Assembly: GCA_050250895.1 (NCBI GenBank) | Contig: JBFWNU010000001.1 | Coordinates: forward strand, 3,459,247 to 3,523,246 | Source of the DNA: Vulcanimicrobiota bacterium | GTDB lineage: Bacteria > Vulcanimicrobiota > Xenobia > Xenobiales > JADMJV01 | Direction of reading: 5' to 3' | DNA length: 64,000 bases | Shown here: one piece after another, positions 1 to 64,000 of the stretch | Layout of the letters: each line of letters starts with the position of its first letter | Numbering within the stretch: position 1 is the first letter of the stretch | Notes under the pieces: model-generated | The model's input: the letters and a program-made list of their open reading frames with translations, nothing else | The model's database searches: none | Told to the model about the DNA's origin: nothing | Made by a program: the position numbers and the translations under genes

Positions 1-90
1 GGCTTATGCCCGGCTCTGGGTCTGGCTCACGAGTCGTTCGCAGCCTTCTTACGTCGCCAGTTCCCGGCTCAGGCCTCGCGGCTGTGCAAG

Positions 91-3000
91 ATGCTGGCGG
101 GGTGGGCGGTGCACTCGCTGCTGACCGCCAATGAGGCTCGCCTCAAGAGCGCTCAGACCCGCGAGTGGGCCCGCTTCAACTTCATCCGGCTGTTCGACTG
201 GTCGCTCCAGTCGGGGGATAAGGATGTGCTGGAGTGGGTGGTCCGCTGCAAGGACCTGCAGAAGAAGCGAATCTCGATCTCGGGCACCCTCGAAGGCGCC
301 TCGCTCTTCCACCAGAAGATCCAGATTCTCAACCTCTGGGAAACTTCGCTGATGACGCTGGTCGAAAGTCACGGAGCCAAAGACCTCCGCGACGAGTGGG
401 CCTGGGCCCTCAGCAGCCGGGCATTGACCTTCCTCAAGCTGGGCGATCACCATCGTGCCCTGGGCGACATCCAGAAAGCGGTCGAACTCTTCGACACGCT
501 GGTGGAAAAAGAGGGCCAGGGAGAGTTCCGCAACGGTCTGGCCGCGGCCCACAACCGACGCAGCGAGATCTATCGTCAGCTCGGTGACTATCAGAACTCT
601 TTGCTGGACGCCCGCCGGGCCGTCGAGATCTATACCGATCTGGTCGAAGATCACGGTCGCGAGGACCTGCGCTACCTGCTGGGCATGGCTCACCACAACC
701 GCGCCGTCATCTATCGGATGCAGCGAAATCCGGCCGAGGCGCGCAAGGACTGTGAAAAGGCTGCCGAGATCACCCAGCGCCTGATGGACGTCGAAGGCGG
801 AGACACCCATAAGCAGAGGCTGGCTGCGGTCTGCAATACCTGGGGCCTCATCAACCTCAGTCTCGACGACTACAACGGCGCCATCTCGCAGAGCGGTAAG
901 GCGGTTCAGCTTTATAACGATCTGGTCGAGCAAGCTGGCCGTAAGGATCTTAAAAACGAACTGGCCTCAGCCCACAACAACCGGGGCAGCGCCTACCACC
1001 GTCTGGGTGAGTTCGAGCGCGCCAGCCGCGATTATGGCAAGACCATCTCTTTGCGCAATCTGCTCATCGACGAGGGTCGCCTCGACCTGCGCGACGACCT
1101 GGCTCAGACTTATACCAATCGCGCCATCGTCCAGGATTCGCTGGGTCAGCCCCACGAAGTCATTCGGGACTACACCAAGGCGATCGAGCTGCGCAAACAG
1201 CTGGTCGAAGAGGAGGGCAAGGTCGCCCAGAAGTTCGACCTGGCTCAGAACTATCTCTACCGCGGTCTGGGCTCGAAATCGGCTGGCGACCTCGAGGCCG
1301 CAGGTCGCGACTTCGACCAGTCGGCCCGTCTGTTCACTGATTTCTACAAGGCCAACGGCGAGGCCGCCCGCGAGCTGGCCCTGGCCTTCAATAACAAGAC
1401 TTCAGTGCATCTGGCCCTGGGACAGTCAGCCGAGGCCGCCCAAACCAGTCAGGTGTTAATCTCGCTGTTGGGCAATGCCCAGTCGGTGCCGGCCGAAGCC
1501 CTGGCCAGCGCCTACCGTAACCAGGGCCAGTCGCTGCGCAGCCTGGGCAAGTTCGCCAACGCCGAGCAGAGCTACTCTGAGGCGGTCAACCTGCTGACCC
1601 GGATGATCGAGCAAGAGAACCGCCTCGACCTGCTGGGAGAACTGGCCGTGTCTCTACAGAGCCGGGCCTCGGTCAGCCTGGCTTCGGGCAATGTCGATAC
1701 CGCCATCGTCGACTGCGCCAAGTCGATCGAGGCGCTGACCGTGCTCATCGAGAAGGCCCAACGGCGCGATCTGTTTCCCGATCTCGGGTCGGCCTATGGT
1801 CTGCGAGCTCAGGCCTATAACGAGGCCGAGCGCTACACCGAAGCCCTGGAAGACCTCACCCACGCCTTCAAGCTGTTCGGCTTTTTGTCAGAGCAAGGTC
1901 TCGAGGCCATCGACGAGGATTTCGCCCGCGCCTACCGGCAACGGGCCATCGCTCGCCTGCGGACCGGCGACCCTCAAGGCGCCCTGCACGACACCAACGA
2001 GGCTATTCGGCTGTTTCTGGCCACTCGCCAACGCAACCAGCGGGGGCCGTGGTTGCAAGAACTGGCCCGCACCTGGACTGTGCGTGGAGGCATCTTCTAT
2101 GTGCTCAAGGATTTCGGCCAGGCCGAGAACCAGCTCAACGACGCCGTCGAGCAGTTCCAGAATATGGTTGCCGACGGGCGGTTCGAGTTTTTCACCGATC
2201 TGGCCAACGCACTCTATCAGCGAGCTCAGAACGCGCAGCGCAGCGCCAAGATCGACAAAGTGCTCGAAGAGTTCTCGCGCATCGTCAACCTGGCTCAACA
2301 GACCATGGCTCGAAGCCCCGAGGCCGACCTGCATCAGGTGGTGGCCTCGACCCTCATCCGCCGGGCCAAGGTCTATCAAGAACAGGGAATGTTCCAAGAG
2401 GCCTATCAAGACTTCGAGAACGCCTTGACGGTGTTCCGTAAGCTGGTGGGCGAGGAGGAGCGCTACGAACTGGCCCCGCAACTGGCCTCAGCCTTCCTCT
2501 CGCGCGCTCGCTTGTTGGATTCGGCCGGCCATCCCGAGCCGGCCATCAACGACTACACCGAGGCGCTCAACATCTGCCGAGCGCTGGTGTCGCAGGGTAA
2601 CAGCTCTCTCACCAACACGATGGCCACTTCACTCAAGGAACGCGCCCAGGCCAACAAGGCCACGGGACGCATTCCGCAAGCGGCCGAAGACATCGGCGGC
2701 GCCATCAACCTGCAGATGCAGCTGGCCCGCACGGCGCCCACTCCCGAGCTGTTCGCCGAGCTGGGCTCGAGCCTGCTAATTCAGGGCAATCTCTATCAGG
2801 GTGCCGGGCAGGTCAACGAGGCTGCTCAGAGCTACGACAAGGCTATTCAGCTCTATACCAGCCTGGTCGAAGGTCAGGGCAAGAAGGAATACTCCGGCGA
2901 GCTGGCCCAGTGCCTGATGGCTCGCACCTCGCTCGCCGGCGGCGGCGCCGCCCGCGATCCGCATACCCTCAACGTGCTGACCAAGGCTGTCCAGCTGGTG

Positions 3001-3564
3001 ACCCAGCAGGCCCGCGACGGCATGCCGGTTCCCCGCGGCTTCCCCCTCGACTGTCTGCAGAGCGTGGTCGAGCTGGTCAACAACCAGGGCTCGGAAGCGG
3101 CTCCGGAACTGGTCGACTCGGTGCTCAGGCTGCTCGAAGTAGTGGTGGCCAACTCGAAGTCGGCGGGTCAGGACTTCGTCAAGATGACCGACCTGCTGCT
3201 GGCGGCCAGCGCCGGTCTGGCCGACGATCGCCGCTCCTCACGGCGCGCCCACTTCTTGTCGCTGGCCTGCGTGAGCTGCAACCGCGAGATCCAGGTCTTC
3301 GGTAAGAACTCGCTGCCTCGCCTGGTCTACTGTTTGTATGAACTCGGCCAGGCGCTCGAGCGCTCCAAACCGCCCGAGGCGCTCGCCTACGTGGGTGGAA
3401 GCTTCGGCCTGTTGCTGGAGCTGATCGGTCGCTATCAGGGTAGTGAAGACTTCAAGCGCGAGCTGAAAATGATGGTCTCGACCTGGCGCTCGCTGCCACC
3501 GGCCGTGCCGGCCCTGGCCAACGTCTCGCGGCACACCCTCTCGCAGCTATTGAAGATCACCTAG
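91..3564 (+). CDS. Large TPR-repeat protein (1157 aa)
   Basis: Long ORF with many 34-aa TPR-like units (e.g. AHNNRGSAYHRLGEFERASRDYGKTI, AHHNRAVIYRMQRNPAEARKDCEKA). ATG at 91 is the first start in the window, so the true start could lie upstream. Antisense ORFs over it look like GC-rich shadows. Confidence 0.8.
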   Translation: MLAGWAVHSLLTANEARLKSAQTREWARFNFIRLFDWSLQSGDKDVLEWVVRCKDLQKKRISISGTLEGASLFHQKIQILNLWETSLMTLVESHGAKDLRDEWAWALSSRALTFLKLGDHHRALGDIQKAVELFDTLVEKEGQGEFRNGLAAAHNRRSEIYRQLGDYQNSLLDARRAVEIYTDLVEDHGREDLRYLLGMAHHNRAVIYRMQRNPAEARKDCEKAAEITQRLMDVEGGDTHKQRLAAVCNTWGLINLSLDDYNGAISQSGKAVQLYNDLVEQAGRKDLKNELASAHNNRGSAYHRLGEFERASRDYGKTISLRNLLIDEGRLDLRDDLAQTYTNRAIVQDSLGQPHEVIRDYTKAIELRKQLVEEEGKVAQKFDLAQNYLYRGLGSKSAGDLEAAGRDFDQSARLFTDFYKANGEAARELALAFNNKTSVHLALGQSAEAAQTSQVLISLLGNAQSVPAEALASAYRNQGQSLRSLGKFANAEQSYSEAVNLLTRMIEQENRLDLLGELAVSLQSRASVSLASGNVDTAIVDCAKSIEALTVLIEKAQRRDLFPDLGSAYGLRAQAYNEAERYTEALEDLTHAFKLFGFLSEQGLEAIDEDFARAYRQRAIARLRTGDPQGALHDTNEAIRLFLATRQRNQRGPWLQELARTWTVRGGIFYVLKDFGQAENQLNDAVEQFQNMVADGRFEFFTDLANALYQRAQNAQRSAKIDKVLEEFSRIVNLAQQTMARSPEADLHQVVASTLIRRAKVYQEQGMFQEAYQDFENALTVFRKLVGEEERYELAPQLASAFLSRARLLDSAGHPEPAINDYTEALNICRALVSQGNSSLTNTMATSLKERAQANKATGRIPQAAEDIGGAINLQMQLARTAPTPELFAELGSSLLIQGNLYQGAGQVNEAAQSYDKAIQLYTSLVEGQGKKEYSGELAQCLMARTSLAGGGAARDPHTLNVLTKAVQLVTQQARDGMPVPRGFPLDCLQSVVELVNNQGSEAAPELVDSVLRLLEVVVANSKSAGQDFVKMTDLLLAASAGLADDRRSSRRAHFLSLACVSCNREIQVFGKNSLPRLVYCLYELGQALERSKPPEALAYVGGSFGLLLELIGRYQGSEDFKRELKMMVSTWRSLPPAVPALANVSRHTLSQLLKIT

Positions 3565-4346
3565 CCGGCGGTGTCGCTCCACTCGTAAGAGTGCTTCAGC
3601 CTGGGTTCGCGTAGCTCCACCGGCTTTTGCTTAGATTTGTTGGAGCGGATATTGAGCATCTCGACCATGGCCGAGAAGGCCATCGAGAAGTAGATGTACG
3701 GCTTGGGAATGTGATGGCCGAGTCCCTCGCCGACTAACGACAAGCCGATTAGCAGCAAGAAGGACAGGGCCAGCATCTTGACCGAGGGGTGCGCTTCGAC
3801 GAACGAACTGATGCGCTCGGCCGCCAGCATCATGGCTCCCACCGCGATGACGATGGCGGCGATCATGACGGGTACCTGGTCGACCATCCCGACCGCGGTA
3901 ATGACGGAATCGAGCGAAAAGACGATATCCAGCAGGGCGATCGAGACAATCACTTTGCCGAAGCTGGCGGCACGCGAGGATTCGGCGAGGGCCTCGGCCT
4001 CGTCACCCTCCATCTTCTCGTGGATCTCGTGGGTGGCCTTATAGATCAAGAACAACCCGCCGAACAACAGAATCAGGTCGCGTCCCGAAAAGCCACCCTT
4101 CTTGATGAGGTCCAGGTAGAAGAGCGGCTCGGTCAAGTGGGCCAACCAGCTCAAGCAGAGCAGCAGCAGAATGCGCGTGCCCATGGCCAGGGCCAGGCCG
4201 AGCTGGCGAGCTTTCGGCTGCTCTTCCGTGGGAAGCCTGGCCGACACGATCGAGATAAAAATGATGTTGTCGATGCCGAGAACGATCTCAAGGACCGTCA
4301 GTGTCACCAGTGCGATCCAGATCTCCGGGTTGGTGAGCCATTCCAT
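3561..4346 (-). CDS. TerC family integral membrane protein
   Basis: N-terminus MEWLTNPEIWIALVTLTVLEIVLGIDNIIFISI matches the TerC/YjbE-type signature (EIxLxxDNxIFI). Multiple hydrophobic helices. 4-nt overlap with the convergent TPR gene stop. Confidence 0.88.
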   Translation of the reverse strand: MEWLTNPEIWIALVTLTVLEIVLGIDNIIFISIVSARLPTEEQPKARQLGLALAMGTRILLLLCLSWLAHLTEPLFYLDLIKKGGFSGRDLILLFGGLFLIYKATHEIHEKMEGDEAEALAESSRAASFGKVIVSIALLDIVFSLDSVITAVGMVDQVPVMIAAIVIAVGAMMLAAERISSFVEAHPSVKMLALSFLLLIGLSLVGEGLGHHIPKPYIYFSMAFSAMVEMLNIRSNKSKQKPVELREPRLKHSYEWSDTAG

Positions 4347-4547
4347 CCCCGTCGTATTGGGCTCGCCGGTCGGGACTCCTCCAGGAAACCCATTGATGTT
4401 TTCTTGAGGTGGTGAACCTCAGAGGCGTTCCACCGGCGGCCCTGGCGAAGCGAGCGCAATCATGACGCTGTTTACATGCCGGCAATACCATGTGCTATCT
4501 GCTTTATAATAATGCCCATGGACAAGTCAAGAGGAGGCTACATCATC

Positions 4548-5351
4548 ATGAGAGTCAATACGTTTCAACCCACGCCCGTGTTGGCCCGCGCCAACAGCAA
4601 TAACGCTCCTGCTCAGGAACCCACCAAAGAGCAGGGCCAACAGCCCCAGGCCGGCCAGGGCCAGAACCCGCCCGACGCCATGGCCCAGCAGATCGTCGAC
4701 AGTCTGGTGTCTTCACCCGAGTTCACCAAGAAAGCCCTGACCAAACTGGGCAAAGGCGACGAGTTGACCATCGTGGTCAACGACGCCGAGGTGATCAAGG
4801 TCCGCAACGAAGGCCCGACCATGACCCAGAAGTTTCTCAAGGGCGCCAACAGTATCTTCACGGCCGCCAGCAGCGAGGCTGCTCACATCGTGCAGGCCGA
4901 CCCCGCCTTCGCCTTCAAAGAAGCCGCTCTGGGTGTAAGAACTCAGGTTGAAGGCGGCATTCCTAGAGAGATGGCCGGAACCCTCGAGGATGCTTTCCTG
5001 CCGATGCTGCGCATCGCCGCTCTTGCTCTCGACAGCAAGAAGGCCATAGACACCTGGAAGAACAAGGACTCGAGCATGCTCGACAAAGGTGTGGACACGG
5101 CTCACGTCGTGACCGACCTGGTCGGCCTGGCCGGCGCTCTGGGATACAAGTATATTCCGGCGCTCAACGCTTACGCTCCGACCCTGACCGCTATCGGTCT
5201 GGCCGGCGACGTGCTGGCCTACTCGATCCACGTGCTCCAGTACCTGCGCGAGCGTGGACAGGTCAACCTCAACGAGCAGCAGCCCCCCGCCCCGCCCCAG
5301 CAGTTCAACCTTGCCGGGCCGGCCAGCAACAATCAGGCGAACGCTGCCTAG
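4548..5351 (+). CDS. Hypothetical protein with Q/P-rich N-terminus and hydrophobic Gly/Ala-rich C-terminal region
   Basis: ATG at 4548 is preceded by GAGGAGG (4531-4537). This start is preferred over the track start at 4476. No recognisable domain and no classical signal peptide. A terminator follows. Confidence 0.6.
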   Translation: MRVNTFQPTPVLARANSNNAPAQEPTKEQGQQPQAGQGQNPPDAMAQQIVDSLVSSPEFTKKALTKLGKGDELTIVVNDAEVIKVRNEGPTMTQKFLKGANSIFTAASSEAAHIVQADPAFAFKEAALGVRTQVEGGIPREMAGTLEDAFLPMLRIAALALDSKKAIDTWKNKDSSMLDKGVDTAHVVTDLVGLAGALGYKYIPALNAYAPTLTAIGLAGDVLAYSIHVLQYLRERGQVNLNEQQPPAPPQQFNLAGPASNNQANAA

Positions 5352-5371
5352 AAAGCTCCTGGCTTGTCCGA

Positions 5372-5398
5372 GACCCCCGCTTCGTCGGGGGTTTTTTG
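5372..5398 (+). terminator. Rho-independent terminator
   Basis: GACCCCCG-cttcgt-CGGGGGT hairpin followed by TTTTTT, directly after the stop of the 4548-5351 CDS. Confidence 0.7.
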
Positions 5399-5449
5399 CG
5401 TTTGTAGGCGCTTCCAGGGAGGCTGGCGGGGCACAGAGAAAGGGAAGCG

Positions 5450-5782
5450 ATGGCCATGATGAACTGCCCCAAATGTCGGGTCGAGATGCTCGGTCTTGCC
5501 CTGCTCGGGGTCGAGATCGAGGTCTGTCCATTGTGCAATGGGTCCTGGCTCGACAAGAACGAACTGACCCAGATCACGCGCTCGCGGGGCAAGAACGCGG
5601 TGGCCGTCAAGATCATTTCCAAGCGGCCAACGCAATTTCGCTGCCCTCGCTGCCGAGTGCCGCTAGAAGAAGGCTCGCATGTCGACGATCCGGGTTTCTT
5701 GATCGACGAATGCTCGCAGTGTGGGGGAATCTGGCTGGATCGGGGCGAGCTCACTCGCCTCATTTCGCGGGGGGACGCCTAG
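5450..5782 (+). CDS. Tandem TFIIB-type zinc-ribbon protein (zf-TFIIB-like, two CxxC...CxxC units)
   Basis: Two copies of the pattern: CPKCRVEM...CPLCNGSWLDKNELTQI and CPRCRVPL...CSQCGGIWLDRGELTRLI. Confidence 0.75.
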   Translation: MAMMNCPKCRVEMLGLALLGVEIEVCPLCNGSWLDKNELTQITRSRGKNAVAVKIISKRPTQFRCPRCRVPLEEGSHVDDPGFLIDECSQCGGIWLDRGELTRLISRGDA

Positions 5783-5793
5783 AGGACCGCGGT

Positions 5794-7101
5794 TTAGTGG
5801 TCTTTGTTCGGGGCGGCCAGCTTCCTGGGCTCCTCGTCTTCTAGTTCGACCGCTTCTTTGGGGGTCGAGGCCAGATCTTCGGCGATCTCGATGCCGCCCT
5901 TGTAGCCCAGCTCCCAGCCCTCTTTCAGCCCGGCCATAGCGCCCACGACGGCCCCTTTGCCGGCGCGATAGAACACGCGCAGGTTATCCTTGGGAATGTC
6001 TTCGCCGTGAGCCGCGCTCACCGCCTTGTCGACTTCTTTGACCACGGCGCGATTGAAACCGTATTTGCCGTCGATGATCGAGGTCAGGCTGGCCGTGATC
6101 ACGCCGACGGCGGTGCCGATGGCTACCCCAACGGGACCACCGATGGCGCCGGCCACGACCGCTCCCGGAATCACCTTACCGATGTTGGTAGCGAACAGCA
6201 TCAGAGGCTTGGCGATCTGGACGCGTTCGGTTTCATCGGGGCCTTTGAGCGACTCGAGCGCTCCGATGATGGCTCCGCCCGGAGCGTTGATCAGCACGCC
6301 GGTGGCCCCACACAGGACTCCCATGCCCATCTTCAAGGCTTTTCCGATACCCATCGGTTGGTTTTTAAGGGGCTTGTCGGCCGCTTCTTCGGCAGGCTTT
6401 TCGGCCTTCAGTTCTTCGATGACGTGGTCGAACCCGTCGGCAGCCCCGGCAGCCAGGATGGTGCCGGCTGTCTTGCCCAGTTCGAAATTGGTCTTCAGGC
6501 CTTCCCAGGCCCCGACCAGGGCACCCCGGGTGGCGCGGCCAACGTCGTTGTTCTTCGAGACGTTCTTATTGGCCTTGTCGACCTTCTCGGTGACATTGTC
6601 GAGCAGGGTATCGATGGAGTGCGAACGGCTCTCGAGGTGGTTGGCGATGTTGCCCGCCACATAGCCGGCGGCGGCGCCGCAAATCATTCCCACCGGTCCA
6701 CCCACCAGCCAGCCGGCCGCTCCGCCCATCACGGTGTTGGACAGGGCGTAGCTGGTAGCCGAGATGGCTCGAATCTGTTCTTTGCTCTTGCCGCGGGCAA
6801 CTCCCAGACCGACCGCGATCCCCTCAGGGATGCCGCACAACGCGTTGAAGCCGGCCAGGCCCCAGCCGGCGGCTTTGACCAGGAGTTTGCGCAGTCCCCG
6901 CGACTTCTTCTTCTCGGGCGCCGGTGGCGCCACCAGTTCGGTGCTGGTCTCGGGTGAGCCGATCTCTACCTTCTCTTGAGGGACTGGCACCACCGCTCCC
7001 TGGCCCGTGTAGGGTACCAGCGCCCGGCACTCTGAGGGCTTGGAGCCCTCGGCCCGATGGGCAGGGGAAAGAGAGCGTGCTATCGGTGGCGTGATCTGCA
7101 T
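5794..7101 (-). CDS. Hypothetical glycine-zipper-rich membrane protein
   Basis: Repeated GxxxG/AxxxG stretches (GGAAGWLVGGPVGMICGAAAGYVAG; GAVVAGAIGGPVGVAIGTAVGVI). ATG at 7101 is preferred. The track start at 7188 is a TTG only 6 nt from the divergent lepA ATG. Confidence 0.6.
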   Translation of the reverse strand: MQITPPIARSLSPAHRAEGSKPSECRALVPYTGQGAVVPVPQEKVEIGSPETSTELVAPPAPEKKKSRGLRKLLVKAAGWGLAGFNALCGIPEGIAVGLGVARGKSKEQIRAISATSYALSNTVMGGAAGWLVGGPVGMICGAAAGYVAGNIANHLESRSHSIDTLLDNVTEKVDKANKNVSKNNDVGRATRGALVGAWEGLKTNFELGKTAGTILAAGAADGFDHVIEELKAEKPAEEAADKPLKNQPMGIGKALKMGMGVLCGATGVLINAPGGAIIGALESLKGPDETERVQIAKPLMLFATNIGKVIPGAVVAGAIGGPVGVAIGTAVGVITASLTSIIDGKYGFNRAVVKEVDKAVSAAHGEDIPKDNLRVFYRAGKGAVVGAMAGLKEGWELGYKGGIEIAEDLASTPKEAVELEDEEPRKLAAPNKDH

Positions 7102-7193
7102 GGTGAGTTTCTGACAAAAACATACCGTGCTACCCTTAAAAAAAGCATGAAACGCAGGAACAATGCGCTCGTGGTGTAAGTTCGGCAAAGTCC

Positions 7194-8993
7194 ATGAATC
7201 AGAGTCATATCCGCAATTTTTGTATCATTGCCCACATCGATCACGGCAAGTCGACCCTGGCTGATCGCCTGCTCGAGCTGACGGGGACTCTGTCAGAACG
7301 AGAGATGGCCGAACAGGTCCTCGACTCGATGGATCTCGAGCGCGAGCGGGGCATTACCATCAAGAGCCATCCGGTGACGCTTTACCACGACGCCGCCGAC
7401 GGTCAGCGCTACCAGTTGAATCTTTTGGACACGCCCGGGCACGTTGACTTTACCTATGAGGTCTCGCGCTCGCTGGCCGCCTGCGAGGGAGCCTTGCTGG
7501 TGGTGGACGCCGCTCAGGGCGTCGAAGCTCAGACCATGGCCAACTATTTCATGGCCGTCAATCAGAATCTGACCGTCATCCCGGTCATCAACAAGATCGA
7601 CCTGCCCGCCGCCGACCCCGACCGCGTCAAGCACGAAATCGAAGAGGTCCTGGCCCTACCGGCCGACGAGGCCGTGCTGATTTCAGCCAAGAGTGGTATC
7701 GGCATCGAGGGCGTGCTCGAGGCCATCGTCAACCGCATTCCACCGCCTACCGGCGATCGCGAGCAGCCTCTGCGAGCCCTCATCATCGACTCTCACTATG
7801 ACCAGTACCGGGGGGTCATCCCGCTCTTTCGGGTGGTCGACGGCGAAGTTCGGCAGGGAACCCAGGTGTACATGATGACCACCGGCAAGAAGTTCGAAGT
7901 CGACGAAGTGGGCTTTTTCAAGCCGGCACCCGAGCCTTGCGAGGTTCTGCGCGGCGGCGATGTGGGCTATCTGGTGGCCCAGATTCGCGAGATCGCCGAC
8001 ACCCGCGTGGGCGACACCATCACCCTGGCCGGCAAGGCGGGCGCCACCCAGCCCTTGCCAGGCTATCGCGAAGTGGTCTCGATGGTCTATTGCGGGCTCT
8101 ATCCGGTGGACTCGGTGGATTATGAAGCTCTCCGCGATGCCCTGGGTAAACTCAAGCTCAACGATGCGGCTCTCGTCTATGAACCCGAGACTTCGGTGGC
8201 CCTGGGCTTTGGCTTTCGCATTGGCTTCTTGGGCCTGCTCCACATGGAGATCGTACAGGAAAGGCTCGAGCGCGAGTTCGACCTCAACCTGTTGGCCACC
8301 GCCCCTAGCGTCATCTACGACGTCTATCTCAAGTCGGGTGACATGATCAAGATTCAAAACCCTTACGACCTTCCGGGCGTGCAAGATATCGACCGCATCG
8401 AAGAGCCTATCGTGAAAGCCACCGTCATCACGCCCGAAGACTATGTGGGTGCGGTGATGGACCTGTGCCAGAGTCGGCGCGGCGTATTCAAGACCATGGA
8501 ATATCCATCGGATGGACGCTGCTCGCTTCACTACGAGATTCCTCTAGGCGAGATCATCACCGACTTCTTCGACCAGCTCAAATCGCGCACCCGGGGCTAT
8601 GCCTCGCTCGACTACGAGCTTTTTGGCATGGCGGCGGCCCACCTGGTGCGCCTGGATGTGCTGGTCCACAAGGAGAAGGTCGATGCTCTCTCGACCATCG
8701 TTCACCGCGACAAGGCCGAGTACGTAGGCCGGGCGCTGGTGGAAAAGCTCAAGGAAGTGATTCCACGCCAACAGTTCGAAGTGCCGGTCCAGGCTGCCCT
8801 GGGCACCAAGGTGATCGCTCGCGAGACAGTGCGGGCCCTGCGCAAGAACGTGCTGGCCAAGTGTTACGGTGGTGACATCAGCCGCAAGCGCAAGCTGCTC
8901 GAGAAGCAGAAAGAGGGCAAGCGTCGCATGAAGCGGGTGGGCAACGTCGAGATTCCTCAAGAGGCGTTTCTGGCCGTGCTCAAGGTCGGTTGA
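7194..8993 (+). CDS. lepA: Elongation factor 4 (LepA)
   Basis: [23 protein letters not shown]1 motif, [13 protein letters not shown], and the characteristic LepA C-terminus ([37 protein letters not shown]). 599 aa. Confidence 0.97.
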
Positions 8994-8999
8994 CCCGTT

Positions 9000-9008
9000 T
9001 GCTATAAT
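9000..9008 (+). promoter_or_regulatory. Candidate extended -10 promoter element (TGcTATAAT)
   Basis: TGCTATAAT lies about 33 nt upstream of the ATG at 9042. GGAGG at 9030-9034 serves as the SD. An AT-rich hexamer is conspicuous in a GC-rich genome. Confidence 0.4.
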
Positions 9009-9041
9009 GGGCTTGTGGGAGTAACCATTGGAGGTTTCTAA

Positions 9042-9368
9042 ATGATCATAGTAACAGACGCTGCCAAAGACGAAGTCCGGCGGCTCATCGGTGAGCACGA
9101 GTTGTCTGATTCGGTGCTGCGGATGGGCGTGCGTGGGGGCGGATGTTCGGGATTGTCCTACACTCTGGGTTTCGACAAAGAAGTGTCCGAATACGACACG
9201 GTCATCGAACTCGACGAAGGAGTCAAGATAGCCGTAGACATGAAGAGCTACCTTTATCTCAAGGGCACCGAACTCGACTTCACCAAGGACCTGCTCGGGG
9301 GCGGCTTCAAGTTCAACAATCCGAACGCCCGCAAAAGCTGCGGTTGCGGTAGCTCCTTCCAGGTTTAG
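9042..9368 (+). CDS. Iron-sulfur cluster insertion/assembly accessory protein (HesB/IscA/ErpA family)
   Basis: 108 aa with GGGCSGLSY and the C-terminal CGCGSSF motif typical of A-type carriers. Confidence 0.9.
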   Translation: MIIVTDAAKDEVRRLIGEHELSDSVLRMGVRGGGCSGLSYTLGFDKEVSEYDTVIELDEGVKIAVDMKSYLYLKGTELDFTKDLLGGGFKFNNPNARKSCGCGSSFQV

Positions 9369-9387
9369 TATCACCTGGCCACGAAGA

Positions 9388-9415
9388 CAGGGTCCTCACA
9401 GGGGCCCTGTTTTTT
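9388..9415 (+). terminator. Rho-independent terminator
   Basis: CAGGGTCC-tcaca-GGGGCCCTG hairpin followed by TTTTTT, ending immediately before the ATG at 9416. Confidence 0.65.
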
Positions 9416-10531
9416 ATGCAACGACTGCTCGAGGTTGATCTACTTCTAACCATCCTTCACTCGCTGCCCCACGGACTGCTGGTGGTGGACCGCGAGGGGC
9501 AGCTCATTTTTGCTAACAGCCACGCCGAGGAACTCTTCGCTTATCCGGGTGGGGCGCTGACCGGCCAGCCGCTGGAGGCGCTCTTGCCCGAGCGGTTTCG
9601 CGCCGGCCACCGAGCGTTTCGCCAGGCCTATTTCGCGGCGCCCGAACAACGCGCCATGGGCGAGGGCCGCGACCTCTTCGGATTGCGCCGCGACGGCACG
9701 GAATTTCCCATCGAGATCGGGCTCAATCCTCTGAGCGTCGAGGACGATTTGCTGGTGGTAGCGGCCATTGTCGACATTACCCGGCGCAAAGAGCACGAAC
9801 TACGACTGGCCCGAGCCTTTCACACTGCCGAAGAGGTCAACCGCGAGCTGCGACAGTTGACCTACGGCGTCTCTCACGACCTGACCGCTCCTTTGCGTAG
9901 CATCAGCGGCTTCGTTCAGATACTCAAGCGCAAGTGTGCTGAGCTCGATGCCGGCTCGCAAGAGCTGATCGACCGGACCGTGGCCGCGGTCGTCATGATG
10001 CAGGAGCAGTTGTCGCAGCTGCGTGACAACGCAGCCGTGGATGCCCGCAGCCGGCCTTTCACCGAAGTCGATCTCAACGAGGTCATGGGCACCGTCCAGA
10101 TGGCTCTTGGCGCTTCCATCGAAGAGAGCGGAGCCGAGATTCACTGCGACCAGCTGCCCTTCGTGCTGGGCGACCGTGCTCAGTTGATTCAACTCTTCCA
10201 GAACCTGGTCGGCAACTCCATCAAATACCAGCAGCCTGGCCGCACTCCCAAGGTCAGGATCGGGTTCGACGAGTTCAGGTTTTCGGTGACGGATAACGGC
10301 ATCGGGGTGCCGGCTGAGGATTGGGAGCGAGTCTTCATCCTGTTCGAACGCGCTCATGGTCAACCTTACCCGGGCACCGGCATCGGACTGAGCACTTGCC
10401 GCAAGGTGGTGGAGCGGCACGGCGGCAAAATCTGGGTAGAAACCTCCTCGACAGAGGGCACCCAGATCTGCTTTACTCTAGAAGCGGAGAAAGGATCTCA
10501 ACGTGAAGCGAAATCTGATCATGCTCGTTGA
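9416..10531 (+). CDS. PAS-domain sensor histidine kinase
   Basis: N-terminal PAS-like region (GLLVVDREGQLIFANSHAEELF). H-box YGVSHDLTAPLRSI. N and G boxes (GNSIKY, DNGIGV, GTGIGLS). Confidence 0.85.
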   Translation: MQRLLEVDLLLTILHSLPHGLLVVDREGQLIFANSHAEELFAYPGGALTGQPLEALLPERFRAGHRAFRQAYFAAPEQRAMGEGRDLFGLRRDGTEFPIEIGLNPLSVEDDLLVVAAIVDITRRKEHELRLARAFHTAEEVNRELRQLTYGVSHDLTAPLRSISGFVQILKRKCAELDAGSQELIDRTVAAVVMMQEQLSQLRDNAAVDARSRPFTEVDLNEVMGTVQMALGASIEESGAEIHCDQLPFVLGDRAQLIQLFQNLVGNSIKYQQPGRTPKVRIGFDEFRFSVTDNGIGVPAEDWERVFILFERAHGQPYPGTGIGLSTCRKVVERHGGKIWVETSSTEGTQICFTLEAEKGSQREAKSDHAR

Positions 10532-10916
10532 TGACAGCTTCAACGACGCACTCCTGGCGCAAGAGGCTGTCTCGCTAGCAAACCTTCAGGTCGAGCTTCG
10601 CCATGTCGAAAGTGGGCAAGCCTGCCTGGGTGAACTCAAAAACGCCGACCACCCTCGCCCCGACCTGGTCCTGTTAGACTTGAACATGCCCGGAGTCAAC
10701 GGCTTCGAAGTGCTCAAAGCCTTGCGCGACGATCCCGAGCTTCGTCCCTTGCCAGTGGTCGTGCTGACCAGTTCAGATGCGCCAGACGATGTAGCTCAGG
10801 CCTATGAACTCGGCTGCCGTTCCTACATCAGCAAGCCGGTAGACTTCGACCGTTTCATCCGTGTGCTCGAGCGGCTCTACCATTACTGGTTCGGCACGGT
10901 GGTCTTGCCGGGATAG
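10503..10916 (+). CDS. Single-domain response regulator (receiver)
   Basis: GTG start. IMLVDDS acidic pocket, LLDLNMPGVNG phospho-acceptor Asp, SYISKP lysine. Overlaps the kinase gene by 29 nt. Confidence 0.85.
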   Translation: MKRNLIMLVDDSFNDALLAQEAVSLANLQVELRHVESGQACLGELKNADHPRPDLVLLDLNMPGVNGFEVLKALRDDPELRPLPVVVLTSSDAPDDVAQAYELGCRSYISKPVDFDRFIRVLERLYHYWFGTVVLPG

Positions 10917-10922
10917 CCGGGC

Positions 10923-12014
10923 GTGATCTACCTCGATTGGGCCGCCACTGCTCCCCTTCGGCCCGAGGCGCTCGAGGCCATGTTGCCTTACTTGCAGACG
11001 CGTTTCGGAAACCCCTCTGGCTTGCATCGTTTGGCCCGGCAGGCTCGCCAGGCGGTCGAGTCGGCGCGGGAGAAGGTGTGCACCCTGACGGGGGCCAGTA
11101 CGGTGGTCTTCACCTCAGGGGGCACCGAGGCCATCAATCAGGCCATCGCCGGCCTGGCCGGCGGAGGGCATCTGGTCACCAGCACTGTCGAGCACAGCGC
11201 CGTGCTGCGCGCCAGTGAGCGGTCGCAGCGGGTGGACCGGGTGGCCGTCGATGGCGAGGGCCGCTGGAGCCAGGCCGAGGTATTGGCTCGGCTAAAGCCC
11301 GACACAAGACTGGTCAGTTTGATGCAGGCCAACAACGAGGTGGGGGCCGTCTTTCCCCTCGAAGGCCTGCGAGCGGCCCTGCCCGCCGGGGTGCGCCTGC
11401 ACGTCGACGCCGTGCAGGCGGTGGGCCGCTTGCCTCTCGCCGAGGCCGATTGCCTGTCGATCTCGGCTCACAAGTTCGGAGGCCCCAAGGGGGTGGGGGC
11501 CAATCTCTACTTTGGAGAGGTCGAACCCACGGCCATCCTGGTGGGTGGTGAGCAGGAGGGCGGATGGCGCTCGGGCACCGAGAATGTGGCTGGCATCGTG
11601 GGTCTGGCCACGGCTCTCGAGTTGGCTCTCGGCGAGCAGGCTCAGGTAGTCGACCGTCTCGAGGGTTTGAGTCAGCGTCTGCTAGAGCTGTTGCCCGATT
11701 TTCCCCCGACCGGGCCCACTCACCATCGCCTGCCTGGGCTGGTGAGTGTGCTGGTCGAGGGCATTCACGGAGAGGCCCTGGTGGCGGCGCTCGACCAGGC
11801 CGACGTGGCCGCCTCGACCGGTTCGGCGTGTAGCCTGGCCAGACCAGGCGTATCCCATGTCTTGCAGGCCATGGGTTATCCGGTGGAAAAGGCGCGCTCG
11901 AGTTTGCGACTGAGTCTTGGGTCGCAAACCACTATGGAAGAGGTCGAACAGGCCGCGGTCCGGTTGCTCGCTTGCGTCAAGCGGCTTCGGAGCCTGGCCG
12001 GCAAAGATGTATAG
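10923..12014 (+). CDS. Cysteine desulfurase (NifS/IscS-like, class V aminotransferase)
   Basis: IYLDWAATAP N-terminus, SAHKFGGPKG PLP-lysine motif, SSLRLSLG near the C-terminus. 363 aa. Confidence 0.88.
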   Translation: MIYLDWAATAPLRPEALEAMLPYLQTRFGNPSGLHRLARQARQAVESAREKVCTLTGASTVVFTSGGTEAINQAIAGLAGGGHLVTSTVEHSAVLRASERSQRVDRVAVDGEGRWSQAEVLARLKPDTRLVSLMQANNEVGAVFPLEGLRAALPAGVRLHVDAVQAVGRLPLAEADCLSISAHKFGGPKGVGANLYFGEVEPTAILVGGEQEGGWRSGTENVAGIVGLATALELALGEQAQVVDRLEGLSQRLLELLPDFPPTGPTHHRLPGLVSVLVEGIHGEALVAALDQADVAASTGSACSLARPGVSHVLQAMGYPVEKARSSLRLSLGSQTTMEEVEQAAVRLLACVKRLRSLAGKDV

Positions 12015-12369
12015 CGAAGCAGTTCTCGAGCATTTCCACCAGCCAGCCGGTGTGGGCCGACTGGAAAACTACGACGGGCGGGCCCGTTGCTCGAACCCGG
12101 TTTGTGGCGACGAGGTCGAGTTATGGCTAGCTTTGGAGGCCGGCAAAGTGGCCGAATTCGCCTTTCAGGCCAGCGGTTGCGTGGCCACGGTGGCCAGCCT
12201 GAGCTGTCTGTGCGGTCTGGTCAAGGGCGCAACTCTCGAGCGCGCAATGACTTTAACCAAAGAGGACCTTCTCGATCAGTTGGGGGGGCTTCCGAGGAAC
12301 AAAAGCCACGGGGCGGCTTTGGCCATCTCCACCCTGCGCGCGGCGCTGAAGGAAGCAGGCGTTGAATGA
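12007..12369 (+). CDS. IscU/NifU N-terminal-like Fe-S scaffold protein
   Basis: ATG at 12007 overlaps the desulfurase stop by 8 nt. MYSEAVLEHFHQP..., conserved Cys (NPVCGDEVE, SGCVAT). The track ORF start at 11917 lies inside the upstream gene. Confidence 0.82.
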   Translation: MYSEAVLEHFHQPAGVGRLENYDGRARCSNPVCGDEVELWLALEAGKVAEFAFQASGCVATVASLSCLCGLVKGATLERAMTLTKEDLLDQLGGLPRNKSHGAALAISTLRAALKEAGVE

Positions 12370-12462
12370 ATTTCAGAGCTGCCGGTCGCGAGGCGGCGCG
12401 TTTTTTTCCTACAGGCACGAACAGGCGCTCCTTGTTTGATTGTAACGCCATCGGAAAGGTTG

Positions 12463-12468
12463 TATAAT
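12463..12468 (+). promoter_or_regulatory. Candidate -10 box (TATAAT) 8 nt upstream of the ATG at 12477
   Basis: A perfect TATAAT with no SD between it and the ATG. This would give a leaderless or near-leaderless mRNA. Confidence 0.3.
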
Positions 12469-12476
12469 ACCTGCAG

Positions 12477-12800
12477 ATGAAAAAGGTCTACGTCGCCCGG
12501 AAACAGCAACAGGCCGAGGCCGCCCAACTCAAGCAGAAGGCCCTCGAACCGCAAGAGAGGCATTGTCATATCCTCGACAAGAAAGTCAACATCTTAGTCG
12601 AGTATCCTGACTACAAGAATCCCCACTACAAAGGGCCTGAGGGCGCGATCTATTGCGAGAATATCATCGAGTGTTTTCAGAATAACATCGAATGCCGCTA
12701 CAGCGGGATCTCGCCGCTCTATCCCGACCCCTTCATCCCGCGCGAGAAGAAGCCAGACGAAGAGACCGAGGGCGAAGAAGAGGCAGCACCCGAAGAATAG
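12477..12800 (+). CDS. Small hypothetical protein with four Cys and an acidic C-terminal tail
   Basis: 107 aa: basic, coiled N-terminus, Cys at HCH, YCEN, ECF and ECRY, then a tail EKKPDEETEGEEEAAPEE. Noticeably less GC-rich than its neighbours. No recognisable family. Confidence 0.5.
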   Translation: MKKVYVARKQQQAEAAQLKQKALEPQERHCHILDKKVNILVEYPDYKNPHYKGPEGAIYCENIIECFQNNIECRYSGISPLYPDPFIPREKKPDEETEGEEEAAPEE

Positions 12801-12957
12801 GGGGCTTCCGGTTCAGCCGGCGGAAAACTCGCAAAAAATCGTCTTTCGTTGGACTCGCAGGGCGCTTCATGTTCGATTTCGAGCCGTTTGATGCCGACAT
12901 TCCATGGCGCCATTCCCATGGTTGTGGGAATTGAAAAAAATTCGAATGTTCGGATTG

Positions 12958-12984
12958 TTGAATTTTATTCTCCTGTGTTATAAT
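12958..12984 (+). promoter_or_regulatory. Candidate sigma70-type promoter (TTGAAT, 15-nt spacer, extended -10 TGtTATAAT)
   Basis: Sits in the AT-rich 244-bp intergenic region upstream of the TPR gene. That gene's TTG start at 13044 has GGAGG 7 nt upstream. Confidence 0.4.
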
Positions 12985-13043
12985 CGCCGAGGGTTGACAA
13001 CTGCCTATTTACCCCATGGGTAAACAAGTTTGGGGAGGACGGC

Positions 13044-15026
13044 TTGAGCTACGTACTTTTTCGGGTCTGCTATGCCCGGCGAGTCCGCGATCCAGAAAAA
13101 AGAGTAAGGTCTCTGCTCGCGAATCTGCGCGACCGAATTCCCGAGATCGAGCCGCATTGGGTGCAGTCGGCTCCTTTCTTTCAGGACCCCGAGGTGGGCG
13201 TGCTGGTTCGGCTGCCTCGCGACGCTTCGGAAGAGGTCATCGACCGTATTCGGGATACTCTCGAGCGGCGCCGCATTCATTTTGAAGAACAGCGACTGGT
13301 GGCCGAAGAGACCCGCGAGCCTTTCGGCGCTTTCATCGAGCGTGAGTCGATCGAGAAGATGGTCGAGGCGGGCAAGGCGTTCTGCCACATCGGCTTATTG
13401 ACCGAAGGCCTCGACGAGTTGCAGACGGCCCTCGAACTCGAGCCGGGCTGCACCGAAGCCTATCACTACCTGGTGGCCATCCTGCGCCAGCTGGGGCGCC
13501 CTCAAGAGGCCGAGAGCTGGCTCTTGCGCGGACTTAGTCTCCATCACGATTCTTCGTCGTATCACTATCTGCTGGCTTCGGTCTTTCAAGAGATCGGCAA
13601 ACTCGACGAGGCTCTCTCGCACCTCAAGCGGGCTATCCGCCTGGACCCCGATTCGGGTATTCTCTATTGCTGCCTGGGCAACGTGTTGCAAAAGATGGGA
13701 CGCGAGCAGGCCGCGCGCCTGGCCTATGAAGAGGCGCTGGCCAAGGAACTCGAACTGGCCGAGGCGGCACTGGGTCTGGGGGGGTTGTTGCTCGAGCAGG
13801 GCCGGCTGGGCGAGGCCATGGATTGGCTGGTCCGGGCCATCTCGATCGACTCCAACTGCGTCGAGGCCCGTTTGAAGCTGGGCTGGTGCTATCTGCATCT
13901 GGGCGAAACCGAGACCGCCGAGATCGAGTTCTTGCAGGTGGCCAACGGCCCGGCCGTCGAGTATCACTTTCCGGCCCGCTTCAGCCTCGGGCGTCTTTAT
14001 GTACTTTCGGGTAACGACGCCATCGCCGAAGAGATTCTCGACGAGATCTGCAGCCAGCAACCTGAACTGGGCGAAGCCCATCGCTTTCTGGCCGAGGCTT
14101 GCAGCAATCTGGGCGATCACGAGAAGGCTTTGACCCACTGGGAGAAGGCGTGCGAGCTGATGCCTGACGCCTTCGAGCAACTGCGGCCTCACATGGCCCT
14201 GGCCCTCTCGCGGGCGGGTCGCCTGGTCGAAGCCGAGGCGGTGCTGCTGGAGGTGCTCGAGCGCACCGGCGCCCGCGCCGACATCCTCGAGGTGCTGGCC
14301 TCGGTGCACATGGCTCGCGAGGATTGGAAGCTAGCCCGTGAGGTGCTCGAACAGGGCGAGGCGGTGGATCCCGAGTCGGCCATGATCGCCTTCCAGCAGG
14401 GCTGGGTGAGCGAGAACCTGGGCGAAACCCGCCAGGCCTTCGCCTACTACAACAAGGCCGTGCGCCTCGACCCCGAACTGTACGAGGCTTATTGCGGACT
14501 GGGCTGGCTCTACTATGAGTTGGGTGACTACGACATCGCCCTGGTCCTGTTCGAGCAGGCCCACCAGCTGGCTCCTGACAACGCCGAGTATCTCGACCAC
14601 ATCGGCTGGGTGAATCTCTTGCTAGAGAATCACAGCGAGGCTCTGGGCTGGTTCGAGAAGGCGGTCAAGCTCGAGCCTGACTGCGCCTTCTTCCGCAGCC
14701 ACCGAGGGGCCGCCCTGTTCCACCTGGGCCTGCACGAACACGCTCGTCTCGAACTCGAAGACGTGCTGGCCGGCGAGGTCGACCCGATGGTCGAGGCCTT
14801 TGCTCGCTATGTGCTGGGCCTGGTGCTCTCGGAAGAGGGCAAGGCAGAGCAGGCCGAAGAAGAGTTCATCAAGTCGACCCAGACTGACGAGCTACCCCCC
14901 GAGTTCGTGGCCATGACCTCGAAAGGGCGGCTGGCTGGCGGCAATCCCTGGCAGAACTACAGGCACGGCGCTCAAAAGGGAGATAGCGCCCTGTTGAGGA
15001 AACTCTCTGGCGTAGTCAACGAATAG
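13044..15026 (+). CDS. TPR-repeat protein (660 aa)
   Basis: TTG start with GGGGAGG SD. Many TPR units (AYHYLVAILRQLGRPQEAESWLLRGL; AYCGLGWLYYELGDYDIALVLFEQAHQLAPDN). Confidence 0.82.
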   Translation: MSYVLFRVCYARRVRDPEKRVRSLLANLRDRIPEIEPHWVQSAPFFQDPEVGVLVRLPRDASEEVIDRIRDTLERRRIHFEEQRLVAEETREPFGAFIERESIEKMVEAGKAFCHIGLLTEGLDELQTALELEPGCTEAYHYLVAILRQLGRPQEAESWLLRGLSLHHDSSSYHYLLASVFQEIGKLDEALSHLKRAIRLDPDSGILYCCLGNVLQKMGREQAARLAYEEALAKELELAEAALGLGGLLLEQGRLGEAMDWLVRAISIDSNCVEARLKLGWCYLHLGETETAEIEFLQVANGPAVEYHFPARFSLGRLYVLSGNDAIAEEILDEICSQQPELGEAHRFLAEACSNLGDHEKALTHWEKACELMPDAFEQLRPHMALALSRAGRLVEAEAVLLEVLERTGARADILEVLASVHMAREDWKLAREVLEQGEAVDPESAMIAFQQGWVSENLGETRQAFAYYNKAVRLDPELYEAYCGLGWLYYELGDYDIALVLFEQAHQLAPDNAEYLDHIGWVNLLLENHSEALGWFEKAVKLEPDCAFFRSHRGAALFHLGLHEHARLELEDVLAGEVDPMVEAFARYVLGLVLSEEGKAEQAEEEFIKSTQTDELPPEFVAMTSKGRLAGGNPWQNYRHGAQKGDSALLRKLSGVVNE

Positions 15027-15028
15027 CT

Positions 15029-15118
15029 GGAGAGTTGGCCGAGCGGTTGAAGGCGGTGGTCTTGAAAACCACTTTGGGGGTAACCTCAACGGGGGTTCGA
15101 ATCCCTCACTCTCCGCCA
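15029..15118 (+). tRNA. tRNA-Ser (anticodon UGA), CCA encoded
   Basis: Acceptor GGAGAGT/ACTCTCC. Anticodon stem GTGGT/ACCAC with loop CTTGAAA (anticodon TGA). Long variable arm. T-arm GGGGGTTCGAATCCCTC. Discriminator G plus CCA. Confidence 0.92.
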
Positions 15119-15120
15119 TA

Positions 15121-15146
15121 AAAACCCCGAGCAATCGGGGTTTTTT
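15121..15146. terminator. Bidirectional rho-independent terminator
   Basis: AAAACCCCGA-gcaa-TCGGGGTTTTTT, with an A-run on one side and a T-run on the other. It lies between tRNA-Ser (+) and the end of the minus-strand sulfotransferase gene. Confidence 0.75.
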
Positions 15147-15160
15147 CGTGAGAGGGGGAT

Positions 15161-15955
15161 TCAAGTCCCCCGCAGTCGTATCGCGGTTTCTCGTTGCAAA
15201 CGCTTGGCCTGGGTCAGCAACCGATAATCCCAGGGAAAGTCATGCTCGACCCTGGCCTGAATGCTGGGCGTCAGAGACTGAAATTTGTCGACCACCTCGT
15301 CCTGGCGGGGGTGCTGCATGCCCAGTTGAACCGAGGCGCCGGCTACCCGGCGGCGGGTGTAGGCGAGGGGCAGGCCCATGCTCGAAAACAGGTGGGGCAG
15401 GTCGTGGTCGAGCGAATCGGCCAGACCCACGTACCAGCAGCGTTCCAGCAAGGCCAGCGCGGCGCGATACGCCTGTTCGCCGGCCAGGGCAAGCCCGGTA
15501 AATCGCCGAGCATAGAAGTCGCAGGCGCTACTGCGCGCCTGTTTGAGGAAGCAGTCGCCATACCACTGTTCGAAAGAGGCAACCGCCAGGCCCCGGCTGC
15601 GGGCGAAGTTGTAGCGGCTGACGCAGCGCTCGGCCGGGTCGCGCAGCACCGTAAAATAGCGGGCTTCTCGGCCGCCAAATCGTTGATGAATTCCATAGTA
15701 GGTCCGGTGCCCGCACAGCACTCGCACCTCGGCCAGTTCAGGGGCGGTCAAATCTTCAAATTGCGGTAGGCCGTGGTGCAGGCGATCTTGATAGCCCCAC
15801 TGGCCTAGATGAAATACCGCTCGATTCCATTCCAAGTGCTGCCAGAGGTGTCCGTTGATGGTCGTGCCGGCCGCCTTGGGCAGATGGAGAAAGACCCAAA
15901 GGACAGGCGCGCTAGTCGGCAAGGCCGACCCCGTCTTGAGCGAGCTCGAGAGCAA
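15161..15955 (-). CDS. Sulfotransferase (family-2-like)
   Basis: 5'-PSB-like FLHLPKAAGTTI and 3'-PB-like TVLRDPAERCVSRY. The ATG at 15955 overlaps the upstream gene by 44 nt; an alternative TTG sits at 15922. Confidence 0.75.
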   Translation of the reverse strand: MLSSSLKTGSALPTSAPVLWVFLHLPKAAGTTINGHLWQHLEWNRAVFHLGQWGYQDRLHHGLPQFEDLTAPELAEVRVLCGHRTYYGIHQRFGGREARYFTVLRDPAERCVSRYNFARSRGLAVASFEQWYGDCFLKQARSSACDFYARRFTGLALAGEQAYRAALALLERCWYVGLADSLDHDLPHLFSSMGLPLAYTRRRVAGASVQLGMQHPRQDEVVDKFQSLTPSIQARVEHDFPWDYRLLTQAKRLQRETAIRLRGT

Positions 15956-17753
15956 TGATAGAACTGGCGTGCATCAACTTGCCGATTCCCACCTCAGAGG
16001 TTTCCATGGCCGACAGAAGTTTGGCCACATTGATGTAGCGAAACGGATGTCGCTCGATTCCCTCGCTCCGCCATTGACGGGCCAGCAAAGCTAGCGCCTC
16101 GCGCACATCCTCCACCCCCTGTTGGGCGCGGACAGGTTCAGCCTTGCTGTTAAAGCGAATCGAGGCGGGCAAGAGTTCGGCCGCCCCAACGCGCATCAGC
16201 CAGCGCGTGACCCCGTCGCGGCAGAAAAGGCGGGGGGGTAGGGCCAGGCAAAACTCTAGAGCCCTCCGATCGAGCAAAGGATAGGCGTAGGCCACACCAT
16301 GCTCTCTGCCACTGGCATACCACTGTTCGAGCCGGGCGGTAGTGCCACCCTGGCGCAGCAGCTGCAGCTGGGTTTCGTGCACGCCGTAAGGCAGGACCCA
16401 GCGAGTGGGGTACCGTTCGCCCCTTCGACTCAGCTCTTCTCTGAGAAAAGGTGAAGGCTTACGGCTGGCGCCGAAGGCCAGCAAGTCGGAAAGATGGTGG
16501 CGCCAGCTTCTGGGGGCCCAGGGCAAGAGGCGATGGAACAGCAGTGGTAAGATGCCCCAGCGCGCGATCTGTTTCCAGGGTTTGCCCCGAGCGCATGCCT
16601 GACGATAACACTCGCGCCATTGGCCCCGCTTGAGCAGGCTGGCCAGCATGCCTCGTCCGTTGAACGAGAACCCCTCGTCACCGCCCCAACCCGACAAAAT
16701 GACCGGCAAACCCCGACGTTGGGCCTTTTGCTGAATGGCCAGTTCCGACACAAGGGCCCTCAAGGTGGGTTGGCAGGCGGGATTGCGACGAAAGAAGTCG
16801 GCCAGGGTCGAAGGGTCATGGCAGGTGGTCTCGAGCTGCATGCCCTCGCTTTCACAGAACTCGAGCAGGGTCTGGAACTCTTGTTCACCCCGGCACTTTT
16901 CGGTCAACCAGGTGAAGGCCAGCGGCGGCGCCAGGCCCTGACGACGACGGCTGCGCGCCGTGAGCGCCGCTACGGCTGACGAATCCAGGCCGCCGCTAGC
17001 GTGCACGGCCACGGCCGGGTAGCCCTGAATGCGATCCTCGACCACTCGCTCGAGCAGTTCTCTGGTGGCTACCAGGTAATCGTCGTCTTCGGCCAGTTGT
17101 AGCTCTGGCAGGTCGTCAGGCCGCCAATACCGAGTGAGACTCAATCCGGCCGCCGTCCATTTGAGGGTGTGGGCGGGTGGCACCTTGAAGATGTGCTCGT
17201 AAAAGGTGCGCTGCGGGTCGACGAAGGCTTTGCGGGAGAGGCTCGTGAGCAAATAGGTCTCGTCGAGCTGGGTCGACGCCTCGGTGGCCAGGAGGGCGCG
17301 CACATCGCTGGCCAGCAGAAAGGCCGTGCCGACGCGGCTGTAGTACAGAGGGCGGCTGCCGATATGATCTCGGCCACACAGCAACGCTTGAGTGCGCTGG
17401 TCCCATAGCGCGAAGGCGAAGTCTCCGTAGAGCTTGTTGGGAAAGGTTTCTTGCCAGTGATGATAGGCGGCCAGCATCGTCTGGCTGGGGTTTGGACTCT
17501 GGCCCCCGACCGAGACCGGACAATCCAAGCGGGCTTCGGCCACCAGGGCCGCTTTTTCATCGGCTACGGGTGAGGCGTTGGCGGCCTCGGGGCCGGTCTG
17601 GTGGAATTTGAGATAGCCCAGGGCAACTCCGGGAGCACACCAGCGGAAGGTGCCATGGGGACCAAAACCGAGCCCCAGAAGCCGTTGCAACATCGCCTCC
17701 AGGCGACCCTGACAGTCTCTGGCCACCGGGTCGACGACCGCCACGATGCCCAC
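15912..17753 (-). CDS. Asparagine synthetase B-like protein, candidate lasso peptide cyclase (C protein)
   Basis: 613 aa with a GTG start. The N-terminus GIVAVV lacks the catalytic Cys of true AsnB (MCGI). PP-loop VHASGGLDSSAVAAL. Sits next to a PqqD-family gene and a lasso-type precursor. Confidence 0.8.
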   Translation of the reverse strand: MGIVAVVDPVARDCQGRLEAMLQRLLGLGFGPHGTFRWCAPGVALGYLKFHQTGPEAANASPVADEKAALVAEARLDCPVSVGGQSPNPSQTMLAAYHHWQETFPNKLYGDFAFALWDQRTQALLCGRDHIGSRPLYYSRVGTAFLLASDVRALLATEASTQLDETYLLTSLSRKAFVDPQRTFYEHIFKVPPAHTLKWTAAGLSLTRYWRPDDLPELQLAEDDDYLVATRELLERVVEDRIQGYPAVAVHASGGLDSSAVAALTARSRRRQGLAPPLAFTWLTEKCRGEQEFQTLLEFCESEGMQLETTCHDPSTLADFFRRNPACQPTLRALVSELAIQQKAQRRGLPVILSGWGGDEGFSFNGRGMLASLLKRGQWRECYRQACARGKPWKQIARWGILPLLFHRLLPWAPRSWRHHLSDLLAFGASRKPSPFLREELSRRGERYPTRWVLPYGVHETQLQLLRQGGTTARLEQWYASGREHGVAYAYPLLDRRALEFCLALPPRLFCRDGVTRWLMRVGAAELLPASIRFNSKAEPVRAQQGVEDVREALALLARQWRSEGIERHPFRYINVAKLLSAMETSEVGIGKLMHASSIIALELAQDGVGLAD

Positions 17754-17857
17754 CTCAGCTCGCTCTCTTCGCCTGACGCATCCGCGCGTTTTTCCACGCC
17801 GCCTTGGCGGCTACCTTTGAACCAGGGTCTGGCACTCCGTGGGCGAATTGGCACAGC

Positions 17858-18136
17858 ATGACACAGTTGAAGCCGACCAGTATCGTAACGCCCAGTGAGA
17901 GCGTCGTGGCCACAGAATTAGATGGAGAGATCGTGATGATGTCGGTGGAATCGGGCAACTACTTCGGGCTCGACGCCATCGCCACCGATGTCTGGAAGTT
18001 GGTCGATGGTCAGCGCTCGGTGGCTCAGATCGTGGACCAGTTGTGCCAGGAGTATGAGGTGGACGGGCAAGAGTGCCTCGACCACGTGCTCGAGCTGTTC
18101 GAGCGGATGCACGAACAGGGTGTTATCAGGGCATAG
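17858..18136 (+). CDS. PqqD-family peptide chaperone (RRE, lasso B1-like)
   Basis: 92 aa from the first ATG: ELDGEIVMMSVESGNYFGLDAIATDVWKLVDGQRSVAQIVDQLCQEYEVD...LELFERMHEQGVI, a typical PqqD/RRE pattern. Confidence 0.82.
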   Translation: MTQLKPTSIVTPSESVVATELDGEIVMMSVESGNYFGLDAIATDVWKLVDGQRSVAQIVDQLCQEYEVDGQECLDHVLELFERMHEQGVIRA

Positions 18137-19019
18137 TCTTGCGGATGTGTCCCGTGATGGCGAACCGGTAGTGAGAAAACTCCGGGGCGCTGGGGAAGAC
18201 GGGGCGTAGCTCATGCAGGCGCGCGCTTGGAAAAACCAGTAGGGCGTTGTCGGTGTGGACGAAAGTGGTGAAGCCGACCGGGTCGCAATCGCCGCTGGTC
18301 GTGTCTTCGTCGTAGAGGCGAAATTCGCCGCCCTGGAAGCGAGCGGGGCCTAGCTCGAAGGTGTAGACGTAACTCAAGACCCGGTCGGGGTGCTGGCTGC
18401 TGCGGTCGCGGTGGATTGGAAAGGCACCTCCGGGTCCATAACCCGTAAGCTTTCCCTCGAACCGGGCGAGGTTGAACTTGGGCACGGCCAGGTTAACCCA
18501 ATGCTCGGCGCAGATCTCCTCGAGCTGGGTGCAAATCCAATCTCTGATACCCGCCAGCGGCTGGGACCTGGTTCGTCGAAAGGAATGGTCAGCCAGGCGA
18601 AGATGGCCGCTCTCGATGGGGGTGAACTGGTCAGGCTGAGCCTGCACGTAGTTTACAAGGGCCCCGTGCAGCTCGAGGGGGAGCCATTGTTGTCGGCGGT
18701 GGAATGGGGAGGGAGCAATACCCTGGAGGGGCGGTGGACAAGCCCCTTGCAGGATGCTGAGGGCGATCGCGTTGCGCACCTTGCGGGGGTCGGCCGCCAG
18801 GGCAGCCTGGTAGTATCGCTCGGCCTCGTCTAGTTGGCCGCTACACCGAGCCAGGTGGCCGCGCAATCCAAGCACGATGGCGGGGTCGCAGTCACGGTTC
18901 TGATCGAGCCAGGCGCCCGCCCTCGCGAAGTCGCCTTGGGCCAACAAGACCCGAAAGAATTCTCGGATGTCAGGTTTTGCGGTCAAGGGGCTGGCGTTTC
19001 TGGAAGAACTCCTGGCCAT
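18126..19019 (-). CDS. 2OG-Fe(II) oxygenase-like protein with N-terminal TPR-like segment
   Basis: HxD...H facial triad candidates (FPIHRD ... ARLHELRPV) and a GGEFRLYD jelly-roll motif. The N-terminus has one or two TPR-like units. ATG at 19019 is preferred because the longer track ORF overlaps the divergent kinase gene. Confidence 0.65.
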   Translation of the reverse strand: MARSSSRNASPLTAKPDIREFFRVLLAQGDFARAGAWLDQNRDCDPAIVLGLRGHLARCSGQLDEAERYYQAALAADPRKVRNAIALSILQGACPPPLQGIAPSPFHRRQQWLPLELHGALVNYVQAQPDQFTPIESGHLRLADHSFRRTRSQPLAGIRDWICTQLEEICAEHWVNLAVPKFNLARFEGKLTGYGPGGAFPIHRDRSSQHPDRVLSYVYTFELGPARFQGGEFRLYDEDTTSGDCDPVGFTTFVHTDNALLVFPSARLHELRPVFPSAPEFSHYRFAITGHIRKTMP

Positions 19020-19062
19020 CCTCCAGGAGGAGGTTGCAGCTTCGCAGGCGCAGGTGGGTCTC

Positions 19063-19884
19063 ATGGAGCATTGGTACACTTGCCACGGCTTGTTGATTCG
19101 TTCCGAGCTAGCTTTGCCAGAACTGCGCCAGGCCAATCCTGGTGAGACCGCGCTCTCGATTGTGCAGGGCCATCTTCCCCCCGGCCGCCCAGGTCGCCAG
19201 GTCGAGGAGCAATTGGCCACGCTGCGTATCCCCGGGGTGGCCAATCTTCGCATCGCCGAGGGTCGACAGATCACCGTCGAGTTGGCTCCGCGTGCTACAG
19301 TCGAGCAGGTGCGACCCTATCTGCTAGGCACGGGTCTGGCTGCCATCGTGCATCAGAGAGGACTGCTTCCTTTGCATGCCAGCGGCCTGCTAATGGATGC
19401 ACAGGGCGTTGTGCTGGCCGGAGTCAAGGGCAGCGGTAAGTCGACTTTGGCTGCCTACGGCTTGAGTTCGGGCTACCACCCTCTTTGTGACGACGTGGCC
19501 GTGATTCGATTCTCGCCAGCGCCCGAGATCGTCGCCGGGCCCGGTCGCCTCTGGTTAAACGACGATAGCCTCGAACAAGTGGGTCGCCGACCAAGCTGCG
19601 CGATCAACAAAGGACTCAAACGCGGCCTCGATTTTGAAGCTCGCGGGGCCTATTCGATGAGCAAGATCTTCATCCTGGACCCAAAATCAAGCCAATGTGT
19701 TCGCCTGCGAGGGCTCGAAGCACTCGGGGCTCTCCACAAGTGTACCTTCAGGAAGGGCTTCATCCCCGCGCGCGGCCATGTAGAACGGCTCTGCCACCTG
19801 TGCCGCCACGTGCCCGTCTATCGCTTGGGGCGAAGTGAGGTTTGGAGCCTGTCGGACCTGCTTACGCAGGCCATTCGCACCTAG
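19063..19884 (+). CDS. HPr kinase-related kinase (HprK-related kinase A/B type)
   Basis: Start MEHWYTCHGLLIRSELALPEL. LPLHASGL followed by P-loop GVKGSGKSTLAAYG and CDDVAVI. The start is inferred from the typical N-terminus of this family. Confidence 0.75.
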   Translation: MEHWYTCHGLLIRSELALPELRQANPGETALSIVQGHLPPGRPGRQVEEQLATLRIPGVANLRIAEGRQITVELAPRATVEQVRPYLLGTGLAAIVHQRGLLPLHASGLLMDAQGVVLAGVKGSGKSTLAAYGLSSGYHPLCDDVAVIRFSPAPEIVAGPGRLWLNDDSLEQVGRRPSCAINKGLKRGLDFEARGAYSMSKIFILDPKSSQCVRLRGLEALGALHKCTFRKGFIPARGHVERLCHLCRHVPVYRLGRSEVWSLSDLLTQAIRT

Positions 19885-20015
19885 CTCGCTCTATAGAAGG
19901 CACCATCCTGGTCTTCGATGTCATAAGGGCCACCCAGGGTTGCTGCCACTACCGGCACCGGTAGGAACTTGAACTCGGGTTTCGACCAGGGTTTCTTTTT
20001 TTTAGGGTCACTCAT
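19881..20015 (-). CDS. Candidate lasso-type RiPP precursor peptide (44 aa), not in the ORF track
   Basis: My translation: ATG at 20015, TAG at 19883-19881, giving MSDPKKKKPWSKPEFKFLPVPVVAATLGGPYDIEDQDGAFYRAS. Thr at -2, Gly1, Glu7/Asp8, bulky F13/Y14/R15 and a C-terminal Ser. It is the last gene of the minus-strand tailoring operon. Confidence 0.7.
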   Translation of the reverse strand: MSDPKKKKPWSKPEFKFLPVPVVAATLGGPYDIEDQDGAFYRAS

Positions 20016-20037
20016 GTGACCACACTTCGCGGTCGAT

Positions 20038-20694
20038 TTAGTCTACCCTCTGTAGCCAACAAAAACTGTCTTCGCCACCGCTTAGAGAGCGCGAATAGCC
20101 GAACCGGGAAAAATCGCGAGCGTAGAATTCACCTACCATCTGCTCGAGTTCGGCGTCGTAAGCTTCGAATCCGAGACCCGCCGAAGCATTCGCCCTCGGC
20201 AGTCCGTCGAAGGGTAGTTGCAGGCGGCCAAAGAGCCCGGCCAGGTCTTGCTCGAGGTGTTCGAAGCGGCAGACGACATCCACGGCCAGTTCGTCTTCGA
20301 TCAACAGGGTGTCGACCATAGGCCGCAGCAGGAGACGCGCCCACTTGTCCTGGCTTGAAACCAATCGTTTGAGGACTGACCTGGGATCCTCGGGCAGCGG
20401 GGTGTCTCGATACAAGAAGGCGGCCGCCGAGAGAAAACGGCTGTAAGGATTTCGAACCACCGCGAATTTCAGATACTCATCCCAGGGGGGCAAGAAGGGC
20501 CGCAACTGGGTAGCGCTGACATGCCCGTGCCGCAGTGCGGCCAGGGCCTGCACCGGCGCGCACCGTGGTCCGAAAAGCAGGCTCTGTTCCCAGTCGGTGG
20601 CGGCCAGATGCGGTCGCAGGCTTTGACGGATCGCGTGGGAAGCCGTGCGGGGGACGGCCAGAAAGATGAACTGGTGCCGGAACGAGACGATCAA
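20038..20694 (-). CDS. Sulfotransferase (family-2-like)
   Basis: FIFLAVPRTASHAIRQSL (5'-PSB-like), VVRNPYSRFLS (3'-PB-like), RFEHLEQDL. 4-nt overlap with the upstream gene. Confidence 0.75.
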   Translation of the reverse strand: MIVSFRHQFIFLAVPRTASHAIRQSLRPHLAATDWEQSLLFGPRCAPVQALAALRHGHVSATQLRPFLPPWDEYLKFAVVRNPYSRFLSAAAFLYRDTPLPEDPRSVLKRLVSSQDKWARLLLRPMVDTLLIEDELAVDVVCRFEHLEQDLAGLFGRLQLPFDGLPRANASAGLGFEAYDAELEQMVGEFYARDFSRFGYSRSLSGGEDSFCWLQRVD

Positions 20695-21509
20695 GGCTTG
20701 GGCACCAGGTAGCCAAACCTGGCCATGGTTTGGCCGTGTTCGCGTTCGAGCAGCTCTCTTTGAGCTTCATCCAAATGATTGCGGCCGTGGCCGGCTCGGC
20801 CGCTTCGAAAGAAGCTGCCGGAACGGTGCGGACCCTCTCGAAAACCGTCGGCTTGCTCTTGTGCTTGCAGACGATCGAAGGTGGAAAACTCGATAGCTCG
20901 GGCCACTCGTTGTTCTTCGCGCGGTTGGTTCAAAAACTCGAGCGCCGAACCAAAAGTCTGGTGAGGGTGAGCCAGCAGGTCTTCGTAGCGGATCACCAGC
21001 ACCCGAAGTTCGGCAGCCAACCAGCTCTCGACATGGCCACTCCAGCTGCCTACCAGTTCTGGGACCTGCAACCCACGATTGCCCTGAGCCAGGCGATAAC
21101 CGGGGTCGGCCATCCAGCCCGTCACCCGCGCGAGACTCGCGTTGCTGTGATGGGCAAACGAGACGGCCACGTCGTGTGGGTCGCGAACGAGGTAGATGAC
21201 TCCGAAGGTCGCCTCGGGGGGAAAGAGTCTCGGTTGATAGAGATCGTGAACCTTCAAAAAGAGCGGGTCGGTGGTCTGGGCGGCCAGGTGGCGGTAGGCG
21301 ATGGCCCTCCACTCGGGAAGTTCTTCCTCGGTAGCATCCGCCGTTTTTAGTTCCAGCGTGGCATCGAGCAACGCCCGACTGCTGCCCCAGGGTAAGGTGC
21401 CCAGCGCGTTGATCGAGACCGGCACTTTGGCCTGACTGAGATAGTTGGCTAGCAAGACCCTGAGCCAGGTATTGCCGGACTTGGGATACGAGGCAAGCCA
21501 AACGATCAA
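20691..21509 (-). CDS. Sulfotransferase (Sulfotransfer_1-like, aryl/cytosolic type)
   Basis: IVWLASYPKSGNTWLRVLL (PKSGTTW-type 5'-PSB) and IYLVRDPHDVAVSFAHH (RDPRDxxVS-type 3'-PB). Confidence 0.82.
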   Translation of the reverse strand: MIVWLASYPKSGNTWLRVLLANYLSQAKVPVSINALGTLPWGSSRALLDATLELKTADATEEELPEWRAIAYRHLAAQTTDPLFLKVHDLYQPRLFPPEATFGVIYLVRDPHDVAVSFAHHSNASLARVTGWMADPGYRLAQGNRGLQVPELVGSWSGHVESWLAAELRVLVIRYEDLLAHPHQTFGSALEFLNQPREEQRVARAIEFSTFDRLQAQEQADGFREGPHRSGSFFRSGRAGHGRNHLDEAQRELLEREHGQTMARFGYLVPKP

Positions 21510-22342
21510 GAACGAATCCTTTCTGCCAGTTCGGGCAACCGACCGGCCGGCACCCTGGCTCGCCAGAACTCGAGGTCAGAACCGGCCAAGTGACTCGCTT
21601 GACGAAAGTTCTCGCTCATCAGACCCAGGGCCCTCAGACCGGAGCGCGACGGAGTGTATCTGAGCAGAACTTCAAGGCCCTCGCGCCGACTCGACCGGGT
21701 GAGCGAGATTTGCTCGCCATTCCATAGACTGAGGTCATAGACACGTCGAACGAGCACGGGTGTGCCTGGTCGGGCCGGTTTCAGATGTCGCGCCAGGTTG
21801 GGCCGGCGGACCAACCAGTCAGAACCCCTGGGTCGTCCCAGGGTGATGTAGGGTGGGCCCGGCACGAGTCGATTTTCGGCCAGCACCACCAGTTCGTCAC
21901 TGATGAAATCGCAGCCCTGCTGATGCAGCAGATCGATGAGGGTCGACTTGCCCGCCCCGGAGATACCGACAAAGATCATGCCGCCACTTGGGCCGACCAC
22001 AGCGCTGGCCTGAAGGACCGCTCTGCCGGACAGAGTCAGCAGCACACCCAAGACATTCCCTAGAAGAAACGTCTCGATATCCTGACTGGTCACTTCTGCC
22101 TCGCTCTCGACGGTGACCTGATGGTTGGGGCGGATCAAGTATCTGGCCACTTTGGGCACGTGAAGGAGTAGCAGGCCGTCGCTGGTCTCCCAGAGCGGAC
22201 CGTGGCGGCGGCCGCCTGGCAGGCGTCGGGGTACGGGGCCGCGTCGGACCGTCCAATCGGGAGCGGTGTCGGTGGGAGTCAAGCGTTGGCTGGACCAATC
22301 CAGGCCCAGGGCCAGGCCAAAAGCGTTGTAGACTTCGAGCAT
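21506..22342 (-). CDS. Second HPr kinase-related kinase
   Basis: N-terminus MLEVYNAFGLALGLD, LQASAVV, P-loop GISGAGKSTLIDLL, SDELVVL. 4-nt overlap with the downstream sulfotransferase. Confidence 0.75.
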   Translation of the reverse strand: MLEVYNAFGLALGLDWSSQRLTPTDTAPDWTVRRGPVPRRLPGGRRHGPLWETSDGLLLLHVPKVARYLIRPNHQVTVESEAEVTSQDIETFLLGNVLGVLLTLSGRAVLQASAVVGPSGGMIFVGISGAGKSTLIDLLHQQGCDFISDELVVLAENRLVPGPPYITLGRPRGSDWLVRRPNLARHLKPARPGTPVLVRRVYDLSLWNGEQISLTRSSRREGLEVLLRYTPSRSGLRALGLMSENFRQASHLAGSDLEFWRARVPAGRLPELAERIRS

Positions 22343-22354
22343 CGGTGCGCCTCG

Positions 22355-23179
22355 CTAGCCGCGCAACCGGTAGCCAAAGTTTGCCAGCAGGGCCTCACAC
22401 TCGCCGTAGACCCGGTTGAGTGTCGCCAGATCCTCGCCACTCAAGCGCCCCCACTGTTGCTCGTTCATGTTGCGCAAGGGCTCATCATAGCTTCCTTTGA
22501 CCGGTAGCTGCTGGCGCAGGTCGAGGTCGGCCAGTTGCGGCATCAAGCCGGCGATCTGGGCTTGCACCTGTTGAGGTCGGTCGCACATGTCTTCATAGCT
22601 AAAGAATGTCCCCAGATGGCCATAGCGGCGGAGATTCTCGGCTTGCGCCTCGAGACAAAGGGCCAGGTGGAGAGCGGCCAGAGCCAGGCGCTCCTGACGT
22701 TCGTAACCCGCCAGGCAAAGGCGGCGCGAGATTCCTTCGGCGGTCGCATACGGGTCGCGAACCATGAAAAGGAAGCGAGCATCCGAGAAGCTGTCCACCA
22801 GTTGGTCGACGAGCAGGAGAAAGGGCGGAGACTTCTCGACGAAGACGGTCGCCCCGGCGCTCCGTGAGAAGGCCTGAAAATACCAGGCTCGGCGAGTGGT
22901 CACCCAGTCAAAGTTGGCAGGGTTCTGAAAGGCAGCGACCCATTGTGGCCTGGTGGCCCAGATGGTGGCCGCGCCGAGGGCGCGCGAACTCGGACCGGCG
23001 AAGCCGAAAGTGTGTTGGCCTTCGCGGGGCAGGTTCCAGGTGGCCCGACTGGTGGCCAGAGCGTTTCGCAAGAATGTGCTGCCGCTATTGTTAGGGCAAA
23101 TGACAAAGAGATGATGCTCGACCAGAGTGGGCAGGTCGGCAAGCGCCCCTCGGAAGATCTTGGTGGCCCCGGATTTCAA
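22355..23179 (-). CDS. Sulfotransferase (third sequence type)
   Basis: LFVICPNNSGSTFLRNAL (P-loop-like 5'-PSB) and FLFMVRDPYATAEGISRR (3'-PB-like). Confidence 0.7.
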   Translation of the reverse strand: MKSGATKIFRGALADLPTLVEHHLFVICPNNSGSTFLRNALATSRATWNLPREGQHTFGFAGPSSRALGAATIWATRPQWVAAFQNPANFDWVTTRRAWYFQAFSRSAGATVFVEKSPPFLLLVDQLVDSFSDARFLFMVRDPYATAEGISRRLCLAGYERQERLALAALHLALCLEAQAENLRRYGHLGTFFSYEDMCDRPQQVQAQIAGLMPQLADLDLRQQLPVKGSYDEPLRNMNEQQWGRLSGEDLATLNRVYGECEALLANFGYRLRG

Positions 23180-24105
23180 AGCTCGGATAGGTTGGCCTCA
23201 GGGAAGGTCGTCGTGGCCGGGTTTCGGTTTTGGCCCGAATCCCCCCTGCTCGAGCTGTCGTGGGGGCGCACCCTTAGAGCTTGCAGGTGGGTGGACGCGT
23301 CTAGAAAGCTGCGCTGCCAACGAGCCCAGCAGTGGAGAAACCTTGGCGAGGCCAGCCCTCGCCAGAGGGCCGAACTGGACCATGGCTTGACCGGAGTATT
23401 GTAATGCAAGACCCTGGCCTGGAGCCAGGAAATACCGCTGTGGGCCGAGATGGTCTGGGCGTGGAGTAGTAGATAATTGAATTCACAGCCGACCAGGGTT
23501 TGCTTGCCCTGGAGCAGCCGATTGAGAACCAGTTGGTCGGTGTGCGGTTGCTCGACGCCGGACCAGGTGTCGGGCCTCAGCAAACCCAGCGCCGCCTGAT
23601 AGGTTGATGGTTCGAATTGGCTCGGATCGACCACCATGAATCCCGAGTTGAAGGTGTTCTTCAAGCTGCCGCCGGCCAGCGGCGAGTAGGTCACCGGGTC
23701 GCGAGGCAGACCTCGGTAGTAGGCACCGTCTCCGGCACAAAGGAGGGGACCCGTGTGGTCCAGGACGGGCTCGATCGAATCAAGAAAGAGCAGGTCGCTG
23801 TCGCAGAAGAACAGGCGTTCATAGCGGGTCCACCGGAAGAGTTCCAAAGAATAGAAACGAGCCTTGCGATCGTTTAACTCAGGCCGAGCCAGGACCAACT
23901 CGCCCACCTGTGCTTGAAGTTCGCGGCTGACCGGCACCAACCGGGCCCCGGTAGCTTTTTCGAGCAATCTGCGCGAAGAACCGGGCAGACGGTGATGCAG
24001 CACCAGGATGTCTCCGCCGAACCAGGGGTTATGGCGGCGGAAGGAGTGGAGCATCACCAACGTGCCTAGCACAAAGCTCTGACTGGTGACGGTAATCAGG
24101 GCCAT
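23176..24105 (-). CDS. Glycosyltransferase family 8-like
   Basis: ITVTSQSFVLGTLVMLHSF, DxD (FFCDSDLLFLD), FNSGFMVVD. Start MALITV at 24105 is preferred; alternatives at 24120 and 24162. Confidence 0.72.
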   Translation of the reverse strand: MALITVTSQSFVLGTLVMLHSFRRHNPWFGGDILVLHHRLPGSSRRLLEKATGARLVPVSRELQAQVGELVLARPELNDRKARFYSLELFRWTRYERLFFCDSDLLFLDSIEPVLDHTGPLLCAGDGAYYRGLPRDPVTYSPLAGGSLKNTFNSGFMVVDPSQFEPSTYQAALGLLRPDTWSGVEQPHTDQLVLNRLLQGKQTLVGCEFNYLLLHAQTISAHSGISWLQARVLHYNTPVKPWSSSALWRGLASPRFLHCWARWQRSFLDASTHLQALRVRPHDSSSRGDSGQNRNPATTTFPEANLSEL

Positions 24106-24197
24106 TCGCGAATGGGCCATAGGGTCAGGTTGGCTGGAAGCGGCCTTCGTCCCTTTGAACAACCGGGCAGCGATTCTGCAATCAGGGCGGTTAGACC

Positions 24198-24311
24198 TCA
24201 GCTCATCGCTTCGGAGATCTGGTTTTCGATCAGCCAGATGAGAATAGGATCCGGCCGGGTCGGGACTTCTAGACCCTGGTTACTGAATTGGTCCGTGCCA
24301 AGAACAAACAT
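24198..24311 (-). CDS. Small ORF (37 aa) with SD; speculative second peptide
   Basis: AGGAGG, 4 nt, then ATG at 24311: MFVLGTDQFSNQGLEVPTRPDPILIWLIENQISEAMS, ending in Ser. It is the first ORF of the minus-strand operon. No family recognised and it could be spurious. Confidence 0.25.
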   Translation of the reverse strand: MFVLGTDQFSNQGLEVPTRPDPILIWLIENQISEAMS

Positions 24312-24579
24312 GCGTCCTCCTGTGGGTTGCTTGCCTATCCACTGTCTCGTACGCGGTCTCCCTGGCAAACCCGATCCCGGATGGCATGGCTCCATCCGGC
24401 GGGGGAGCAACCGGCGGACCCACCCACCGATGGCGAACATGTTAGGAAACGTTCGATGTTACAAACTTTTTACGATTCTTCCATTGCCTCAAGATCCTTC
24501 AGGCAGTAGAGTAGTGAGGTGGGGGCGTATCGATGGCCACGCGCGCGGGTGGCCCTGACTTGAGAGGAAAGACAAACAC

Positions 24580-25818
24580 ATGGCAGTTCCTGGCATCGCT
24601 TTCGGGGGGCAAAATTTCGCAACCAATCAACTTTTTCAACGGCCGCTCAGCAGCCCACCGCTACAGCAGATCGCCGGAAACCCTCAGTTAGCCGGTCAGT
24701 TTCAGCAGCTTCTTCAGGTCCTGATCGGCGCCCTCTCGCAGCTCAGCCAGGGCTACCAGTCCTTCGGCGGCTACCCCACCCCTGGTTTCCCCAATCCAGG
24801 CTTCCCTGGACAGCCCCCCTTCGGAACTCCTCCCTTCGGCACTCCCACCCCGGGGACGCCGATTTTCGGCGGCTACAACCCACCCGTGGGCGGCTATCCC
24901 ACCCCCGGCACGCCGACCTTTCCCCCCGCACCCGGTGGCGCCAGCCCCACCGATCCTCGCTTTTTCAACTGGGGCGTAGCCGCCCATAACGGCAACGCCA
25001 AGCAAGCCGTCAGCACCCAACAGCGCACCAGCATCAGCGGCCTCGACGACGGCCAGCGCGCCATTCTTCACCTCTGGGGTCGTCAGATGACGGCCGGCGG
25101 CAAGCAAGACGGCAGTATCTATTTCAACGTGCTCAATGACAAGACCGGCGCCTTCACCCCGGCCGAGCACGCCCTGGTCGAGCAGGCCTACGCCCGCGAG
25201 ATGGCGATGTATGGCGGCGTCACCGGTAAAGAGCTAGATCGCGCTTTCTTCGGCCTCTACGGCCAGATGACCGGCGAAGACATCTCGGGCAAGTATGGCA
25301 ACGCGCCGGTCCACTTCTCTAACGGCCAGCAACTGGATCTCAGCAACAATAACCAGGCTCTGGGAGAGTTCGGCAACACGGTGATGCGCCTGTGGGGTCA
25401 CGACCGTCTCGACAACGGCCGCAACGACGGCTCGATCCTGGCCTTCAGCCTGCAGAATCCCGACGTTGCCTTCGACTCGGCGGCCTCGGGGGCCAACCAG
25501 CAGACCATCGAGTCGCTGGCTGCCGCCGATATGGCCGACGACGGCGTGTTGAACAACAGCAGCCTCTCCAAGGCTTTCAGTCAGACCCTCGACCAGGCCT
25601 ACTTCGGAGCCCCCTCTGGCAACAATCAGCAGGTGCTCCAGGGGGCCGGCATCAGCACTGTCCAGGTCGGCTCGATTCTCGATAAGATCAAGAACTCGCC
25701 CATCCCGGGTGTGCCGGCCGGAGTCGACATCACCAACATCGCCAACATCGGCAAATGCCCGGTCCTGGGTCAGTCGGTTCAACAGAGCGGTCTCGGCGGC
25801 GTTGGCTTCTTCGGCTAA
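24580..25818 (+). CDS. Hypothetical Pro/Gly-rich protein with duplicated LWG...DGSI module
   Basis: 412 aa. GYPTPG/FGTP repeats at residues about 70-115. Two similar modules (AILHLWGRQMTAGGKQDGSIYFNVLN and TVMRLWGHDRLDNGRNDGSILAFSLQN). No signal peptide recognised. Confidence 0.6.
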   Translation: MAVPGIAFGGQNFATNQLFQRPLSSPPLQQIAGNPQLAGQFQQLLQVLIGALSQLSQGYQSFGGYPTPGFPNPGFPGQPPFGTPPFGTPTPGTPIFGGYNPPVGGYPTPGTPTFPPAPGGASPTDPRFFNWGVAAHNGNAKQAVSTQQRTSISGLDDGQRAILHLWGRQMTAGGKQDGSIYFNVLNDKTGAFTPAEHALVEQAYAREMAMYGGVTGKELDRAFFGLYGQMTGEDISGKYGNAPVHFSNGQQLDLSNNNQALGEFGNTVMRLWGHDRLDNGRNDGSILAFSLQNPDVAFDSAASGANQQTIESLAAADMADDGVLNNSSLSKAFSQTLDQAYFGAPSGNNQQVLQGAGISTVQVGSILDKIKNSPIPGVPAGVDITNIANIGKCPVLGQSVQQSGLGGVGFFG

Positions 25819-25839
25819 CCCAGCGCAGGCATAGCGGCA

Positions 25840-26664
25840 GTGAAGCCGATCGCAGTGAAAGTCTGGCAGCCAATCTGGCTGCCGGGCGTTTCTCTTAGAG
25901 AGACCACCGCACTTCAAGAGCGAGAGCTGCCGTGCCACGTTCACCACAGCGATATCTTCACGCTGGCTCTTTCGGGTGGGGGCGAGATCACCGATGTGAT
26001 CTCGGGCAAGACCTTTTTGGTCGAAGAGGGCGATTGTATGGTCGGCCACGCCGGCACCGCCCTTTCGGGCCGGATCATCGGTCGTAGTCTAAGCCTGGTT
26101 CTGCCAGGCAGAGCGAGCCGTTCTCGCCAGGCACTGCAGCGACGAACCGAGCATTCCGTGCGCGATGAGGTGCTGGTCGCCAGGTTTTTGGAGTTGTTTG
26201 GGGGGCTTACCAGGGCCGACGACCTGGACCAGCAATTGCATTTGATGGAGCAGCTCACGAGCTGTCTGCAGGACTTCGAACTGGCCGGGCCCTGCTCGGC
26301 CGGGCCCCGGGTCACGCCCGAGCAGACGGAGGTCCTCGAGCGAGTGCGCGCTCAGATCGACGAGCGCCCAGGCCGGAAGCTGACCCTCGAGGAGCTGGCC
26401 CGCCAGGTGAGTTGGCATCCCCACCATTTGCAGAAGCTCTTTCGAGCCCGCTACGGTTTATCGCCCGGGCGCTATCAGAATCAGTTGCGCCTGGAACAGG
26501 CCGTGCGTCTGCTGCGCGAGCAACGGGCCGCAGCCGAAGTGGCCCTCGAGGTCGGCTTCACCGACCAGAGCCATCTGATTCGAGCCTTCCGTCGTTGGCA
26601 CGGGTGCACCCCCGCCGCCTACATGTCAAGTTTGTCCAATCCGTCCGGCGGCTGGGTCGAGTAA
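25840..26664 (+). CDS. AraC family transcriptional regulator
   Basis: C-terminal dual HTH (LEELARQVSWHPHHLQKLFRARYGLSPGRYQNQLRLEQAVRLL...VGFTDQSHLIRAFRRWHGCTPAAY) with an N-terminal cupin-like domain. GTG start. Confidence 0.88.
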   Translation: MKPIAVKVWQPIWLPGVSLRETTALQERELPCHVHHSDIFTLALSGGGEITDVISGKTFLVEEGDCMVGHAGTALSGRIIGRSLSLVLPGRASRSRQALQRRTEHSVRDEVLVARFLELFGGLTRADDLDQQLHLMEQLTSCLQDFELAGPCSAGPRVTPEQTEVLERVRAQIDERPGRKLTLEELARQVSWHPHHLQKLFRARYGLSPGRYQNQLRLEQAVRLLREQRAAAEVALEVGFTDQSHLIRAFRRWHGCTPAAYMSSLSNPSGGWVE

Positions 26665-26673
26665 AGTTGCAAT

Positions 26674-27339
26674 ATGATATTCACTCAAGAACAAGCCTCA
26701 ACCTACAATGATCGTTACGAACGCTTGGCGCCCCTCAAGGACGTCCTCCATCTGTGCGCGGCTCGCGTGCTCGAGCCTTTGCCGCCCCAAGCCCGAGTGC
26801 TGGTGGTGGGAGCCGGAACCGGCAACGAGTTGCTCTATCTGGCCGAGCATTTTCCAGCCTGGCAATTTACTGTGGTCGAGCCTTCTGAACCGATGCTGGC
26901 CGTCTGTCGCGAGCGGGTCGAGCAAGCCGGCATCGCCGGGCGGACCACCCTGGTTCATGGCTTTCTGGAAGATGTTGCGGTCGAGCCGCACCACGGAGCC
27001 ACCAGCTTCTTGGTGTCTCATTTCCTGACCGAGCGCGACCGTCGGCTGGGCTTCTTTCGGGCCATCGCCGCGCGGCTTCACCCCGGCGGAGTCCTGGTCA
27101 ACGCCGACTTGACTCACGGTGGAGAGGATCACGAGCAAGTGATGGACCTGTGGTTTCGAACCCTGAGCTACTCTTTCCCGGAGTCGTTCCAGGTCGACAA
27201 CTATCTCGAGCACTTCAACCGCGAGGTTTCGCTCTTGGCCGATGACGAGATTCGCCGGTTGCTGGTCGAAGCCGGGTTTCGCCAACCGACACTGTTCTTG
27301 AAGACCCTGATGATCAACGCCTGGTTTGCTCGTCTGTAA
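26674..27339 (+). CDS. Class I SAM-dependent methyltransferase
   Basis: Motif I VLVVGAGTGNELLYLA and post-I FTVVEPSEPML. 221 aa. Confidence 0.85.
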   Translation: MIFTQEQASTYNDRYERLAPLKDVLHLCAARVLEPLPPQARVLVVGAGTGNELLYLAEHFPAWQFTVVEPSEPMLAVCRERVEQAGIAGRTTLVHGFLEDVAVEPHHGATSFLVSHFLTERDRRLGFFRAIAARLHPGGVLVNADLTHGGEDHEQVMDLWFRTLSYSFPESFQVDNYLEHFNREVSLLADDEIRRLLVEAGFRQPTLFLKTLMINAWFARL

Positions 27340-27374
27340 GCACTCTTTCAGCGCCTTGCTCTAACCTTCAGGCT

Positions 27375-27974
27375 ATGAGGATTGTGTCTACGCCACCCAC
27401 TCGCGCCGCCGGCGCGGCCGACTTCTTGAGCGACAAGCAGCAAAGCGAATTCCAGACGCTCGACCGACAGATCGATAGCTGGTCTGGTCGCCTGGAGCGC
27501 AATCGCCGCTTGCTCGAGGCCGAGCGCGGCGACCGGCTGGCGGGATGCTCGAGCGAGCTTTACGACGCCTGCTGGAAGACCACCACCGAGAAACACAAGC
27601 CCTACTTCATGGCTGCTTGCCTGGGCACGATGTTTGCCGGGGCGGCGGGTGGCGCCTGGGCCACCCTGGCCGGCGCGCCTCAGTTGGCTGGCGCCATCGC
27701 GCTGGGCGGCCTGGTGGGCTGCTTTTACGCCACTCCCCGGTTTTATGCGGGGGCGGTCAAGAAGTTCGTCCTTCCCGGTCAGATGGACAAGCTGGTGGTG
27801 CCCGCCCTCGAGCAAGAGAGCGCCCGCCTGACCGCCTCGGTAGCCGCAGCCAAAGAGCGTCGCCAGAGCATGCTCGACCAGGCACTGTCCGGCTCTCAGC
27901 CGCCCAACCTGAGCCTGGAAGTGGACGAGGCCTACGTGATCATCAACGGCCAATCCATCGAAGTTCTCGACTAG
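27375..27974 (+). CDS. Hypothetical membrane protein (coiled N-terminus, Gly/Ala-rich TM hairpin)
   Basis: 199 aa with hydrophobic segments FMAACLGTMFAGAAGGAWATLAG and LAGAIALGGLVGCFYA. No family recognised. Confidence 0.55.
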   Translation: MRIVSTPPTRAAGAADFLSDKQQSEFQTLDRQIDSWSGRLERNRRLLEAERGDRLAGCSSELYDACWKTTTEKHKPYFMAACLGTMFAGAAGGAWATLAGAPQLAGAIALGGLVGCFYATPRFYAGAVKKFVLPGQMDKLVVPALEQESARLTASVAAAKERRQSMLDQALSGSQPPNLSLEVDEAYVIINGQSIEVLD

Positions 27975-28009
27975 GCTGGCGGGCCTGGGCGGGCTGCGGG
28001 ACTGCCAAC

Positions 28010-28335
28010 TTCCACCGGGCGATCGCCGCCCCTGGCCTTGGCCAGCCCGCTGGCCGTGCCCCAACCGGGGTGGGCGAAATCCCCCAGCCGGGGTGGGCGA
28101 TCGCTGGCCTGGGCCAGCCCGCCAGCCGTGGCCCCACCCGGAGTGGGCGAAATCCCCCAGCCGGAGTGGGCGATCGCTAGCCTTGGCCAGCCCGCCAGCC
28201 GTGGCCCCACCCGGAGTGGGCGAAATCCCCCAGCCGGGGTGGGCGATCGCTGGGCTTGACCACGGCCGGTGGCCGTGGCCCCACCCGGGGTGGGCGAAAT
28301 CCCCCAGCCGGAGTGGGCGATCGCTGGCTCCCGCG
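28010..28335. repeat. Intergenic tandem repeat, about 73-bp unit, 4-5 copies, each carrying GGGCGATCGC
   Basis: The GGGCGA(TCGC) anchor recurs at 28017, 28095, 28168, 28241 and 28315. GGGCGAAATCCCCCAGCCGG recurs at 28072, 28145, 28218 and 28292 (periods 73, 73, 74). Each unit is an internal duplication of about 36 bp. Confidence 0.9.
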
Positions 28336-28430
28336 AAAAGCCGGAGCAAGCCGGGTCTGGCGGCGGGCGTGCTCCCGCGAAATGCCGGAGTAAACCGGAC
28401 CACGGCCCCGGCTCCCGCGAAATCCCGGAG
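28327..28430. repeat. Three copies of GCTCCCGCGAAAnnCCGGAG spaced 40-44 bp
   Basis: Copies start at 28327, 28371 and 28411. Confidence 0.8.
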
Positions 28431-28578
28431 CCTGTTCCGACAAAGCCCGGGAGCCAGCGGGCGCTCACCGGGCCTCCGGCGAGCGCTAGGAACACCCACT
28501 TCCGCGCGGAAGTCACGATGGCGGCGCGCTTCGGCGGTAGCTGGGAGCGGCCACTTCCACCTGGAAGTTGCGGCCCGG

Positions 28579-29574
28579 CTAGGCGGGTTTGGCGCGTTTG
28601 CGCAACCAGGCCACCAGCGGCGCGACCACCAGTCCTATCAGGGCTCCTAACAAGACCTCGGCTAAGCCTCCGAGCATTCTGGCATAGCTGAAACTGCGCG
28701 AGATCTGTTCGAGGTCGAACGTTCCCGAGGCGATGGCGCTGCCGCCGGCCACGCCGACACCTGTGAAGAGGCAGCCGGCCAGCAGGGCCAGTAAAGGTCT
28801 GGGTCCGGCCAGCAGAATGGCCAGAGCCAGGCCGAGAAAGCCGCCGACCCAGCGATAGACAGGCGTGGGGTCGCTGCCCACCTTGCCCACCGTCAAAGCC
28901 AGATAGTCGGCTGGCACGCCCTCGAACTTGCCGGTCAGGTTGTCGCCCTGGCGTTCTAGTTTGAGGTTGCTGGTCTGCTCGAAGCCCTGGGGCAGGATCA
29001 CCTCGACCTCCAGGGTGCCGAACGAGGCCCAGGCTTTGGCCGGGCTGAGCAAATAGACGAGCTGATGCTCACGATAGACCCGGTCGGTGGGGTGGTAGGC
29101 GCCGGGCAGGCATTCATAGCTCACCTCGAGTTTGTGCTGGCCAGGGGTGAGAACAGGTTGAAAGCGCAGGCCGCCCAGCCCGTCTTCATACTCGCTGTTG
29201 GTCGTTCCACCGTCGAGAGACGGCACTTTCTCAGGCGGAGCCCAGTCGGGAGGAGCCTCGCTGACCTCGACCTTCTCGGCTTGGATCGGCTGGCCGTCGA
29301 GGCTGACCTGGCATTTATCCAGGGCCACGCTCACGAACAGCAACTCGGGGCTCTTCAGGCCGGCAGTATTCTCGAGGTCGTAGACGGCCGTGATCCTGGC
29401 CCGGCCGTTGCGCTCGCTCAACGAGGTCAGGTCGAGGGTCAGGCGCTCGTGGCGTACGTGCAGGTCGGCCAGGGCACCCACCGGTTCGCCCACGGCATCC
29501 CCGCGTTGCCAGGGGCTGGCCATGTTGGCGCTGGCGGGCAGGACGAGACAAAGCAGAAGGAGTAAGGTTCTCAC
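28579..29574 (-). CDS. Hypothetical exported protein with C-terminal transmembrane anchor region
   Basis: Signal peptide MRTLLLLLCLVLPASA. Beta-rich ectodomain. Three or four hydrophobic helices at the C-terminus ending in basic WLRKRAKPA. Confidence 0.65.
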   Translation of the reverse strand: MRTLLLLLCLVLPASANMASPWQRGDAVGEPVGALADLHVRHERLTLDLTSLSERNGRARITAVYDLENTAGLKSPELLFVSVALDKCQVSLDGQPIQAEKVEVSEAPPDWAPPEKVPSLDGGTTNSEYEDGLGGLRFQPVLTPGQHKLEVSYECLPGAYHPTDRVYREHQLVYLLSPAKAWASFGTLEVEVILPQGFEQTSNLKLERQGDNLTGKFEGVPADYLALTVGKVGSDPTPVYRWVGGFLGLALAILLAGPRPLLALLAGCLFTGVGVAGGSAIASGTFDLEQISRSFSYARMLGGLAEVLLGALIGLVVAPLVAWLRKRAKPA

Positions 29575-29610
29575 CCCGGCGAGTTCGTGGCCGCTCGGGC
29601 CTGCGCCTGG

Positions 29611-29949
29611 CTAAAGCTCGAGCTGGGTGCCGAAAAGGACGTAATAGTTCTCGCTGGCCGCTTGAGCCATTTCAGGGTCCTCCAGGTGCCGGCGGCAGAG
29701 TTCGAGGCGTTCCGCCATTCTGGCTGGACCGAAGTGGGTCGACAGCACCCGCAGGTCGTCGAGGTCCTTGGTGCGCCGCGACATCAGCTTGCCGGTGGCC
29801 ACGTCGAGCGGATCGACGCAGTGGGCCTCGATGCGGAACAGGCGGGTGCGGTAGTCGGGCGATGGCTCGCAAACCTGCTGCTCGATCGCTTTGGCCAACT
29901 CGTTGGCGTCGAGCCTGGGGATGCGAGTTGTCAGCGTCCATAGGTCCAC
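29611..29949 (-). CDS. Hypothetical protein (112 aa)
   Basis: Protein-like composition. KLMSRRTKDLDDLRVL faintly resembles DUF6036/nucleotidyltransferase-associated helices, but I cannot support a family call. Confidence 0.45.
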   Translation of the reverse strand: MDLWTLTTRIPRLDANELAKAIEQQVCEPSPDYRTRLFRIEAHCVDPLDVATGKLMSRRTKDLDDLRVLSTHFGPARMAERLELCRRHLEDPEMAQAASENYYVLFGTQLEL

Positions 29950-29989
29950 TCTGAGGATTTCTCAGGTCAGCCGGCTCGATCCTGGAAGG

Positions 29990-31222
29990 TCAGGCCGAGC
30001 CCGAGGCCGGCCAGTCGCGTTCGAGCACGCAGCCCCGGCGCAAATCGGCCAGGGAATAGTGGGTGCCGCGCCAGGTGGTGCCGTCGTTGACATAGGCGCG
30101 CAGGGTGCCCCACACCAGGGCGGCGCACAGGACCGGGATCATCAAGAGCTGAGTCAGTCCCTCGGCGCCGCTGCCGCCGGCCAGTCGCCGGGCGGCCAGG
30201 CCGTGAGCAGCCGTGGCCAGGGCGAAGGCGAGCAGGCTGGGCAGACTGGGGCCGAGCCAGAGCGGGCTGGCCAGAATCGCAAAGATGGCTAGCGGAAAGA
30301 TGGCTTGCCAGGGCTGCCATTCTAGCGCGCACAGGGCGCGCTCGGCGTGGGCCCGCCAGGCCTTGAAGAGGCCCGGCATCCACTCCACCTCCAGGCAGTC
30401 GGTCAAATCGACCAGGGCCTGGTGCACACCGCTGCGGCGCAAGACCATGCCCAGCTTCATGTCGTCGGCCATGTCCATGGCCACCGCGGCGTAGCCTCCT
30501 ATCCGTTCATAATCGCTGCGACGAATCAGGTTGAACGCGCCCACCCCGGCATAGCCGGCGCTGCCGGGGTGGGCAAGCTGCCAGCAGCGAAAGCGGATCA
30601 GAATCCACATCAGGCTCGAGCTGAGAAAGGCCCGTTCCCAGAACGTGCGGGCCACGATCAAGGGCATTCCGGCCAGGTGGCCCAGGTCGTGGGCCAGCGC
30701 GTGGGCCATTGCCTGGCGCAACACCCCCGGTCCGTGGTGGACATCGCCATCGGTGAAGAGCACCCAGTCACCACTCGCCTGGGCGGCGCCGCGATGGCAG
30801 GCGTGATTCTTCCCCAGCCAGCCCGGGGGAAGGTCGTGGATGTGAACCACCTTGAGACGCGGGTCGGCCGCTGCCAGCCGCTCGAGAATCTCGCCGGTGC
30901 CGTCGTCGGAGCGGTCGTTGACGGCGATCACCTCAAGCGCGGGATAGTCGCTGGCAAGGAGCGAGCGGGTGGCCGATTCGACGGCTACCGCCTCATTGCG
31001 CGAAGGAGCGATCACACTGACTCGGGGCCATTGGGTTGGCTCGGGCCCCTGGGGCCGGGGAGTGCTGCGCACGGCCAGATTGACGAACCAGAGCACCGCC
31101 GCCCAGAGAATGACCGGCAGCCATGGGTAACAGCCAGGTAAACTGCTGTTGCCAAGAGTTGAACCGGTGGCGAGATGCCAGAATCCGTCGACCAGGGTCA
31201 GCCAGGAAGTGATATAAATCAT
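29990..31222 (-). CDS. Membrane-bound family 2 glycosyltransferase
   Basis: VSVIAPSRNEA...SDYPALEVIAVNDRSDDGT (GT-A DxD region), FTDGD, with N- and C-terminal TM helices. Confidence 0.8.
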   Translation of the reverse strand: MIYITSWLTLVDGFWHLATGSTLGNSSLPGCYPWLPVILWAAVLWFVNLAVRSTPRPQGPEPTQWPRVSVIAPSRNEAVAVESATRSLLASDYPALEVIAVNDRSDDGTGEILERLAAADPRLKVVHIHDLPPGWLGKNHACHRGAAQASGDWVLFTDGDVHHGPGVLRQAMAHALAHDLGHLAGMPLIVARTFWERAFLSSSLMWILIRFRCWQLAHPGSAGYAGVGAFNLIRRSDYERIGGYAAVAMDMADDMKLGMVLRRSGVHQALVDLTDCLEVEWMPGLFKAWRAHAERALCALEWQPWQAIFPLAIFAILASPLWLGPSLPSLLAFALATAAHGLAARRLAGGSGAEGLTQLLMIPVLCAALVWGTLRAYVNDGTTWRGTHYSLADLRRGCVLERDWPASGSA

Positions 31223-31245
31223 TTAGCTCCGTAAACCGTCTGGGA

Positions 31246-32481
31246 TTGACTGAAGACGTGGTTCTTAGAAACCGAGATTTCGCCCTGCTCTGGTGTGGTC
31301 AGCTGGTCTCGCAGCTGGGCAACCAGTTCAACTACATCGCCCTGGCCTGGCTGGTGCTGACCACCACCGGGTCGAGCGTCGCCATGAGCGGCGTGTTTCT
31401 GGCCCAGGTCTTACCCAACGCGCTGTTCGGCTGTTTTGCCGGGGTGGTGGTTGACCGCTGCGACCGTCGCCGGTTGATGCTGTTCACTGACTGGCTGCGG
31501 GCCGGGCTGGTCCTGGCGCTGCCTGGACTGGTGCTGTATGGCGCCTTGCCGCTGGCGGCCATCTATGGGGTAACCTTCCTGGTGTCGAGCTTGAGCCTGC
31601 TTTTCTATGCCAGCGAGAAGTCGATGCTGCCCAACCTGGTCAGCTCCGACGAGCTGACCGAAGCCAACGCTTATTCAGAAATGACGGCTCAGGCAGCCGG
31701 CCTGGTGGGCCCGGTCCTGGCGGGGCTGTTGGTGGCCGTCTTGCCTTCGCCCGTCTATGTGCTTTTTTTGGATGGCGCAAGCTTTGCGGTCTCGGCCCTG
31801 ACTTTGCTGGCCATGCGTTGGCGCGACGCGCGCAGACCCACCGAGCGCCTGCGGGTCAGCCAGTGGCTGAGCGAGGGCCTGGCGGGCATCCGCTACCTGG
31901 TGCGCGGTCGCTTCTTGCGCATCGTTTTTCTCACCGCCACGGCCGTTAATTTTCTGGTCATGCCGTTTGCGGTGGTCTTTCCGGTCTATGCCAGAGAGGT
32001 GCTGCTGGCCGGTGCCCCCGGTTTTGGCTGGCTGATGGGAGGCATCGGAGCCGGTATGCTTCTTGGCTCCCTGGCGGCCGGCTGGCTGGCGCGGCGCCTC
32101 GAGCCGGCCGTGATCGTGTATGCCGGCATGGCTCTGTTGGGAGTCAGCTTCGCCCTGATGGCTCACGTCGATCACCTGGGTCCCGCGATTTTGTTAGCCG
32201 CGGTGGCCGGCTTTGGGGTTTCGCCCGGCAACGCCGTGATCCTGACGATGGTGCAGCGGACCACTCCTGAAGAGATGCAGGGCCGGGTGTTTTCGAGTCT
32301 TTTTGCGGTAGTGGGGATGGCCGCCCCGCTGGGGGTGGGATTGGCCGGTCCCCTGTTGGGGGTGGTGGGACCGGCGACCTTGTTGGGCTGGATCGGCGGG
32401 CTGACTCTTTTGGCGGCCGGGTGGGGTTATCTGCTGTTGGCCGAAGAGCCCATCAGCCTTGCAGGTTGCGAGCCAGAATGA
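31246..32481 (+). CDS. MFS transporter
   Basis: About 12 predicted TM helices. N-terminus RNRDFALLWCGQLVSQLGN and a VVDRCDRRR loop typical of enterobactin-exporter-like MFS proteins. TTG at 31246 or GTG at 31258. Confidence 0.82.
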   Translation: MTEDVVLRNRDFALLWCGQLVSQLGNQFNYIALAWLVLTTTGSSVAMSGVFLAQVLPNALFGCFAGVVVDRCDRRRLMLFTDWLRAGLVLALPGLVLYGALPLAAIYGVTFLVSSLSLLFYASEKSMLPNLVSSDELTEANAYSEMTAQAAGLVGPVLAGLLVAVLPSPVYVLFLDGASFAVSALTLLAMRWRDARRPTERLRVSQWLSEGLAGIRYLVRGRFLRIVFLTATAVNFLVMPFAVVFPVYAREVLLAGAPGFGWLMGGIGAGMLLGSLAAGWLARRLEPAVIVYAGMALLGVSFALMAHVDHLGPAILLAAVAGFGVSPGNAVILTMVQRTTPEEMQGRVFSSLFAVVGMAAPLGVGLAGPLLGVVGPATLLGWIGGLTLLAAGWGYLLLAEEPISLAGCEPE

Positions 32482-33163
32482 CCAGCGCCACCACCACCAG
32501 CATGACGCCGAAGCCCTGTTTGAGCTGTTCTTGATCGACCCGGCGGGCCAGTTTGGTGCCCGCGTACATTCCCGCCAGGGCAGCGGTCAGAAAGCCGGCC
32601 ACCAGACCCCAATCGAAGTGAGTCGTGCGCGAATAGCCCAGCAGGCCTACTGCCGAGTTGGCCGCGATGATAGCCAATGAGGTGGGCACTGCCGCGCTCA
32701 TCTCGAGGCCGACCAGCAACACCAGGGCTGGCACGATGAGAAAGCCTCCACCCACTCCTACCAAACCGGTGAAAAGGCCCACTCCGAAGGCTTGCAGCGC
32801 CAGGGGTATCTTTAGGGGCCGGCGCTCTTTCTTGAGCATTCCGGCGGCCGAGCCCAGCATCATCACGGCAAAGAGAATCATCTGGGCCGGCCCGCTCATC
32901 CAGTGGGCTAGAAAGGTGCCCAGGGCCGTGCCGAACGAGCCGAACAGGGCGAAGAAGAGAGCTGTCCTCCAGACCACTGCCTTATGATGAACAGCCGCTC
33001 CCACCAGCGCGATGGCGCCCACGATGGCCAAACTGGTGGCGATCGCCGTTTTGGCTTCGAGCCCACCCACCTCGTGCAGGATCGGAACGGCCAGGATCGA
33101 GCCACCGGCACCGAGCATCCCGAGGGAGACACCCACCAGAGCCGCTAAAAAATAGAATAACAT
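32453..33163 (-). CDS. TauE/SafE family sulfite exporter-like membrane protein
   Basis: MLFYFLAALVGVSLGMLGAGGSILAVP and the second half-repeat GLVGVGGGFLIVPALV. 236 aa. Confidence 0.85.
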   Translation of the reverse strand: MLFYFLAALVGVSLGMLGAGGSILAVPILHEVGGLEAKTAIATSLAIVGAIALVGAAVHHKAVVWRTALFFALFGSFGTALGTFLAHWMSGPAQMILFAVMMLGSAAGMLKKERRPLKIPLALQAFGVGLFTGLVGVGGGFLIVPALVLLVGLEMSAAVPTSLAIIAANSAVGLLGYSRTTHFDWGLVAGFLTAALAGMYAGTKLARRVDQEQLKQGFGVMLVVVALVILARNLQG

Positions 33164-33206
33164 CTGTATATGTAAATATATTGTCTCTGCCGGGAAAACG
33201 CAAGCC

Positions 33207-34352
33207 TTACGGCTCCAGAGTCAGGCCGTGCAATCCCAGCGAGGTCCGCAGGTGGTCGTGCAGAGCGACCTGCTCGGCCGGCCGGGCCGGTCCGGCCTGC
33301 CGGCCTCGAACCACTCCGATTTTGCGCCAGTGGCGACACAGCGGGGCCAGGCTCTGGCGGGCCATTCTCCAGAGGCGGTCGAGCAGGTCGGCGTAGGCCT
33401 GGTCTTCGACCACCTGAAACTCGCTCAGGTCGAGTTGCAAGCCATGTCCGCTCAAGAAGGCTTCCATGCCGGACAGGCCGATGTCCACTCGCTTCGGGGG
33501 CAGGGTGACCCCGTCGACCACGATTGTGAGCCGGGTCGAGCCGATCCATTTGCGAGCGAACCGCATAACCATCTGGCAGGGCATGCGCTCGCCTTCGGCC
33601 GGGGCCTCGAAGGCCACCAGCCAGGTCGGGGACGAGCCGACCCGACCACCCTGCCAGGCAAACAGACCGGGTTCGACCTCCTGGTAGGCAGCCAGCGACG
33701 GGTTGGGCAAGCTCAAGCCCGAACCGGCCTGATACCGGCAAAGCAAAGCCTCGGGCCGGGTCAGGCTGCTCCAGGTCGGGCGACCGTTGACCACCACCGG
33801 CACGGGCGAGAAGGCGGTGGCCGAGGTGACCGCGTCGAGTTCGGCCCTCACCGCCCGCGCCTGATCCAGCCTCGGTCGGGTCAACAGCAATTGATAGAGG
33901 TGGCGATGCTCGGGCACCTCGGGCCGTGGGGGCCCCGCCACGAGCTCGGCCTGATCGCCCTCCACCGCCAGCTGCAGGCTGCTCTGGCGGGTCGAGTGGG
34001 TCCATTCGAAGCGGCCCAGCGGGGCGGTATTGAGACCCACCGCCAGGTGACGCACGGCGGGGTCGGCCACCTGCTGGGGATTCTCCAGGGCTTTGAGCAA
34101 GGCCTCGGGCGTGGCGGCCCGAGACGAGAGAAAGCCCAGGCGGGTCGAGCGCTGGCCGATGGCAAGCTCCACCCGATCCGCCTCGAGAGCCACCCCCGCC
34201 TGAACGAGTTTGAGCAGATAGAAGTTGGGGTCGGCCAGCGCAAAGCGGCGCAGGGTGGCCTGAGCCCGAGCCAGGTTGAGGGTGAAAACACCGCTCGAGT
34301 CCTGGCTGCCCAGCTGACGCTGGTGGTCGAGAAAGTCGTCGAGTTCGCTCAC
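33207..34352 (-). CDS. Hypothetical protein (381 aa) translationally coupled to nfi
   Basis: The GTG at 34352 overlaps the nfi stop (GTGA). The track's upstream extension to 34748 is Arg/Pro-rich and lies inside nfi, so it is probably not translated. No family recognised. Confidence 0.55.
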   Translation of the reverse strand: MSELDDFLDHQRQLGSQDSSGVFTLNLARAQATLRRFALADPNFYLLKLVQAGVALEADRVELAIGQRSTRLGFLSSRAATPEALLKALENPQQVADPAVRHLAVGLNTAPLGRFEWTHSTRQSSLQLAVEGDQAELVAGPPRPEVPEHRHLYQLLLTRPRLDQARAVRAELDAVTSATAFSPVPVVVNGRPTWSSLTRPEALLCRYQAGSGLSLPNPSLAAYQEVEPGLFAWQGGRVGSSPTWLVAFEAPAEGERMPCQMVMRFARKWIGSTRLTIVVDGVTLPPKRVDIGLSGMEAFLSGHGLQLDLSEFQVVEDQAYADLLDRLWRMARQSLAPLCRHWRKIGVVRGRQAGPARPAEQVALHDHLRTSLGLHGLTLEP

Positions 34353-35113
34353 ACCCGGCCCGCTCGCAGCTCGATGGAGTAGTGGTGAGCCCAACGCTGC
34401 GGCTCGGGAAAACGAAACTTCGAGTGGGCCAGCGTGAGGGCGATGGCGCCGTCTAGATCGCAGAGGTGGCCCACCGACACGAACAGCGGCCTGACACCAC
34501 TTCGCGTTACCAGAGCCGCTCCGATCACCTCGCCCCGGTCGAGCACGGGCGACCAGCAGCCGCGTTCGGGTTGGGGAAGGGTGAACTCTCCCACCATCGA
34601 CTGCTTGGCCACCCCCACGGTGGGAATCTCGAAGCTCAGGCCCAGCTGGCAGGCCAGGCCGAAGCGGCGAGGATGGGCCCGACCGTGGCCGTCGACCATG
34701 AGCGCCTCGACTGGTTCGCGCAACCTTTCGAGCACCCGGCTGGCGCACTCGACCTCACGCGCTGCGAACAGTCCCGGCTGGTAGTCGTCAGGACACTCCA
34801 GGGTGAGCACCTGGTGCTCCACCAGCCGGGCTCCTTCCACCACCACCGCGGCGGCGAAGGCCCATCGGTCGCGATAGGCGACATCCACGGCGGCGACTCG
34901 TGAACATGGGGCCAGCGGCGATTCACGAATCTGGTGGGCCAGTTCGGCCTGACGGGCCGCCGGCTCGGAACCCAGCTCGATGACTCGTTGGCGTAGCACC
35001 TCGACCCTTTCGGTCGGCACGCTGGCCCACTCCTGTTGGTTAGCGTTCCTTAAGACTTGTCTTCGGTAACATTCCGATAACATCTGCCGGCCCGATTCCA
35101 TAACCGATTCCAA
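34349..35113 (-). CDS. nfi: Endonuclease V
   Basis: VAAVDVAY (catalytic Asp region), QPGLFAAREV, LMVDGHGRAHPRRFGLACQLG, PTVGVAK, PLFVSVGH. Confidence 0.85.
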   Translation of the reverse strand: MESVMESGRQMLSECYRRQVLRNANQQEWASVPTERVEVLRQRVIELGSEPAARQAELAHQIRESPLAPCSRVAAVDVAYRDRWAFAAAVVVEGARLVEHQVLTLECPDDYQPGLFAAREVECASRVLERLREPVEALMVDGHGRAHPRRFGLACQLGLSFEIPTVGVAKQSMVGEFTLPQPERGCWSPVLDRGEVIGAALVTRSGVRPLFVSVGHLCDLDGAIALTLAHSKFRFPEPQRWAHHYSIELRAGRV

Positions 35114-35152
35114 GTTTGGAAACTAGGCTGAAATTAGCGACAGGGGGCAACC

Positions 35153-35869
35153 ATGAGCATTCAATCTCACTCTCAGGGCATCCGCGTAGGTCACCAGCCA
35201 CAGCTCCGAGGACACGGTTTTCAGCAGGATGGCGGCGCCTGGTTCCACCAGGACCAGAAGGTCACCCACACCCCGCAAGGCGACATCGTCGACAGTTACA
35301 CCCAGACGGGCGCGGGACATCTCCAGGGCGAGACCAGTCCGGACAAGTCCATGGCTGACGCTCTCTATAACGGCTTCAAGTTCGCGACCCACGATGTCAA
35401 GGGCGGCGGGCACGACAGCAGCAGCATCGAGGCGCAGGTCGGTTTCAAGCAAGAAGGCCACCTCTACTCCAAAGAGGTCAAGCAGGGCGACCTGACCTTC
35501 AAGAGCGCCTTCCATAGCAATTCCGACGTGGGACTCGGGATGAAGTATACCCGCACCTCGGTCAAAACCCGAGACCGCGAGGAACACGGCTCTACCCTCG
35601 AGTTCAACGGGCCCAGCCTGGGTTACAAGGGCGATGCCGAGGTGAAGACCAGGTCGGGCAGTTCGCTCGCGCTGCACGGCAACCTTGGGCTGGGTGCCAG
35701 CGGGCAAGGTGGTCTACATTTTAGCCACGACAAGCACCATGAAGGCGTCAGCTTCAACATGGCCGGCAACGGATTCGATCTCAGCGTCAGCCGGCGGGAT
35801 CTCGATCAGATGCGGCGGGCGGCCAGTCAGCTACCGCTGGTGGGCGGTCTCTTCGATCACCAGGGTTAG
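35153..35869 (+). CDS. Hypothetical His/Gly/Ser-rich, probably beta-rich, protein
   Basis: 238 aa with alternating polar and hydrophobic short strands (DLTFKSAFHSNSDVGLGMKYTRTSVKT). No signal peptide or family recognised. Confidence 0.55.
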   Translation: MSIQSHSQGIRVGHQPQLRGHGFQQDGGAWFHQDQKVTHTPQGDIVDSYTQTGAGHLQGETSPDKSMADALYNGFKFATHDVKGGGHDSSSIEAQVGFKQEGHLYSKEVKQGDLTFKSAFHSNSDVGLGMKYTRTSVKTRDREEHGSTLEFNGPSLGYKGDAEVKTRSGSSLALHGNLGLGASGQGGLHFSHDKHHEGVSFNMAGNGFDLSVSRRDLDQMRRAASQLPLVGGLFDHQG

Positions 35870-35940
35870 TTGCGAAACAGCCTCGTCGAAGACGGCGAAC
35901 CCTTGGAGGAGCCCGGGGCCGGCCGGGGAAGACGCCCTCG

Positions 35941-36234
35941 ATGGACTCGTTTCTGGCCGCCGGACTCCCTCCCGAACTTGCCAGCTTGTTGGCCGATGTG
36001 CAACAGGAAGAGCCGGCCGAGGTGGCCCGTCGGACCATCACCCTCATCGGCAAGACACCCTCGCCCGACCAGCAGGCCGAGATTGGCCGTCACGCCCTGA
36101 ATTTTCTCAAACCGCGGCTCGAGCCCAGTCAGATCGAGACGGTCGAGCGGGCGCTGGAAGTGATGGACAAGTTTCCCCACTTTCCCCGCCCCCGAGCCGG
36201 AGTGGCCCTCAAAGCCCTCAAGGCTCTGTGCTAG
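35941..36234 (+). CDS. Small helical hypothetical protein (97 aa)
   Basis: Plausible helical composition immediately downstream of the 35153 gene. The competing minus ORF 35866-36696 is Arg/Ser-rich shadow. Confidence 0.4.
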   Translation: MDSFLAAGLPPELASLLADVQQEEPAEVARRTITLIGKTPSPDQQAEIGRHALNFLKPRLEPSQIETVERALEVMDKFPHFPRPRAGVALKALKALC

Positions 36235-36829
36235 AACAGAACTCCGAAGGCCCCTCCAGGGGGCAACCGTAGCAGGGAGGCCGTGGCGTCTGAGCCTGTC
36301 CCTCCCCCCGAAGATAGAGATAGAGCGCCGTCTTGCCGATCGATTCGCCTTGATGGCCCCGCGACGGGGTGATACCTCCGCAAAAGCGCAACCGCCCCCG
36401 GCTGTCGTAGACCACCACCTCACCTGAGGTATGGATCCCGAAGCGGTGGCTTTCCAGGGCTTCCTGGTCAAGCCTGGTCTCGAGCCCCGTCGAGCCGGTG
36501 GCGATGCGCTTGAGCAGGCCGTCTTCCCAGCCTGCCTCGACGCCCGACGGCAGCGTAAATAGGACATACACCCTGGGAGGAGCAGGCAGTCGAGCCAACA
36601 GGCGCCGCAGTTCTTCGAGGCTGGCCACGGTGCAAGGGCACTTCGGATGGACGAAGAGGAGCAGGGTATCGCGTTGTGAATCGAGTTCCAACGCACTCTT
36701 CCGAGGCCAGGCCACAGGTGCCTGGCCAGCCTGGCCCGGCGCGCCCTGGTATTGATACAGCACTACCAGGCAAGCTGCCACTGCGGTCAGCCACAGGCTG
36801 GCTCCAACCAGCGACAGATAACGCTTCAA
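36218..36829 (-). CDS. Membrane-anchored thioredoxin-fold-like protein with CPC motif
   Basis: N-terminal TM helix LVGASLWLTAVAACLVVL, then LLLFVHPKCPCTVASLEEL, and a C-terminal CYGC. ATGA overlap with the upstream response regulator. Confidence 0.55.
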   Translation of the reverse strand: MKRYLSLVGASLWLTAVAACLVVLYQYQGAPGQAGQAPVAWPRKSALELDSQRDTLLLFVHPKCPCTVASLEELRRLLARLPAPPRVYVLFTLPSGVEAGWEDGLLKRIATGSTGLETRLDQEALESHRFGIHTSGEVVVYDSRGRLRFCGGITPSRGHQGESIGKTALYLYLRGEGQAQTPRPPCYGCPLEGPSEFCSSTEP

Positions 36830-37215
36830 GCGCTTTCTCGCTTGCGTTGACGGTGTTGCTCGAAGGCTCCGGTGACGGCCTTGACCAACTCAGCCATGGG
36901 ATGGGGCTTGGTGAGAAAGCGAAACACTCGCCCGTCTTGCAGGGCCTCGGCGGCGAGGCCTAGATCCGACTGTCCGGTGAGGATGATGGCCACCGTGAAA
37001 GGCCAGCGATCGCGGATTCTCGCCAGCAGCGTCAAGCCATCCATGACGGGCATATTGAGGTCGGAGACCACCACCGGATAATCGGTTTGCTCGAGTTTTT
37101 GCAGGGCTTCGACCGGACCCAGGGCGGTCTCGACCTGCAGAGTGCGTCGCAGGCAGCGACGATAGGTCGCCAGCAGAGCCTCGTCGTCATCCACCAACAG
37201 GAGCCGGTCAGCCAC
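36826..37215 (-). CDS. Single-domain response regulator
   Basis: LLLVDDDE, VVVSDLNMPVMDG, FLTKP. 129 aa. Confidence 0.85.
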   Translation of the reverse strand: MADRLLLVDDDEALLATYRRCLRRTLQVETALGPVEALQKLEQTDYPVVVSDLNMPVMDGLTLLARIRDRWPFTVAIILTGQSDLGLAAEALQDGRVFRFLTKPHPMAELVKAVTGAFEQHRQRKRESA

Positions 37216-38341
37216 GTTCGTGACCCCAATCCTGGTCGGTCCACAGGTGCGATTCGGCTGCCCTCCGAGCCTGCTCGGTCAGAGCCAGGACGCGGGCTTC
37301 GAGCCATTGATCGGGGAGAGAATCGGTCTGGTTTTCTAGCAAGGCGTGGGCCAGCCAGACATAACTGCTGGGACACCGTTTGAGGTTGAGGGTGCGGGCG
37401 TGCATGGTGCCGGTCGCGGCCAGTACGGTGGGCGGACAGCCCCACAGAGACATCAGATACTGGCTGGCCAATCGAGCGGTTTGGGGATCCGAGCCCAGCG
37501 CCTCATCAAGCAGCGGGTTGGCGCGCTGCAAGTGGATCGGCATCTCGGTGAGGCGGGCGGCCACCCAGGTCGTTCGGAGCTCGGAGAGTCCGAGCCCGTC
37601 CAGCCGCGCCAGGCGGGGGGCCAGCCAGCAGAGGGCGCGGGTGGGCTGACCACACGGTCGAGCACGGCAGTCGGTGGGCCGGTCGGGGGTGCCGGAGAGG
37701 AAGGCCCGCAAAGGCTCTAAGGCCAGAGCCTCGCGCAGACCCGCCTGATAGCCAAGCTCGCGAGGATGACCCAGGAAATAGGTGTTGAAGATGCGCAGGA
37801 GCTGGCAGTAGAGTCCCAGATCGTCGTGGGCGATGAGGGCCAGAGACTCGAGATTTGGACTGGTCCGGCTCAGCTCCTGAGAGAAGCTCTCGAGAGTCTC
37901 GGGATGACACGGCAGGTCTCTTAGCCCGCACAGTTCGGAGCGCACAGCGGGGGGAAGCTGGTCACCCAGCTCAAACGCCGTCTCGAGGCTGGCCACCAGC
38001 GCTTCCATCTGACACGGCTTGGTCCAGAACTGGTGGAGATATTCGGCTGAGTCGGCCAGTCTTCGGGTCTCGCTATAGCCTGACAGGCCGACTCTGAGAC
38101 CGGACGGGTCGATTCCGTGAACTCGTCGCACCAGTTCGGCTCCATCCATGCCGGGCATTCGCATGTCGGACACGATGGCGTCATAACTCTCTTGGGCGTG
38201 GGCATCGAGAGCTTGAGGACCGCTGGTCACGAAGTCGAAGGTCCAGCCGGGTCGGCAGCGACGAAGCACGCGCCGCAGGCCGCCAAGGATGTTCAGTTCG
38301 TCGTCAACAAATAGCAGGCGTTTTGGGGTCATAGCACTCAC
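37208..38341 (-). CDS. Response regulator with C-terminal HDOD-like helical domain
   Basis: Receiver region: LLFVDDE, IVSDMRMPGMDG, FWTKP. The C-terminal 230 aa resemble HDOD-type output domains; that part of the call is tentative. Confidence 0.7.
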   Translation of the reverse strand: MSAMTPKRLLFVDDELNILGGLRRVLRRCRPGWTFDFVTSGPQALDAHAQESYDAIVSDMRMPGMDGAELVRRVHGIDPSGLRVGLSGYSETRRLADSAEYLHQFWTKPCQMEALVASLETAFELGDQLPPAVRSELCGLRDLPCHPETLESFSQELSRTSPNLESLALIAHDDLGLYCQLLRIFNTYFLGHPRELGYQAGLREALALEPLRAFLSGTPDRPTDCRARPCGQPTRALCWLAPRLARLDGLGLSELRTTWVAARLTEMPIHLQRANPLLDEALGSDPQTARLASQYLMSLWGCPPTVLAATGTMHARTLNLKRCPSSYVWLAHALLENQTDSLPDQWLEARVLALTEQARRAAESHLWTDQDWGHERG

Positions 38342-38394
38342 GCTCCCTTTATCGGTCGACGGTCTGCAGTCTTAAGAGAATCAGGCATACGCCG

Positions 38395-40230
38395 ATGAGA
38401 GGTGCCATGAATAGCCCCGCCCGAGCAGAACTCGAGCATCGGCGACGTGAGCTCTACCGTCAGGCCCGCCACGAGGTCCAGGCCAGGACCGATCGGATGT
38501 TCGCGCGGTTGATGTGCCTTCAATATGGGGCCGGAATTCTGGCCGTGCTCTGGCTGAGCCCGTACACCTGGTATGGGACGACGGCCCGGGTCCACCTGCA
38601 TGTATTGGCCACCCTCTTCCTGGGAGCTTTGCTGGCCGCTCCTCCGGTCTGGCTGGCCTGGCGCCGAGCCGGACGCTACTCGACCCGAATGGTCATCGCC
38701 GCCTGCCAGATGCTCTTCTCGGCCCTGCTCATCCACATCACTGGCGGTCGCATCGAGACCCACTTCCATGTCTTTGGCTCGCTGGCGTTCCTTTCGTTTT
38801 ATCGAGACTGGCGGGTCTACGTTCCGGCCACGCTGGTGGTGAGCCTCGATCATCTGGTTCGAGGCCTCTACTATCCGCTGTCGGTGTTCGGGGTGGCTGA
38901 CGCCAGTCATTGGCGCTGGCTCGAGCACGCGGCCTGGGTCATGTTTTGCGTGTTCTTCCTGGTTCGCTCGGTGCGCGAGACGCGCCAGGAGATGATGCAG
39001 ATCGCCGACCAGCAGGCCAGGTTGGAGCACACCAACCTGCTGATCGAGTCCGAAGTCAGGCACCGAACCATCGAATTGGCCGGCGAACGCTTGCGCTTTC
39101 TCAGCGCTTTCGAAAACGCTCCCATCGGCATGGCCATCGTGGCCGTGAACGGAGCCCTGCTGAGGGTCAATCAGGAGTTCTGCCGAGTGCTTGGCTATCG
39201 TGCCGAAGAGTTGACCGGACGCCAGCTGCAAAGCCTGGTGCCCGGCGACAGGGAGCACCCCGAACTCGGCTCGGCGGGGCGCGGAGAGTTTCGGGTGACC
39301 TATGTCGAGCAGCAGGGAGCCGAGGTAGAGTTAAGCTGCCACGCTAGCTACCAGGCCGGCTCGGAGCACCAGATGGCCCATTTCATCGTCCAGTTTCTAG
39401 ATATCACCGAGCGGGTTCGGGCGGCTCGTCTGATGTTAGAGCAAGAGCAACGGACCCAACTGGCCCAGAAGCTCGAGTCCCTGGGTATCCTGGCCGGCGG
39501 GATCGCCCACGAGCTGGCCACGCCGATCCAGTATATCGGAGACAACGCCAACTTCCTGGAAGACCTTTTCCGGAGCGAGATTACTCAGTTGCTGGCCGCC
39601 TACCAGCCAACCGGGGAGGGCGCCATCGATATCGATTTTCTGCGCGAGGAGATGCCCGCTGCCCTGGCTCAGATCGGCGAGGGGGTAGAGCGGGTGAGTA
39701 GCATCGTTCGTTCGATCAAGGAATACGCTCACAACCGCGAGGGCGACGGGGGGCCGGTGGACCTCAACGAGCTTATAGAGAACACCATTACGATGTCCCG
39801 CAACGAGTGGAAGTACATCGCTGAGGTCGAAGTTGACCTGGCCTCGCAGCTGCCCTCGGTGGTGGCCGATCGAAGCGGGCTTGCTCAGGTCTTTCTCAAC
39901 CTTCTGGTCAACGCCGCCCACGCGGTCGAAGACGTGTTCAAAGCCACCGAGCGTAGAGGCCTGATCAAGGTCTCGACCGCGTGCTGCCAGAACGGCGTCG
40001 AGGTTCTCTTTCAGGATACAGGACCAGGGGTGCCGCCAGAAATCGCCAGCCGCATCTTCGACCCCTTCTTCACCACCAAGGATGTCGGTCGCGGAACAGG
40101 GCAGGGGCTGTCGATTTCGAGCAACATTCTCAAAGCCCACGGTGGCTGTCTCGAGCTGGTCGACAGCAGCCGGCAAGGCAGTTGCTTCCGCGTCTGGCTT
40201 CCCCTCACTTCCCTTCAGGAAGTGGCCTGA
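38395..40230 (+). CDS. Membrane sensor histidine kinase (multi-TM N-terminus, PAS, HisKA, HATPase)
   Basis: Five or six N-terminal TM helices. PAS (APIGMAIVAVNGALLRVNQEFCRVLGY). H-box GGIAHELATPIQYI. N box LLVNAAHA. G boxes DTGPGV and GTGQGLS. Confidence 0.85.
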   Translation: MRGAMNSPARAELEHRRRELYRQARHEVQARTDRMFARLMCLQYGAGILAVLWLSPYTWYGTTARVHLHVLATLFLGALLAAPPVWLAWRRAGRYSTRMVIAACQMLFSALLIHITGGRIETHFHVFGSLAFLSFYRDWRVYVPATLVVSLDHLVRGLYYPLSVFGVADASHWRWLEHAAWVMFCVFFLVRSVRETRQEMMQIADQQARLEHTNLLIESEVRHRTIELAGERLRFLSAFENAPIGMAIVAVNGALLRVNQEFCRVLGYRAEELTGRQLQSLVPGDREHPELGSAGRGEFRVTYVEQQGAEVELSCHASYQAGSEHQMAHFIVQFLDITERVRAARLMLEQEQRTQLAQKLESLGILAGGIAHELATPIQYIGDNANFLEDLFRSEITQLLAAYQPTGEGAIDIDFLREEMPAALAQIGEGVERVSSIVRSIKEYAHNREGDGGPVDLNELIENTITMSRNEWKYIAEVEVDLASQLPSVVADRSGLAQVFLNLLVNAAHAVEDVFKATERRGLIKVSTACCQNGVEVLFQDTGPGVPPEIASRIFDPFFTTKDVGRGTGQGLSISSNILKAHGGCLELVDSSRQGSCFRVWLPLTSLQEVA

Positions 40231-42085
40231 GATAGGTCTCGAGAAACAGGACCACGGCCTGCAAATAGGCGTCGCGGTTGTCTTTCTTCTTGAACCCGTG
40301 CCCTTCGTCGCGGGCCATGAGATACCATACCTGCCCCCCCTGGCGACGGACCTCGGCCACCATCTGTTCTGACTCGGTGACCGGCACTCGAGGGTCGTTG
40401 AAGCCCTGGACCACCAGTAGCGGGGCGCGAATGGACGAGGCTCTGGTGGTCGGCGAGATGGCGGTGAGAAAGCGGCGCATCTCGGGGTCTCGCTCGTCAC
40501 CGTACTCGACCCGCCTGCGGTCGCGCCGATAGTCCTGGGTGTTCTCGAGGAAGGTGACGAAGTTGCTGATGCCCACCACATCGATGCCCGCGGCCAGCCG
40601 GTCGGGAAAGTGAATCAAGCTGGCCAGCACCATATAGCCTCCGTAGGAGCCGCCATAGACGGCCACTTGTCTGGCATCGAGTTCGGGTTGAGCGGCTATC
40701 CAGTCGAGCAGGGCTCCGATATCCTTGACCGAGTCTTCGCGGCTGCGGCCGTCGTCGAGCTTGAGGTAACTTTTGCCGTAGCCCCGAGAGCCCCGCACGT
40801 TGGGGGCCACCACGGCCAGTCCCATTTCGTTGACCAGATACTGGATGGTGGAAGAAAAGGCTGGAGTGAACTGGCTCTCGGGTCCGCCGTGGATGAGCAC
40901 CACCGTCGCGAACGGTCCCTGGCCGCTCGGTCGATAATAGAAAGCGGGGATGCGACGCTGGTCAAAGCTGGCGAACTCCACCAGGCTGGGCGACACGAAG
41001 CGGGCCGTGTCTAGCCCCCCGACCTCGCTGTGGGTCCAGGCCTGCACCCGGTTGGTCGCCAGGTCATAGACGTAGACATCTCCCGGGCTGGTGGCGGCGT
41101 CGGCTGAAAAGGCCAGCTTCTTTCCATCGGGAGAAAAGCGAAGATTGCCCATCGTCCCGAGCGGCGTGTCTTTGACTTCGATGATCTCGCCGCTCTGGCG
41201 GTCGAGCAGATAGAGGTGGTCGATGCCCCCCTGATTGACCAGATAGGCCACCCGGTCCGCCGTGGCCTCGACCTCGGTGACGTCCCAGGGTCGGTCGAAG
41301 AACTGTAGCCGGCCGGCCTGATATCGCACCAGGCGCAGAAACTCGTGGTCGCGGTCGCTGGTGAAATAGAGCGAATCACCGGCGAAGGCGGCCGAGCCAT
41401 GGGCCACCTCGCCGGGTCCGCCGTCAACCTCGACCAGTTTGCCGCTGGCCAACTCGAGCAGGTACAGGTCGGAGTCGTTGGCCGACTGGTAGCGGCGCAA
41501 CAGCAGCTGGCGGTCGTCGGGCGACCAGGCCATCGGCATGAATGACCCTTCGGCCTGATAGACCAGCTGGCGTTGGCCGTCGGGAGTGGCCGTGTAGATG
41601 TCCCAGTCTTTGCCGTTGCGAGCCGTGCCGTAAAAGGCTATGCGATCGCCGCTGTGAGACCAGACGGGGTTACCGTGGCGAGCCTTGCCATCGGTCAATT
41701 GCCGGCTCTGGCCGCTGTCGAGGTCGAGGTAGAAGAGCTGATAAAACTCGCCGCCTCCCACATCCTTGAGAAAGACCAGCCCATGCCCGCCGGCCGGACG
41801 CACCACCGCCCCGGCCACCGGTTCGTCGAAGAAGGTCAACTGGGTGCGAGCCGCGCCCGGGCCGGCCACGTGATGCAACTGGTTGGTCTGGCCAAAGCGG
41901 GTCAGTACGATCACCCCGCCGGCGGTCGGGTCCCAGTCGCATAGGCTGGCGGAGCGCGTTTCGCTATACTGGCGCAGCCGTTGGGCCACCTGGTCGGGAA
42001 TGGGAGGGATCCCTTCGCGCACCAGGTTGCCGTCGTCGGCCACGGCGGCCAGGGTCAAGAGCAGAAACAGACAAAGCCATCGCAT
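40205..42085 (-). CDS. S9 family serine peptidase (beta-propeller plus prolyl-oligopeptidase-type alpha/beta hydrolase)
   Basis: Signal peptide MRWLCLFLLLTLAAVA (ATG at 42085). WSPDG-type propeller repeats. Nucleophile motif GGSYGGYM. C-terminal HGF. Confidence 0.85.
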   Translation of the reverse strand: MRWLCLFLLLTLAAVADDGNLVREGIPPIPDQVAQRLRQYSETRSASLCDWDPTAGGVIVLTRFGQTNQLHHVAGPGAARTQLTFFDEPVAGAVVRPAGGHGLVFLKDVGGGEFYQLFYLDLDSGQSRQLTDGKARHGNPVWSHSGDRIAFYGTARNGKDWDIYTATPDGQRQLVYQAEGSFMPMAWSPDDRQLLLRRYQSANDSDLYLLELASGKLVEVDGGPGEVAHGSAAFAGDSLYFTSDRDHEFLRLVRYQAGRLQFFDRPWDVTEVEATADRVAYLVNQGGIDHLYLLDRQSGEIIEVKDTPLGTMGNLRFSPDGKKLAFSADAATSPGDVYVYDLATNRVQAWTHSEVGGLDTARFVSPSLVEFASFDQRRIPAFYYRPSGQGPFATVVLIHGGPESQFTPAFSSTIQYLVNEMGLAVVAPNVRGSRGYGKSYLKLDDGRSREDSVKDIGALLDWIAAQPELDARQVAVYGGSYGGYMVLASLIHFPDRLAAGIDVVGISNFVTFLENTQDYRRDRRRVEYGDERDPEMRRFLTAISPTTRASSIRAPLLVVQGFNDPRVPVTESEQMVAEVRRQGGQVWYLMARDEGHGFKKKDNRDAYLQAVVLFLETYLRPLPEGK

Positions 42086-42134
42086 GGCCGGCTCCTTCGC
42101 AGGAACCCCCTCATCCTCTTGCCAAGAGCCTGGC

Positions 42135-42770
42135 ATGCCGCCAATCGAACGCGTGCTCACCCGTGACGGCTCGGTGACTTATCGCCACCTCGAGCTGGGG
42201 GTGACCTATCGCTCGCTGGGTGGGGCCAGCGCCGAGTCTGACCATGTCTTCGTGCAGGGGACCGGCCTGCCGGCTCGCCCCGGCCCCTGGCGGGTGCTCG
42301 AACTGGGCTTTGGCAGCGGGCTCAACTTCGCCCGCACGCTGGCTCACCTGGACGGCCGCCGCCTCGACTATCTCAGCTGCGAACCGGACCCCCTCGACCC
42401 CCAGTTGTGGCTGGTGCCGGCCGTGTGGCAAGACCCCGCCGTCGAGCAGGTGGGCGAGGTGCGCCGCCGCCTGGCCGGTCGCTGGCAAGAGTGCCAGCTG
42501 GCCAGCAACTATTTCCATGCCTACTTTCACGACCCGTTCGCCCCGCGCACCGCCCCCGATTGCTGGACGGCTGAGTGCTTTGCCTGGGCGGCCCGGGCTC
42601 TCACCCCGGACGGTGTGCTGGCCACCTATGGCGCTTCGACCGCCGCCCGCCGCGCCATGGCCGAGGCGGGGCTGGCGGTGGGGGTGTTACCCGGAGCCGG
42701 CGGCAAGCGCGAGATGACGGTGGCCTCGCGCTGCCCCACAGCCATCGCTCGGGCCCGGAGGTGGCCGTGA
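42135..42770 (+). CDS. MnmC-like SAM-dependent methyltransferase domain protein (DUF752-type)
   Basis: VLELGFGSGLNF motif I and AYFHDPFAPRTAPDCWT (DGFxP-type motif). ATG at 42135; the track extension to 41883 overlaps the divergent peptidase. Confidence 0.75.
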   Translation: MPPIERVLTRDGSVTYRHLELGVTYRSLGGASAESDHVFVQGTGLPARPGPWRVLELGFGSGLNFARTLAHLDGRRLDYLSCEPDPLDPQLWLVPAVWQDPAVEQVGEVRRRLAGRWQECQLASNYFHAYFHDPFAPRTAPDCWTAECFAWAARALTPDGVLATYGASTAARRAMAEAGLAVGVLPGAGGKREMTVASRCPTAIARARRWP

Positions 42771-43591
42771 TCGAGGTGGTCGGGGCCGGCATGGCCGGTC
42801 TGATGACGGCTCGCAGCCTGCACGAGCGCGGCCACCCGGTGGTGGTCTATGACGATGGCCGGGCCCTGGCTCCGCCGGCCGGCCTGGTCCACCTGTTCGC
42901 CGGTCGCACCTTTCGTCGTCATCCTCTCGAGGTCGAAGCCTTCGAACGCGCCATCGACTATTGGCGAAGCCAGCCCGAGGCCCGCGAGTACAGCGTGCGA
43001 CGCCAGGCGGGCCAGCGCCTGATCGGCAGTGCCGAAAGCCCGCTCCCAGCCGCCTTTGCCCCCCGCCGAGAGGGGGACTACTTTCATTACTCGCCGGCCT
43101 TCGTCGTCGACACGCCAGCCTGGCTCGAGCAGTTGCGCTCGCAACTGACCGTGCGAGGGGAGAGCCGCCAACTCGACCCCGGTGTGGTGGTGGCTACCGG
43201 TCCGGCCCTGGCCCAATGGCTGGCCCTGGACTGGGACCAGACCACCGGTAGCCTGTGGACCCTGGCCGGCCAACTCGACCAGGTCGAGATCGGCTCAGGC
43301 TATCACCTGGCTCCGCGGGGCGACCAGGTCGTAGCCGGCGGGGATTGCGAGGCGGCCTGCCTGCGCCTGAAGGCCACCCCGCACGGGCAATGGTCCGGCC
43401 AGCGCCTCACCCCGCGTCGGGATCACTGGCCGGTGTTGGGCTGGCACCGCCAACGCTTTCTCATCGGCGGCCTCGGCTCCCGCGGCCTGTTCTGGATGCC
43501 CTACCTGGCCCCTCTGGCGGCCCTGGCCATCGAACAAGGCCACAACGGCTCGCTGCCGGCCGAACTGTCGGTGGGACGGTTCGGCAGCTAG
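42767..43591 (+). CDS. FAD-dependent oxidoreductase (MnmC oxidoreductase-domain-like, DAO family)
   Basis: GTG at 42767 overlaps the upstream stop (GTGA). Dinucleotide fold IEVVGAGMAGLMTARSLHERGHPVVVYD. Confidence 0.72.
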   Translation: MIEVVGAGMAGLMTARSLHERGHPVVVYDDGRALAPPAGLVHLFAGRTFRRHPLEVEAFERAIDYWRSQPEAREYSVRRQAGQRLIGSAESPLPAAFAPRREGDYFHYSPAFVVDTPAWLEQLRSQLTVRGESRQLDPGVVVATGPALAQWLALDWDQTTGSLWTLAGQLDQVEIGSGYHLAPRGDQVVAGGDCEAACLRLKATPHGQWSGQRLTPRRDHWPVLGWHRQRFLIGGLGSRGLFWMPYLAPLAALAIEQGHNGSLPAELSVGRFGS

Positions 43592-45228
43592 CCGGGACCC
43601 GCGCTCGGACACTTTGTGGAAAGGCACTCTCGCAGACTGGCGAACTGGATCGGCTTGCAGATATAGTCGTCCATGCCGGCCTTCAGGCAGCGTTCTCGCC
43701 AGTCCTCGGCGGCGTGGGCCGTGAGGGCGATGACGGGAGTGTAGGAGCGGCCTGTGTCACGCTCTTCCAAGCGCAGGCGCTCGGTAGCCGCAAAGCCGTC
43801 GAGGACCGGCATCTGGACATCCATGAGGACGATGTCGAAGACCTGACTGCGGTAGGCTTCCACGGCCTCCTGGCCGTCCGTGGCCACCTCCACCTGACAC
43901 CCCAGCCGTCGCAGCAGCCCAACGGCCACCTTGCGATTGATGAGGTTATCGTCGGCCAACAGCACCCGTAAATCGGGACGGACCTGAAAGTCGGGCTCGA
44001 GCTGGCGGGCGGGCTGGATTTGAGGAACCTTCTGCAAGGGCAATTCGAGGTCCATGGACAGGGTGGTGCCCCGCCCCACCTCGCTCTCGATGGCCAGTTG
44101 GCCGCCCATGCGCCCGACTAGCTCTTTACAGATGGCCAGCCCTAAGCCGGTCCCACCCTGGCCGAGCAGGTCCGAGCGTTCGACCTGGGTGAAATGGTCA
44201 AAGATGCTCTCGAGCTTGTCGGCCGGAATACCGACGCCGGTGTCGGCCACCCACATTCGCAGGCGCGCCGACTCGGGCTTACGCTCGAGCAGTTCAGCTC
44301 CCACGGTCACCGAGCCGAACTCGGTGAACTTCAACGCGTTGCCGACCAGATTGATCAGCACCTGCCGGATGCGGCCGGCATCGCCATGAAGGTGGACCGG
44401 CAGCTCGGCCGCCAGCCGCCCTTCCAGCCGAACGCCTTTGCTTTTGGCCTGGCTCGAGAGAAGGTCCAGGACGGTCTGGACCTCTTCGGCGAGGTTGAAA
44501 TCGATCGGATGAAGGGTGAACTTGCCGGACTCTAACTTGGCGAAGTCCAGGATTTCGTTGATCACGTTGAGCAGGCCCACACTGCATTCTCTGATGGTGT
44601 CCAGCTTGGCCGCTACCCCACCCGGTAGGCCGTCCCGCTCGATCAGTTCTAGCATGCCCAGGATGCCGTTCATCGGGGTGCGCAGTTCGTGGCTGACGTT
44701 GGCCGTAAACCGCGCCCGGGCTTCGGCCTGGCGGAGCGCCTCGTCGCGTGCCCTGGAGAGTTCCTCTTCCGAGGCCCGCAGGAGTTGTTCGGTGCGCTTT
44801 CGCTCTTCCACTTCGGCCAGGGCTCTATCGCGAACCTCTCGATAGGCTCGGATGCGATGGCTGGCCTCGGTCACGTCCTCGACAGCCACCACCGCGTCAA
44901 AGCGTCCATCTTCGCGCGGCAGAGCCGAAACCGTCGCCTTTTGTAAGCGCTTGCCACCGTCAGGCAGTTCGCAGTCAAAAAAGTAGCCATGGAGCTGGGG
45001 GGAGAAGATCGCCGGGCAACCGTGCCCGAACACCATATTGAGCCGCTCGCGGAAGCGCGGAGTGCTCAGTTCGGGAAAGAACTCCCCCACGGACCGCCCC
45101 ACGATCTCGCTGCGGGGGATGCCGGTCCAGTCTTCCAAGCAACGATTCCAGGCCAGGACGATCAGATGCTCTTCGAGCACGCAGATCCCCTGGGGAATGC
45201 GATCGATCAGGTTGGGCCAGTAGGACAT
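43588..45228 (-). CDS. Hybrid sensor histidine kinase (PAS, HisKA, HATPase, C-terminal receiver)
   Basis: Starts at MSYWPNLIDRIPQGICVLE (PAS). H-box NVSHELRTPMNGI. GTGLGLAICK. Receiver VLLADDNLINR...LMDVQMPVLDG...ICKP. Confidence 0.85.
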   Translation of the reverse strand: MSYWPNLIDRIPQGICVLEEHLIVLAWNRCLEDWTGIPRSEIVGRSVGEFFPELSTPRFRERLNMVFGHGCPAIFSPQLHGYFFDCELPDGGKRLQKATVSALPREDGRFDAVVAVEDVTEASHRIRAYREVRDRALAEVEERKRTEQLLRASEEELSRARDEALRQAEARARFTANVSHELRTPMNGILGMLELIERDGLPGGVAAKLDTIRECSVGLLNVINEILDFAKLESGKFTLHPIDFNLAEEVQTVLDLLSSQAKSKGVRLEGRLAAELPVHLHGDAGRIRQVLINLVGNALKFTEFGSVTVGAELLERKPESARLRMWVADTGVGIPADKLESIFDHFTQVERSDLLGQGGTGLGLAICKELVGRMGGQLAIESEVGRGTTLSMDLELPLQKVPQIQPARQLEPDFQVRPDLRVLLADDNLINRKVAVGLLRRLGCQVEVATDGQEAVEAYRSQVFDIVLMDVQMPVLDGFAATERLRLEERDTGRSYTPVIALTAHAAEDWRERCLKAGMDDYICKPIQFASLRECLSTKCPSAGPG

Positions 45229-45821
45229 CAGGCCACCTCCGCCCAGCGACAGGTCGTTAGATAGAGCTTTAGAAGCTCCAGCGATTCTTGACGGAAGAAG
45301 AGCAAGATATCGGCTTCGATGATCCGGCCGCGAGTCTTGAAACTGGTGGTGACAGACAGGACTTTGGTGGTAGAGTTGGCCAGTTGTTCGGGTGAGGCCT
45401 CGAGATAATAGGGCACCCGGAAGTCGAACTGTCGCTCGAGCAGGTTGGCGAGCGTTCCCATAATGCTGTTGAGCACGATGTTGCCTACTTCGGTGAGGGT
45501 GGCAACCTTGAGCAGATCGAAGTCCTCGTCTTCTTCTCCCTCGCCGCTGAGGATGGCAGCCAGGTTGGCGGCACTCTCCGGCGAGAAGACCAGCGAGGCC
45601 GAGCCAATCAGGTTGCCGGTGAAGTCTAGCCTCACACAAGCCAGTTGCGAGCTGCCAAAGCGCTTTAGTTGATGCAGAAGCGCCTGCGGGAGGCTCAACA
45701 GTACCTGCGGGATACCGAGTTCGAGATGGTCCTCGAGCAGATCATTGAGAAGGACTGCGGCTCGTCCCATGCCGATATTGGTGAGCTCGGCCAGGGCGTC
45801 CAGGGTGTACTCGTCGAGCAT
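45228..45821 (-). CDS. CheC-like phosphatase family protein
   Basis: DALAELTNIGMGRAAVLLNDLL and the second pseudo-repeat LTEVGNIVLNSIMGTL. 1-nt overlaps with both neighbouring genes. Confidence 0.72.
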   Translation of the reverse strand: MLDEYTLDALAELTNIGMGRAAVLLNDLLEDHLELGIPQVLLSLPQALLHQLKRFGSSQLACVRLDFTGNLIGSASLVFSPESAANLAAILSGEGEEDEDFDLLKVATLTEVGNIVLNSIMGTLANLLERQFDFRVPYYLEASPEQLANSTTKVLSVTTSFKTRGRIIEADILLFFRQESLELLKLYLTTCRWAEVA

Positions 45822-46183
45822 CAGGCAGCGTCCAGTTCTGCTCGCACGACTTCGGCCAGATTGTCCGCGCAGAAGGGCTTGTTGAGAAAGGCTTTGACGC
45901 CATAGGCCAGACAGGCCTGGTGGGAGGTGTGCTGGATATCGGCGGTGAGCACCACCACCGGTGTCGTGACGCCTCGGTCGCGTAGGGCCGACAGCATCTC
46001 GAGGCCGGTTCGATTCGGCATCAACAGGTCCGTCAGGATGAGGTCGGGTTGCTCGCATTCGACGGCCTGGAGCCCTTCGTCTCCGTCACAGGCCTCCAGC
46101 AACTCCCAACCCCATGGAGCCAGGGCTTGCTTGACTCGCGAGCGTTGAAAGCGCGAATCGTCGACGATCAGAACTTTGGGCAT
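45821..46183 (-). CDS. CheY-like single-domain response regulator
   Basis: VLIVDDSRFQR, ILTDLLMPNRTG, FLNKP. 120 aa. Confidence 0.88.
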   Translation of the reverse strand: MPKVLIVDDSRFQRSRVKQALAPWGWELLEACDGDEGLQAVECEQPDLILTDLLMPNRTGLEMLSALRDRGVTTPVVVLTADIQHTSHQACLAYGVKAFLNKPFCADNLAEVVRAELDAA

Positions 46184-46274
46184 GTCTCCTCCGATTGTTG
46201 GCTCCTAGCCTCATCGGTGGACAGCGAGAATGGTTAAGGCCCGTGGACCTATACGGAGGTATGCGTTTGAGCGC

Positions 46275-47021
46275 TTAGGCGGCGATGGCGGCTTCGGCCA
46301 GGGGGATCCGGACCGAGAAGCGGGCGCCACCCAGTGGGCTTTCGTCGACTTCGATCGAACCGCCGTGTTCGCCCACGATGCGCTGGCAGTTCCACAGCCC
46401 CAGACCAGAACCGCCGGCCTTGGCAGTGAAGAACGGCGAGAAGATGCGAGCGCGGTGTTCGGCGGGTACTCCGGGGCCGTTGTCGTCGACGGTGAGCACG
46501 GCCCAGCCGTTGTGCCGGGTCAGGCTGACTTGAATCTCTCCGTGGCGGTCGAGGGCTTCGCTGGCGTTGAGCACCAGGTTGCACAGCACCTGACGCAGTT
46601 GCACGCTCAGGCCGTGCACCTGGACTTCGGGCTGCGCTTCGAAGAGGACGCGCACGCCTCTTTCGCGGGCGGTAGGACGGACCAGCCGCAAGGTGTCTTC
46701 GGCCAGACGGCCGAGATCGATCAGGTCGAGAGCCGGCTGTTCACGAGCCACTTCGAGCACGCTCGAGAGCATCTCGTTCATGTCTTTCATACTCTCGTGG
46801 ATGCGGTCAAAGCCCCGGGTGACCCGCTGATCCTGGTCGTCTTTCTCGAGCAGAGCTTCGACCCGGTCGACCAGCAGCACCATGTTGCACAGTAGGTTTC
46901 TGGCGTCGTGAACGACTCCGGCCGAGAGGCGCCCAAGCAGGGCGAGCATTTCTTCCTGGCCGTCTGTGTGCTCTGGTCTGTGTAGCATTTCAACCTCGTG
47001 TGTGTTTGTTCTTGGAACCAT
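46275..47021 (-). CDS. Cytoplasmic histidine kinase (HisKA plus HATPase, no sensor domain recognised)
   Basis: H-box SAGVVHDARNLL. N box LVLNASEA. DNGPGV. GSGLGLWNC. The start is uncertain (ATG at 47021 or an internal Met). Confidence 0.8.
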   Translation of the reverse strand: MVPRTNTHEVEMLHRPEHTDGQEEMLALLGRLSAGVVHDARNLLCNMVLLVDRVEALLEKDDQDQRVTRGFDRIHESMKDMNEMLSSVLEVAREQPALDLIDLGRLAEDTLRLVRPTARERGVRVLFEAQPEVQVHGLSVQLRQVLCNLVLNASEALDRHGEIQVSLTRHNGWAVLTVDDNGPGVPAEHRARIFSPFFTAKAGGSGLGLWNCQRIVGEHGGSIEVDESPLGGARFSVRIPLAEAAIAA

Positions 47022-47066
47022 CTTAATCTTCGGCAGTGTAGAGCAAGTTTTATCGGCCCGGATTTG

Positions 47067-48017
47067 ATGAACAAAGTGTTAAAAGTTTCGAACAAGTTTG
47101 TTAACCTGTTCGATTGGCTCCAAAGGAATGACTCTGCTGGCCCAGAAACTCGGGGAGTGGGGAAGCGGTTGCTCATACTCGAGGACGATGAGGACATGCG
47201 CGAGAGCCTGTTGGAAGCGCTCGAAGACCTCGATTTTGACGTGACCGGCGCTGCTTCCAGCCACCAGGCCCTCGAGCTGGCCCGGCGTTCTCGTTTTGAC
47301 CTGGTGATTCACGATGTGCGCATGGCCGAGATGGACGGGCTCGAGGCGATGGCCGGTATCCGCCAGCTGCAACCCGACATCAAGGCCATCGTGATCACCG
47401 GTTATGCCGACGATAGCGCCCCCACCCGGGCCATCCAGCAGCGTGCCTCGGACTACATCTACAAGCCGTTCCAGCTGCGCGAATTGATCAAAGTGATCGA
47501 GAACGTGCTCAGTGCCGAAGAACTGGCCCGCCGGAACGACGGCATCATGGAGAAGCTGTCGCGGGGGTTTCAGGCTTTGCGTTCGCGCTTGACGGCCCGT
47601 CGCTGGGAAAGTGTCAGACAGTTGCGCCTGGATACTTATCAGGCCTATTTCGTGGGGGTGCGCTCGCGCAAGCTCGACGAGCGCAACGCCCGTCGCCTGT
47701 GGTATCTGTTCGAGCCGCTCGAAGGGCTGTGGTTGCAAGAGAGAGAGCAAGACCTCGACACCCTCGAGCAACGCTATCAGTACATCCTGGACCTGCTGGG
47801 GGCACTCGACCGGCAAGAACTGCAGCTCAACGAAGTCAGCAAGTCCATCGATGCCGATCTCTTTGCCGGTTTCTATCGGCGCCTGCAAGAAGGTAAGCTG
47901 GCTTTGCATCAGCTCACCATGGCCGCGTTCTTGCGCTCCGTCGATCGGGTGACGCTACTGCAGTTTCCCGACATGCAAGAGCTACGCCGACTGGTTTGGG
48001 GTCAGCCCCAGGAGTGA
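47067..48017 (+). CDS. Response regulator with uncharacterised helical C-terminal domain
   Basis: LLILEDDEDMRE, VIHDVRMAEMDG, IYKP. The C-terminal roughly 190 aa have no recognisable family. Confidence 0.78.
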   Translation: MNKVLKVSNKFVNLFDWLQRNDSAGPETRGVGKRLLILEDDEDMRESLLEALEDLDFDVTGAASSHQALELARRSRFDLVIHDVRMAEMDGLEAMAGIRQLQPDIKAIVITGYADDSAPTRAIQQRASDYIYKPFQLRELIKVIENVLSAEELARRNDGIMEKLSRGFQALRSRLTARRWESVRQLRLDTYQAYFVGVRSRKLDERNARRLWYLFEPLEGLWLQEREQDLDTLEQRYQYILDLLGALDRQELQLNEVSKSIDADLFAGFYRRLQEGKLALHQLTMAAFLRSVDRVTLLQFPDMQELRRLVWGQPQE

Positions 48018-50380
48018 GCGGCCACATTCTTCTGCTCGAAGACGACCAGCACATGCGGGCGGCGCTGGTCCAGGTGCTTACCGACCAGGGCTATGAGGTC
48101 ACGGCCGTCACCCGGGGCGAAGAGGCGGTGGAGAAGGCTCGTGCCCACAGTTTCGACCTGATCGTGGCCGACATTCGGATGGAAGGAATGGGCGGGCTTG
48201 AGGCCGTCGCCCAGACCAAGCAGCACCAGCCCGACATCGGCTCGCTGCTGGTGACCGGTTACGCCTCCGAAGAAGAGACCTCGCGGGCGCGCGATCTCAG
48301 GGTGGGCGGTTACTTGAAGAAGCCCTTTCGCATGCGTAAGCTGGTGGAACTGGTCAATCAGCAACTGGCCGCCCGTCGCACCCAGCAACGACGCCAGGCC
48401 CGAGGCTCCAATCACCGGCGCATCTCGTTGTGGGCGCTGGGCGAGTTGGCCCGACTGGCCGACCGCGAGGGCGTGGTCCAGGCCAGTGGCACCCTGGCCC
48501 GGGCGGGCGGCCTGGCCGAGTCGCTGGCCGGGCTGCTCGAACTCGAGCCCGAAGTAGCCCAAGAGTTGGGCGTGGCCACCATGTTGTTACCCCTGCGCGA
48601 TCGCCTGGGATGGTCGTGTGAGCCGCTGCTGGATGACCCGAGCCTGTTGCCGGTGGTGGCCTCGGTGCTGTCCCCCCCCGACCCCGAGGCCGGGCTCCCC
48701 GTCGAGGTTGCTCTGGCCGACCTTTGTTGGACCGCCTGTCAGGACCGCCCCGACGAGGAGTTGCCGGATGCCGATGAGCTGGCCCAGCGTTACCCCGGCC
48801 GTTTCGAGCCAGAGCTGCTGGCGGACTATCAGCGCGTGCGCCAGACTCGCCCCCTGGTCAGTGATAGCCAGGCTCTGCCGGGTCACGAGCCGCGCAGCTT
48901 GCTGGGCCTGGCCCGAACTTTGGAGCGGGTGGGCGACCACGAGGCGGCCGAGCGGGCCTATCGCGAGGTGCTGGCGGCCAGCCGCACCCGCCGCTCGGGA
49001 GTTGAAGCGCGGCTGGGACTGGGCCGGCTGGCTCTGGCCGGCAAGTTGCCCGACCAGGCCCGGCAGCTGGTGGAAGAGGCCACCGCCGCGGCCCGCAGCC
49101 TGGGGCCGGTGGCCAAGGCCGGCGCCCAGCTCGAAGCCGGGCTGACCTTGCTGCAACTTGGCGCCGAAGAGGCTAGCGAGGTGCTGAGGGCGGCTCGCGA
49201 CGGCTATGACCGACTGGGGCTTTCGGCCGGAGCCGCCCTCGCCAGTGTGGCCCTGGCCCGGCTCGGCGAGGTCGACGACTTTTCTCAAAGGCTGGCGGCC
49301 CTGGTGGGTGGCGCCCGCTCCCCCGAGGTGGAAGCGGCCCTGGCCTGGCTCTGGCCCAGTCTGCTCGAGCTTTCGGGCCAGCTCGACTGCGAATCGGCGG
49401 TGCTCGGTCTGTTGGGCCAGTTGAGCTGGTCTCTCGAGGCGCTCCTGGCCCAGGGGCGCCTGAGCCGCGAGCACAAGTTGCGCTTGCTGGAGATGCTCGA
49501 GGCCGGGGGCGGCTTCGGGCCCGAAGGGCTGGTGGCCCGCCTGAGCCAGGACTCCGACAGCGAACTGGCCGAACGAGCCGCTCGTCTGGGCGAAGAGGCA
49601 AGCTCGGCCCCGGCCGCCCCCACGGTGAGGGTCAGCTCGTTTGGATACTTCACCGTTCAGATCGGGGGCAAGGTGCTCTCGGACCGCGAGTGGCGCACCC
49701 AGAAAACCCGCTATCTGTTCGCCTATCTGGCCAACCCCTGGGGTAGCCAGTCCCACTCCGAGGCCGTGCTCGAAGCCTTTTGGCCCGAAGACCTGATGAA
49801 GGCTCGTCAGGCTATGTATTGGTCCATCTCGACCGCCCGCCGCGTGATGCGCGAGCATTCCGACGAGTTGAGCGAGTTGATCGTGCGTGACGGCGACAAT
49901 CTATGCCTGGCTGGCGAGATTCCCCACTGGCACGATGTGGAGGAGTTCGAGCGGGCCTACGAGGCCGCCCGAACGGCCGACCAGGAGGGGCGGCATCAAG
50001 AGGCTCAAGCAGGTTACCGCGAGGCGGTCGAACTCTATCGAGGACCCTACCTCGAGGGGTGCTTTTTCGACTGGGCTCTCGAGCGTCGCCGCGATTACAC
50101 CCGCAAATGCAGCGACGCTCTCGCGAAGCTGGCCGGGGCGGCCGCCGCTCGCGATGACCATGACCTGACCCTGGAATACGCCCAACGTTTGCTCGAGCAA
50201 TCGCCCCACGCTCAGGATGCCCACCTGTTGGTCATGAATACCTATCTCAAGACGGGCCGCCCCGAACTTGCCATCGAGCAGTTTCGGCGCTGCGAGAAAC
50301 TGTTGCGTAGCGAGTACGAGCTCGAGCCGGTCACCGAGTTGATCGAAGCCTATTATCGGGCTCGCCTGGAGATGCCTTGA
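48014..50380 (+). CDS. Receiver-domain protein with a long helical/TPR-like middle and a C-terminal SARP-type winged-helix plus BTAD domain
   Basis: GTGA overlap with the upstream gene. REC: ILLLEDDQHMR, IVADIRMEGMGG, LKKP. C-terminus: VRVSSFGYFTVQIGGKVL...WRTQKTRYLFAYLA (wHTH) followed by BTAD (YREAVELYRGPYLEG...AHLLVMNTYLKTGRPELAIEQFRRCEKLLRSEYELEP). Confidence 0.78.
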   Translation: MSGHILLLEDDQHMRAALVQVLTDQGYEVTAVTRGEEAVEKARAHSFDLIVADIRMEGMGGLEAVAQTKQHQPDIGSLLVTGYASEEETSRARDLRVGGYLKKPFRMRKLVELVNQQLAARRTQQRRQARGSNHRRISLWALGELARLADREGVVQASGTLARAGGLAESLAGLLELEPEVAQELGVATMLLPLRDRLGWSCEPLLDDPSLLPVVASVLSPPDPEAGLPVEVALADLCWTACQDRPDEELPDADELAQRYPGRFEPELLADYQRVRQTRPLVSDSQALPGHEPRSLLGLARTLERVGDHEAAERAYREVLAASRTRRSGVEARLGLGRLALAGKLPDQARQLVEEATAAARSLGPVAKAGAQLEAGLTLLQLGAEEASEVLRAARDGYDRLGLSAGAALASVALARLGEVDDFSQRLAALVGGARSPEVEAALAWLWPSLLELSGQLDCESAVLGLLGQLSWSLEALLAQGRLSREHKLRLLEMLEAGGGFGPEGLVARLSQDSDSELAERAARLGEEASSAPAAPTVRVSSFGYFTVQIGGKVLSDREWRTQKTRYLFAYLANPWGSQSHSEAVLEAFWPEDLMKARQAMYWSISTARRVMREHSDELSELIVRDGDNLCLAGEIPHWHDVEEFERAYEAARTADQEGRHQEAQAGYREAVELYRGPYLEGCFFDWALERRRDYTRKCSDALAKLAGAAAARDDHDLTLEYAQRLLEQSPHAQDAHLLVMNTYLKTGRPELAIEQFRRCEKLLRSEYELEPVTELIEAYYRARLEMP

Positions 50381-51414
50381 CGGCCTGGCTGCTGGCGGCG
50401 GCCGTCGCCCTGGGGGCCGCTCGCAGCGAGCCCGGCTGGCAACAGGTGGTGGCCACCAGCCTGGAGCGCTTTTCGGCCGTCCGGGTCATCCTCTTTGAAC
50501 TCGAGCCTGAACTGGTCCATCAGCGGGGTGAACTCGGCTTTGAGCGAGCCCGCTGGCTGCCGCAATCAGCCGGTCTTAGCCCGGAGGGGTGGCTGGTGGC
50601 TCCCATCCTCAACGACGACAAGCCCCTGGGATTGATCGTGGCCGCCGGTGAGGCGGACGACCTCGACGGGCTACGACTGTTTGGCCATCTGGCCGGGGCC
50701 AGCCTGACCAACTTGCGGCTGTTGGACCAGCTGATGCAGTCAGCCAAGCTGGCCACCCTCGGTCAGATGACGGCCGGGGTAGCCCATGAACTCAACAATC
50801 CGCTAGGGGCGATGACCCTGTGGCTGGATACGGCTTCGATGCTGGTCGACCGCAAGCCCGAGAAGGCCGTGGCCCAGATCGAGTCGGCCCTCGAGGCGCT
50901 CGAGCGCTGTCAGCGCATTCTCGACAACGTGCTGCATTTCGCTCGCAAACGGGAAGCTCACAGCACCGAGGAGATCACTCTCGACACCCTGGTAGAGCGG
51001 GTGCTCGAGACCCTGCATCCCAATCTCAAACGGATTCCTCAGACGGTCGAGTTGGGTTCGCGCGCCCGGGTCGAGGGCAACAGTCTCGAGTTGCAGCAGC
51101 TGCTGGTCAACTTGCTGCTCAACGCGCGCGACGCCCTGCTGCCGGTGGAGGGTCCTCGGCTGTGGGTGAGGACGCGCCAGCAGAACGGTCGAGCCCGGGT
51201 CGAGATCGAAGACAACGGCCCCGGAGTGGGAGCGGCCGACGCGGAGCGGATCTTTGCCCCGTTCTTCACCACCAAGCCTCCGGGCAGTGGCACCGGGCTC
51301 GGCCTCTCCTTGAGTCGCGAGATAGCCCGCAGCCACCAGGGCTATCTGACCGTGACCGGCGGCGCCCAGGGCGGGGCCCTGTTCGTACTCGACCTACCCG
51401 TGGCCGAAGTTTGA
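50377..51414 (+). CDS. GAF-like domain histidine kinase
   Basis: TTG start overlaps the upstream stop (TTGA). H-box AGVAHELNNPLG. N box LLLNARDA. DNGPGV. GTGLGLS. Confidence 0.82.
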   Translation: MTAWLLAAAVALGAARSEPGWQQVVATSLERFSAVRVILFELEPELVHQRGELGFERARWLPQSAGLSPEGWLVAPILNDDKPLGLIVAAGEADDLDGLRLFGHLAGASLTNLRLLDQLMQSAKLATLGQMTAGVAHELNNPLGAMTLWLDTASMLVDRKPEKAVAQIESALEALERCQRILDNVLHFARKREAHSTEEITLDTLVERVLETLHPNLKRIPQTVELGSRARVEGNSLELQQLLVNLLLNARDALLPVEGPRLWVRTRQQNGRARVEIEDNGPGVGAADAERIFAPFFTTKPPGSGTGLGLSLSREIARSHQGYLTVTGGAQGGALFVLDLPVAEV

Positions 51415-51927
51415 ATCGGCTAGATAGTGGTCGAGGTGATGGGCCCGGTCCTCGCAGCCCATGAGCACGCCCCGCAGCAGGGTCTCGGAGCCGAAGTCGC
51501 CCAACTCGTTGGTGGCCCGAATGGATTGGCGCAACATCATAGCCATACGCTGCTCGGCTCGCAGGTCGTGCACCAGCATGGCCCGCAACGGATAGTTCTG
51601 CTCGGGCTCGTGGTCGAGATAAGAGAACTCTAGCAGCGCGGCCGGACTCGAGGCGGGCATGCCGCCGAGCATGGTGACGCGCTCGGCCACTGCATCGAGA
51701 GCCTTGAGGACGGCGGTGTACTGTTCTTCGAAGAAGTGATGCAGATCGCGGAAGACGTGCCCCTCGACCATCCAGTGATGCTTCTGGTATTGGTGAAACA
51801 GTACGCTCAGCGAAGCCTGGTGGCGGCGTAAGTCGGTGGCCACCGCCGAGGCGGTCTCGCTCTCGAGTCCGATCGGATTGCCGGTGTTCTCTTCGGATAT
51901 GCCTGGTTGAGAAGAAAGTGTGTCCAC
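51394..51927 (-). CDS. dps: Dps family DNA-protection/ferritin-like protein
   Basis: LFHQYQKHHWMVEGHVFRDLHHFFEEQY and DAVAERVTMLGG are typical Dps ferroxidase-site helices. Confidence 0.88.
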   Translation of the reverse strand: MDTLSSQPGISEENTGNPIGLESETASAVATDLRRHQASLSVLFHQYQKHHWMVEGHVFRDLHHFFEEQYTAVLKALDAVAERVTMLGGMPASSPAALLEFSYLDHEPEQNYPLRAMLVHDLRAEQRMAMMLRQSIRATNELGDFGSETLLRGVLMGCEDRAHHLDHYLADSNFGHG

Positions 51928-51992
51928 GTTCGATCCTTTCCGGAGCCCGAGCCCCGGACGCCACCTTTGGCAAGCATGCGCCGGCCTCCTTT

Positions 51993-54410
51993 CTAGCCGG
52001 CTGCATCGGCCGCTCCGGGCAGCGGCAAGCGTAGGTAGAAGACGGCTCCTTGGCCCGGTTCGGATTCGGCCGTCAGGGTGCCCCCGTGGCGGGCCACGAT
52101 CTGGTGGCTGACCGACAGACCCAGGCCGGTGCCCTCGCCCACCTCTTTGGTGGTATAGAACGGCTCGAAGATGCGTTCCAACACCTCGGGTGTCATACCC
52201 GGCCCGCGGTCGCGAACGCTGATTTGAGCGTTTTGCCGGTCGTGACTGGTGGCCACGGTGACCTGGCGCGACTCGGCCGGCAAGGTCTTGCCGGCGTCGA
52301 TGGCGTTGAGCACCAGATTGACCAGCACTTGCTGAAGGTCTTTGGGGCGGGCCATCACGGTGGGCACCGGGGCCAGCTCGGTGGTGATGGTGAAGCCGTG
52401 CTGGTCGACATGATGATGAAGGAAATCGATGGTGTCGGTGACCACCTCGACCAGGTCTACCGGCTCGTCGTCGGCGCTCTTGCGCGAATAAAACAACAGC
52501 TTGTTGATGATGTGCTGGGCCCGTTCGGTGGCCTTTAGAGCGCGCTCCAGACGCTGGTTGGCTTTGTCGGGGTTGCCTTTGGACAGCTGCGTTTGGGCGC
52601 TGGCGATCGAGACCGAGATGGCTCCCAACGGGTTGTTGAGCTCGTGGGATACACCCGCTGCCAGTTGACCAACGGCTGTCAGTTTGCTGGTCTGGATGAG
52701 CTGAGCCTGTGACTCCTCCAACTGGCGCCGAGCCTCGACCACATCCTGGAAATGGCCGGCATTGGCCAGGGCCACGGCGGCTTGATAAGCGATGGCCGAG
52801 AGCAGGTTCTCGTGCTCTTTGTTAAAACTACGGGCCGGCCCGGCCGCCAGGAGCAGGGCGCCGGTGACTTCTTGCTCGGTGCGCAGCGGCACGACGATCA
52901 GGCTTTTCATTCCCTCGATCAGGGTGGCCCCTTCGGCGTCGAGGTGGGGCTGCCCGCTGGTGAGCACCTTGCGCACCAGCACGGCGTGGGCCAGTTCGGG
53001 ACCCGGTTTGCGGTGGTCTCGCTCGGCCCAGGCAAACTGGCCGCGCGTCGTGATCAAAGCGCCCACATCGTGAGGAACCACCCGTTCCAGCAGCTCTTTG
53101 ACCGACTTCTCCAGCACCGGGATCTCCAGGCTTGAAGCCAGCTCGCGGGCGCCTTCCATCAGCAGCGCCAGCAGTTGCACACGTTCTTGCAGTTGGTAGC
53201 GGGCGGCCGTGCTCTCTTGAAAGGCCTGTTGGCGGGCTTGGCTGCGGCGGGAAGCTCCGATGGCCAGGGTGGCCTTCTCGGCTACCAGCGCCAGGCGCGC
53301 CCCCTCTTCCTTGTTGAACGGTTTTTTATCGCGTCCCACATAGAGCACTCCCTCGCGCCCCAGGGGAACGGCCAGCCAGTGGGCGTCGCGGCTGTCGGCG
53401 GGCTCGGCCAGCGTGCGGGCGGTGGCCACCCGCCCGCTCTCGAAGGCCTGACGCACCCCCGGTTCGGCCTGACCCGACGGCTCGAGCCGGCCTTCCTGGG
53501 CTAGATAGATGGCGGCCTGGTCGCAGGGCACCAGAGCCCGGATGGTCGCCAGGGCCCCTTTCACCACCTGCTCGATGGTCGGGTCTGACGCCAGTTGCTG
53601 GGCGAAACCCTCTAATAAAGCCTCGCGCTCGGCCGCGGACTGCAGCTGCACCCGGGCCCGAGAGGCCTCGGTGCGGGCCTCTTCGAGGTGGCTCTGCGAC
53701 TCGGCCAGCTTTTTGCGCGAGGCTTCGGCCTCGAGGGCCTCGACCCGAAAGATGGCGTAGTCGGCGGCCTTACAAACGCCCCACAGCAACGGCAAGGCCC
53801 ACAGCATCTGCCACTTGCTGGACTGCATCAGCGCCAGGATGGTCAGACCACCGAAGATCGGCCCCAGCCACAGCGACTGCAAGGTCAATAGCACGCCAAC
53901 CCAGGTGAGGTATTGATTGCGTTCGAGCCGCTCGGCCATCAAGCGACGCGGCCAGTACTGCCGGGCCAAAGCCATGACCACTCCGGCCGCCAGGGCTTTC
54001 GGCCACGGGTCGTCGAGACCGGCCCGCGCCAGAGCGGCCATGGCCGCGATGCCAAGAACCACCGGCATCAGTTCGAGCCAGGCCTCGAACCACTTGCAGT
54101 CACGCTGGGGCGCCACCAGCACCGTGCGCAGCAAGAGGCCTCCCAGGGCCAGCAGGACGCCCACCGCCGGGCCCAGACCGGGCGTAGCCGCAGCCGCCAG
54201 ATAAACCGCCGGAGCTGGAGAAAAGACTCCGAAGCAGGGCATGAAGACGGCCGCATTTTCGAGCAAGAGGGCGGATACGCCAAGAAACAGGAGAGACTCC
54301 GAGTCGAGGCTGCGGCTGGGCGCTCCCATGGCCACCGTGGCTATCATCACCAACAGCAGGCTCAAAGCGAGCCAGCTGCTAGCCCGGGCGATGGCAGCCG
54401 GAGGCGTCAT
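51993..54410 (-). CDS. Membrane sensor histidine kinase with tandem GAF domains
   Basis: ATG at 54410 (MTPPAAIARASSWLALSLLLV). About 8 TM helices, a coiled coil, two GAF-like regions, H-box AGVSHELNNPLG, DRGPGM, GTGLGLS. The track extension to 54812 overlaps the upstream gene. Confidence 0.82.
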   Translation of the reverse strand: MTPPAAIARASSWLALSLLLVMIATVAMGAPSRSLDSESLLFLGVSALLLENAAVFMPCFGVFSPAPAVYLAAAATPGLGPAVGVLLALGGLLLRTVLVAPQRDCKWFEAWLELMPVVLGIAAMAALARAGLDDPWPKALAAGVVMALARQYWPRRLMAERLERNQYLTWVGVLLTLQSLWLGPIFGGLTILALMQSSKWQMLWALPLLWGVCKAADYAIFRVEALEAEASRKKLAESQSHLEEARTEASRARVQLQSAAEREALLEGFAQQLASDPTIEQVVKGALATIRALVPCDQAAIYLAQEGRLEPSGQAEPGVRQAFESGRVATARTLAEPADSRDAHWLAVPLGREGVLYVGRDKKPFNKEEGARLALVAEKATLAIGASRRSQARQQAFQESTAARYQLQERVQLLALLMEGARELASSLEIPVLEKSVKELLERVVPHDVGALITTRGQFAWAERDHRKPGPELAHAVLVRKVLTSGQPHLDAEGATLIEGMKSLIVVPLRTEQEVTGALLLAAGPARSFNKEHENLLSAIAYQAAVALANAGHFQDVVEARRQLEESQAQLIQTSKLTAVGQLAAGVSHELNNPLGAISVSIASAQTQLSKGNPDKANQRLERALKATERAQHIINKLLFYSRKSADDEPVDLVEVVTDTIDFLHHHVDQHGFTITTELAPVPTVMARPKDLQQVLVNLVLNAIDAGKTLPAESRQVTVATSHDRQNAQISVRDRGPGMTPEVLERIFEPFYTTKEVGEGTGLGLSVSHQIVARHGGTLTAESEPGQGAVFYLRLPLPGAADAAG

Positions 54411-54436
54411 TGGTGGCAGTTCGCCACCAGCCCCGG

Positions 54437-55804
54437 CTAACCTGGCAGGCGTAAACGCGAAGGAATCTGCTCGAGCCGCCGCCAGTCCTGCCAGCTCTCG
54501 CGAGCGCGAATCAGCTCGACCCCGTGGCCTCCTACCAGGACCACCGCCGGCCGGGTCTGAATGAACTGCCACGATTGGGAGAAGTTGTAAGCCCCCACCC
54601 GCTTGACGACCAGTGGGTCGCCCCGCCGGACCGGCGGCAGGGGCACCCCGTGGCGCAGGATGTCGATCTGCATGCAGAGCGAGCCGAAGACCGAGGCCTC
54701 TTCCAGCATGCCACAACCTTCGAAGGCCGGCACGATGTCGTGGCGATACCAGTTGGCCGTATAGAGCAGGTTGACGCCCGCGTCGACGACCACACCGCGG
54801 CTGCCGTCGCAAAGACGTCGGTTCGAAACCACCGAGGTACCCAGATGCATGGCCTCGTCAACCAGAAACCGACCCGGCTCGAGGAATAGGGTCGGCAGTT
54901 TTTCAAAGCCCGCCGCCAACAACCGGGGGCCGATGGCCCGGGCATAGTCCTCGGCCGCTGGACAGGCGTATTCGGCCGGCAAGGGTTCGCCATGGAGCGA
55001 ATTGCCGGCCGCAAAACCGCCTCCCAGGTCGAGATCTTCGAGTTCGACCTGGTGCTGTTGGCGCAAGAGCCGGGCTAAGCCTAGAACTCGCTCGAGGGCC
55101 ATCCCATAGCGGTTGGGGTCGAGCACGTAGGTGCCGATGTGGCAGTGCAGGCCACGCAAGCGAAGATAGGGCGAGCCCACGATCCGGCGGGCGGCCTCCA
55201 GAGCCTGGCCGCTCTCGAGGTTGAGGCCAAAGCGGTCCCAGGGGACAGCGTCCAGGCGCACGTTCACGCGCAGGCCGACCGGCAGCCGTTGGCCGACTTG
55301 ACGGGCCACTTCTTCAGCCAGAGCGATCTCTTCGAGCGAATCGAGGTTGACCCGGGCCCCCTCCAGGAAAGCGCGCCTGAGCTCGTCGGCCCGTTTGAGC
55401 GGGCCGTTGAAGAGGATGTGGGCGCCCTTCACCCCGTTGGCCCGGGCCAGGGCGTACTCCGTGCCCGAGACCACTTCGGCCCAGGCGCCTTCGCTGTGCA
55501 GCACCGAACAAAGGGCGCCCAGGTAATTGGTCTTGTAGGAAAAGGCGATCACCGTGCGCGGATAGTGCAGCTCGAAGGCCCGGGCCAGCCTGCGATACTG
55601 CTGGCGCAGGGTGGATTCCGAGACCATCCACAAAGGCGAGCCGAACTCGTCCATCATGCCCCTGATTTCATGACCGTCGAGATGAGTGAAGGGGGCGGCG
55701 GTCCGCATGGGACCGTAGGGGTTCATCCGACCCACGGCGTGGCGGATGATGGCCGGCCTTTGATAGGGCCGGCGCTGGTCTACCTGAACATCAGACTGCA
55801 GCAC
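54437..55804 (-). CDS. PLP-dependent decarboxylase (Orn/DAP/Arg decarboxylase fold-type III family)
   Basis: AFSYKTN (PLP-Lys region), HCHIGT, DLGGGF, LEPGRFLV. 455 aa. Confidence 0.82.
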   Translation of the reverse strand: MLQSDVQVDQRRPYQRPAIIRHAVGRMNPYGPMRTAAPFTHLDGHEIRGMMDEFGSPLWMVSESTLRQQYRRLARAFELHYPRTVIAFSYKTNYLGALCSVLHSEGAWAEVVSGTEYALARANGVKGAHILFNGPLKRADELRRAFLEGARVNLDSLEEIALAEEVARQVGQRLPVGLRVNVRLDAVPWDRFGLNLESGQALEAARRIVGSPYLRLRGLHCHIGTYVLDPNRYGMALERVLGLARLLRQQHQVELEDLDLGGGFAAGNSLHGEPLPAEYACPAAEDYARAIGPRLLAAGFEKLPTLFLEPGRFLVDEAMHLGTSVVSNRRLCDGSRGVVVDAGVNLLYTANWYRHDIVPAFEGCGMLEEASVFGSLCMQIDILRHGVPLPPVRRGDPLVVKRVGAYNFSQSWQFIQTRPAVVLVGGHGVELIRARESWQDWRRLEQIPSRLRLPG

Positions 55805-56837
55805 GGATCAGTTCTCCTTTCATGGCTAAACTCTCGAGGTCGCTCACATCGCCCACCACATCCAGAGCGTGGCGCACGAAGAACTTTCCGGTCTGATAGT
55901 CGAGGCGGGGCGGCGGCTCGTTTCCCAGCAACTCTTGCAGCGCCAGGGCCGGCAGGTTGAGGCCGGCCCCGGCCGACAGATAGATCCAGGACGGAAAGCG
56001 AGGGTTGATTTCGAGCAGATAGAAGCGGTCGCTGGCGCTATCGAGCAGAAACTCGAACTCGACGGGCCCCACCCAGGCCAACTTCTCCATCAGCCGCCGA
56101 GCCTTGCCCAACAGTCCCTGGTGGCTTACCGTGATGGCAGCCCAGGCGGTGCCTTTGGCCGTGATTCTCAGCTTGCGCATGGCCACCCAACCCAGCGGTA
56201 GGCCCGCTCGTGAGCCGACGGCCGCCACGTCGTATTCCTCGCCGCAAAGATGTTCTTGCACCAGCAAAGGCAGCCCCCACTCGCGCCGGGTTTGTTCGAA
56301 CCAGACGGCCGCCTCGCCCGGGTGGTGGGCCACCCGGGCCCCGTGAAAGACGCCCTTCACCACCACCGGCCAGCCCCAGGCGTGACCCATTTCGACCACC
56401 TCTTGAGGGCTGTGGACCACCCGGGTGCGAGGGTGCAGAAAGCCATGCTCGCGGCAGAACTCGGCCAGATGCAGCTTGGATCGCAGCTTGAGCACCCGGG
56501 GGCTGGGCAAAAGCGTGCGCACCCCCATCTCGGCGAGCCGGCCGGCCAGGCGGGCATAGCCCATCAGCTCCGAGTCGAGGTTGGGCACCAGGGCTTGGAA
56601 GGGGCGTCGCTCCAGGATGTGGCCGAGGCGCTCGAGCAGAACCTGCTCGCCTTCAAACGGATAGGGCACTAGATAGGTTTCATCGAGCAGACCGGGGCTA
56701 TGCACGCAGGTGTCCAGGGCGTCATAGGCCAGGCCCACGAAACGATGCTCCCCGGCCTCGCGCAGGCAACGCACCACGGCCATGCCCGGAGCGGGGTTAT
56801 CGGTGGCGTTGAGTCCGGTGACGGCTACGGTCGTCAT
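55791..56837 (-). CDS. ATP-grasp ligase
   Basis: WPVVVKGVFHG, LVQEHLCGEEYDV, LLEINPRFP(SW) are ATP-grasp fold motifs. It overlaps both neighbours (14 nt and 4 nt). Confidence 0.8.
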   Translation of the reverse strand: MTTVAVTGLNATDNPAPGMAVVRCLREAGEHRFVGLAYDALDTCVHSPGLLDETYLVPYPFEGEQVLLERLGHILERRPFQALVPNLDSELMGYARLAGRLAEMGVRTLLPSPRVLKLRSKLHLAEFCREHGFLHPRTRVVHSPQEVVEMGHAWGWPVVVKGVFHGARVAHHPGEAAVWFEQTRREWGLPLLVQEHLCGEEYDVAAVGSRAGLPLGWVAMRKLRITAKGTAWAAITVSHQGLLGKARRLMEKLAWVGPVEFEFLLDSASDRFYLLEINPRFPSWIYLSAGAGLNLPALALQELLGNEPPPRLDYQTGKFFVRHALDVVGDVSDLESLAMKGELIRAAV

Positions 56838-57103
56838 TGTAGGGCCGCCAATCCGAGCTGGCCAGCCTGCAACAGAAACTCATACACGTCCACCTGAGCC
56901 TGTTCGGGCTCCACTTCAAACTCGCCGGCCAGCCTCACCGCCATTTCGCCTGGCTCAAGCCCTTCCCGCAGGCGCTGCAACAGAAAGGCTGCCGACTCGT
57001 TGAGCCCAAAGGTCTGCCCTGAGGTGGGACAAAAGACGAAGCTGCCGGGCTCGGCCGAAGCCGCGAAAGGGCTGGGACGGTAGGGGATGGGACTGGTCTT
57101 CAT
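56834..57103 (-). CDS. PqqD-family (RRE-like) small protein
   Basis: 89 aa: FVFCPTSGQTFGLNESAAFLLQRLREGLEPGEMAVRLAGEFEVEPEQAQVDVYEFLLQAGQLGL, matching the PqqD pattern. 4-nt overlaps on both sides. Confidence 0.72.
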   Translation of the reverse strand: MKTSPIPYRPSPFAASAEPGSFVFCPTSGQTFGLNESAAFLLQRLREGLEPGEMAVRLAGEFEVEPEQAQVDVYEFLLQAGQLGLAALQ

Positions 57104-58842
57104 TGGAGTTCTCCGATCTCACCGCTGCGGTAGAGCAGCATGTCGTCCATGTGGTAGCCGTAGCGGGGGCAGAACTGGCAGCCCTCGAGCTGGCAATCCT
57201 TTTTGAGTACTTTGCGGCCCCACAGGGCGACTTCGTACGTGCCGCCGTGATAGGCCGAGGTCGAGAAAGTCTCGCGAAAAGACCCGCTCTTGAGCGAGCG
57301 CACCAGGTGGCGTCCGTCGCGCACGGCATCGCGGGCGTTGACGGGATACATGGACACGCCCACATAGGCTCGCCGGGGAGTTTGCCCGGTGATCTCGAGC
57401 AAGCGGCCGGCCGAGACCACCAGCGTCGGGTCGGGGGAGGGGCTGGCACTGCTACTCAAAGCGGCGCTCAGCATCAGCGCCAAGAGGCTGGCCGCGAACA
57501 AAGTCTTGATCGTCATGACACTCCTTGGTGGGGCTTGACTCACCAGGCTTCCCTGGCGGGGGACAGGGCCGGCCGGGCCGACCTGGTTCTGGAAGGGACG
57601 AAAGTGAGCGGCCACGGTATGGCCACCGAGCACAGGTTGGCTCTGCAGTTGAAGATGCAGATGCGGTTCGCAAGAATAGCCCGAGTTGCCGCACTCACCG
57701 AGCAGTTGACCGCGACCAACCCGCTGCCCCGGACGAACCACCACCGAGCCCTGGCGAAAATGGCTCAACTCGCTATAGTAGCTGCCGTGGCGCAGGATGA
57801 CGTAGTTTCCCCAGTTGTGCTCGGTCTGGGGTTGACCCGGAGGGTTGTCGGGCAGGCTGTTCTCGACCGCCACCACCACTCCGCCCGCCGGTGCGAAGAC
57901 GGCGCGCCCCCAGCAGTAGTAGTCTTCCAGTCGCTCGCCTTGTTCGCGAAAGCTGCGGCCCTGGCCGTCGAGCACGATGAAGTCCCAGGCGTGACGCCAG
58001 GGTCCCTGGTGAGTCCAATCGCCGTCGGCGCCCTGACTGACGTACCACCAGCCCCGAAAGGGAAGGCTCAGACAGGGCTTGCGCAGTCGCCAGGCCTGGG
58101 CCACCAGCACCACGAACACGAAAGGCGCCACCAGCGTGCGCAGGCCGAAAAGCTCGAGGCTGGCCCGGGTCAGCAGAAGGGTCAGGCCGCTGCCGAGTGC
58201 GGCCGGCGCCAGTCCTTCCCAGAGGCTAGGCGCAAAGACCGCGCCCAGAGCAACAGCCGTCAAGGCGGCGTTGAAAGCCACCACCGGCGAGTCGGTGAAG
58301 AGCAGTCCTAGTCCGCCTCCCACAGCGGCCAGCAGGGCCTGATAAGGGCGCTGCCAGAGCAGGGCGGCCCCAACCAAAAGCCCGGCCAGATCGTGGGGCG
58401 TGAAGACCACTGCCCCCAACCAGCCCAGCAGCGAAGGGTGCCCCTCGACGGCCGGCCCGCTCACCAGGGCCCAGCCGCACAGCAGGAAAGGCAGACTCAG
58501 CACCGGCAACTCGCCCAGGGCCAGGCTCAGCTGGTCGACCAGCCAGGCGCTGACCAGAGCGCAGCCGACCGCCACCGGCAGGCCCAGCCAGAGCGGCCAG
58601 CTCAGCCACCCCACCAACAAGCCGGTCAGGGCTCCGTTGCAACCATAGAGCCCGTCTTCGACCCCCCGCCGGCCTCGCATTCCCCACAGGGTCGCCACCA
58701 CTGCCCCCAGCAGGCCGAACAGTCCCAGGGCGGGGTCGAGCAGGCTGGCCAGCAACACCAGCCCACCGCTCACCGGCTTCGAGCAAAAGAAGATTTGTCC
58801 GTAGCCGGCGAGAACCGAGGGCAGAAGCTTACGTATAGGCAA
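57100..58842 (-). CDS. Fusion protein: urea-transporter-like membrane domain, M23 metallopeptidase domain and a C-terminal Cys-containing domain
   Basis: UT-like N-terminus (AGYGQIFFCSKPVSGGLVLLASLL plus about 9 TM helices). M23 motifs (HNWGNYVILRHGSYYSELSHF, GNSGYSCEPHLHLQL). TTG start at 58842, so the start is uncertain. See the finding on the in-frame internal start at 57516. Confidence 0.72.
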   Translation of the reverse strand: MPIRKLLPSVLAGYGQIFFCSKPVSGGLVLLASLLDPALGLFGLLGAVVATLWGMRGRRGVEDGLYGCNGALTGLLVGWLSWPLWLGLPVAVGCALVSAWLVDQLSLALGELPVLSLPFLLCGWALVSGPAVEGHPSLLGWLGAVVFTPHDLAGLLVGAALLWQRPYQALLAAVGGGLGLLFTDSPVVAFNAALTAVALGAVFAPSLWEGLAPAALGSGLTLLLTRASLELFGLRTLVAPFVFVVLVAQAWRLRKPCLSLPFRGWWYVSQGADGDWTHQGPWRHAWDFIVLDGQGRSFREQGERLEDYYCWGRAVFAPAGGVVVAVENSLPDNPPGQPQTEHNWGNYVILRHGSYYSELSHFRQGSVVVRPGQRVGRGQLLGECGNSGYSCEPHLHLQLQSQPVLGGHTVAAHFRPFQNQVGPAGPVPRQGSLVSQAPPRSVMTIKTLFAASLLALMLSAALSSSASPSPDPTLVVSAGRLLEITGQTPRRAYVGVSMYPVNARDAVRDGRHLVRSLKSGSFRETFSTSAYHGGTYEVALWGRKVLKKDCQLEGCQFCPRYGYHMDDMLLYRSGEIGELQ

Positions 58843-58885
58843 TTTGCACCTCCAGATCCCCAGTCTAGACGGCGCTTGCGTGAAA

Positions 58886-59407
58886 ATGTCTGCTAAGTGT
58901 GTCGAAAACGTACCTCAGCGCATCTGCATCCTCGGCTGCAGCGGCGCCGGCAAATCGACCCTGGCCCGCCGCCTGGGCCGCGACCTCGAACTGCCGGTGG
59001 TCCACTCCGACCAGCTCTTCTGGCGCCCCGGCTGGACCCCGTCACCGATGGAGGAGTTCGAAGCGCGGATGCTGGCAGAGGTCGAAAAGCCGGCCTGGAT
59101 CTTCGACGGCAACTATGCCGGCACACTGGGCTTGAGGCTACGCCGGGCCCAGCTGGTCATCTGGCTCGACTACCCCGGCTGGCTGTGCCTTTATCGTGTG
59201 CTCAAGCGCATCTGGCAATCGCGCGGCCAGGTGCGCCCCGACATGGGCCCGGGCTGCCCCGAGCGCCTGGACTGGTCCTTCCTCTGGTTCGTCCTCACCT
59301 TTCGCCACTACGAGCGCCCCAAACTGGTCCAGGCCCTCGAGGGCTGGCAGGGCCGCCTCATCCACCTCACCCGCCCGCCGGCGGCGGGCTTCCGGCTCGA
59401 GGTCTAG
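58886..59407 (+). CDS. P-loop NTPase, adenylate-kinase/topology-modulation (FlaR)-like
   Basis: RICILGCSGAGKSTLARRLG P-loop, then VVHSDQLFWRPGWTP and VIWLDYP. ATG at 58886 is preferred over the TTG at 58844. Confidence 0.75.
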   Translation: MSAKCVENVPQRICILGCSGAGKSTLARRLGRDLELPVVHSDQLFWRPGWTPSPMEEFEARMLAEVEKPAWIFDGNYAGTLGLRLRRAQLVIWLDYPGWLCLYRVLKRIWQSRGQVRPDMGPGCPERLDWSFLWFVLTFRHYERPKLVQALEGWQGRLIHLTRPPAAGFRLEV

Positions 59408-59409
59408 CT

Positions 59410-60178
59410 CTGGTGCCGGGCTTGGCTAGGAGTAAGGCACGTGACAGCGCCGAATTCGGGCCTGGCCGGGCTTGGCTAGGAGTACGGCACGTGACAGCGC
59501 CGAATTCGGGCCTGGCCGGGCTTGGCTAGGAGTACGGCACGTGGCAGCGCCGAATTCGGCACCTGGTGGCGCCGTACCGCGCCTGGCCGGGCTTGGCTAG
59601 GAGTACGGCACGTGGCAGCGCCGAATTCGGCACCTGGTGGCGCCGTACCGGGCCTGGCCCGGCTTGGCTAGGAGTACGGCACGTGGCAGCGCCGAATTCG
59701 GCACCTGGTGGCGCCGTAACCCGGGCTGGCCGGGCGTGGCTAGGAGTACGGCACGTGGCAGCGCCGAATTCGGCACCTGGTGGCGCCGTACCCGGGCTGG
59801 CCCGGCTTGGCTAGGAGTACGGCACGTGGCAGCGCCGAATTCGGCACCTGGTGGCGCCGTACCCGGGCTGGCCCGGCTTGGCTAGGAGTACGGCACGTGG
59901 CAGCGCCGAATTCGGCACCTGGTGGCGCCGTACCGCGCCTGGCCGGGCTTGGCTAGGAGTACGGCACGTGGCAGCGCCGAATTCGGCACCTGGTGGCGCC
60001 GTACCGGGCCTGGCCCGGCTTGGCTAGGAGTACGGCACGTGGCAGCGCCGTACCGGGCCTGGCCGGGCGTGGCTAGGAGTACGGCACGTGGCAGCGCCGT
60101 ACCGGGCCAGGCGGGCGTGGCTAGGAGTACGGCACGTGGCAGCGCCGAATTCGGCACCTGGTGGCGCCGTACCGGGCT
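59410..60178. repeat. Intergenic tandem repeat array, 12 copies (units of 48-50 bp and 70-73 bp)
   Basis: The GGCTAGGAGTA anchor occurs at 59424, 59474, 59524, 59595, 59666, 59739, 59809, 59880, 59951, 60022, 60071 and 60119. Long unit: GGCTAGGAGTACGGCACGTGGCAGCGCCGAATTCGGCACCTGGTGGCGCCGTACCGGGCCTGGCCCGGCTT. It contains the palindrome GCCGAATTCGGC and inverted GTACGGC/GCCGTAC arms. Confidence 0.92.
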
Positions 60179-60262
60179 AGGCGCGACCCATCGCGGCGAA
60201 GCCGCCCAAAGTTACGACGCGAAGCGTCGAGTACCTCAAAAACTCGAGGTGAGCCAAAGCGA

Positions 60263-60512
60263 ACCTCGCTCCTTCCTCCCGAGCGCAGCGAGGGCTCCTT
60301 TCTCCCGAAGGGGCTCCCTTCTCCCGAAGGGCTCCTTCCTCCCGAGCGCAGCGAGGGCTCCTCTCTCCCGAAGGGCTCCTTCCTCCCGAGCGCAGCGAGG
60401 GCTCCTTTCTCCCGAAGGGGCTCCTTTCTCCCGAAGGCCTCCTTCCTCCCAAGCGCAACGAGGGCTCCTCTCTCCCGAGCCCAGCGAGGGCTCCCCGAAG
60501 GGCTCTCCAACA
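60263..60512. repeat. Short-unit tandem repeat (about 18- and 26-bp units, about 11 copies)
   Basis: Alternating units GCTCCTT(T/C)CTCCCGAAGG and GCTCCTTCCTCCCGAGCGCAGCGAGG lie between the previous array and the ATG at 60533. Confidence 0.88.
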
Positions 60513-60532
60513 CCGGCCTGGAAACAGCCTCG

Positions 60533-62179
60533 ATGCAAAGCGATGCGATCGTGGTCGGAGCCGGGCTGGCCGGGTTGGTGGCGACAGCCGAATTGGCCGC
60601 GGCAGGCAAGCGGGTCGTGCTCGTGGACCAGGAGTCCGAGGCGAACCTGGGGGGGCAGGCCTTCTGGTCGCTGGGCGGATTGTTTCTGGTCGATTCGCCC
60701 GAGCAGAGGCGCTTGCGCATTCGCGACAGCTACGAGTTGGCGCTGGCCGACTGGTTGGGCACAGCCGGGTTCGACCGCGAGGAAGACCATTGGCCGATGC
60801 GCTGGGCCACAGCTTACGTCGACTTTGCCGCTGGCGAAAAGCGAGCCTGGCTCAGCCAGCGGGGCTTTCGCTTTTTTCCGGTGGTGGGCTGGGCCGAACG
60901 AGGCGGTCAAGGCGCCATCGGTCACGGCAACTCGGTGCCGCGCTTTCATGTGACCTGGGGGGCGGGACCGGGGGTGGTCGAGCCGTTCGAGCGGCTGGTG
61001 CGCCAGGCTGCCGAGCGGGGGTTGGTCACCTTCAAGTTTCGTCACCGGGTCGAGCGACTCGAGCGAAAGGACGGGGCTGTCACCGGTATCTCGGGTCAGG
61101 TGCTCAAAGACGACGGGGCCCAGCGCGGGTATCCCACCAACCGCGAAGTGGTGGGCGACTTTGCCTTCGAGGCGCCGGCGGTGATCGTGACCTCAGGCGG
61201 CATCGGGGCCAATCATGAGCTGGTGCGCAAGAACTGGCCCCAGCGTCTGGGCCAGGCTCCCCGGCGGCTCTTGACCGGCGTGCCTGACTACGTCGACGGA
61301 CGCATGCTGGCAGTGGCCGAGCAGGCCGGGGCCCGGCTCATCAACCGCGACCGAATGTGGCACTACACCGAGGGCATCGCCAACTGGGACTCTATCTGGA
61401 CGGGCCATGGCATCCGCATCTTGCCCGGCCCCTCCTCGATGTGGTTTGACGCCACCGGCAAGCGACTCCCCGTGCCGCTCTTTCCGGGCTTTGACACGCT
61501 GGCCACCCTCGAGCATATCCTCAAAACAGGTTATGACTATTCGTGGTTTATCTTGACCCAGAAGATCATCGAGAAAGAGTTCGCGCTTTCGGGTTCAGAG
61601 CAAAATCCCGACCTGACCGGCAAGAGCTTATGGAAGTTGTTGCAGCGGCTGGGCCCGGGGGCGCCTCCTCCGGTCGAGGCCTTCAAGCAGAAGGGGGCGG
61701 ACTTCGTGGTGGCCCGCGAGCTGGGTGAACTGGTGCATGGCATGAACGCCCTCACTCCCGAGCCCCTTTTGGATGCGGCCTCGATCGAGCATCAGATTCG
61801 GGTACGAGACGGGCAACTCGACAACCCCTTCTGTAAAGACCTGCAGGTGGTGGCTTTGCGCGGCTCTCGCAACTATCTGGGAGATCGCTTGCTGCGAGTG
61901 GCCGCTCCTCACAAGCTTCTCGACCCGGCCGCCGGGCCACTCATCGCCGTGCGCCTCAACATTCTCACCCGCAAGACCCTGGGTGGGCTCGAGACCGACC
62001 TCTCGGCTCGCGTGATCGGGGCTGATGGCCAGCCGATCGGGGGGCTGTATGCGGCCGGTGAGGTGGCCGGCTTCGGCGGGGGAGGCATGCACGGCTACCG
62101 CGCTTTGGAAGGAACCTTCTTGGGGGGCTGTATCTTCTCGGGTCGGACTGCCGGCCGCGCCGCCGCAGGGGCTGTTTAA
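60533..62179 (+). CDS. FAD-binding dehydrogenase (COG3573-like, fumarate reductase/KstD-type flavoprotein fold)
   Basis: ATG at 60533 gives MQSDAIVVGAGLAGLVATAELAAAGKRVVLVDQE (GxGxxG). C-terminal GLYAAGEVAGFGGGGMHG. The track's N-terminal extension runs through the repeats. Confidence 0.82.
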   Translation: MQSDAIVVGAGLAGLVATAELAAAGKRVVLVDQESEANLGGQAFWSLGGLFLVDSPEQRRLRIRDSYELALADWLGTAGFDREEDHWPMRWATAYVDFAAGEKRAWLSQRGFRFFPVVGWAERGGQGAIGHGNSVPRFHVTWGAGPGVVEPFERLVRQAAERGLVTFKFRHRVERLERKDGAVTGISGQVLKDDGAQRGYPTNREVVGDFAFEAPAVIVTSGGIGANHELVRKNWPQRLGQAPRRLLTGVPDYVDGRMLAVAEQAGARLINRDRMWHYTEGIANWDSIWTGHGIRILPGPSSMWFDATGKRLPVPLFPGFDTLATLEHILKTGYDYSWFILTQKIIEKEFALSGSEQNPDLTGKSLWKLLQRLGPGAPPPVEAFKQKGADFVVARELGELVHGMNALTPEPLLDAASIEHQIRVRDGQLDNPFCKDLQVVALRGSRNYLGDRLLRVAAPHKLLDPAAGPLIAVRLNILTRKTLGGLETDLSARVIGADGQPIGGLYAAGEVAGFGGGGMHGYRALEGTFLGGCIFSGRTAGRAAAGAV

Positions 62180-62184
62180 GAACA

Positions 62185-62207
62185 AAGCCGCACTTTTGGT
62201 GCGGCTT
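62185..62207 (+). terminator. Candidate terminator hairpin (no clear T-run)
   Basis: AAGCCGCAC-ttttg-GTGCGGCTT, 6 nt after the stop at 62179. The T tract is weak, so confidence is low. Confidence 0.35.
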
Positions 62208-62415
62208 GCCTCTACCCGATACGGCAGACGAAAACGGCTACGGCGTACATCAACGCCAGAAGCATGAACGGTTCCACTGGATATTCCTCCGGTCGAAGTT
62301 CCTCGCACACATGTTTGGTCCGATGAACGTTATTCCTCTCCAGGGGGAGAAAAATTCAATTCGAGGCTATCCAGCCGGCGGCAGGGTCAGGCCGGCGTCG
62401 GTTGAAGGCCCAGGC

Positions 62416-63447
62416 GTGCTAAACAAGAAGTCCATCGAATATCTACGGAGTCTGGTCGAGTGCCATGGAGGGCCCGGCTACGAGCAGGGCGTCCAACAAC
62501 TTTTTCGCGAGCGGGTCGAGGCGTGTTGCCAGCAACTCGAGACCGATCGCCTGGGCTCGGTCGTGGCCGTGCGCAATCCTGAGGGTTCCCCGCGTATCTT
62601 GCTCGACGCCCATGCTGACGAGATTGCCTTTGTGGTCAAGCATATCGACGAGCAGGGCTTCTTGCACCTGGCCGCCTCGGGGGGCTGGGACGCCGAAGTG
62701 GTGGTCGGCCAGCGCGTGTTGGTGCATGGTATCGAGGGGCCGCGGTCGGGAGTGATCGGCAAGAAGGCTATCCACCTGATGGAGGAGTCCGAACTCTCGA
62801 AGAAATCGCAACTCGAGAAGCTGTGGGTCGACCTGGGGGCGCGCGACGGCGAGCAGGCGCGCCAGTGGGTCGAGATCGGCGACTCGGTGACGATGCACGC
62901 GCCTTTCACTCGGTTGCTCAACAATTGCGCCACCGCCAAGTCGTTCGACAACCGAGCCGGCCTGTTCGTGGTCAGCGAGACCCTGCGGGGGCTCAAGAAG
63001 TTCAAGGCGGCCGTCCATGGAGTCTCGGCGGTGCAAGAAGAGATCGGCTTGCGGGGGGCGGTGGCCACTGCCTATGCGGTCGAGCCCGACATCGCCGTGG
63101 CCATCGATGTCACTCACGCCAACGACCAGCCCGATGGCGACCCTCGCAGAGTGGGCGACATCAAGTTGGGCAAGGGCCCGGTCATCGTGCGTGGGCCCAA
63201 CGTCTGTCCCCAGGTGTTCGAGCGGCTGGTAAAGGTGGCCAGGAAGGGCAAGATCCCTCACCAGGTCGCCGCCAGCGGCCGTGGTACCGGCACCGATGCC
63301 AACGTGATCCAGTTGAGTCGAAGCGGCGTCTCGACGGGACTGATCGGCCTGCCCTTGCGTTACATGCATAATCCTTGCGAGGTGCTCTCGCTCGAGGACC
63401 TCGAGAGCGCGGTCCGCTTGTTGATCGCCTTCGTCGAGTCCTACTAG
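62416..63447 (+). CDS. M42 family metallopeptidase (glutamyl aminopeptidase / FrvX-like)
   Basis: GTG at 62416 gives LNKKSIEYLRSLVECHGGPGYEQ (typical M42 N-terminus). LLDAHADEIAFVV, SFDNRAG, VQEEIGLRGA, IAIDVTHA, RYMHNPCEV. Confidence 0.85.
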   Translation: MLNKKSIEYLRSLVECHGGPGYEQGVQQLFRERVEACCQQLETDRLGSVVAVRNPEGSPRILLDAHADEIAFVVKHIDEQGFLHLAASGGWDAEVVVGQRVLVHGIEGPRSGVIGKKAIHLMEESELSKKSQLEKLWVDLGARDGEQARQWVEIGDSVTMHAPFTRLLNNCATAKSFDNRAGLFVVSETLRGLKKFKAAVHGVSAVQEEIGLRGAVATAYAVEPDIAVAIDVTHANDQPDGDPRRVGDIKLGKGPVIVRGPNVCPQVFERLVKVARKGKIPHQVAASGRGTGTDANVIQLSRSGVSTGLIGLPLRYMHNPCEVLSLEDLESAVRLLIAFVESY

Positions 63448-63479
63448 GGGCAAGCGCGAGGGCGGCGAATCAGGCCAGC

Positions 63480-64000
63480 GTGAACGACGGACGTTACGAG
63501 CTGGCCAACATCGCTCGACTGGTGGTCGACAGCGAGTCGACCGAGGACGAGATGACCCTGGTCTTTCTTTGCGTGGTCAGCGGCCGCGAGACGGCGGTCC
63601 AGTGGCCGCTGAGCAAGGGAGTGAGTGTCGAGCAGTCGATCTTTGACGCTTTTCGCTCCGTCGAGAAAGAGTTCTTCTGGGACGGGCGCCGCTGGATCGG
63701 ATGGGATGCCAACGACCTGGTGGTGACCTTCCTGGGCCTGCTCGAACGCGACGAGTTAACCGGTTTCGAGAATCGGGTTTTGCTGGCCCGGGCCCTGCAC
63801 GAGGTTTTGTGCACCGATGGCGTGTTGGCTCCCGAGGAGGAGAAGATGTTCGCCCAGTTCTGCCCCGAGTTCACCGACATGCCGGCCTTTGAACCGCTGC
63901 GCGACGAGGACTATCAAGGCCTGAGTCGGCGGGGTCGGGATGCCCTCTACGCCTTCTGTTGCGCCATGGCCATGTGCGACTTTGATTTGCACGACAGCGA
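63480..64000 (+). CDS. Partial hypothetical protein running off the window end (possibly TerB-like)
   Basis: My translation from the GTG at 63480 is open to the window end: MNDGRYELANIARLVVDSESTEDEMTLVFLCVV...TDGVLAPEEEKMFAQF...AFCCAMAMCDFDLHDS. GC3-rich codon usage. The listed minus ORF 63494-63880 is Ser/Arg-rich shadow. Confidence 0.6.
   Translation, partial: MNDGRYELANIARLVVDSESTEDEMTLVFLCVVSGRETAVQWPLSKGVSVEQSIFDAFRSVEKEFFWDGRRWIGWDANDLVVTFLGLLERDELTGFENRVLLARALHEVLCTDGVLAPEEEKMFAQFCPEFTDMPAFEPLRDEDYQGLSRRGRDALYAFCCAMAMCDFDLHDS

Follow-up and report, generated by a model that had tools for sequence, protein, structure and literature searches.

How does a lasso peptide precursor lose its leader when the genes around it encode no leader protease? 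The question is raised by a 64-kb stretch of DNA from a Vulcanimicrobiota bacterium (here, the window), in which positions 15161-24162 hold a tailored lasso peptide cluster. The initial annotation had noted the lack of a B2 cysteine protease and offered three explanations: that the protease is encoded elsewhere, that another protein does its job, or that the AsnB-like enzyme performs different chemistry. Comparative evidence favors the first of these over the other two. We consider it somewhat more probable than an even chance that the region is a functional cluster for a heavily tailored lasso peptide ending in Ser, with B2 encoded outside the 64-kb window.

Gene content of the cluster

Every gene that had been called was found at its coordinates and on its strand (Table 1). 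In total, the cluster contains two HprK-like kinases, four sulfotransferases, one family-8 glycosyltransferase (GT8), and one TPR-2OG oxygenase.

Table 1. Genes of the cluster, with the small open reading frame at the head of the operon
Feature	Position	Strand	Evidence and remarks
STa, sulfotransferase-like, 264 aa	15161-15955	-	PF00685 21.9 bits
Lasso macrolactam cyclase (C), AsnB-like	15912-17753	-	613 aa from longest start, 610 aa as called
PqqD-family RiPP recognition element (RRE; B1), 92 aa	17858-18136	+	PF05402 74.8 bits; ORF opens at 17804
TPR + 2OG-FeII_Oxy_3, 297 aa, putative hydroxylase	18126-19019	-	PF13640 41.7 bits, TPR_2
HprK-like P-loop kinase K1, 273 aa	19063-19884	+	TIGR04352 31.5 bits, ScmC 28.5 bits
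Precursor peptide A, 44 aa	19881-20015	-	Precursor HMM E=3.5e-12
Sulfotransferase ST2, 218 aa	20038-20694	-	PF03567 31.3 bits
Sulfotransferase ST1, 272 aa	20691-21509	-	PF00685 94.8 bits
HprK-like P-loop kinase K2, 278 aa	21506-22342	-	TIGR04355 28.2 bits
Sulfotransferase ST3, 274 aa	22355-23179	-	PF13469 40.4 bits
GT8, family-8 glycosyltransferase, 314 aa as called	23176-24120	-	PF01501 50.9 bits; ORF extends to 24162
37-aa ORF, operon head, membership uncertain	24198-24311	-	AGGAGG ribosome-binding site 4 nt upstream of ATG

Both kinases carry a Walker A motif (GVKGSGKST in K1, GISGAGKST in K2) and match the kinase of a complete canonical cluster, locus L006 of Pontixanthobacter gangjinensis (phmmer, E=6e-13 and E=9e-12, respectively); K1 also matches the HPr(Ser) kinase structure 3tqf at E=0.047. 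K2 adjoins ST1, which is the canonical kinase position, and this adjacency is kept across the family, while ST2 comes after the cyclase in many related loci. The PF00685 match of STa is marginal (cut-off 22), but the protein has a PAPS-loop-like PKAAGTT motif, its gene has a GC3 of 0.73, and homologues occur in 11 related loci, B2-containing ones among them. The 37-aa ORF (GC3 0.63) encodes a product that ends in Ser; it has no homologue among the 86 fetched loci and did not match the precursor HMM (E=0.24).

Cyclase, PqqD protein, and precursor

The reading of the AsnB-like enzyme, the PqqD protein, and the precursor as lasso components was upheld. The cyclase matches PF00733 (90 bits) and, over residues 90-156, the GATase-like domain PF13537 (63 bits), and it contains the SGGLDS ATP-binding motif. 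Its best NCBIfam model is the lasso cyclase NF033535 at 243 bits, which falls below the curated cut-off of 525, as does the 238 bits of the canonical L006 cyclase. The enzyme lacks Cys2, the glutaminase cysteine, and an in-frame stop 19 codons upstream leaves no earlier start from which an N-terminal Cys could come, which excludes a genuine asparagine synthetase read from another start. In the tree, it occupies a long branch of its own, and its identity to anything else does not exceed 37%. The PqqD protein scores 73.8 bits against the lasso PqqD chaperone NF033536 (cut-off 80), compared with 62.8 bits for its L006 counterpart.

The precursor consists of the leader MSDPKKKKPWSKPEFKFLPVPVVAATL followed by the core GGPYDIEDQDGAFYRAS, and it matches an HMM built from precursors of related loci (Table 1). 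A W-x-x-P motif and a Thr at -2 mark the leader. The core, which contains no Lys, begins at Gly1 and ends in Ser, and its Asp8 belongs to a conserved D-Q-D. Asp at core position 8 is invariant, and the core closely parallels those of the B2-containing loci L018 (GGSFDPNDQDDSFYTVS), L073 (GGIGDVDDQDDLFYVVS), and L026 (GGAGDKDDQDDIFYTKS). The precursor is an ordinary member of a large family, which in many genomes adjoins B2, PqqD, ABC, and NTP_transf_5 genes. This family is the kinase-associated lasso type with a C-terminal Ser, to which paeninodin and pseudomycoidin belong. Judged by sequence, the cyclase, RRE, and precursor resemble lasso components no less than do their counterparts in a complete canonical cluster.

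Leader protease genes in the window and in related chromosomes

The local absence of exporter and isopeptidase was upheld. That of B2 was borne out by a B2 HMM, a motif scan, and Pfam, and the same searches, with Pfam extended to alternative frames, turned up no missed or frameshifted B2. The HMM, built from 32 B2 proteins of related loci, was run on all stop-to-stop ORFs of 40 aa or more in the six frames of the whole 64-kb window and found no B2; its best match there (37365-37646, antisense) had E=0.12. The H-A-W residues and the catalytic Cys are invariant across the B2 alignment, and a HAW[VLIMT]-type motif was absent from every frame. Pfam gave no matches for 10 alternative-frame ORFs of the cluster, whose genes abut or overlap and therefore leave no space for a hidden gene of 130 aa. 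Homologues of ABC, NTP_transf_5, and Asp/Arg-hydroxylase genes were likewise not found in the 64-kb window. Among the 120 listed of 750 matches to a B2 profile, no protein came from a contig of 3947236 bp, the size of the 3.95-Mb chromosome that carries the window.

A comparison of synteny shows how B2 is placed in relatives. Among loci with full flanks, 43 of 61 had no B2 within 10 kb, and seven, from several phyla, share the layout in which PqqD is present and B2 absent. The companions of B2 follow it in our co-occurrence counts (32 related loci with B2 and 50 without): ABC genes occur in 24/32 loci with B2 vs 8/50 without, and NTP_transf_5 (NTP5) genes in 24/32 vs 4/50. GT8 is found in 19/32 loci with B2 and 34/50 without it. 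The TPR-2OG oxygenase family, which often adjoins an HprK-like gene, was present in 15 of the 50 loci without B2 and in none of the 32 with it, an association that is confounded by phylogeny, with most cases in one expanded clade.

Several related chromosomes carry B2 at a distance from loci that lack it. On OY282353.1, an NTP5-B2 and ABC "hub" lies at 3.25 Mb, and five loci without B2 lie at 0.13, 0.97, 2.27, 4.12, and 5.11 Mb. OY282460.1 and OZ241332.1 each have one locus with B2 plus one to three without, and at L086 an orphan NTP5-B2 gene stands at a great distance from any cyclase. The NTP5-B2 fusion has homologues on contigs of 5675689, 5069597, 3746347, 3825434, 5089713, and 5732555 bp; by their equal lengths, we took these for six chromosomes on which none of the fetched loci has B2. 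On the 5732555-bp chromosome, the fusion-cluster member has 390 aa and is so short that its B2 domain is uncertain. Given these chromosomes, a B2 encoded in trans is the best explanation for the window.

Relation to known systems

The window shares an AsnB-like cyclase, a PqqD B1, an HprK-like kinase, and a precursor ending in Ser with the kinase-associated clusters of paeninodin (Paenibacillus dendritiformis), pseudomycoidin (Bacillus pseudomycoides), and the polyphosphorylated lasso peptides of Sphingobium yanoikuyae. Those clusters have an ABC exporter and a B2 that is often fused to or adjoins NTP_transf_5, which the window lacks; unlike them, the window has two kinases, four sulfotransferases, a GT8, and a TPR-2OG oxygenase. 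The complete homologous cluster L006 and other Sphingomonadales, Acidobacteriota, and cyanobacterial loci have the same precursor family (W-x-x-P leader, Thr-x-Gly-Gly junction, Y-x-x-S C terminus) and the order kinase-ST1-PqqD-A-cyclase-(ST2)-GT8-ST3; cyclase identity is only ~31-37%. In L006, the same tailoring set is accompanied within 8 kb by B2 (NF033537, 60 bits), NTP_transf_5, ABC, and an Asp/Arg hydroxylase, all four of which the window lacks.

The label "HPr-rel-A system" in the initial annotation was not supported. That system, like the window, brings HprK-related P-loop proteins together with a PqqD-family protein. However, K1 and K2 reach 21-31.5 bits against TIGR04352/TIGR04355, for which the cut-off is 200, and the kinase of the canonical L006 cluster is equally distant (19 bits). 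The HPr-rel-A PqqD model was absent among the PqqD matches, where the best model was the lasso chaperone. Any relation to the system is distant at best.

Proposed maturation of the peptide

We propose that the PqqD/RRE binds the 44-aa precursor via the W-x-x-P motif of its leader. On the still linear peptide, the hydroxyl of the C-terminal Ser would then be phosphorylated by one HprK-like kinase or by both, a step that we infer from PadeK and PsmK. GT8, the four sulfotransferases, and the TPR-2OG oxygenase may add sugar, sulfate, and hydroxyl groups, with the conserved Tyr four residues from the end and the Asp-rich stretch as candidate acceptors. A B2 cysteine protease encoded outside the 64-kb window would cut the leader after Thr-Leu; its gene probably adjoins, or is fused with, an NTP_transf_5 gene and an ABC exporter gene. 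Finally, the cyclase would adenylate the Asp8 side chain (or possibly that of Glu7) and join it to the amine of Gly1, giving a 17-residue lasso. Each chemical step, like a B2 elsewhere in this genome, is predicted. The precursor keeps Thr-2 and the motif for RRE binding, two features that the B1/B2 route uses. Against a trans-encoded B2, the hub-and-satellite precedent comes from distant relatives (cyclase identity at most 37%), and no B2, ABC, or second cyclase was found in the 15 kb to the left of the cluster or the 40 kb to its right.

It is also possible, if unlikely, that maturation is independent of B2, such that housekeeping peptidases remove the leader, as for pseudomycoidin in E. coli and B. 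subtilis, and the cyclase alone acts on the freed core, with the RRE repurposed to hand the linear precursor over to the kinases, sulfotransferases, and GT8, or else to the cyclase. Pseudomycoidin, of the same kinase-associated type, was produced in vivo without B1/B2, even from the core and PsmC only (PMC6993621), which speaks for such a route and against a B2 in trans. The B-less cyanobacterial cluster described in the same paper, the lack of B2 in the 64 kb, the joint absence of B2, NTP5, and ABC, and the seven loci with PqqD and without B2 point the same way. Yet the native pseudomycoidin cluster encodes B1/B2, the window retains Thr-2, the full leader motif, and an RRE, and all six related chromosomes carry an NTP5-B2 fusion-cluster member, the 390-aa protein included. 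It is quite improbable that the region is a decaying or incomplete remnant, perhaps a fragment acquired beside a tRNA-Ser gene without B2, NTP5, and ABC, and yielding no mature lasso. A tRNA-Ser gene (15029-15118) does lie directly beside the cluster, genes flanking the cluster are not kept beside related clusters, and the usual traveling companions are all missing; but all eleven genes are intact, with translational coupling or short gaps between them, their GC3 (0.68-0.78) is similar to that of neighboring genes, the GC content does not differ from that of the surroundings, and a search for an att-like direct repeat of the tRNA-Ser end found none.

The two remaining explanations concern the proteins of the cluster themselves. 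We think it very improbable that the AsnB-like enzyme catalyzes a different reaction on a precursor that still carries its leader, for example, amidation of Asp/Glu or the C terminus, or formation of a Lys-to-Asp/Glu lactam, so that no leader protease is needed. Its score below the NF033535 cut-off and a window without protease or exporter would fit, but the cyclase of the complete L006 cluster scores at the same level, the Cys nucleophile for glutamine-dependent amidation is missing, and Gly1 after Thr-Leu with an invariant Asp8, in a core without Lys, fits the layout of a lasso ring. There is hardly any likelihood that K1, the TPR-2OG oxygenase, STa, or the 37-aa ORF replaces B2. The TPR-2OG family with its adjacent kinase copy does occur only in loci without B2, but phylogeny confounds that association, all cluster proteins fit nonprotease folds (P-loop kinase, sulfotransferase, GT-A, 2OG oxygenase), and none has an extra domain of ~130 aa. 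By general enzymology, oxidative cleavage by a 2OG enzyme would leave no free amine, which further counts against a replacement of this kind.

Implications

In this precursor family, loci without a nearby B2 are common. The initial annotation implied that such a locus was uncharted, which is not supported: the HprK-like kinases of lasso clusters are known to phosphorylate the C-terminal Ser of linear precursors, and sulfotransferase genes have been seen beside some kinase-associated clusters (PMC8498205). In 2019, Zyubko et al. reported production independent of B1/B2 together with the B-less cluster of Stanieria cyanosphaera PCC 7437 (PMC6993621). Like the window, that cluster is without a leader protease but encodes a cyclase, a precursor, a PsmK-like kinase, and a recognizable glycosyltransferase; it is described as lacking any B proteins, whereas the window retains B1. 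Triculamin, from Streptomyces, is an experimentally studied B-less pathway (bioRxiv 10.64898/2026.07.03.736388). It, too, has no B2 in its cluster, but it also lacks B1 and combines an N-terminal core and C-terminal follower peptide with a truncated cyclase that has no N-terminal domain, in contrast to the N-terminal leader, RRE, and full-length cyclase with a GATase-like domain in the window. With pseudomycoidin, the Stanieria cluster, and triculamin, B-less routes to lasso peptides are already known.

A lasso peptide gene set without a local leader peptidase

Canonical lasso clusters were recognized here by four components: a precursor with leader and core (A), an ATP-dependent, AsnB-like macrolactam synthetase without a glutaminase nucleophile (C), a PqqD-like RRE protein (B1), and a transglutaminase-like Cys leader protease (B2; PF13471/NF033537). 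The cluster encodes the first three, and the fourth is absent from the window. The gene map drawn in the initial annotation was borne out by ORF listing, Pfam, and NCBIfam (see table), and a separate gene call, made on a Logan contig that contains this DNA, was concordant with it. Cluster genes overlap or abut one another, and their GC3 (0.68 to 0.78) is the same as that of their neighbors. The tailoring genes encode four sulfotransferases, a family-8 glycosyltransferase (GT8), two HprK-like kinases, and a 2OG oxygenase. Flanking genes considered as further members (a 660-aa TPR protein, a 412-aa Pro/Gly-rich protein, an AraC regulator, a methyltransferase, and a 107-aa ORF) were rejected, as they had zero homologues in related loci.

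Features of the cluster and of its surroundings in the window
Feature	Position	Strand
tRNA-Ser (anticodon TGA)	15029-15118	+
STa, marginal sulfotransferase	15161-15955	-
AsnB-like enzyme	15912-17753	-
PqqD protein	17858-18136	+
TPR + 2OG-Fe(II) oxygenase (TPR-2OG)	18126-19019	-
K1, HprK-like P-loop protein	19063-19884	+
Precursor, 44-aa peptide	19881-20015	-
ST2, clear sulfotransferase	20038-20694	-
ST1, clear sulfotransferase	20691-21509	-
K2, second HprK-like protein	21506-22342	-
ST3, clear sulfotransferase	22355-23179	-
GT8	23176-24120	-
37-aa ORF	24198-24311	-
GC-rich tandem repeats (period 73 nt, ~4 copies)	28032-28350	
S9 peptidase	40205-42160	-
Putative PLP-dependent decarboxylase and ATP-grasp genes, adjacent	54437-56837	-
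GC-rich tandem repeats (period 71 or 50 nt, ~7.6 copies)	59415-60147	
GC-rich tandem repeats (period 44-107 nt)	60268-60505	

Lasso precursors were expected to carry an N-terminal leader with an RRE motif and Thr at position -2, a core beginning with Gly, Ala, Ser, or Cys, and Asp or Glu at positions 7 to 9. The precursor of the window, with leader MSDPKKKKPWSKPEFKFLPVPVVAATL and core GGPYDIEDQDGAFYRAS, has a W-x-x-P (aromatic-x-x-Pro) leader motif, Thr at -2, Gly1, Glu7, and Asp8. A family profile made from six such peptides retrieved 87 relatives adjoining homologous cyclases; K(K/R)PW(S/A)KP and a Thr-x-Gly/Ser junction are common to them, and most end in Y-x-x-S. Against the precursor-family HMM, the window peptide scored E=3.5e-12. 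Furthermore, its core resembles those of loci that do encode B2 (GGSFDPNDQDDSFYTVS in L018, GGIGDVDDQDDLFYVVS in L073, and GGAGDKDDQDDIFYTKS in L026). Because Asp8 is invariant across these 17-mer cores, it is likely the ring acceptor. The peptide terminates in FYRAS, placing a Ser at the site that is phosphorylated in the kinase-associated lasso family. Elsewhere, two to four tandem precursor genes that share one leader but differ in their cores were seen in five loci (L051, L041, L015, L012, and L027). The 37-aa ORF, MFVLGTDQFSNQGLEVPTRPDPILIWLIENQISEAMS, is the first of the tailoring operon, with a strong AGGAGG 4 nt upstream and a C-terminal Ser. It had no homologue among 86 loci and fell outside the precursor family; it may represent a second substrate or a leader ORF, or have no significance.

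The AsnB-like enzyme matches PF00733 and PF13537, keeps the ATP-binding SGGLDS motif, and retains an inactive N-terminal GATase-like domain. Among NCBIfam models, it scored best on NF033535, the lasso isopeptide cyclase; the score of 243 bits, under the curated cut-off of 525, is level with the 238 bits of the cyclase of L006, the complete canonical cluster of Pontixanthobacter gangjinensis. The N terminus reads MGIVAVV or MAVVDP, without the Cys2 nucleophile. An in-frame stop 19 codons upstream leaves no alternative start from which that Cys could come, which excludes the intact glutaminase at a different start that the initial annotation had named as a possible objection. A genuine glutamine-hydrolyzing asparagine synthetase B was also rejected, given a TIGR01536 score of 156 bits (cut-off, 267) and the absent N-terminal Cys. 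In an N-terminal alignment, many cyclases of the family start with MSAICG(I/V), the MCGI motif of AsnB preceded by three extra residues, so that their Cys is not N-terminal; this Cys is wholly absent from the window cyclase. The PqqD protein scored 74.8 bits on PF05402 (cut-off, 23.4), and its best model was the lasso chaperone NF033536, at 73.8 bits (cut-off, 80; 62.8 for the PqqD of L006).

Both kinases have intact Walker A motifs, match the L006 kinase by phmmer (E=6e-13 for K1 and 9e-12 for K2), and have weak HprK matches in NCBIfam and PDB. In lasso clusters, HprK-like kinases act on the linear precursor and phosphorylate its C-terminal Ser, and those of proteobacterial clusters attach several phosphates (PMC8498205). 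The earlier proposal that the genes belong to the HPr-rel-A system did not hold up. On the models for HprK-related kinase A (TIGR04352) and B (TIGR04355), respectively, both with a cut-off of 200 bits, K1 scored 31.5 and 23.8 bits and K2 scored 21 and 28.2 bits; the kinase from L006, a canonical cluster, is equally distant. The PqqD model of that system was not among the NCBIfam matches of the window PqqD, which were to lasso, SCM, and PQQ models only. Instead, the window shares with the kinase-associated lasso family an HprK-like kinase, in two copies, and the C-terminal Ser. B1 is kept, but B2, the exporter, and the NTP_transf_5 nucleotidyltransferase (NTP5, PsmN-like) are locally absent, the latter two being frequent though not universal in the family, and the tailoring set is unusually rich.

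Searches for the missing genes and the surroundings of the cluster

An iterative profile was trained on 32 B2 sequences taken from related loci; the Cys and His-Ala-Trp are invariant in it. Run over the six-frame translation of all 64 kb, with every stop-to-stop ORF of 40 aa or longer included, it found no B2; the best match (E=0.12) was antisense within a response-regulator gene. A regular expression found zero HAW-type motifs in six frames of the window, and Pfam gave no B2 match on 10 alternative-frame ORFs of the cluster. Together, these searches rule out a hidden or frameshifted B2, the oversight against which the initial annotation had warned. Profiles derived from L006 for the ABC exporter, NTP_transf_5, and Asp/Arg hydroxylase likewise matched nothing in the window. 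These empty searches confirm the observation that the cluster has neither B2 nor an ABC exporter and extend it to all 64 kb. The S9 peptidase was rejected as an isopeptidase or leader peptidase, as the PDB entries most similar to it are acylaminoacyl peptidases and its gene is 16 kb away from the cluster.

The tRNA-Ser gene and a terminator-like hairpin (to 15146) abut the left end of the cluster, which raises the possibility of an island inserted at the tRNA gene. Between 14.9 and 30 kb, however, no att-like direct repeat of the tRNA-Ser end was found, and a genomic island marked in this way was rejected; the GC content of the cluster is not distinct from its surroundings. Elsewhere in the window, three repeat arrays yield long spurious ORFs with repetitive translations. 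The decarboxylase and ATP-grasp genes, assigned by eye from translations, are embedded in a stretch rich in two-component regulator genes and show no apparent tie to the cluster.

Related loci and the location of B2

A genome scan returned 79 related loci, none from the source genome. The nearest homologue of the window cyclase has only 37% identity, and in a neighbor-joining tree the cyclase stands alone on a long branch. L006 represents the full version of the cluster, with B2, NTP_transf_5, ABC exporter, ST3, Asp/Arg hydroxylase, kinase, ST1, PqqD, precursor, cyclase, and GT8. Gene counts over 82 non-redundant loci were split by the presence of B2 within 10 kb (see table). Among the 61 loci with full 10-kb flanks, B2 is missing in 43; PqqD is kept, as in the window, in 7 of these, from several phyla. 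Most B2-less loci form one expanded clade in the tree, from uncultured Gammaproteobacteria and Binatia whose chromosomes each carry several paralogous loci.

Genes in related loci with and without B2 within 10 kb
Gene	With B2 (n=32)	Without B2 (n=50)
PqqD	31	13
Kinase	30	34
ABC exporter	24	8
NTP5	24	4
GT8	19	34
ST3	18	35
TPR-2OG	0	15

A TPR-2OG gene lies beside an extra HprK-like gene in the window (18126-19884) and in L012, L021, L025, L041, L064, and L082. This pair recurs only in loci without B2 and without the Asp/Arg hydroxylase, which suggests that a hydroxylase and a kinase form a tailoring module in place of the PF05118 hydroxylase.

In those genomes of B2-less loci that could be checked, B2 is located elsewhere. 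Two chromosomes (OY282460.1 and OZ241332.1) carry both B2-containing and B2-less loci. With the NTP5-B2 fusion of L015 as the query, we enumerated the members of matching clusters and found homologues on contigs equal in length to six chromosomes on which every fetched locus is B2-less (5675689, 5069597, 3746347, 3825434, 5089713, and 5732555 bp), although the member on the last is only 390 aa and may have no B2 domain. On OY282353.1, the NTP5-B2 fusion and ABC exporter lie at 3.25 Mb, adjoining a further cyclase, and five B2-less loci lie at 0.13, 0.97, 2.27, 4.12, and 5.11 Mb. This hub-and-satellite layout (L021, L029, L039, L040, L085, and L087, all on OY282353.1) was also seen on OY282455.1, OY282519.1, and OZ251505.1. 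Such chromosomes, from uncultured Gammaproteobacteria and Binatia, have four to six or more paralogous cyclase loci each. The satellites have their own precursors and tailoring genes without PqqD or B2, and a single fusion and exporter locus lies megabases away, at least in OY282353.1. Leaders are almost identical among the satellites, and also between B2-containing and B2-less loci of the clade (e.g., DAPKKPWAKPTIRTVDGEVRSG); the latter similarity would fit a single B1/B2 pair that acts for many cyclases.

An orphan NTP_transf_5-B2 fusion (L086:10001-11560) is surrounded by transposases and unrelated genes, and its 10-kb flanks contain no lasso genes. It was rejected as part of the window's genome, having 70% GC versus 63.5%, no blastn match, and a tetranucleotide correlation with the window of 0.77 (0.98 between the window's two halves). 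None of the 120 listed of 750 B2-profile matches lay on a contig of the length of the source chromosome (3947236 bp).

Interpretation

The most likely reading, which we hold with moderate confidence, is that of a functional, heavily tailored predicted lasso cluster whose B2 would be encoded elsewhere on the chromosome, probably with NTP5 and the exporter. The distant B2 genes of related chromosomes and the similarity of the core to those of B2-encoding loci are consistent with it. The main rival is true independence from B2 with a re-purposed RRE, which is unlikely but carries real weight. Pseudomycoidin, from a cluster with a kinase and a nucleotidyltransferase, was made in Escherichia coli and Bacillus subtilis without B1 and B2, and even from the core and PsmC alone; a Stanieria cyanobacterial cluster has a cyclase, precursor, kinase, and glycosyltransferase with zero B genes (PMC6993621). 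The triculamin pathway, which has been studied, is without B genes; its cyclase is truncated, and it makes use of a follower peptide (bioRxiv 10.64898/2026.07.03.736388). B-less routes and distant B2 genes both have precedent. The absence of B2 reported in the initial annotation is real and was accurately described, although it stands out less than was proposed.

Somewhat more doubtful is the proposition that the source genome has no B2 at all. The window and the other loci with PqqD and without B2 would then represent a natural lasso pathway that keeps the RRE and dispenses with the leader peptidase. The RRE may guide tailoring and cyclization, the leader being removed by general proteases or an unrecognized activity, and the product would be a lasso peptide decorated with phosphate, sugar, and sulfate. 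To our knowledge, this combination has not yet been described; in the literature retrieved with "sulfotransferase" as a search word, there was no account of a sulfated lasso peptide. Other explanations are far less probable. The adjacent tRNA-Ser gene could mark a remnant cluster, for which we see a slim chance. Slimmer still is the chance that the AsnB-like enzyme performs different chemistry; its sub-cut-off score leaves room for this, and its parity with L006 argues for cyclization. That a cluster protein serves as the protease is the least probable option, the gene map being made up of other families.

If B2 is simply encoded elsewhere, the practical lesson is that mining rules requiring adjacent A, B, and C genes overlook many loci of this cyclase family, and the cluster still points to an uncharacterized, densely decorated lasso peptide. 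If the genome is without B2, it would provide a natural test case for why canonical pathways require an RRE-peptidase complex at all, a question raised by the work on pseudomycoidin and triculamin, and would also bear on the role of the RRE without its protease.

Follow-up and report, generated by a model that had tools for sequence, protein, structure and literature searches.

We consider it fairly likely that the region 15161-24162 of the window, by which we mean the whole stretch of 64,000 nucleotides that was analysed, is the biosynthetic cluster of a paeninodin-type (kinase-associated) class II lasso peptide whose tail serves as a hub for several anionic decorations. The region gathers a cyclase, a PqqD protein, an intact and a degenerate HprK-like kinase, a GT8 glycosyltransferase, a TPR-2OG oxygenase, a precursor peptide and four sulfotransferase genes. 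The product is probably a sulfated, sugar-bearing lasso peptide, in which the short C-terminal tail ...F-Y-R-A-S probably receives the anionic groups. If this is true, it would be of a kind for which we found no report in reviews up to June 2026; these reviews describe no sulfated lasso peptide, as the original prediction had said, and no sulfated product of the paeninodin-type family in particular.

The lasso macrolactam cyclase (C protein, asparagine synthase-like; 15912..17753, minus strand) is recognised by Pfam Asn_synthase and GATase_7. It reaches 243 bits against the NCBIfam lasso isopeptide cyclase, below the family cut-off of 525, and its closest relatives share 37% identity at most. 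The PqqD-type RiPP recognition element (B1; 17804..18136, plus strand) matches Pfam PqqD (E 7e-21) and NCBIfam lasso_PqqD_Bac (E 9e-21). A protein combining TPR and 2OG-Fe(II) oxygenase domains, prolyl-4-hydroxylase-like (minus strand; Pfam 2OG-FeII_Oxy_3 and TPR), lies at 18126..19019, where we place its start at 19019 within an ORF that extends to 19274. Its PDB matches are weak ones to prolyl hydroxylases, and its homologues are found in other lasso loci, in one of which (L003) the oxygenase is fused to an HprK-like kinase. The first kinase, K1 (plus strand; weak matches to NCBIfam HprK_rel_A and ScmC), occupies 19063..19884, its start being set at 19063 in an ORF that opens at 18967, and it keeps an intact H-K-D-D tetrad, the residues of which are needed for the activity of BsfK and ThcoK. 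Homologues of K1 act on lasso precursors, whose C-terminal Ser they phosphorylate (PMC8498205, PMC9266682).

The presence of two HprK-like kinases together with a C-terminal Ser, which the original prediction had missed, assigns the cluster to an established family, that of the paeninodin-type phospho-lassos. It shares with the paeninodin-type systems (PadeK, ThcoK, SyanK; Zhu et al. 2016, reviewed in PMC8498205 and PMC9266682) the kinase with H-K-D-D, the Ser end of the precursor, the WxxP leader and a split B1 (PqqD) with a cyclase. Unlike them, it comprises four sulfotransferases, a GT8, the TPR-2OG oxygenase and an additional kinase that is degenerate, and it lacks neighbouring B2, D and NT genes. 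Sulfotransferase genes in paeninodin-type clusters had already been noticed in 2014 and 2016.

The precursor, peptide A (19881..20015, minus strand; MSDPKKKKPWSKPEFKFLPVPVVAATLGGPYDIEDQDGAFYRAS in the ORF listing), carries WSKP as its leader WxxP motif and ends on Ser, and the precursor HMM matches nothing else in the window. Its family counts more than 65 homologous precursors, and these adjoin cyclases in many loci. The core reads either GGPYDIEDQDGAFYRAS or, with cleavage after T-x-G, GPYDIEDQDGAFYRAS. The former had been proposed originally, as 17 residues with Y4, D5, E7, D8, D10, Y14 and S17, a numbering that we keep for the tyrosines. We favour the latter, so that the core probably has 16 residues with a predicted ring G1-D9 (Asp9 being Asp10 in the earlier numbering), because in no other register do all the homologues have an acidic residue for the ring at position 8 or 9. 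The observed pattern of conservation singles out Tyr14, which stands in a [F/W]-Y-x(0-3)-Ser-COOH tail and is preceded by Phe. A Tyr lies within the last 8 residues in all 24 of the 24 loci with GT8/ST4, in 8/14 of those with only ST3 and in 4/15 of those with only a kinase (Fisher p = 8e-7 for GT8/ST4 versus kinase-only loci), these co-occurrence statistics ignoring shared ancestry and the precursor HMM having been seeded with Tyr-containing sequences.

The four sulfotransferase genes are all on the minus strand, at the coordinates given originally. At least three sequence types had been claimed and we find four, with no significant pairwise similarity (every BLASTP E >= 0.14). ST1 (15161..15955) is of the carbohydrate type (Sulfotransfer_2-like). 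Its Pfam Sulfotransfer_1 score is borderline (21.9 bits, cut-off 22), and the assignment is confirmed by its orthologues (about 65 found, many with PF03567) and by an AlphaFold (AF2) model (pLDDT 92.5) whose best matches are heparan sulfate 2-O- and 6-O-sulfotransferases (E 2e-7). ST2 (20038..20694) belongs to Sulfotransfer_2 over its full length (E 3e-7); its motifs are PRTASH and RNPYSRFLS, with Arg where its orthologues have Lys. ST3 (20691..21509; Pfam Sulfotransfer_1, E 7e-27) is aryl/glycopeptide-sulfotransferase-like, its best solved relatives over nearly the full length being Teg14, Teg12, StaL and the cytosolic SULTs (E 2e-15). ST4 (22355..23179; Pfam Sulfotransfer_3, E 5e-10) has a TPST/CurM-ST-like fold. 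Its profile finds CurM ST (2e-8) and TPST1 (2e-4) in the PDB, its AF2 model (pLDDT 96.4) has TPST2 and TPST1 as top Foldseek matches (TM about 0.6), and it has 453 homologues at E<=1e-10.

All four had been credited with 5'-PSB and 3'-PB motifs. This stands for ST1 (PKAAGTT, RDPAERCVS) and ST3 (PKSGNT, RDPHDVAVS), which are canonical, and only in part for ST4. There the motifs PNNSGST and RDPYATAEG have Asn for the catalytic Lys/Arg (Arg in TPST) and Gly for the 3'-phosphate-binding Ser, both changes being conserved across 40 orthologues. Judged by these motifs, ST4 is perhaps not a PAPS enzyme of the ordinary kind.

The last two members of the cluster each overlap a sulfotransferase gene. K2 (21506..22342, minus strand; weak match to NCBIfam HprK_rel_B) is an HprK-like paralogue with a degenerate Q-K-D-E tetrad, overlaps ST3 by 4 bp and is probably its pseudo-kinase partner. 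A kinase and ST3 are same-strand neighbours in 43/44 loci and fused into one ORF in five; in two-kinase loci, the copy next to ST3 is degenerate in 10/11, while kinase copies that do not adjoin ST3 keep HKDD in 47/49. The GT8 (23176..24162, minus strand, alternative ATG start at 24120; Pfam Glyco_transf_8, E 2e-13) has a DSD (DxD) motif and KPW and overlaps ST4 by 4 bp, its only solved sequence relative being glycogenin-1 (weak, E 0.008). GT8 and ST4 are adjacent on the same strand in 30/37 loci, ST4 and ST1 in 14/15, and ST4 is fused to GT8 in L006 and L010. In the window, GT8-ST4-K2-ST3-ST2-A are packed into one tight operon, where neighbouring genes either overlap by 4 bp or are 12 or 22 bp apart. 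A GT2 gene is also found in the window, at 29990-31222.

This gene set recurs, with conserved order, in many unrelated genomes, far beyond chance. ST1-ST4, GT8 and K, together with cyclase, PqqD and precursor, are found in eight loci beyond the window: L005 (Sphingorhabdus soli), L009, L020 (Sphingopyxis sp. HIX), L100, L103, L105, L113 and L154. A further nine loci have three of the four sulfotransferases. Four such enzymes for one peptide had been thought exceptional, which they are not. Elsewhere the canonical operon runs on a single strand as AspH-K-ST3-A-PqqD-CYC-ST2-GT8-ST4-ST1; the order in the window differs and both strands are used. When loci are seeded from ST4, orthologues of at least 43% identity are, L089 excepted, located in lasso loci in all cases with a sufficiently long flank, and homologues of 24-33% identity lie outside them, except L112, which has a cyclase homologue about 6 kb off. 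The ST1 orthologue contexts examined are lasso clusters in 4/4 cases, and the ST2 orthologues (n=6, 39-42% identity) all adjoin a lasso cyclase or GT8.

From these observations we infer the chemical steps and every acceptor site. The PqqD protein would bind the WxxP leader, K1 would phosphorylate the C-terminal Ser by analogy with its characterised homologues, and the oxygenase may introduce one extra hydroxyl. GT8 would attach a hexose, either to the invariant tail Tyr (glycogenin-like) or to the phospho-Ser (pseudomycoidin-like), and ST1 and ST2, being of carbohydrate type, would sulfate different positions of this sugar. ST4, always paired with GT8 and sometimes fused to it, would sulfate either the tail Tyr or the sugar added by GT8, while ST3, in complex with K2, would act on another tail hydroxyl, Tyr or one made by the oxygenase. 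The cyclase would close the Gly1-Asp9 ring. The invariance of the tail Tyr with GT8/ST4 and the nearness of the ST4 fold to TPST1/2 implicate this Tyr as a modification target; the idea of Tyr sulfation is upheld to this extent, though for another Tyr than the one emphasised. The precursor lacks a tail Tyr in 6/14 of the ST3-only loci, so the ST3 acceptor is not Tyr in every case. Moreover, the cores of L103, L105, L113 and L009a have Tyr and the terminal Ser as their only hydroxyls and yet four sulfotransferases, which means that some sulfates go on a sugar or on an enzyme-made hydroxyl. The two fallback acceptors named in the original prediction, the GT8 sugar and an oxygenase-made hydroxyl, are thus required to account for four enzymes.

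Related chemistry exists in other systems. Teg12/Teg13/Teg14 and StaL, which the search output names as sulfotransferases of glycopeptide antibiotics, transfer sulfate to phenolic or benzylic hydroxyls of constrained peptide scaffolds. They act on non-ribosomal aglycones without a kinase partner, whereas ST3 goes with an HprK-like domain, sometimes in one fused protein. In sulfonated lanthipeptides (SslST/SscST, 2024), a Tyr of a cyclised RiPP is sulfonated by a cluster-encoded PAPS sulfotransferase (PMC11143521). These peptides belong to another RiPP class, have only one sulfotransferase and carry neither sugar nor phosphate, and the main text of that paper makes no mention of lasso clusters.

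A less probable alternative is that all the sulfates sit on the glycan, giving a phospho-glyco-lasso whose C-terminal Ser bears a polysulfated sugar, and that Tyr14 could be a steric plug only, a bulky residue for threading. Pseudomycoidin from Bacillus pseudomycoides bears hexoses on its phosphorylated C-terminal Ser (Zyubko et al. 2019, reviewed in PMC8498205 and PMC9266682) and likewise pairs a kinase with a sugar-adding step on the lasso tail. Its sugar is added by the NTP_transf_5 enzyme PsmN, of which the window has no homologue; the candidate here is GT8, followed by sulfotransferases. The carbohydrate type of ST1 and ST2 suits a sulfated glycan, the GT8-ST4 fusions suggest successive steps on one moiety, and Phe or Trp usually precedes the Tyr, as plug residues often do. 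However, a tail Tyr that is universal with GT8/ST4 and rare in kinase-only loci argues for a role beyond plugging, and the nearest structural relatives of ST4 are protein-tyrosine sulfotransferases, those of ST3 phenol sulfotransferases.

We regard it as unlikely that the present copy is decaying or non-productive, even though it is rearranged over both strands out of the canonical order, one of its kinases (K2, QKDE) lacks catalytic residues, and neither a B2 leader peptidase nor an ABC exporter nor an NTP-transferase is encoded in the 64-kb window. The eleven genes are all intact, of orthologue length and with conserved motifs, and other two-kinase loci also have a degenerate kinase next to ST3, which resembles subfunctionalisation more than decay. 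B2 is present in 42/83 cyclase-seeded loci and may here be encoded elsewhere on the 3.9-Mb contig; no PAPS-synthesis genes were found near the cluster. We infer a productive copy.

The original prediction had Tyr4, flanked by Asp5, Glu7, Asp8 and Asp10, O-sulfated in the manner of RaxST or TPST, with all four enzymes acting directly on the 17-residue peptide, which now seems improbable. These acidic surroundings are real in the ORF listing, ST4 is TPST-like and ST3 is similar to enzymes that add sulfate to the phenols of peptide scaffolds. However, Tyr4 is not conserved: it is Gly in the closest cores, L020 (GGGGDAEDQDDTFYDAS) and L004 (GGSGNKNDQDDQFYRTS), is missing from every other four-sulfotransferase core and falls within the predicted macrolactam ring. 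With only three hydroxyls in core A (Y4, Y14, S17) and two in some other such cores, four sulfotransferases cannot all target side chains. The conserved Tyr14 is itself partly reminiscent of RaxX and TPST substrates by its acidic residues 3-4 positions upstream, but Phe or Trp, not an acid, directly precedes it, and RaxX is a linear peptide.

Finally, a polysaccharide or lipid pathway that merely neighbours the lasso genes is a very improbable home for the sulfotransferases and GT8: sugar-nucleotide or polysaccharide genes do lie just past the cluster in L154 and L001, and the window has its GT2 gene, but loci seeded from ST4 or ST1 carry lasso genes in nearly every judgeable case, so that the enzymes track with the peptide as predicted, the sulfotransferase genes are interleaved with precursor, kinase and cyclase and overlap their neighbours, and fusions tie ST3 to a peptide kinase.

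The four sulfotransferase genes ST1 to ST4 and their neighbours are one cluster. On the minus strand we find, from 5' to 3', the glycosyltransferase gene GT8 (23176-24162; Pfam Glyco_transf_8, E 2e-13, with a DxD motif, DSD, at residue 121 and KPW at 259), ST4 (22355-23179; Sulfotransfer_3, E 5e-10), the HprK-like kinase gene K2 (21506-22342), ST3 (20691-21509; Sulfotransfer_1, E 7e-27), ST2 (20038-20694; Sulfotransfer_2, E 3e-7) and the precursor gene A (19881-20015; MSDPKKKKPWSKPEFKFLPVPVVAATLGGPYDIEDQDGAFYRAS), with overlaps of 4 bp or gaps of 12 and 22 bp between them. Further 3' on this strand lie the gene of a TPR protein with a 2OG-Fe(II) oxygenase domain (18126 to about 19019; the catalytic domain gives weak matches to prolyl hydroxylases), the lasso cyclase gene (15912-17753; Asn_synthase, E 2.5e-25, and GATase_7) and ST1 (15161-15955; Sulfotransfer_1, at a borderline 21.9 bits for a cut-off of 22). 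The PqqD recognition protein B1 (17804-18136; PqqD, E 7e-21) and a second HprK-like kinase, K1 (about 19063-19884), are encoded on the plus strand. The four sulfotransferase reading frames of the original prediction are thus all in place, on the minus strand and each with its Pfam match. The lasso components are divergent: the top NCBIfam model of the cyclase is a lasso isopeptide cyclase at 243 bits, under the family cut-off of 525, its identity to any relative does not exceed 37%, and B1 reaches 73.8 bits against lasso_PqqD_Bac (cut-off 80). Precursor A is the sole precursor-like reading frame in the window, and a promoter and terminator scan gave matches no more frequent than in shuffled sequence.

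Two features overlooked in the original prediction, namely the pair of kinases and a precursor that ends in Ser, connect this cluster to the paeninodin-type family. [quoted passage not shown] Both hallmarks are present here, the catalytic His-Lys-Asp-Asp tetrad (HKDD) being carried by K1 but not by K2, whereas the NTP_transf_5 enzyme of pseudomycoidin (PsmN-like) has no counterpart in the window (an HMM built from 29 homologues reached at best E 0.024, on an unrelated reading frame). Genes for HPr kinases and sulfotransferases were noticed in lasso clusters in 2014 (PMC4289311) and, as a passage of PMC8498205 relates, also in 2016. Sulfation is nevertheless absent from the lasso modifications listed in reviews of 2021, 2022 (in which the string "sulf" does not occur) and June 2026, and targeted literature searches returned no sulfated lasso peptide, in line with the earlier statement that none is known to have been isolated. 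This is therefore a lasso cluster of the kinase type whose glyco-sulfo tailoring module is uncharacterised. Sulfation is rare among ribosomal peptides generally, the sulfated RiPPs named being RaxX, some methanobactins, conopeptides and two lanthipeptides (PMC11143521).

The association of sulfotransferases with lasso genes was surveyed in 156 related loci from other genomes (Alpha- and Gammaproteobacteria, Campylobacterota, Acidobacteriota). Among the 83 loci found through the cyclase, an HprK-like kinase is present in 63, ST3 in 33, GT8 and ST4 together in 14, ST2 in six and ST1 in three. All four sulfotransferases, GT8 and a kinase occur together in eight other loci of the 156 (L005, from Sphingorhabdus soli D-2Q-5-6; L009; L020, from Sphingopyxis sp. 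HIX; L100; L103; L105; L113; L154), and nine further loci hold three of the four, so that a set which had been thought exceptional for a single core turns out to be a recurring architecture. Its canonical order, on a single strand, is Asp/Asn beta-hydroxylase (AspH), kinase, ST3, precursor/PqqD, cyclase, ST2, GT8, ST4 and ST1; a Pontixanthobacter gene list has the same neighbourhood (L083). As the cyclase-seeded loci had already been chosen through the cyclase, the reverse test was seeded from the sulfotransferases. In the ST4-seeded metagenome scan, orthologues of at least 43% identity lie beside lasso genes wherever the flank is long enough, except in L089, while homologues at 24-33% identity do not, except in L112, where a cyclase homologue is found about 6 kb off. 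The contexts of the ST1 homologues are lasso clusters in four of four cases, one of them in a Halarcobacter MAG (Campylobacterota) at 32% identity. Membership in a polysaccharide pathway, in which case the sulfotransferases would be expected to track with polysaccharide genes, is rejected by the contexts of both searches. In two loci (L154, 10807-20534; L001, 8671-9744), the four-sulfotransferase lasso operon runs directly into epimerase/dehydratase, DegT aminotransferase, Bac_transf and GT4 genes, which might supply an unusual sugar to GT8 or might be a mere neighbouring O-antigen locus.

Within this subfamily the window copy is an outlier: it is rearranged, has a different oxygenase and an extra kinase, and is devoid of the leader peptidase B2 and the ABC exporter D. 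For B2, an HMM of 41 homologues from related loci found no match in the window better than E 0.36, and tblastn was likewise empty; the gene may be elsewhere in the genome. Searches of the window by tblastn and with HMMs built from the related loci revealed no ABC exporter, Asp beta-hydroxylase or FG-GAP genes, and a Pfam scan of the remainder of the 64 kb revealed no genes of PAPS synthesis. The closest candidates for transport or processing in the window are an MFS_3 transporter (31246-32481), a TauE/SafE sulfite-exporter-family protein (32453-33163) and an S9 prolyl oligopeptidase (40205-42160).

The four sulfotransferases have no significant pairwise similarity and therefore represent four sequence types, where at least three had been proposed. 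Single-sequence searches of the PDB were almost empty for ST1, ST2 and ST4, for which profiles and structure models were required. The AlphaFold model of ST1 (pLDDT 92.5) best matches heparan sulfate 2-O- and 6-O-sulfotransferases (E 2e-7, TM 0.63), and many of its roughly 65 orthologues are flagged PF03567; these two results make firm what was the weakest of the four assignments. ST2 belongs to the carbohydrate-type Sulfotransfer_2 family and has no solved relative, even in a profile search of the PDB. ST3 has its best solved relatives in Teg14, Teg12, StaL and phenol SULTs (E 2e-15). The ST4 model (pLDDT 96.4) is nearest to human TPST2 and TPST1 (E 2e-7, TM 0.58-0.61), with the CurM and OLS sulfotransferases next, and its sequence profile agrees. 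The sulfotransferase fold of ST1 and ST4 is confirmed in this way by AF2 and Foldseek.

The PAPS-binding 5'-PSB and 3'-PB motifs, originally ascribed to all four enzymes, are canonical in ST1 (PKAAGTT, RDPAERCVS) and ST3 (PKSGNT, RDPHDVAVS) and acceptable in ST2 (PRTASH, with Arg where its orthologues have Lys), but both are atypical in ST4 (PNNSGST, RDPYATAEG), which has Asn for the catalytic Lys/Arg and Gly for the Ser that binds the 3'-phosphate. Alignments with the CurM sulfotransferase (VRHPYSVIES) and TPST1 (VRDGRASVHS) display both replacements. PNNSG[ST] is kept in at least 90% of 40 aligned ST4 orthologues, and the orthologue group has E-G at the position of the 3'-PB Ser; ST4 may have an unusual catalytic arrangement or use a different donor. 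One locus encodes a tandem ST4-ST4 protein (L045, 18754-21435). Glycogenin is a GT8 enzyme that glucosylates a Tyr, and the sole solved sequence relatives of the window GT8 are glycogenin-1 entries, at a weak E of 0.008. Glycogenin acts on its own Tyr; the tail Tyr of the peptide is one of two targets considered for GT8, the other being the phospho-Ser.

The tailoring genes are coupled in pairs. GT8 lies beside ST4 in 30 of 37 loci, and two loci (L006, 4701-6512; L010, 11568-13400) encode them as a fusion. Kinase and ST3 are same-strand neighbours in 43 of 44 loci and form a single reading frame in five (L012, 12072-14087; L017, 7844-9850; L018, 15366-17951; L048, 15170-16864; L094, 6194-8227). 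The HKDD tetrad is needed for kinase activity in ThcoK and BsfK (PMC9266682, PMC10368454). It is kept in 47 of the 49 kinases located away from ST3, and also in lone ST3-adjacent kinases (29 cases). In loci with two kinases, the ST3-adjacent copy is degenerate in 10 of 11 (QKDE in K2 of the window; RKDG in L024 and L025; HKDG in L027 and L030; HKDE in L047; HKDN in L091-L093) while the other copy keeps HKDD; L072, with HKDD in both copies, is the exception. We read this pattern of residues as subfunctionalisation, in which the ST3-linked domain would be non-catalytic and K1 would phosphorylate. The ST3-linked domain probably binds the precursor tail for ST3, and K2 looks like a pseudo-kinase recruited as a sulfotransferase partner. 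In one related locus an HprK domain is fused to the TPR/2OG oxygenase type (L003, 17481-19391).

More than 65 precursor homologues, recovered by iterated HMM, share a K(K/R)xW(S/A)xP leader motif, a T-x-[G/S]-G junction and, in nearly all, a C-terminal Ser. The window precursor has the leader motif WSKP, the junction AATL|GG and D/E at core positions 7-9 in either register, and its core (GGPYDIEDQDGAFYRAS) ends in YRAS. The closest cores include those of L020 (GGGGDAEDQDDTFYDAS), L004 (GGSGNKNDQDDQFYRTS), L113 (GGGGGPEDQDDAWYDAS) and L103 (GGAFGQNDQDDAFYDPS), and when they are aligned from the C-terminus an acid falls seven residues before the end. In the 17-residue register, positions 7-9 of the L083 core (GGSGNIRATENIFYATS) contain no acid. 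Judging from this alignment, the window core is likely GPYDIEDQDGAFYRAS, 16 residues long, of which G1-D9 would form the ring and the last seven the tail, because the aligned acid falls at position 8 or 9 only if the second Gly starts the core (with T at -3). Several related loci (L024, L025, L027, L030, L033, L036, L023, L021) encode three to six divergent precursors behind one shared leader, some with CC or C-x-C in the core, which suggests combinatorial substrate sets for a single tailoring machinery.

In the numbering of the 17-residue core, Tyr14 is invariant in the closest cores, whose tail reads [F/W]-Y-x(0-3)-S-COOH. In loci with GT8/ST4, 33 of 35 precursors (24 of 24 loci) have a Tyr in the last eight residues, against 24 of 38 (8 of 14 loci) in the ST3-only group and 5 of 18 (4 of 15 loci) in the kinase-only group; the difference between the GT8/ST4 and kinase-only groups (Fisher p = 8e-7) is to be read with the shared ancestry of the loci and the seeding of the HMM with Tyr-containing sequences in mind. 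Tyr14 may also be a plug only. That ST3 always acts on the tail Tyr is unsupported, 6 of the 14 ST3-only loci having none. Tyr4, put forward for its acidic context, is rejected as the sulfation site: it is Gly in L020 and L004, and it lies inside the ring. The acid immediately beside the target, which was the basis of that proposal, exists only for this non-conserved Tyr; the conserved Tyr14 is preceded by Phe (by Phe, Trp, Thr or Val in relatives) and followed by Arg, with acids four to six residues before it in the window and three or four before it in most relatives.

The count of hydroxyls constrains the acceptors further. In the four-sulfotransferase cores of L103, L105, L113 and L009a, the only hydroxyl residues are the tail Tyr and the terminal Ser, and the window core has three hydroxyl-bearing residues. 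If the kinase takes the Ser, side-chain hydroxyls are too few, so at least two sulfotransferases must use the GT8 sugar or an oxygenase-made hydroxyl; what had been offered as a fallback is thus required by the count, and the enzyme types fit it. AspH is found in 24 of 40 ST3-positive and 0 of 26 ST3-negative loci, and also correlates with GT8/ST4. Outside lasso loci, an Asp/Asn beta-hydroxylase domain is fused to distant ST4-like proteins of about 30% identity (L119, 45-1367; L120, 2729-4057; L121, 9971-11296), a hint of an unknown pathway in which a pair of enzymes would hydroxylate and then sulfate. These correlations and fusions make an enzyme-made hydroxyl credible as a sulfate acceptor, and in the window the TPR-2OG oxygenase may provide it. 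GT8 may take the place of the PsmN-like NTP-transferase; across loci the two are anticorrelated, though not significantly (p = 0.11).

From the gene identities, folds, synteny, fusions and conservation that we observe, we infer the following chemistry. PqqD would bind the WxxP leader, K1 would phosphorylate the terminal Ser (Ser17) and the oxygenase may add a hydroxyl. GT8 would then attach a hexose, with the tail Tyr or the phospho-Ser as acceptor, ST1 and ST2 would sulfate this sugar, ST4, coupled to GT8, would sulfate either Tyr14 or the sugar, and ST3, held by K2, would sulfate a further tail hydroxyl. As the last step, the cyclase would close the ring. We consider this overall picture of sulfo-glyco-phospho tailoring somewhat more probable than its alternatives together, and we place less confidence in any single acceptor assignment. 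Its main weak points are the missing B2 and exporter, the non-canonical PAPS motifs of ST4, the chance that Tyr14 is merely a plug and a product predicted from genes. A narrower version, in which GT8 O-glycosylates the tail Tyr, ST4, ST1 and ST2 multiply sulfate the sugar, and K2 presents the tail to ST3 for sulfation of an enzyme-made hydroxyl, seems to us rather unlikely. If it were true, the product would be a threaded peptide with a heparin-like polysulfated glycan and a phosphate, and its making would involve two modifications, Tyr-linked sulfated glycosylation and sulfation guided by a pseudo-kinase, neither of which we know to be reported for RiPPs.

The subfamily is widespread yet uncharacterised, ST4 alone having 453 homologues at E<=1e-10, and on a tail of about seven residues up to four sulfotransferases would act together with phosphorylation, hydroxylation and glycosylation. 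Since carriers are available in culture (Sphingorhabdus soli D-2Q-5-6, Sphingopyxis sp. HIX and QXT-31, Pontixanthobacter gangjinensis), the prediction is directly testable by mass spectrometry. If correct, it would extend the known lasso modifications and offer several peptide or glycopeptide sulfotransferases that differ in regiospecificity and could be used in engineering, besides an example of a pseudo-kinase turned into a substrate-presenting partner. Such a knot, polyanionic and resistant to proteases, could act as a mimic of sulfated glycans or of sulfotyrosine ligands.

Just past GT8, the plus strand encodes a protein of 412 residues (24580-25818) that is rich in Gly, Pro and Gln and matches no Pfam family; after it come the genes of an AraC-type regulator (25840-26664) and of a methyltransferase (26674-27339). 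Two-component signalling genes are abundant in the window (9416-10916, 37208-40230, 43588-54812). Two large TPR-repeat proteins are encoded at 91-3564 and 13044-15026, both on the plus strand; the latter directly adjoins ST1, in convergent orientation, and TPR repeats are also found in the oxygenase of the cluster.

Follow-up and report, generated by a model that had tools for sequence, protein, structure and literature searches.

The window analysed here is a 64-kb stretch of DNA (64,000 nucleotides) from a genome of 62% GC. It contains a tightly packed cluster of about 9 kb, with eleven genes and no spare space. The cluster encodes a cyclase homologue, a PqqD protein (B1), two HprK-like kinases, four sulfotransferase-like proteins, a GT8 glycosyltransferase, a TPR-2OG oxygenase and a short peptide that is the putative precursor:

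15161..15955, minus strand: fourth sulfotransferase-like gene (Pfam Sulfotransfer_1, 21.9 bits, cut-off 22)
15912..17753, minus strand: lasso cyclase (C) homologue, Asn-synthetase-like (Pfam Asn_synthase, 2.5e-25)
17858..18136, plus strand: PqqD-family RRE (B1) (Pfam PqqD, 7e-21)
18126..18947, minus strand: TPR + 2OG-Fe(II) oxygenase, prolyl-hydroxylase-like (Pfam 2OG-FeII_Oxy_3, 2.4e-10, and TPR)
18967..19884, plus strand: HprK-related kinase K1 (NCBIfam HprK_rel_A/ScmC, weak; PF27840 ScmC)
19881-19883, minus strand: putative precursor gene (A), stop codon
19884-19934, minus strand: putative precursor gene (A), core of 17 aa, GGPYDIEDQDGAFYRAS
19935-20015, minus strand: putative precursor gene (A), leader, codons 1-27
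20038..20694, minus strand: Sulfotransfer_2-type sulfotransferase (Pfam, 3e-07), immediately upstream of the putative precursor gene
20691..21509, minus strand: Sulfotransfer_1-type (aryl/phenol-type) sulfotransferase (Pfam, 7.3e-27)
21506..22342, minus strand: HprK-related kinase K2 (NCBIfam HprK_rel_B, weak; kinase family membership)
22355..23179, minus strand: Sulfotransfer_3-type sulfotransferase (Pfam, 5.1e-10)
23176..24162, minus strand: GT8 glycosyltransferase (Pfam Glyco_transf_8, 2.1e-13)

The small ORF at 19881..20015 on the minus strand has an ATG start, 44 codons and a TAG stop, and its translation is MSDPKKKKPWSKPEFKFLPVPVVAATLGGPYDIEDQDGAFYRAS. Reading upstream in frame, a TAG is reached after 10 codons and no ATG, GTG or TTG intervenes, so there is a single possible start codon, and all five other frames of this stretch are interrupted by stops. 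The ORF forms the 3' end of a minus-strand operon that converges on the K1 kinase gene. Its start lies 22 nt from the stop of the sulfotransferase ORF 20038..20694, and it shares four nucleotides (19881-19884) with the kinase ORF, which ends with a TAG at 19882-19884. An earlier note on this DNA had described a 44-aa minus-strand ORF here, 22 nt downstream of a sulfotransferase gene, at the 3' end of a tailoring operon and overlapping the stop of the convergent kinase gene by 4 nt, and all of this is present exactly as claimed. The ORF was also called as a gene by an independent gene caller on two assemblies.

The predicted peptide is laid out like a short lasso precursor. Its leader contains the motif W10-S-K-P13-E-F15, Thr26 occupies position -2 and Gly28 position +1, and two acidic residues of the core, Glu7 and Asp8, fall within the 7-9 window for ring acceptors. 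[quoted passage not shown] The one-residue offset in spacing that the note had remarked on is harmless – the distance from the Trp to Thr(-2) is W-18 in the window, slightly beyond the W-15 to W-16 of related precursors (W-16 in the closest), and varies from W-15 to W-18 across the family. The precursor ends in ...FYRAS, with Ser17 as the last residue of the core, and this Ser does not vary in the clade alignment. In paeninodin-type lasso peptides, HprK homologues act on the linear precursor, where they phosphorylate the C-terminal Ser (PMC8498205), and the C-terminal Ser within a conserved Y-R-x-S tail would be the expected handle for the kinase. Neither this tail nor the missing B2 protease and transporter, described below, appeared in the earlier note.

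The nearest related clusters are distant, with cyclases only about 37% identical to that of the window. A called small gene is present in each of these nearest cyclase relatives (L083-L088), and small genes homologous to the precursor were located in clusters L083-L088 and L028. The earlier note had proposed conservation in syntenic clusters as a test of its reading, and these homologues supply it; it had also suggested searching for short ORFs near kinase and PqqD genes elsewhere, and in related kinase loci precursors are easily recognised, their leaders being of the form [W/Y]xxPx-hydrophobic and their last residue Ser. The design of the related small genes is a K-K/R-x-W-S-K/R-P leader followed by Gly/Ser1-Gly2 (Gly2 in all), with Asp/Glu at 7-9 (8-9 in most relatives) and, in most, a C-terminal Y-R/T-x-S. 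The pattern K-K/R-x-W-x-x-P together with Thr(-2) is common to the window and five of L083-L088. The window peptide is 38-41% identical to those of L084 and L087, and K7, W10, S11, P13, T26, G29, Y41, R42 and S44 are invariant in the three.

In a word-indexed search of 5.8 billion proteins the precursor peptide matched itself alone, and an exhaustive HMMER search of 1.84 billion representatives found no homologue beyond self. HMMER matches to eukaryote-like tandem-repeat proteins were multi-stretch and were discarded as spurious, and a metagenome scan with a 3-sequence alignment gave 143 pattern matches, none of them confirmed. The conservation described above therefore rests on distant small ORFs located by hand.

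An ORF in the space that separates two convergent genes could also be an untranslated product of chance. This one is short, no Shine-Dalgarno sequence precedes it, and the GC contrast between its codon positions is weak (0.56/0.42/0.60 at positions 1/2/3, against about 0.67/0.47/0.72 in neighbouring genes). The lower GC is, however, due to a run of Lys codons, and the shape of the profile is that of the neighbours; Shine-Dalgarno sequences are missing for most genes here, and since the genome rarely uses them their absence from this ORF is uninformative. A scan for promoters and terminators around the ORF gave nothing exceeding shuffle expectation. No competing RNA structure occupies the place: a structured RNA instead of the ORF was rejected (fold z = -0.59), and Rfam identified only the tRNA gene in the window. 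As calculated on Markov-2 random sequence, a loose regular expression (leader motif, Thr(-2), Gly, Ala, Ser or Cys at position 1, and Asp/Glu at 7-9) should match about 1.0 times in 64 kb, a frequency at which chance could supply such an ORF. With the C-terminal Ser added the expectation is about 0.09 per 64 kb; the one match observed is the precursor ORF, and it occupies the one gap that the dedicated cluster has. Profiles from the precursors of other clusters pick it out uniquely as well. A clade profile built only from the relatives' peptides ranked it first among 1480 six-frame segments (E = 3.9e-4, with the second-best window segment at E = 0.32), and a leader HMM from 30 other loci also ranked it first of 1480 (E = 0.0096). 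Together with the invariant W, P, G and C-terminal Ser and the common Y-R-x-S tail, these results make a chance ORF extremely improbable.

Among the surrounding genes, the cyclase, both kinases, the sulfotransferases, the GT8 and the oxygenase all retain their catalytic motifs. Of the NCBIfam models, the cyclase best matches NF033535, the lasso isopeptide cyclase named lass_lactam_cya (243 bits, cut-off 525), and cyanobacterial cyclases are among the homologues. It has the PP-loop SGGLDS and begins MGIV, without a Cys2, as in a macrolactam synthetase that lacks the glutaminase Cys. This gene is conserved and intact in every clade member. The PqqD protein scores 73.8 bits against the lasso PqqD chaperone model NF033536 (cut-off 80) and resembles the solved lasso RREs TbiB1 (5v1u, 9.3e-13) and PbaB1 (9x90_B, 2.6e-10), which places it as the discrete, PqqD-like B1 form of a lasso RRE; the structure of PbaB1 with its leader is described in PMC13381572. 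That both the cyclase and the PqqD protein stay under the curated NCBIfam cut-offs counts against the lasso reading.

Both kinases have a Walker A motif, GVKGSGKS in K1 (which has an alternative start at 19063) and GISGAGKS in K2. K1 is the paeninodin-kinase-like paralogue: it is nearer than K2 to the lasso-cluster kinases of Paenibacillus and sphingomonads, to which it is 26-37% identical. K2 is of a type usually paired with a Sulfotransfer_1 gene, and the Sulfotransfer_1-type gene is coupled with a kinase in many loci. That sulfotransferase has PKSGNTW and RDP motifs, and its top PDB relatives are Teg14, Teg12, StaL and cytosolic phenol sulfotransferases. Orthologues of the Sulfotransfer_2-type gene adjoin the cyclase in L083 and L084, and those of the Sulfotransfer_3-type gene are found in L083-L085 and L087 (1e-64 to 2e-84). 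The fourth sulfotransferase-like gene, downstream of the cyclase and 253 aa long as called, has PKAAGTT and RDP motifs. The GT8 gene (DSD motif, called start 24105), which opens the minus-strand operon that the precursor closes, has orthologues in L083-L085 and L087. The oxygenase, called at 273 aa, has an HxD motif and is a candidate hydroxylase; homologues occur in L086 and L087, the former with a kinase fusion. An 80-aa ORF upstream of the GT8 gene (24198-24440) was considered as a precursor and rejected, having no precursor features.

With a probability of about 0.8, we read the ORF at 19881-20015 as the precursor (A) gene of a kinase-associated, paeninodin-like lasso-type RiPP. That the ORF encodes a lasso precursor had been the central proposal of the earlier note, and it is supported by the cyclase homologue, the lasso-RRE-like PqqD and the homologous small genes nearby in relatives. 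The neighbouring genes probably cyclise and phosphorylate the product, and perhaps sulfate it.

The window lacks the B2 leader protease (PF13471, with its transglutaminase-like Cys) by every search that was applied to it: a motif regular expression matched nowhere in the 64 kb, the best tblastn hit in the window had E = 2.2, and an iterated profile that detected B2 in 37 related loci gave a best window E of 0.9. Nor was there a window match at E <= 1 to a lasso-type ABC exporter (D) in tblastn with the ABC part of L028, and tblastn with the NTP_transf_5 of L002 gave only noise on the window for a PsmN-type NTP-transferase. With no B2 or transporter in the window, the term lasso is applied here from the cyclase, the RRE and the design of the peptide, not from a complete canonical set. 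B2 is likewise missing from 5 of the 7 nearest related clusters. A single B2-less clade of cyclases was rejected – the B2-less cyclases are scattered and have B2-containing sisters – so the absence of B2 within about 10 kb is recurrent and not one ancient loss. All-vs-all clustering of the B2-less loci found no conserved replacement protease; the families common to them are the kinase, cyclase, PqqD and sulfotransferase only. The cluster would belong to a little-studied lasso subgroup without the usual leader-cutting protease.

The same absences could mark a decaying or incomplete remnant, in which B2 and the exporter have been lost and a former precursor is no longer matured. The gene orientation, scrambled relative to L084 (C minus, B1 plus, oxygenase minus, K1 plus, A minus), and the flanking tRNA-Ser gene would agree with such a history. 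Yet none of the eleven genes is disrupted and their catalytic motifs are preserved, and very distant genomes (cyclase identity about 37%) carry the same set of genes without B2, a recurrence that implies selection. The window, L083-L085 and L087 all keep Thr(-2), the residue that B2 recognises, a pattern consistent with a protease that acts in trans. Decay is therefore improbable as an account of this cluster.

The closest characterised systems are paeninodin (Paenibacillus dendritiformis) and pseudomycoidin (Bacillus pseudomycoides). Like the window, they have a WxxPx-hydrophobic leader, Thr(-2), a small residue 1, an acidic ring acceptor and an obligatory C-terminal Ser, and their clusters encode an HprK-like kinase, a discrete PqqD/B1 and an Asn-synthetase-like cyclase. 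These clusters also include B2, an exporter of the ABC type and, in most cases, a PsmN-type NTP-transferase, all three of which the window lacks. The window in turn has extra genes, for a second kinase, four sulfotransferase-like proteins, a GT8 and a 2OG oxygenase. Their cores are unrelated in sequence to the window core, and these examples come from Bacillota, while the window belongs to a genome of 62% GC. The Sphingobium/Sphingomonas-type lasso clusters (L002, L003, L008, L015, L017, L023) share with the window a kinase, cyclase and PqqD, a WxKPE-type leader and a C-terminal Ser; unlike it, they carry B2 and an NTP-transferase, have no sulfotransferases, and have Gly/Ser/Ala-rich cores without Tyr. 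Polyphosphorylated precursors are attributed to such Proteobacterial kinase-type clusters (Zhu et al. 2016 FEBS Lett, as cited in PMC8498205). A putative lasso cluster without B proteins was noted, and left uncharacterised, in Stanieria cyanosphaera PCC 7437 (Zyubko et al. 2019, PMC6993621). By its published description only, it resembles the window in combining a cyclase, precursor, PsmK-type kinase and glycosyltransferase with no B2, though it is described without any B proteins and the window keeps B1 (PqqD).

The linear polyphosphorylated peptides (LPPs; PMC13381572, 2026) likewise pair a discrete RRE with an HprK-like kinase on a [Y/W]xxP leader, which shows that this pair is modular. LPP clusters do not make lasso products, and the possibility arises that the window encodes a genuine precursor whose product is not threaded but linear or otherwise cross-linked, and phosphorylated, sulfated or glycosylated in an LPP-like way. 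The missing B2, here and in most of the nearest clusters, would suit this, as would some related loci that have no cyclase and whose cores have no Asp/Glu (L006). LPP clusters, however, occur in Bacillota only and have an SpI-like leader peptidase, an NTP-transferase, an MsbA-like exporter and precursors of 35-200 aa with a YxxP leader, but no cyclase. In the window a cyclase is encoded, the precursor is 44 aa long and its leader has WxxP, and the cluster has no SpI-like or other peptidase-like gene and no NTP-transferase- or exporter-like gene. Moreover, an intact cyclase homologue is kept throughout the clade, the core is still built like that of a lasso (Thr(-2), small residue 1, acid at 7-9), and pseudomycoidin, with a cyclase of the same family, is formed without B1 or B2 (PMC6993621). 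A non-threaded product is accordingly unlikely.

By analogy with the characterised family, maturation of a lasso-type product would begin with PqqD/B1 binding WSKPEF in the 27-aa leader. An HprK-like kinase, most likely K1, would phosphorylate the hydroxyl of Ser17 on the linear precursor, and the leader would be cut after Thr(-2)-Leu(-1), exposing Gly1. The cut may be made by a B2 encoded outside the window or by a host protease. The cyclase would adenylate Glu7 or Asp8 and couple it to the amine of Gly1; the resulting macrolactam of 7 or 8 residues would encircle the threaded tail, QDGAFYRAS. More speculatively, the Teg12/StaL-like sulfotransferase may O-sulfate the conserved Tyr14 of the Y-R-x-S tail, GT8 may add a sugar and the 2OG oxygenase a hydroxyl, and bulky charged C-terminal groups may help to lock the thread.

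Several observations bear on sulfation. The gene at 20691-21509 has the PAPS-type sulfotransferase fold of Teg12, Teg14 and StaL, with the 5'-PSB and 3'-PB motifs; at E of about 1e-15 the similarity is at family level only. These closest solved relatives sulfate phenolic hydroxyls on peptide antibiotics. RaxST/RaxX of Xanthomonas is a Tyr-sulfated RiPP system. Tyr is found in the last 9 residues of the precursor in 12 of 17 loci that contain a sulfotransferase and in 2 of 14 that do not (a count that ignores phylogeny, and in which GT8 presence co-varies). L088, with neither sulfotransferase nor GT8, has Phe at the position of the clade's Tyr. A 2026 review (PMC13352647) does not list sulfation as a modification of lasso peptides.

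A broader and more tentative proposal is that the window, L083, L084, L085 and L087 form a conserved lasso-type lineage without cluster-encoded B2 or exporter, in which leader removal in trans is the norm. The Y-R-x-S tail might be decorated with a Tyr sulfate, a Ser phosphate and possibly a GT8-added, further-sulfated sugar, and the anionic groups could act as the steric lock of a very short lasso, of 16-17 aa.

Clusters of this kind have probably been skipped in genome mining, as the rules for lasso peptides generally demand B2, a bias already raised by Zyubko et al. 2019 (PMC6993621), and a 44-aa gene is easily missed under size cut-offs. Identification of the precursor makes the cluster testable, with a defined 17-aa core and defined enzymes. 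Should the peptide prove to be a substrate of the sulfotransferases, sulfation would be newly added to the known lasso modifications. Three or four peptide-directed sulfotransferases would then become available for engineering, together with the two kinases and the GT8. The Thr(-2) kept in B2-less clusters offers a handle on leader removal in trans, by a distant B2 or a host protease.

The tRNA-Ser gene that flanks the cluster was searched for a genomic-island signature, and a direct repeat was not found there. The GCGATCGC counts and the names of the cluster members were also looked at for a taxonomic signal.

The ORF at 19881–20015 on the minus strand begins with ATG, runs for 44 codons to a TAG stop and encodes MSDPKKKKPWSKPEFKFLPVPVVAATLGGPYDIEDQDGAFYRAS, which divides into the leader KKKKPWSKPEFKFLPVPVVAATL and the core GGPYDIEDQDGAFYRAS. 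Its start is fixed, because an in-frame TAG lies 10 codons upstream with no other start codon in between. The start is separated by 22 nt from the stop of the ORF at 20038–20694 (minus strand), and the stop overlaps by 4 nt with that of the convergent ORF at 18967–19884 (plus strand). The position, spacing and overlap in the earlier note were all borne out. The remaining five frames of this stretch are closed, and gene callers had already annotated the ORF on a 3.95-Mb contig and, independently, on a 13-kb assembly. A structured RNA in place of a coding ORF was considered and excluded. With a probability of about 0.8, the ORF is the functional precursor of the product of the surrounding cluster, and the earlier interpretation of it as a lasso-peptide precursor is supported. 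It is a new member of the family of lasso precursors associated with kinases.

The ORF lies in a block of genes without gaps (15161–24162). Read along the minus strand, the order is:

First, GT8 glycosyltransferase
Second, Sulfotransfer_3
Third, 21506–22342, minus strand, HprK-like kinase K2
Fourth, Sulfotransfer_1
Fifth, Sulfotransfer_2
Sixth, 19881–20015, minus strand, 44-aa precursor ORF
Seventh, 18967–19884, plus strand, HprK-like kinase K1
Eighth, 18126–18947, minus strand, TPR and 2OG-Fe(II) oxygenase
Ninth, 17858–18136, plus strand, PqqD
Tenth, 15912–17753, minus strand, Asn-synthetase-like protein
Eleventh, fourth sulfotransferase-like gene

Among curated models, the lasso isopeptide cyclase scores best for the Asn-synthetase homologue, at 243 bits (below that model's cut-off) versus 156 for true AsnB. 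The PP-loop of this protein is SGGLDS, and the glutaminase Cys is missing from its N-terminus. The PqqD protein matches two lasso leader-binding proteins of solved structure, TbiB1 (E = 9e-13) and PbaB1 (E = 3e-10). Both kinases retain Walker A, the sulfotransferases their PAPS-binding motifs, GT8 its DxD and the oxygenase its HxD. Decay of the cluster is made unlikely by these intact motifs and by a gene set that recurs elsewhere at about 37% identity. The five genes between 17753 and 20015, from cyclase to precursor, switch strand each time; gene ends overlap at 18126–18136 and 19881–19884, and the divergent starts of the oxygenase (18947) and K1 (18967) are 19 nt apart. Transcripts of this block must overlap in antisense. 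An alternative gene call places the K1 start, perhaps correctly, at 19063 (273 aa).

The pattern match taken alone is weak evidence for a precursor, because about one match to the leader motif, Thr(-2), a small residue 1 and Asp/Glu at 7–9 is expected in 64 kb of random sequence under a Markov-2 model (about 0.09 when a C-terminal Ser is added). Comparative sequence evidence is stronger. The window cluster has no close relatives – the top kinase homologue has 37% identity and the top cyclase homologues 37–39% – and billion-scale protein searches with the peptide found no genuine homologue. Loci retrieved with the kinase form a large family with kinase, cyclase and PqqD, usually B2 (the PF13471 leader protease) and an NTP-transferase, and often a Sulfotransfer_1 gene. 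Small ORFs in these loci combine a [W/Y]xxPx-hydrophobic leader with a Ser at the C-terminus. Four of the nearest cyclase relatives (L083, L084, L085 and L087) have the unusual set of the window: cyclase, Sulfotransfer_2/3, GT8, Sulfotransfer_1, kinase, and PqqD or oxygenase. A called small gene adjoins each of these clusters.

Small peptides of the L083/L084/L085/L087 clade
Row 1, leader end ...PRKSWAKPTIETIIAVKQTE, core SGGLAGKPEDATYRPS
Row 2, leader end ...EPKKAWSRPTVETVIAVKKTK, core GGPLQPQPEDSVYRPS
Row 3, leader end ...PAKKTWHQPRITEIGSLQSRTQ, core SGLIGNKESPPVYTTS
Row 4, leader end ...EKRPWSKPRIIPLHRMARTN, core SGEFVQSHENEEPSYRPS

In an alignment of eight precursors, W, P, Gly2 and the C-terminal Ser do not vary, and K7, W10, S11, P13, T26, G29, Y41, R42 and S44 are invariant between the window peptide and its two closest relatives (41% and 38% identity). 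Profiles built with the window peptide excluded were run over the window's six-frame translation, 1480 segments in all. With the leader-only profile (30 loci) the focal ORF came first (E = 0.0096); with the clade profile it scored E = 3.9e-4, and the next segment 0.32. The peptide is thus conserved in syntenic clusters, a conservation whose absence the earlier note had named as grounds for giving up the assignment, and a chance ORF is argued against by both the profile matches and the invariant residues. The leader motif had been described as offset by one residue; this reflects natural variation, W standing at -15 in precursors of the Paenibacillus type, at -16 in the closest relatives and at -18 in the window peptide, which has a two-residue insertion.

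The family is the kinase-tailored, paeninodin-like branch of the lasso peptides. Leaders of this branch almost all contain WxxP and bind the B1 protein in a hydrophobic cleft (PMC13381572, PDB 9x90). The HprK homologue phosphorylates the C-terminal Ser hydroxyl of the linear precursor, with few other sequence demands (PMC8498205). The C-terminus of the related peptide pseudomycoidin is phosphorylated and then glycosylated, and it has been suggested that these bulky groups lock the thread (PMC6993621). Applied here, these findings suggest that PqqD would bind WSKPEF and that K1, the paralogue nearer to the Paenibacillus and sphingomonad kinases, would phosphorylate Ser17. The leader would be cleaved after Thr(-2)-Leu(-1), and the cyclase would link Gly1 to Glu7 or Asp8, leaving a tail of 9–10 residues with F13/Y14/R15 as plug candidates. 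The ring acceptor of the relatives is most likely Glu8 or Glu9; the window peptide has Gln at position 9 and so must cyclise via 7 or 8. Confidence in a threaded lasso is lower than in the precursor.

A non-lasso product is a less likely alternative, by analogy with the LPP family (linear polyphosphorylated peptides), which is made with an RRE, an HprK kinase and an SpI-like peptidase and no cyclase (PMC13381572). However, the cyclase here is intact and conserved, the core is of lasso-type design, and the LPP-specific genes are all absent. A Rikenellaceae locus (L006; 10001–12500, 16454–16597, 19030–19179) has kinase, Sulfotransfer_1, B2 and PqqD, no cyclase, and two precursor copies (…KWSKPKLFSGKGIGFLGLGQVQSSTGPYGTPS) with cores lacking Asp/Glu; this locus is probably a linear relative of the family, of non-lasso type.

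The Sulfotransfer_1 gene mostly adjoins a K2-type kinase across the family. The closest solved relatives of its product are cytosolic phenol sulfotransferases and Teg12, Teg14 and StaL, enzymes that add sulfate to phenolic hydroxyls in glycopeptide antibiotics. Tyr occurs in the last nine residues at 12 of 17 loci with a sulfotransferase versus 2 of 14 without (Fisher p = 0.003, uncorrected for phylogeny). The window's clade places it in a conserved Y-R/T-x-S tail, and L088, a relative without sulfotransferases and GT8, has Phe there. O-sulfation of Tyr14 is proposed on these grounds; GT8 glycosylation of Tyr/Ser, or sulfation of an attached sugar, fits the data equally. A sulfated product is rated still less likely than the threaded lasso. 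A 2026 review of lasso modifications covers phosphorylation, glycosylation, acetylation, acylation and others, sulfation not being among them (PMC13352647). In L086 (17496–19391) a 631-aa protein fuses a K2-type kinase to TPR and 2OG-Fe(II) oxygenase, which ties the window's divergent K1 and oxygenase to one pathway.

No B2 was found in the 64-kb window by motif regex, tblastn or a profile that detects it in 37 related loci, nor was a lasso-type ABC exporter or an NTP-transferase. B2 is also absent from the retrieved flanks of L083–L087, and among the nearest relatives occurs only in L088 and L028. In L028 (5626–7941), a Vicinamibacterales cluster sister to the window's cyclase, B2 is fused to the exporter N-terminus; B2 and exporter, both missing from the window, may be acquired or lost together. 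In the cyclase tree, cyclases from B2-less loci are interspersed with sisters that have B2, and no replacement protease is conserved among B2-less loci. There is precedent: pseudomycoidin production in E. coli and in B. subtilis did not need B1/B2, and an uncharacterised cyanobacterial cluster noted by the same authors has cyclase, precursor, kinase and glycosyltransferase without B genes, a type suggested to be overlooked (PMC6993621). Retention of Thr(-2), the B2 recognition element, in the B2-less clade hints that the leader may be cut in trans by a B2 encoded outside the window. The cluster belongs to a conserved, previously uncharacterised variant without B2 or exporter and rich in sulfotransferases and GT8. 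Its precursor is of moderate interest, as a clean entry point for experiments rather than a new principle.

A tRNA-Ser gene (anticodon UGA), followed by a hairpin and T-run (15029–15147), directly borders the cluster on the left; a check for an integration-island origin detected no direct repeat derived from the tRNA on the far side. Divergent from the GT8-to-precursor operon is a gene for a 412-aa Gly/Pro/Gln-rich protein without a Pfam match (24580–25818), followed by an AraC-type regulator and a methyltransferase. A tandem array at 28032–28328 contains about four copies of a 73-nt unit (90% match) and overlaps only doubtful ORFs. Each unit contains the palindrome GCGATCGC, which occurs 11 times in the window (2.7 expected), four times inside the array and a fifth just before it. 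TTG or GTG starts are common among cluster genes, and almost none of 20 gene starts sampled in the window (e.g. 7194, 10923, 20015 and 24580, and including lepA) has an upstream Shine-Dalgarno sequence; the organism seems to depend little on SD-led initiation.
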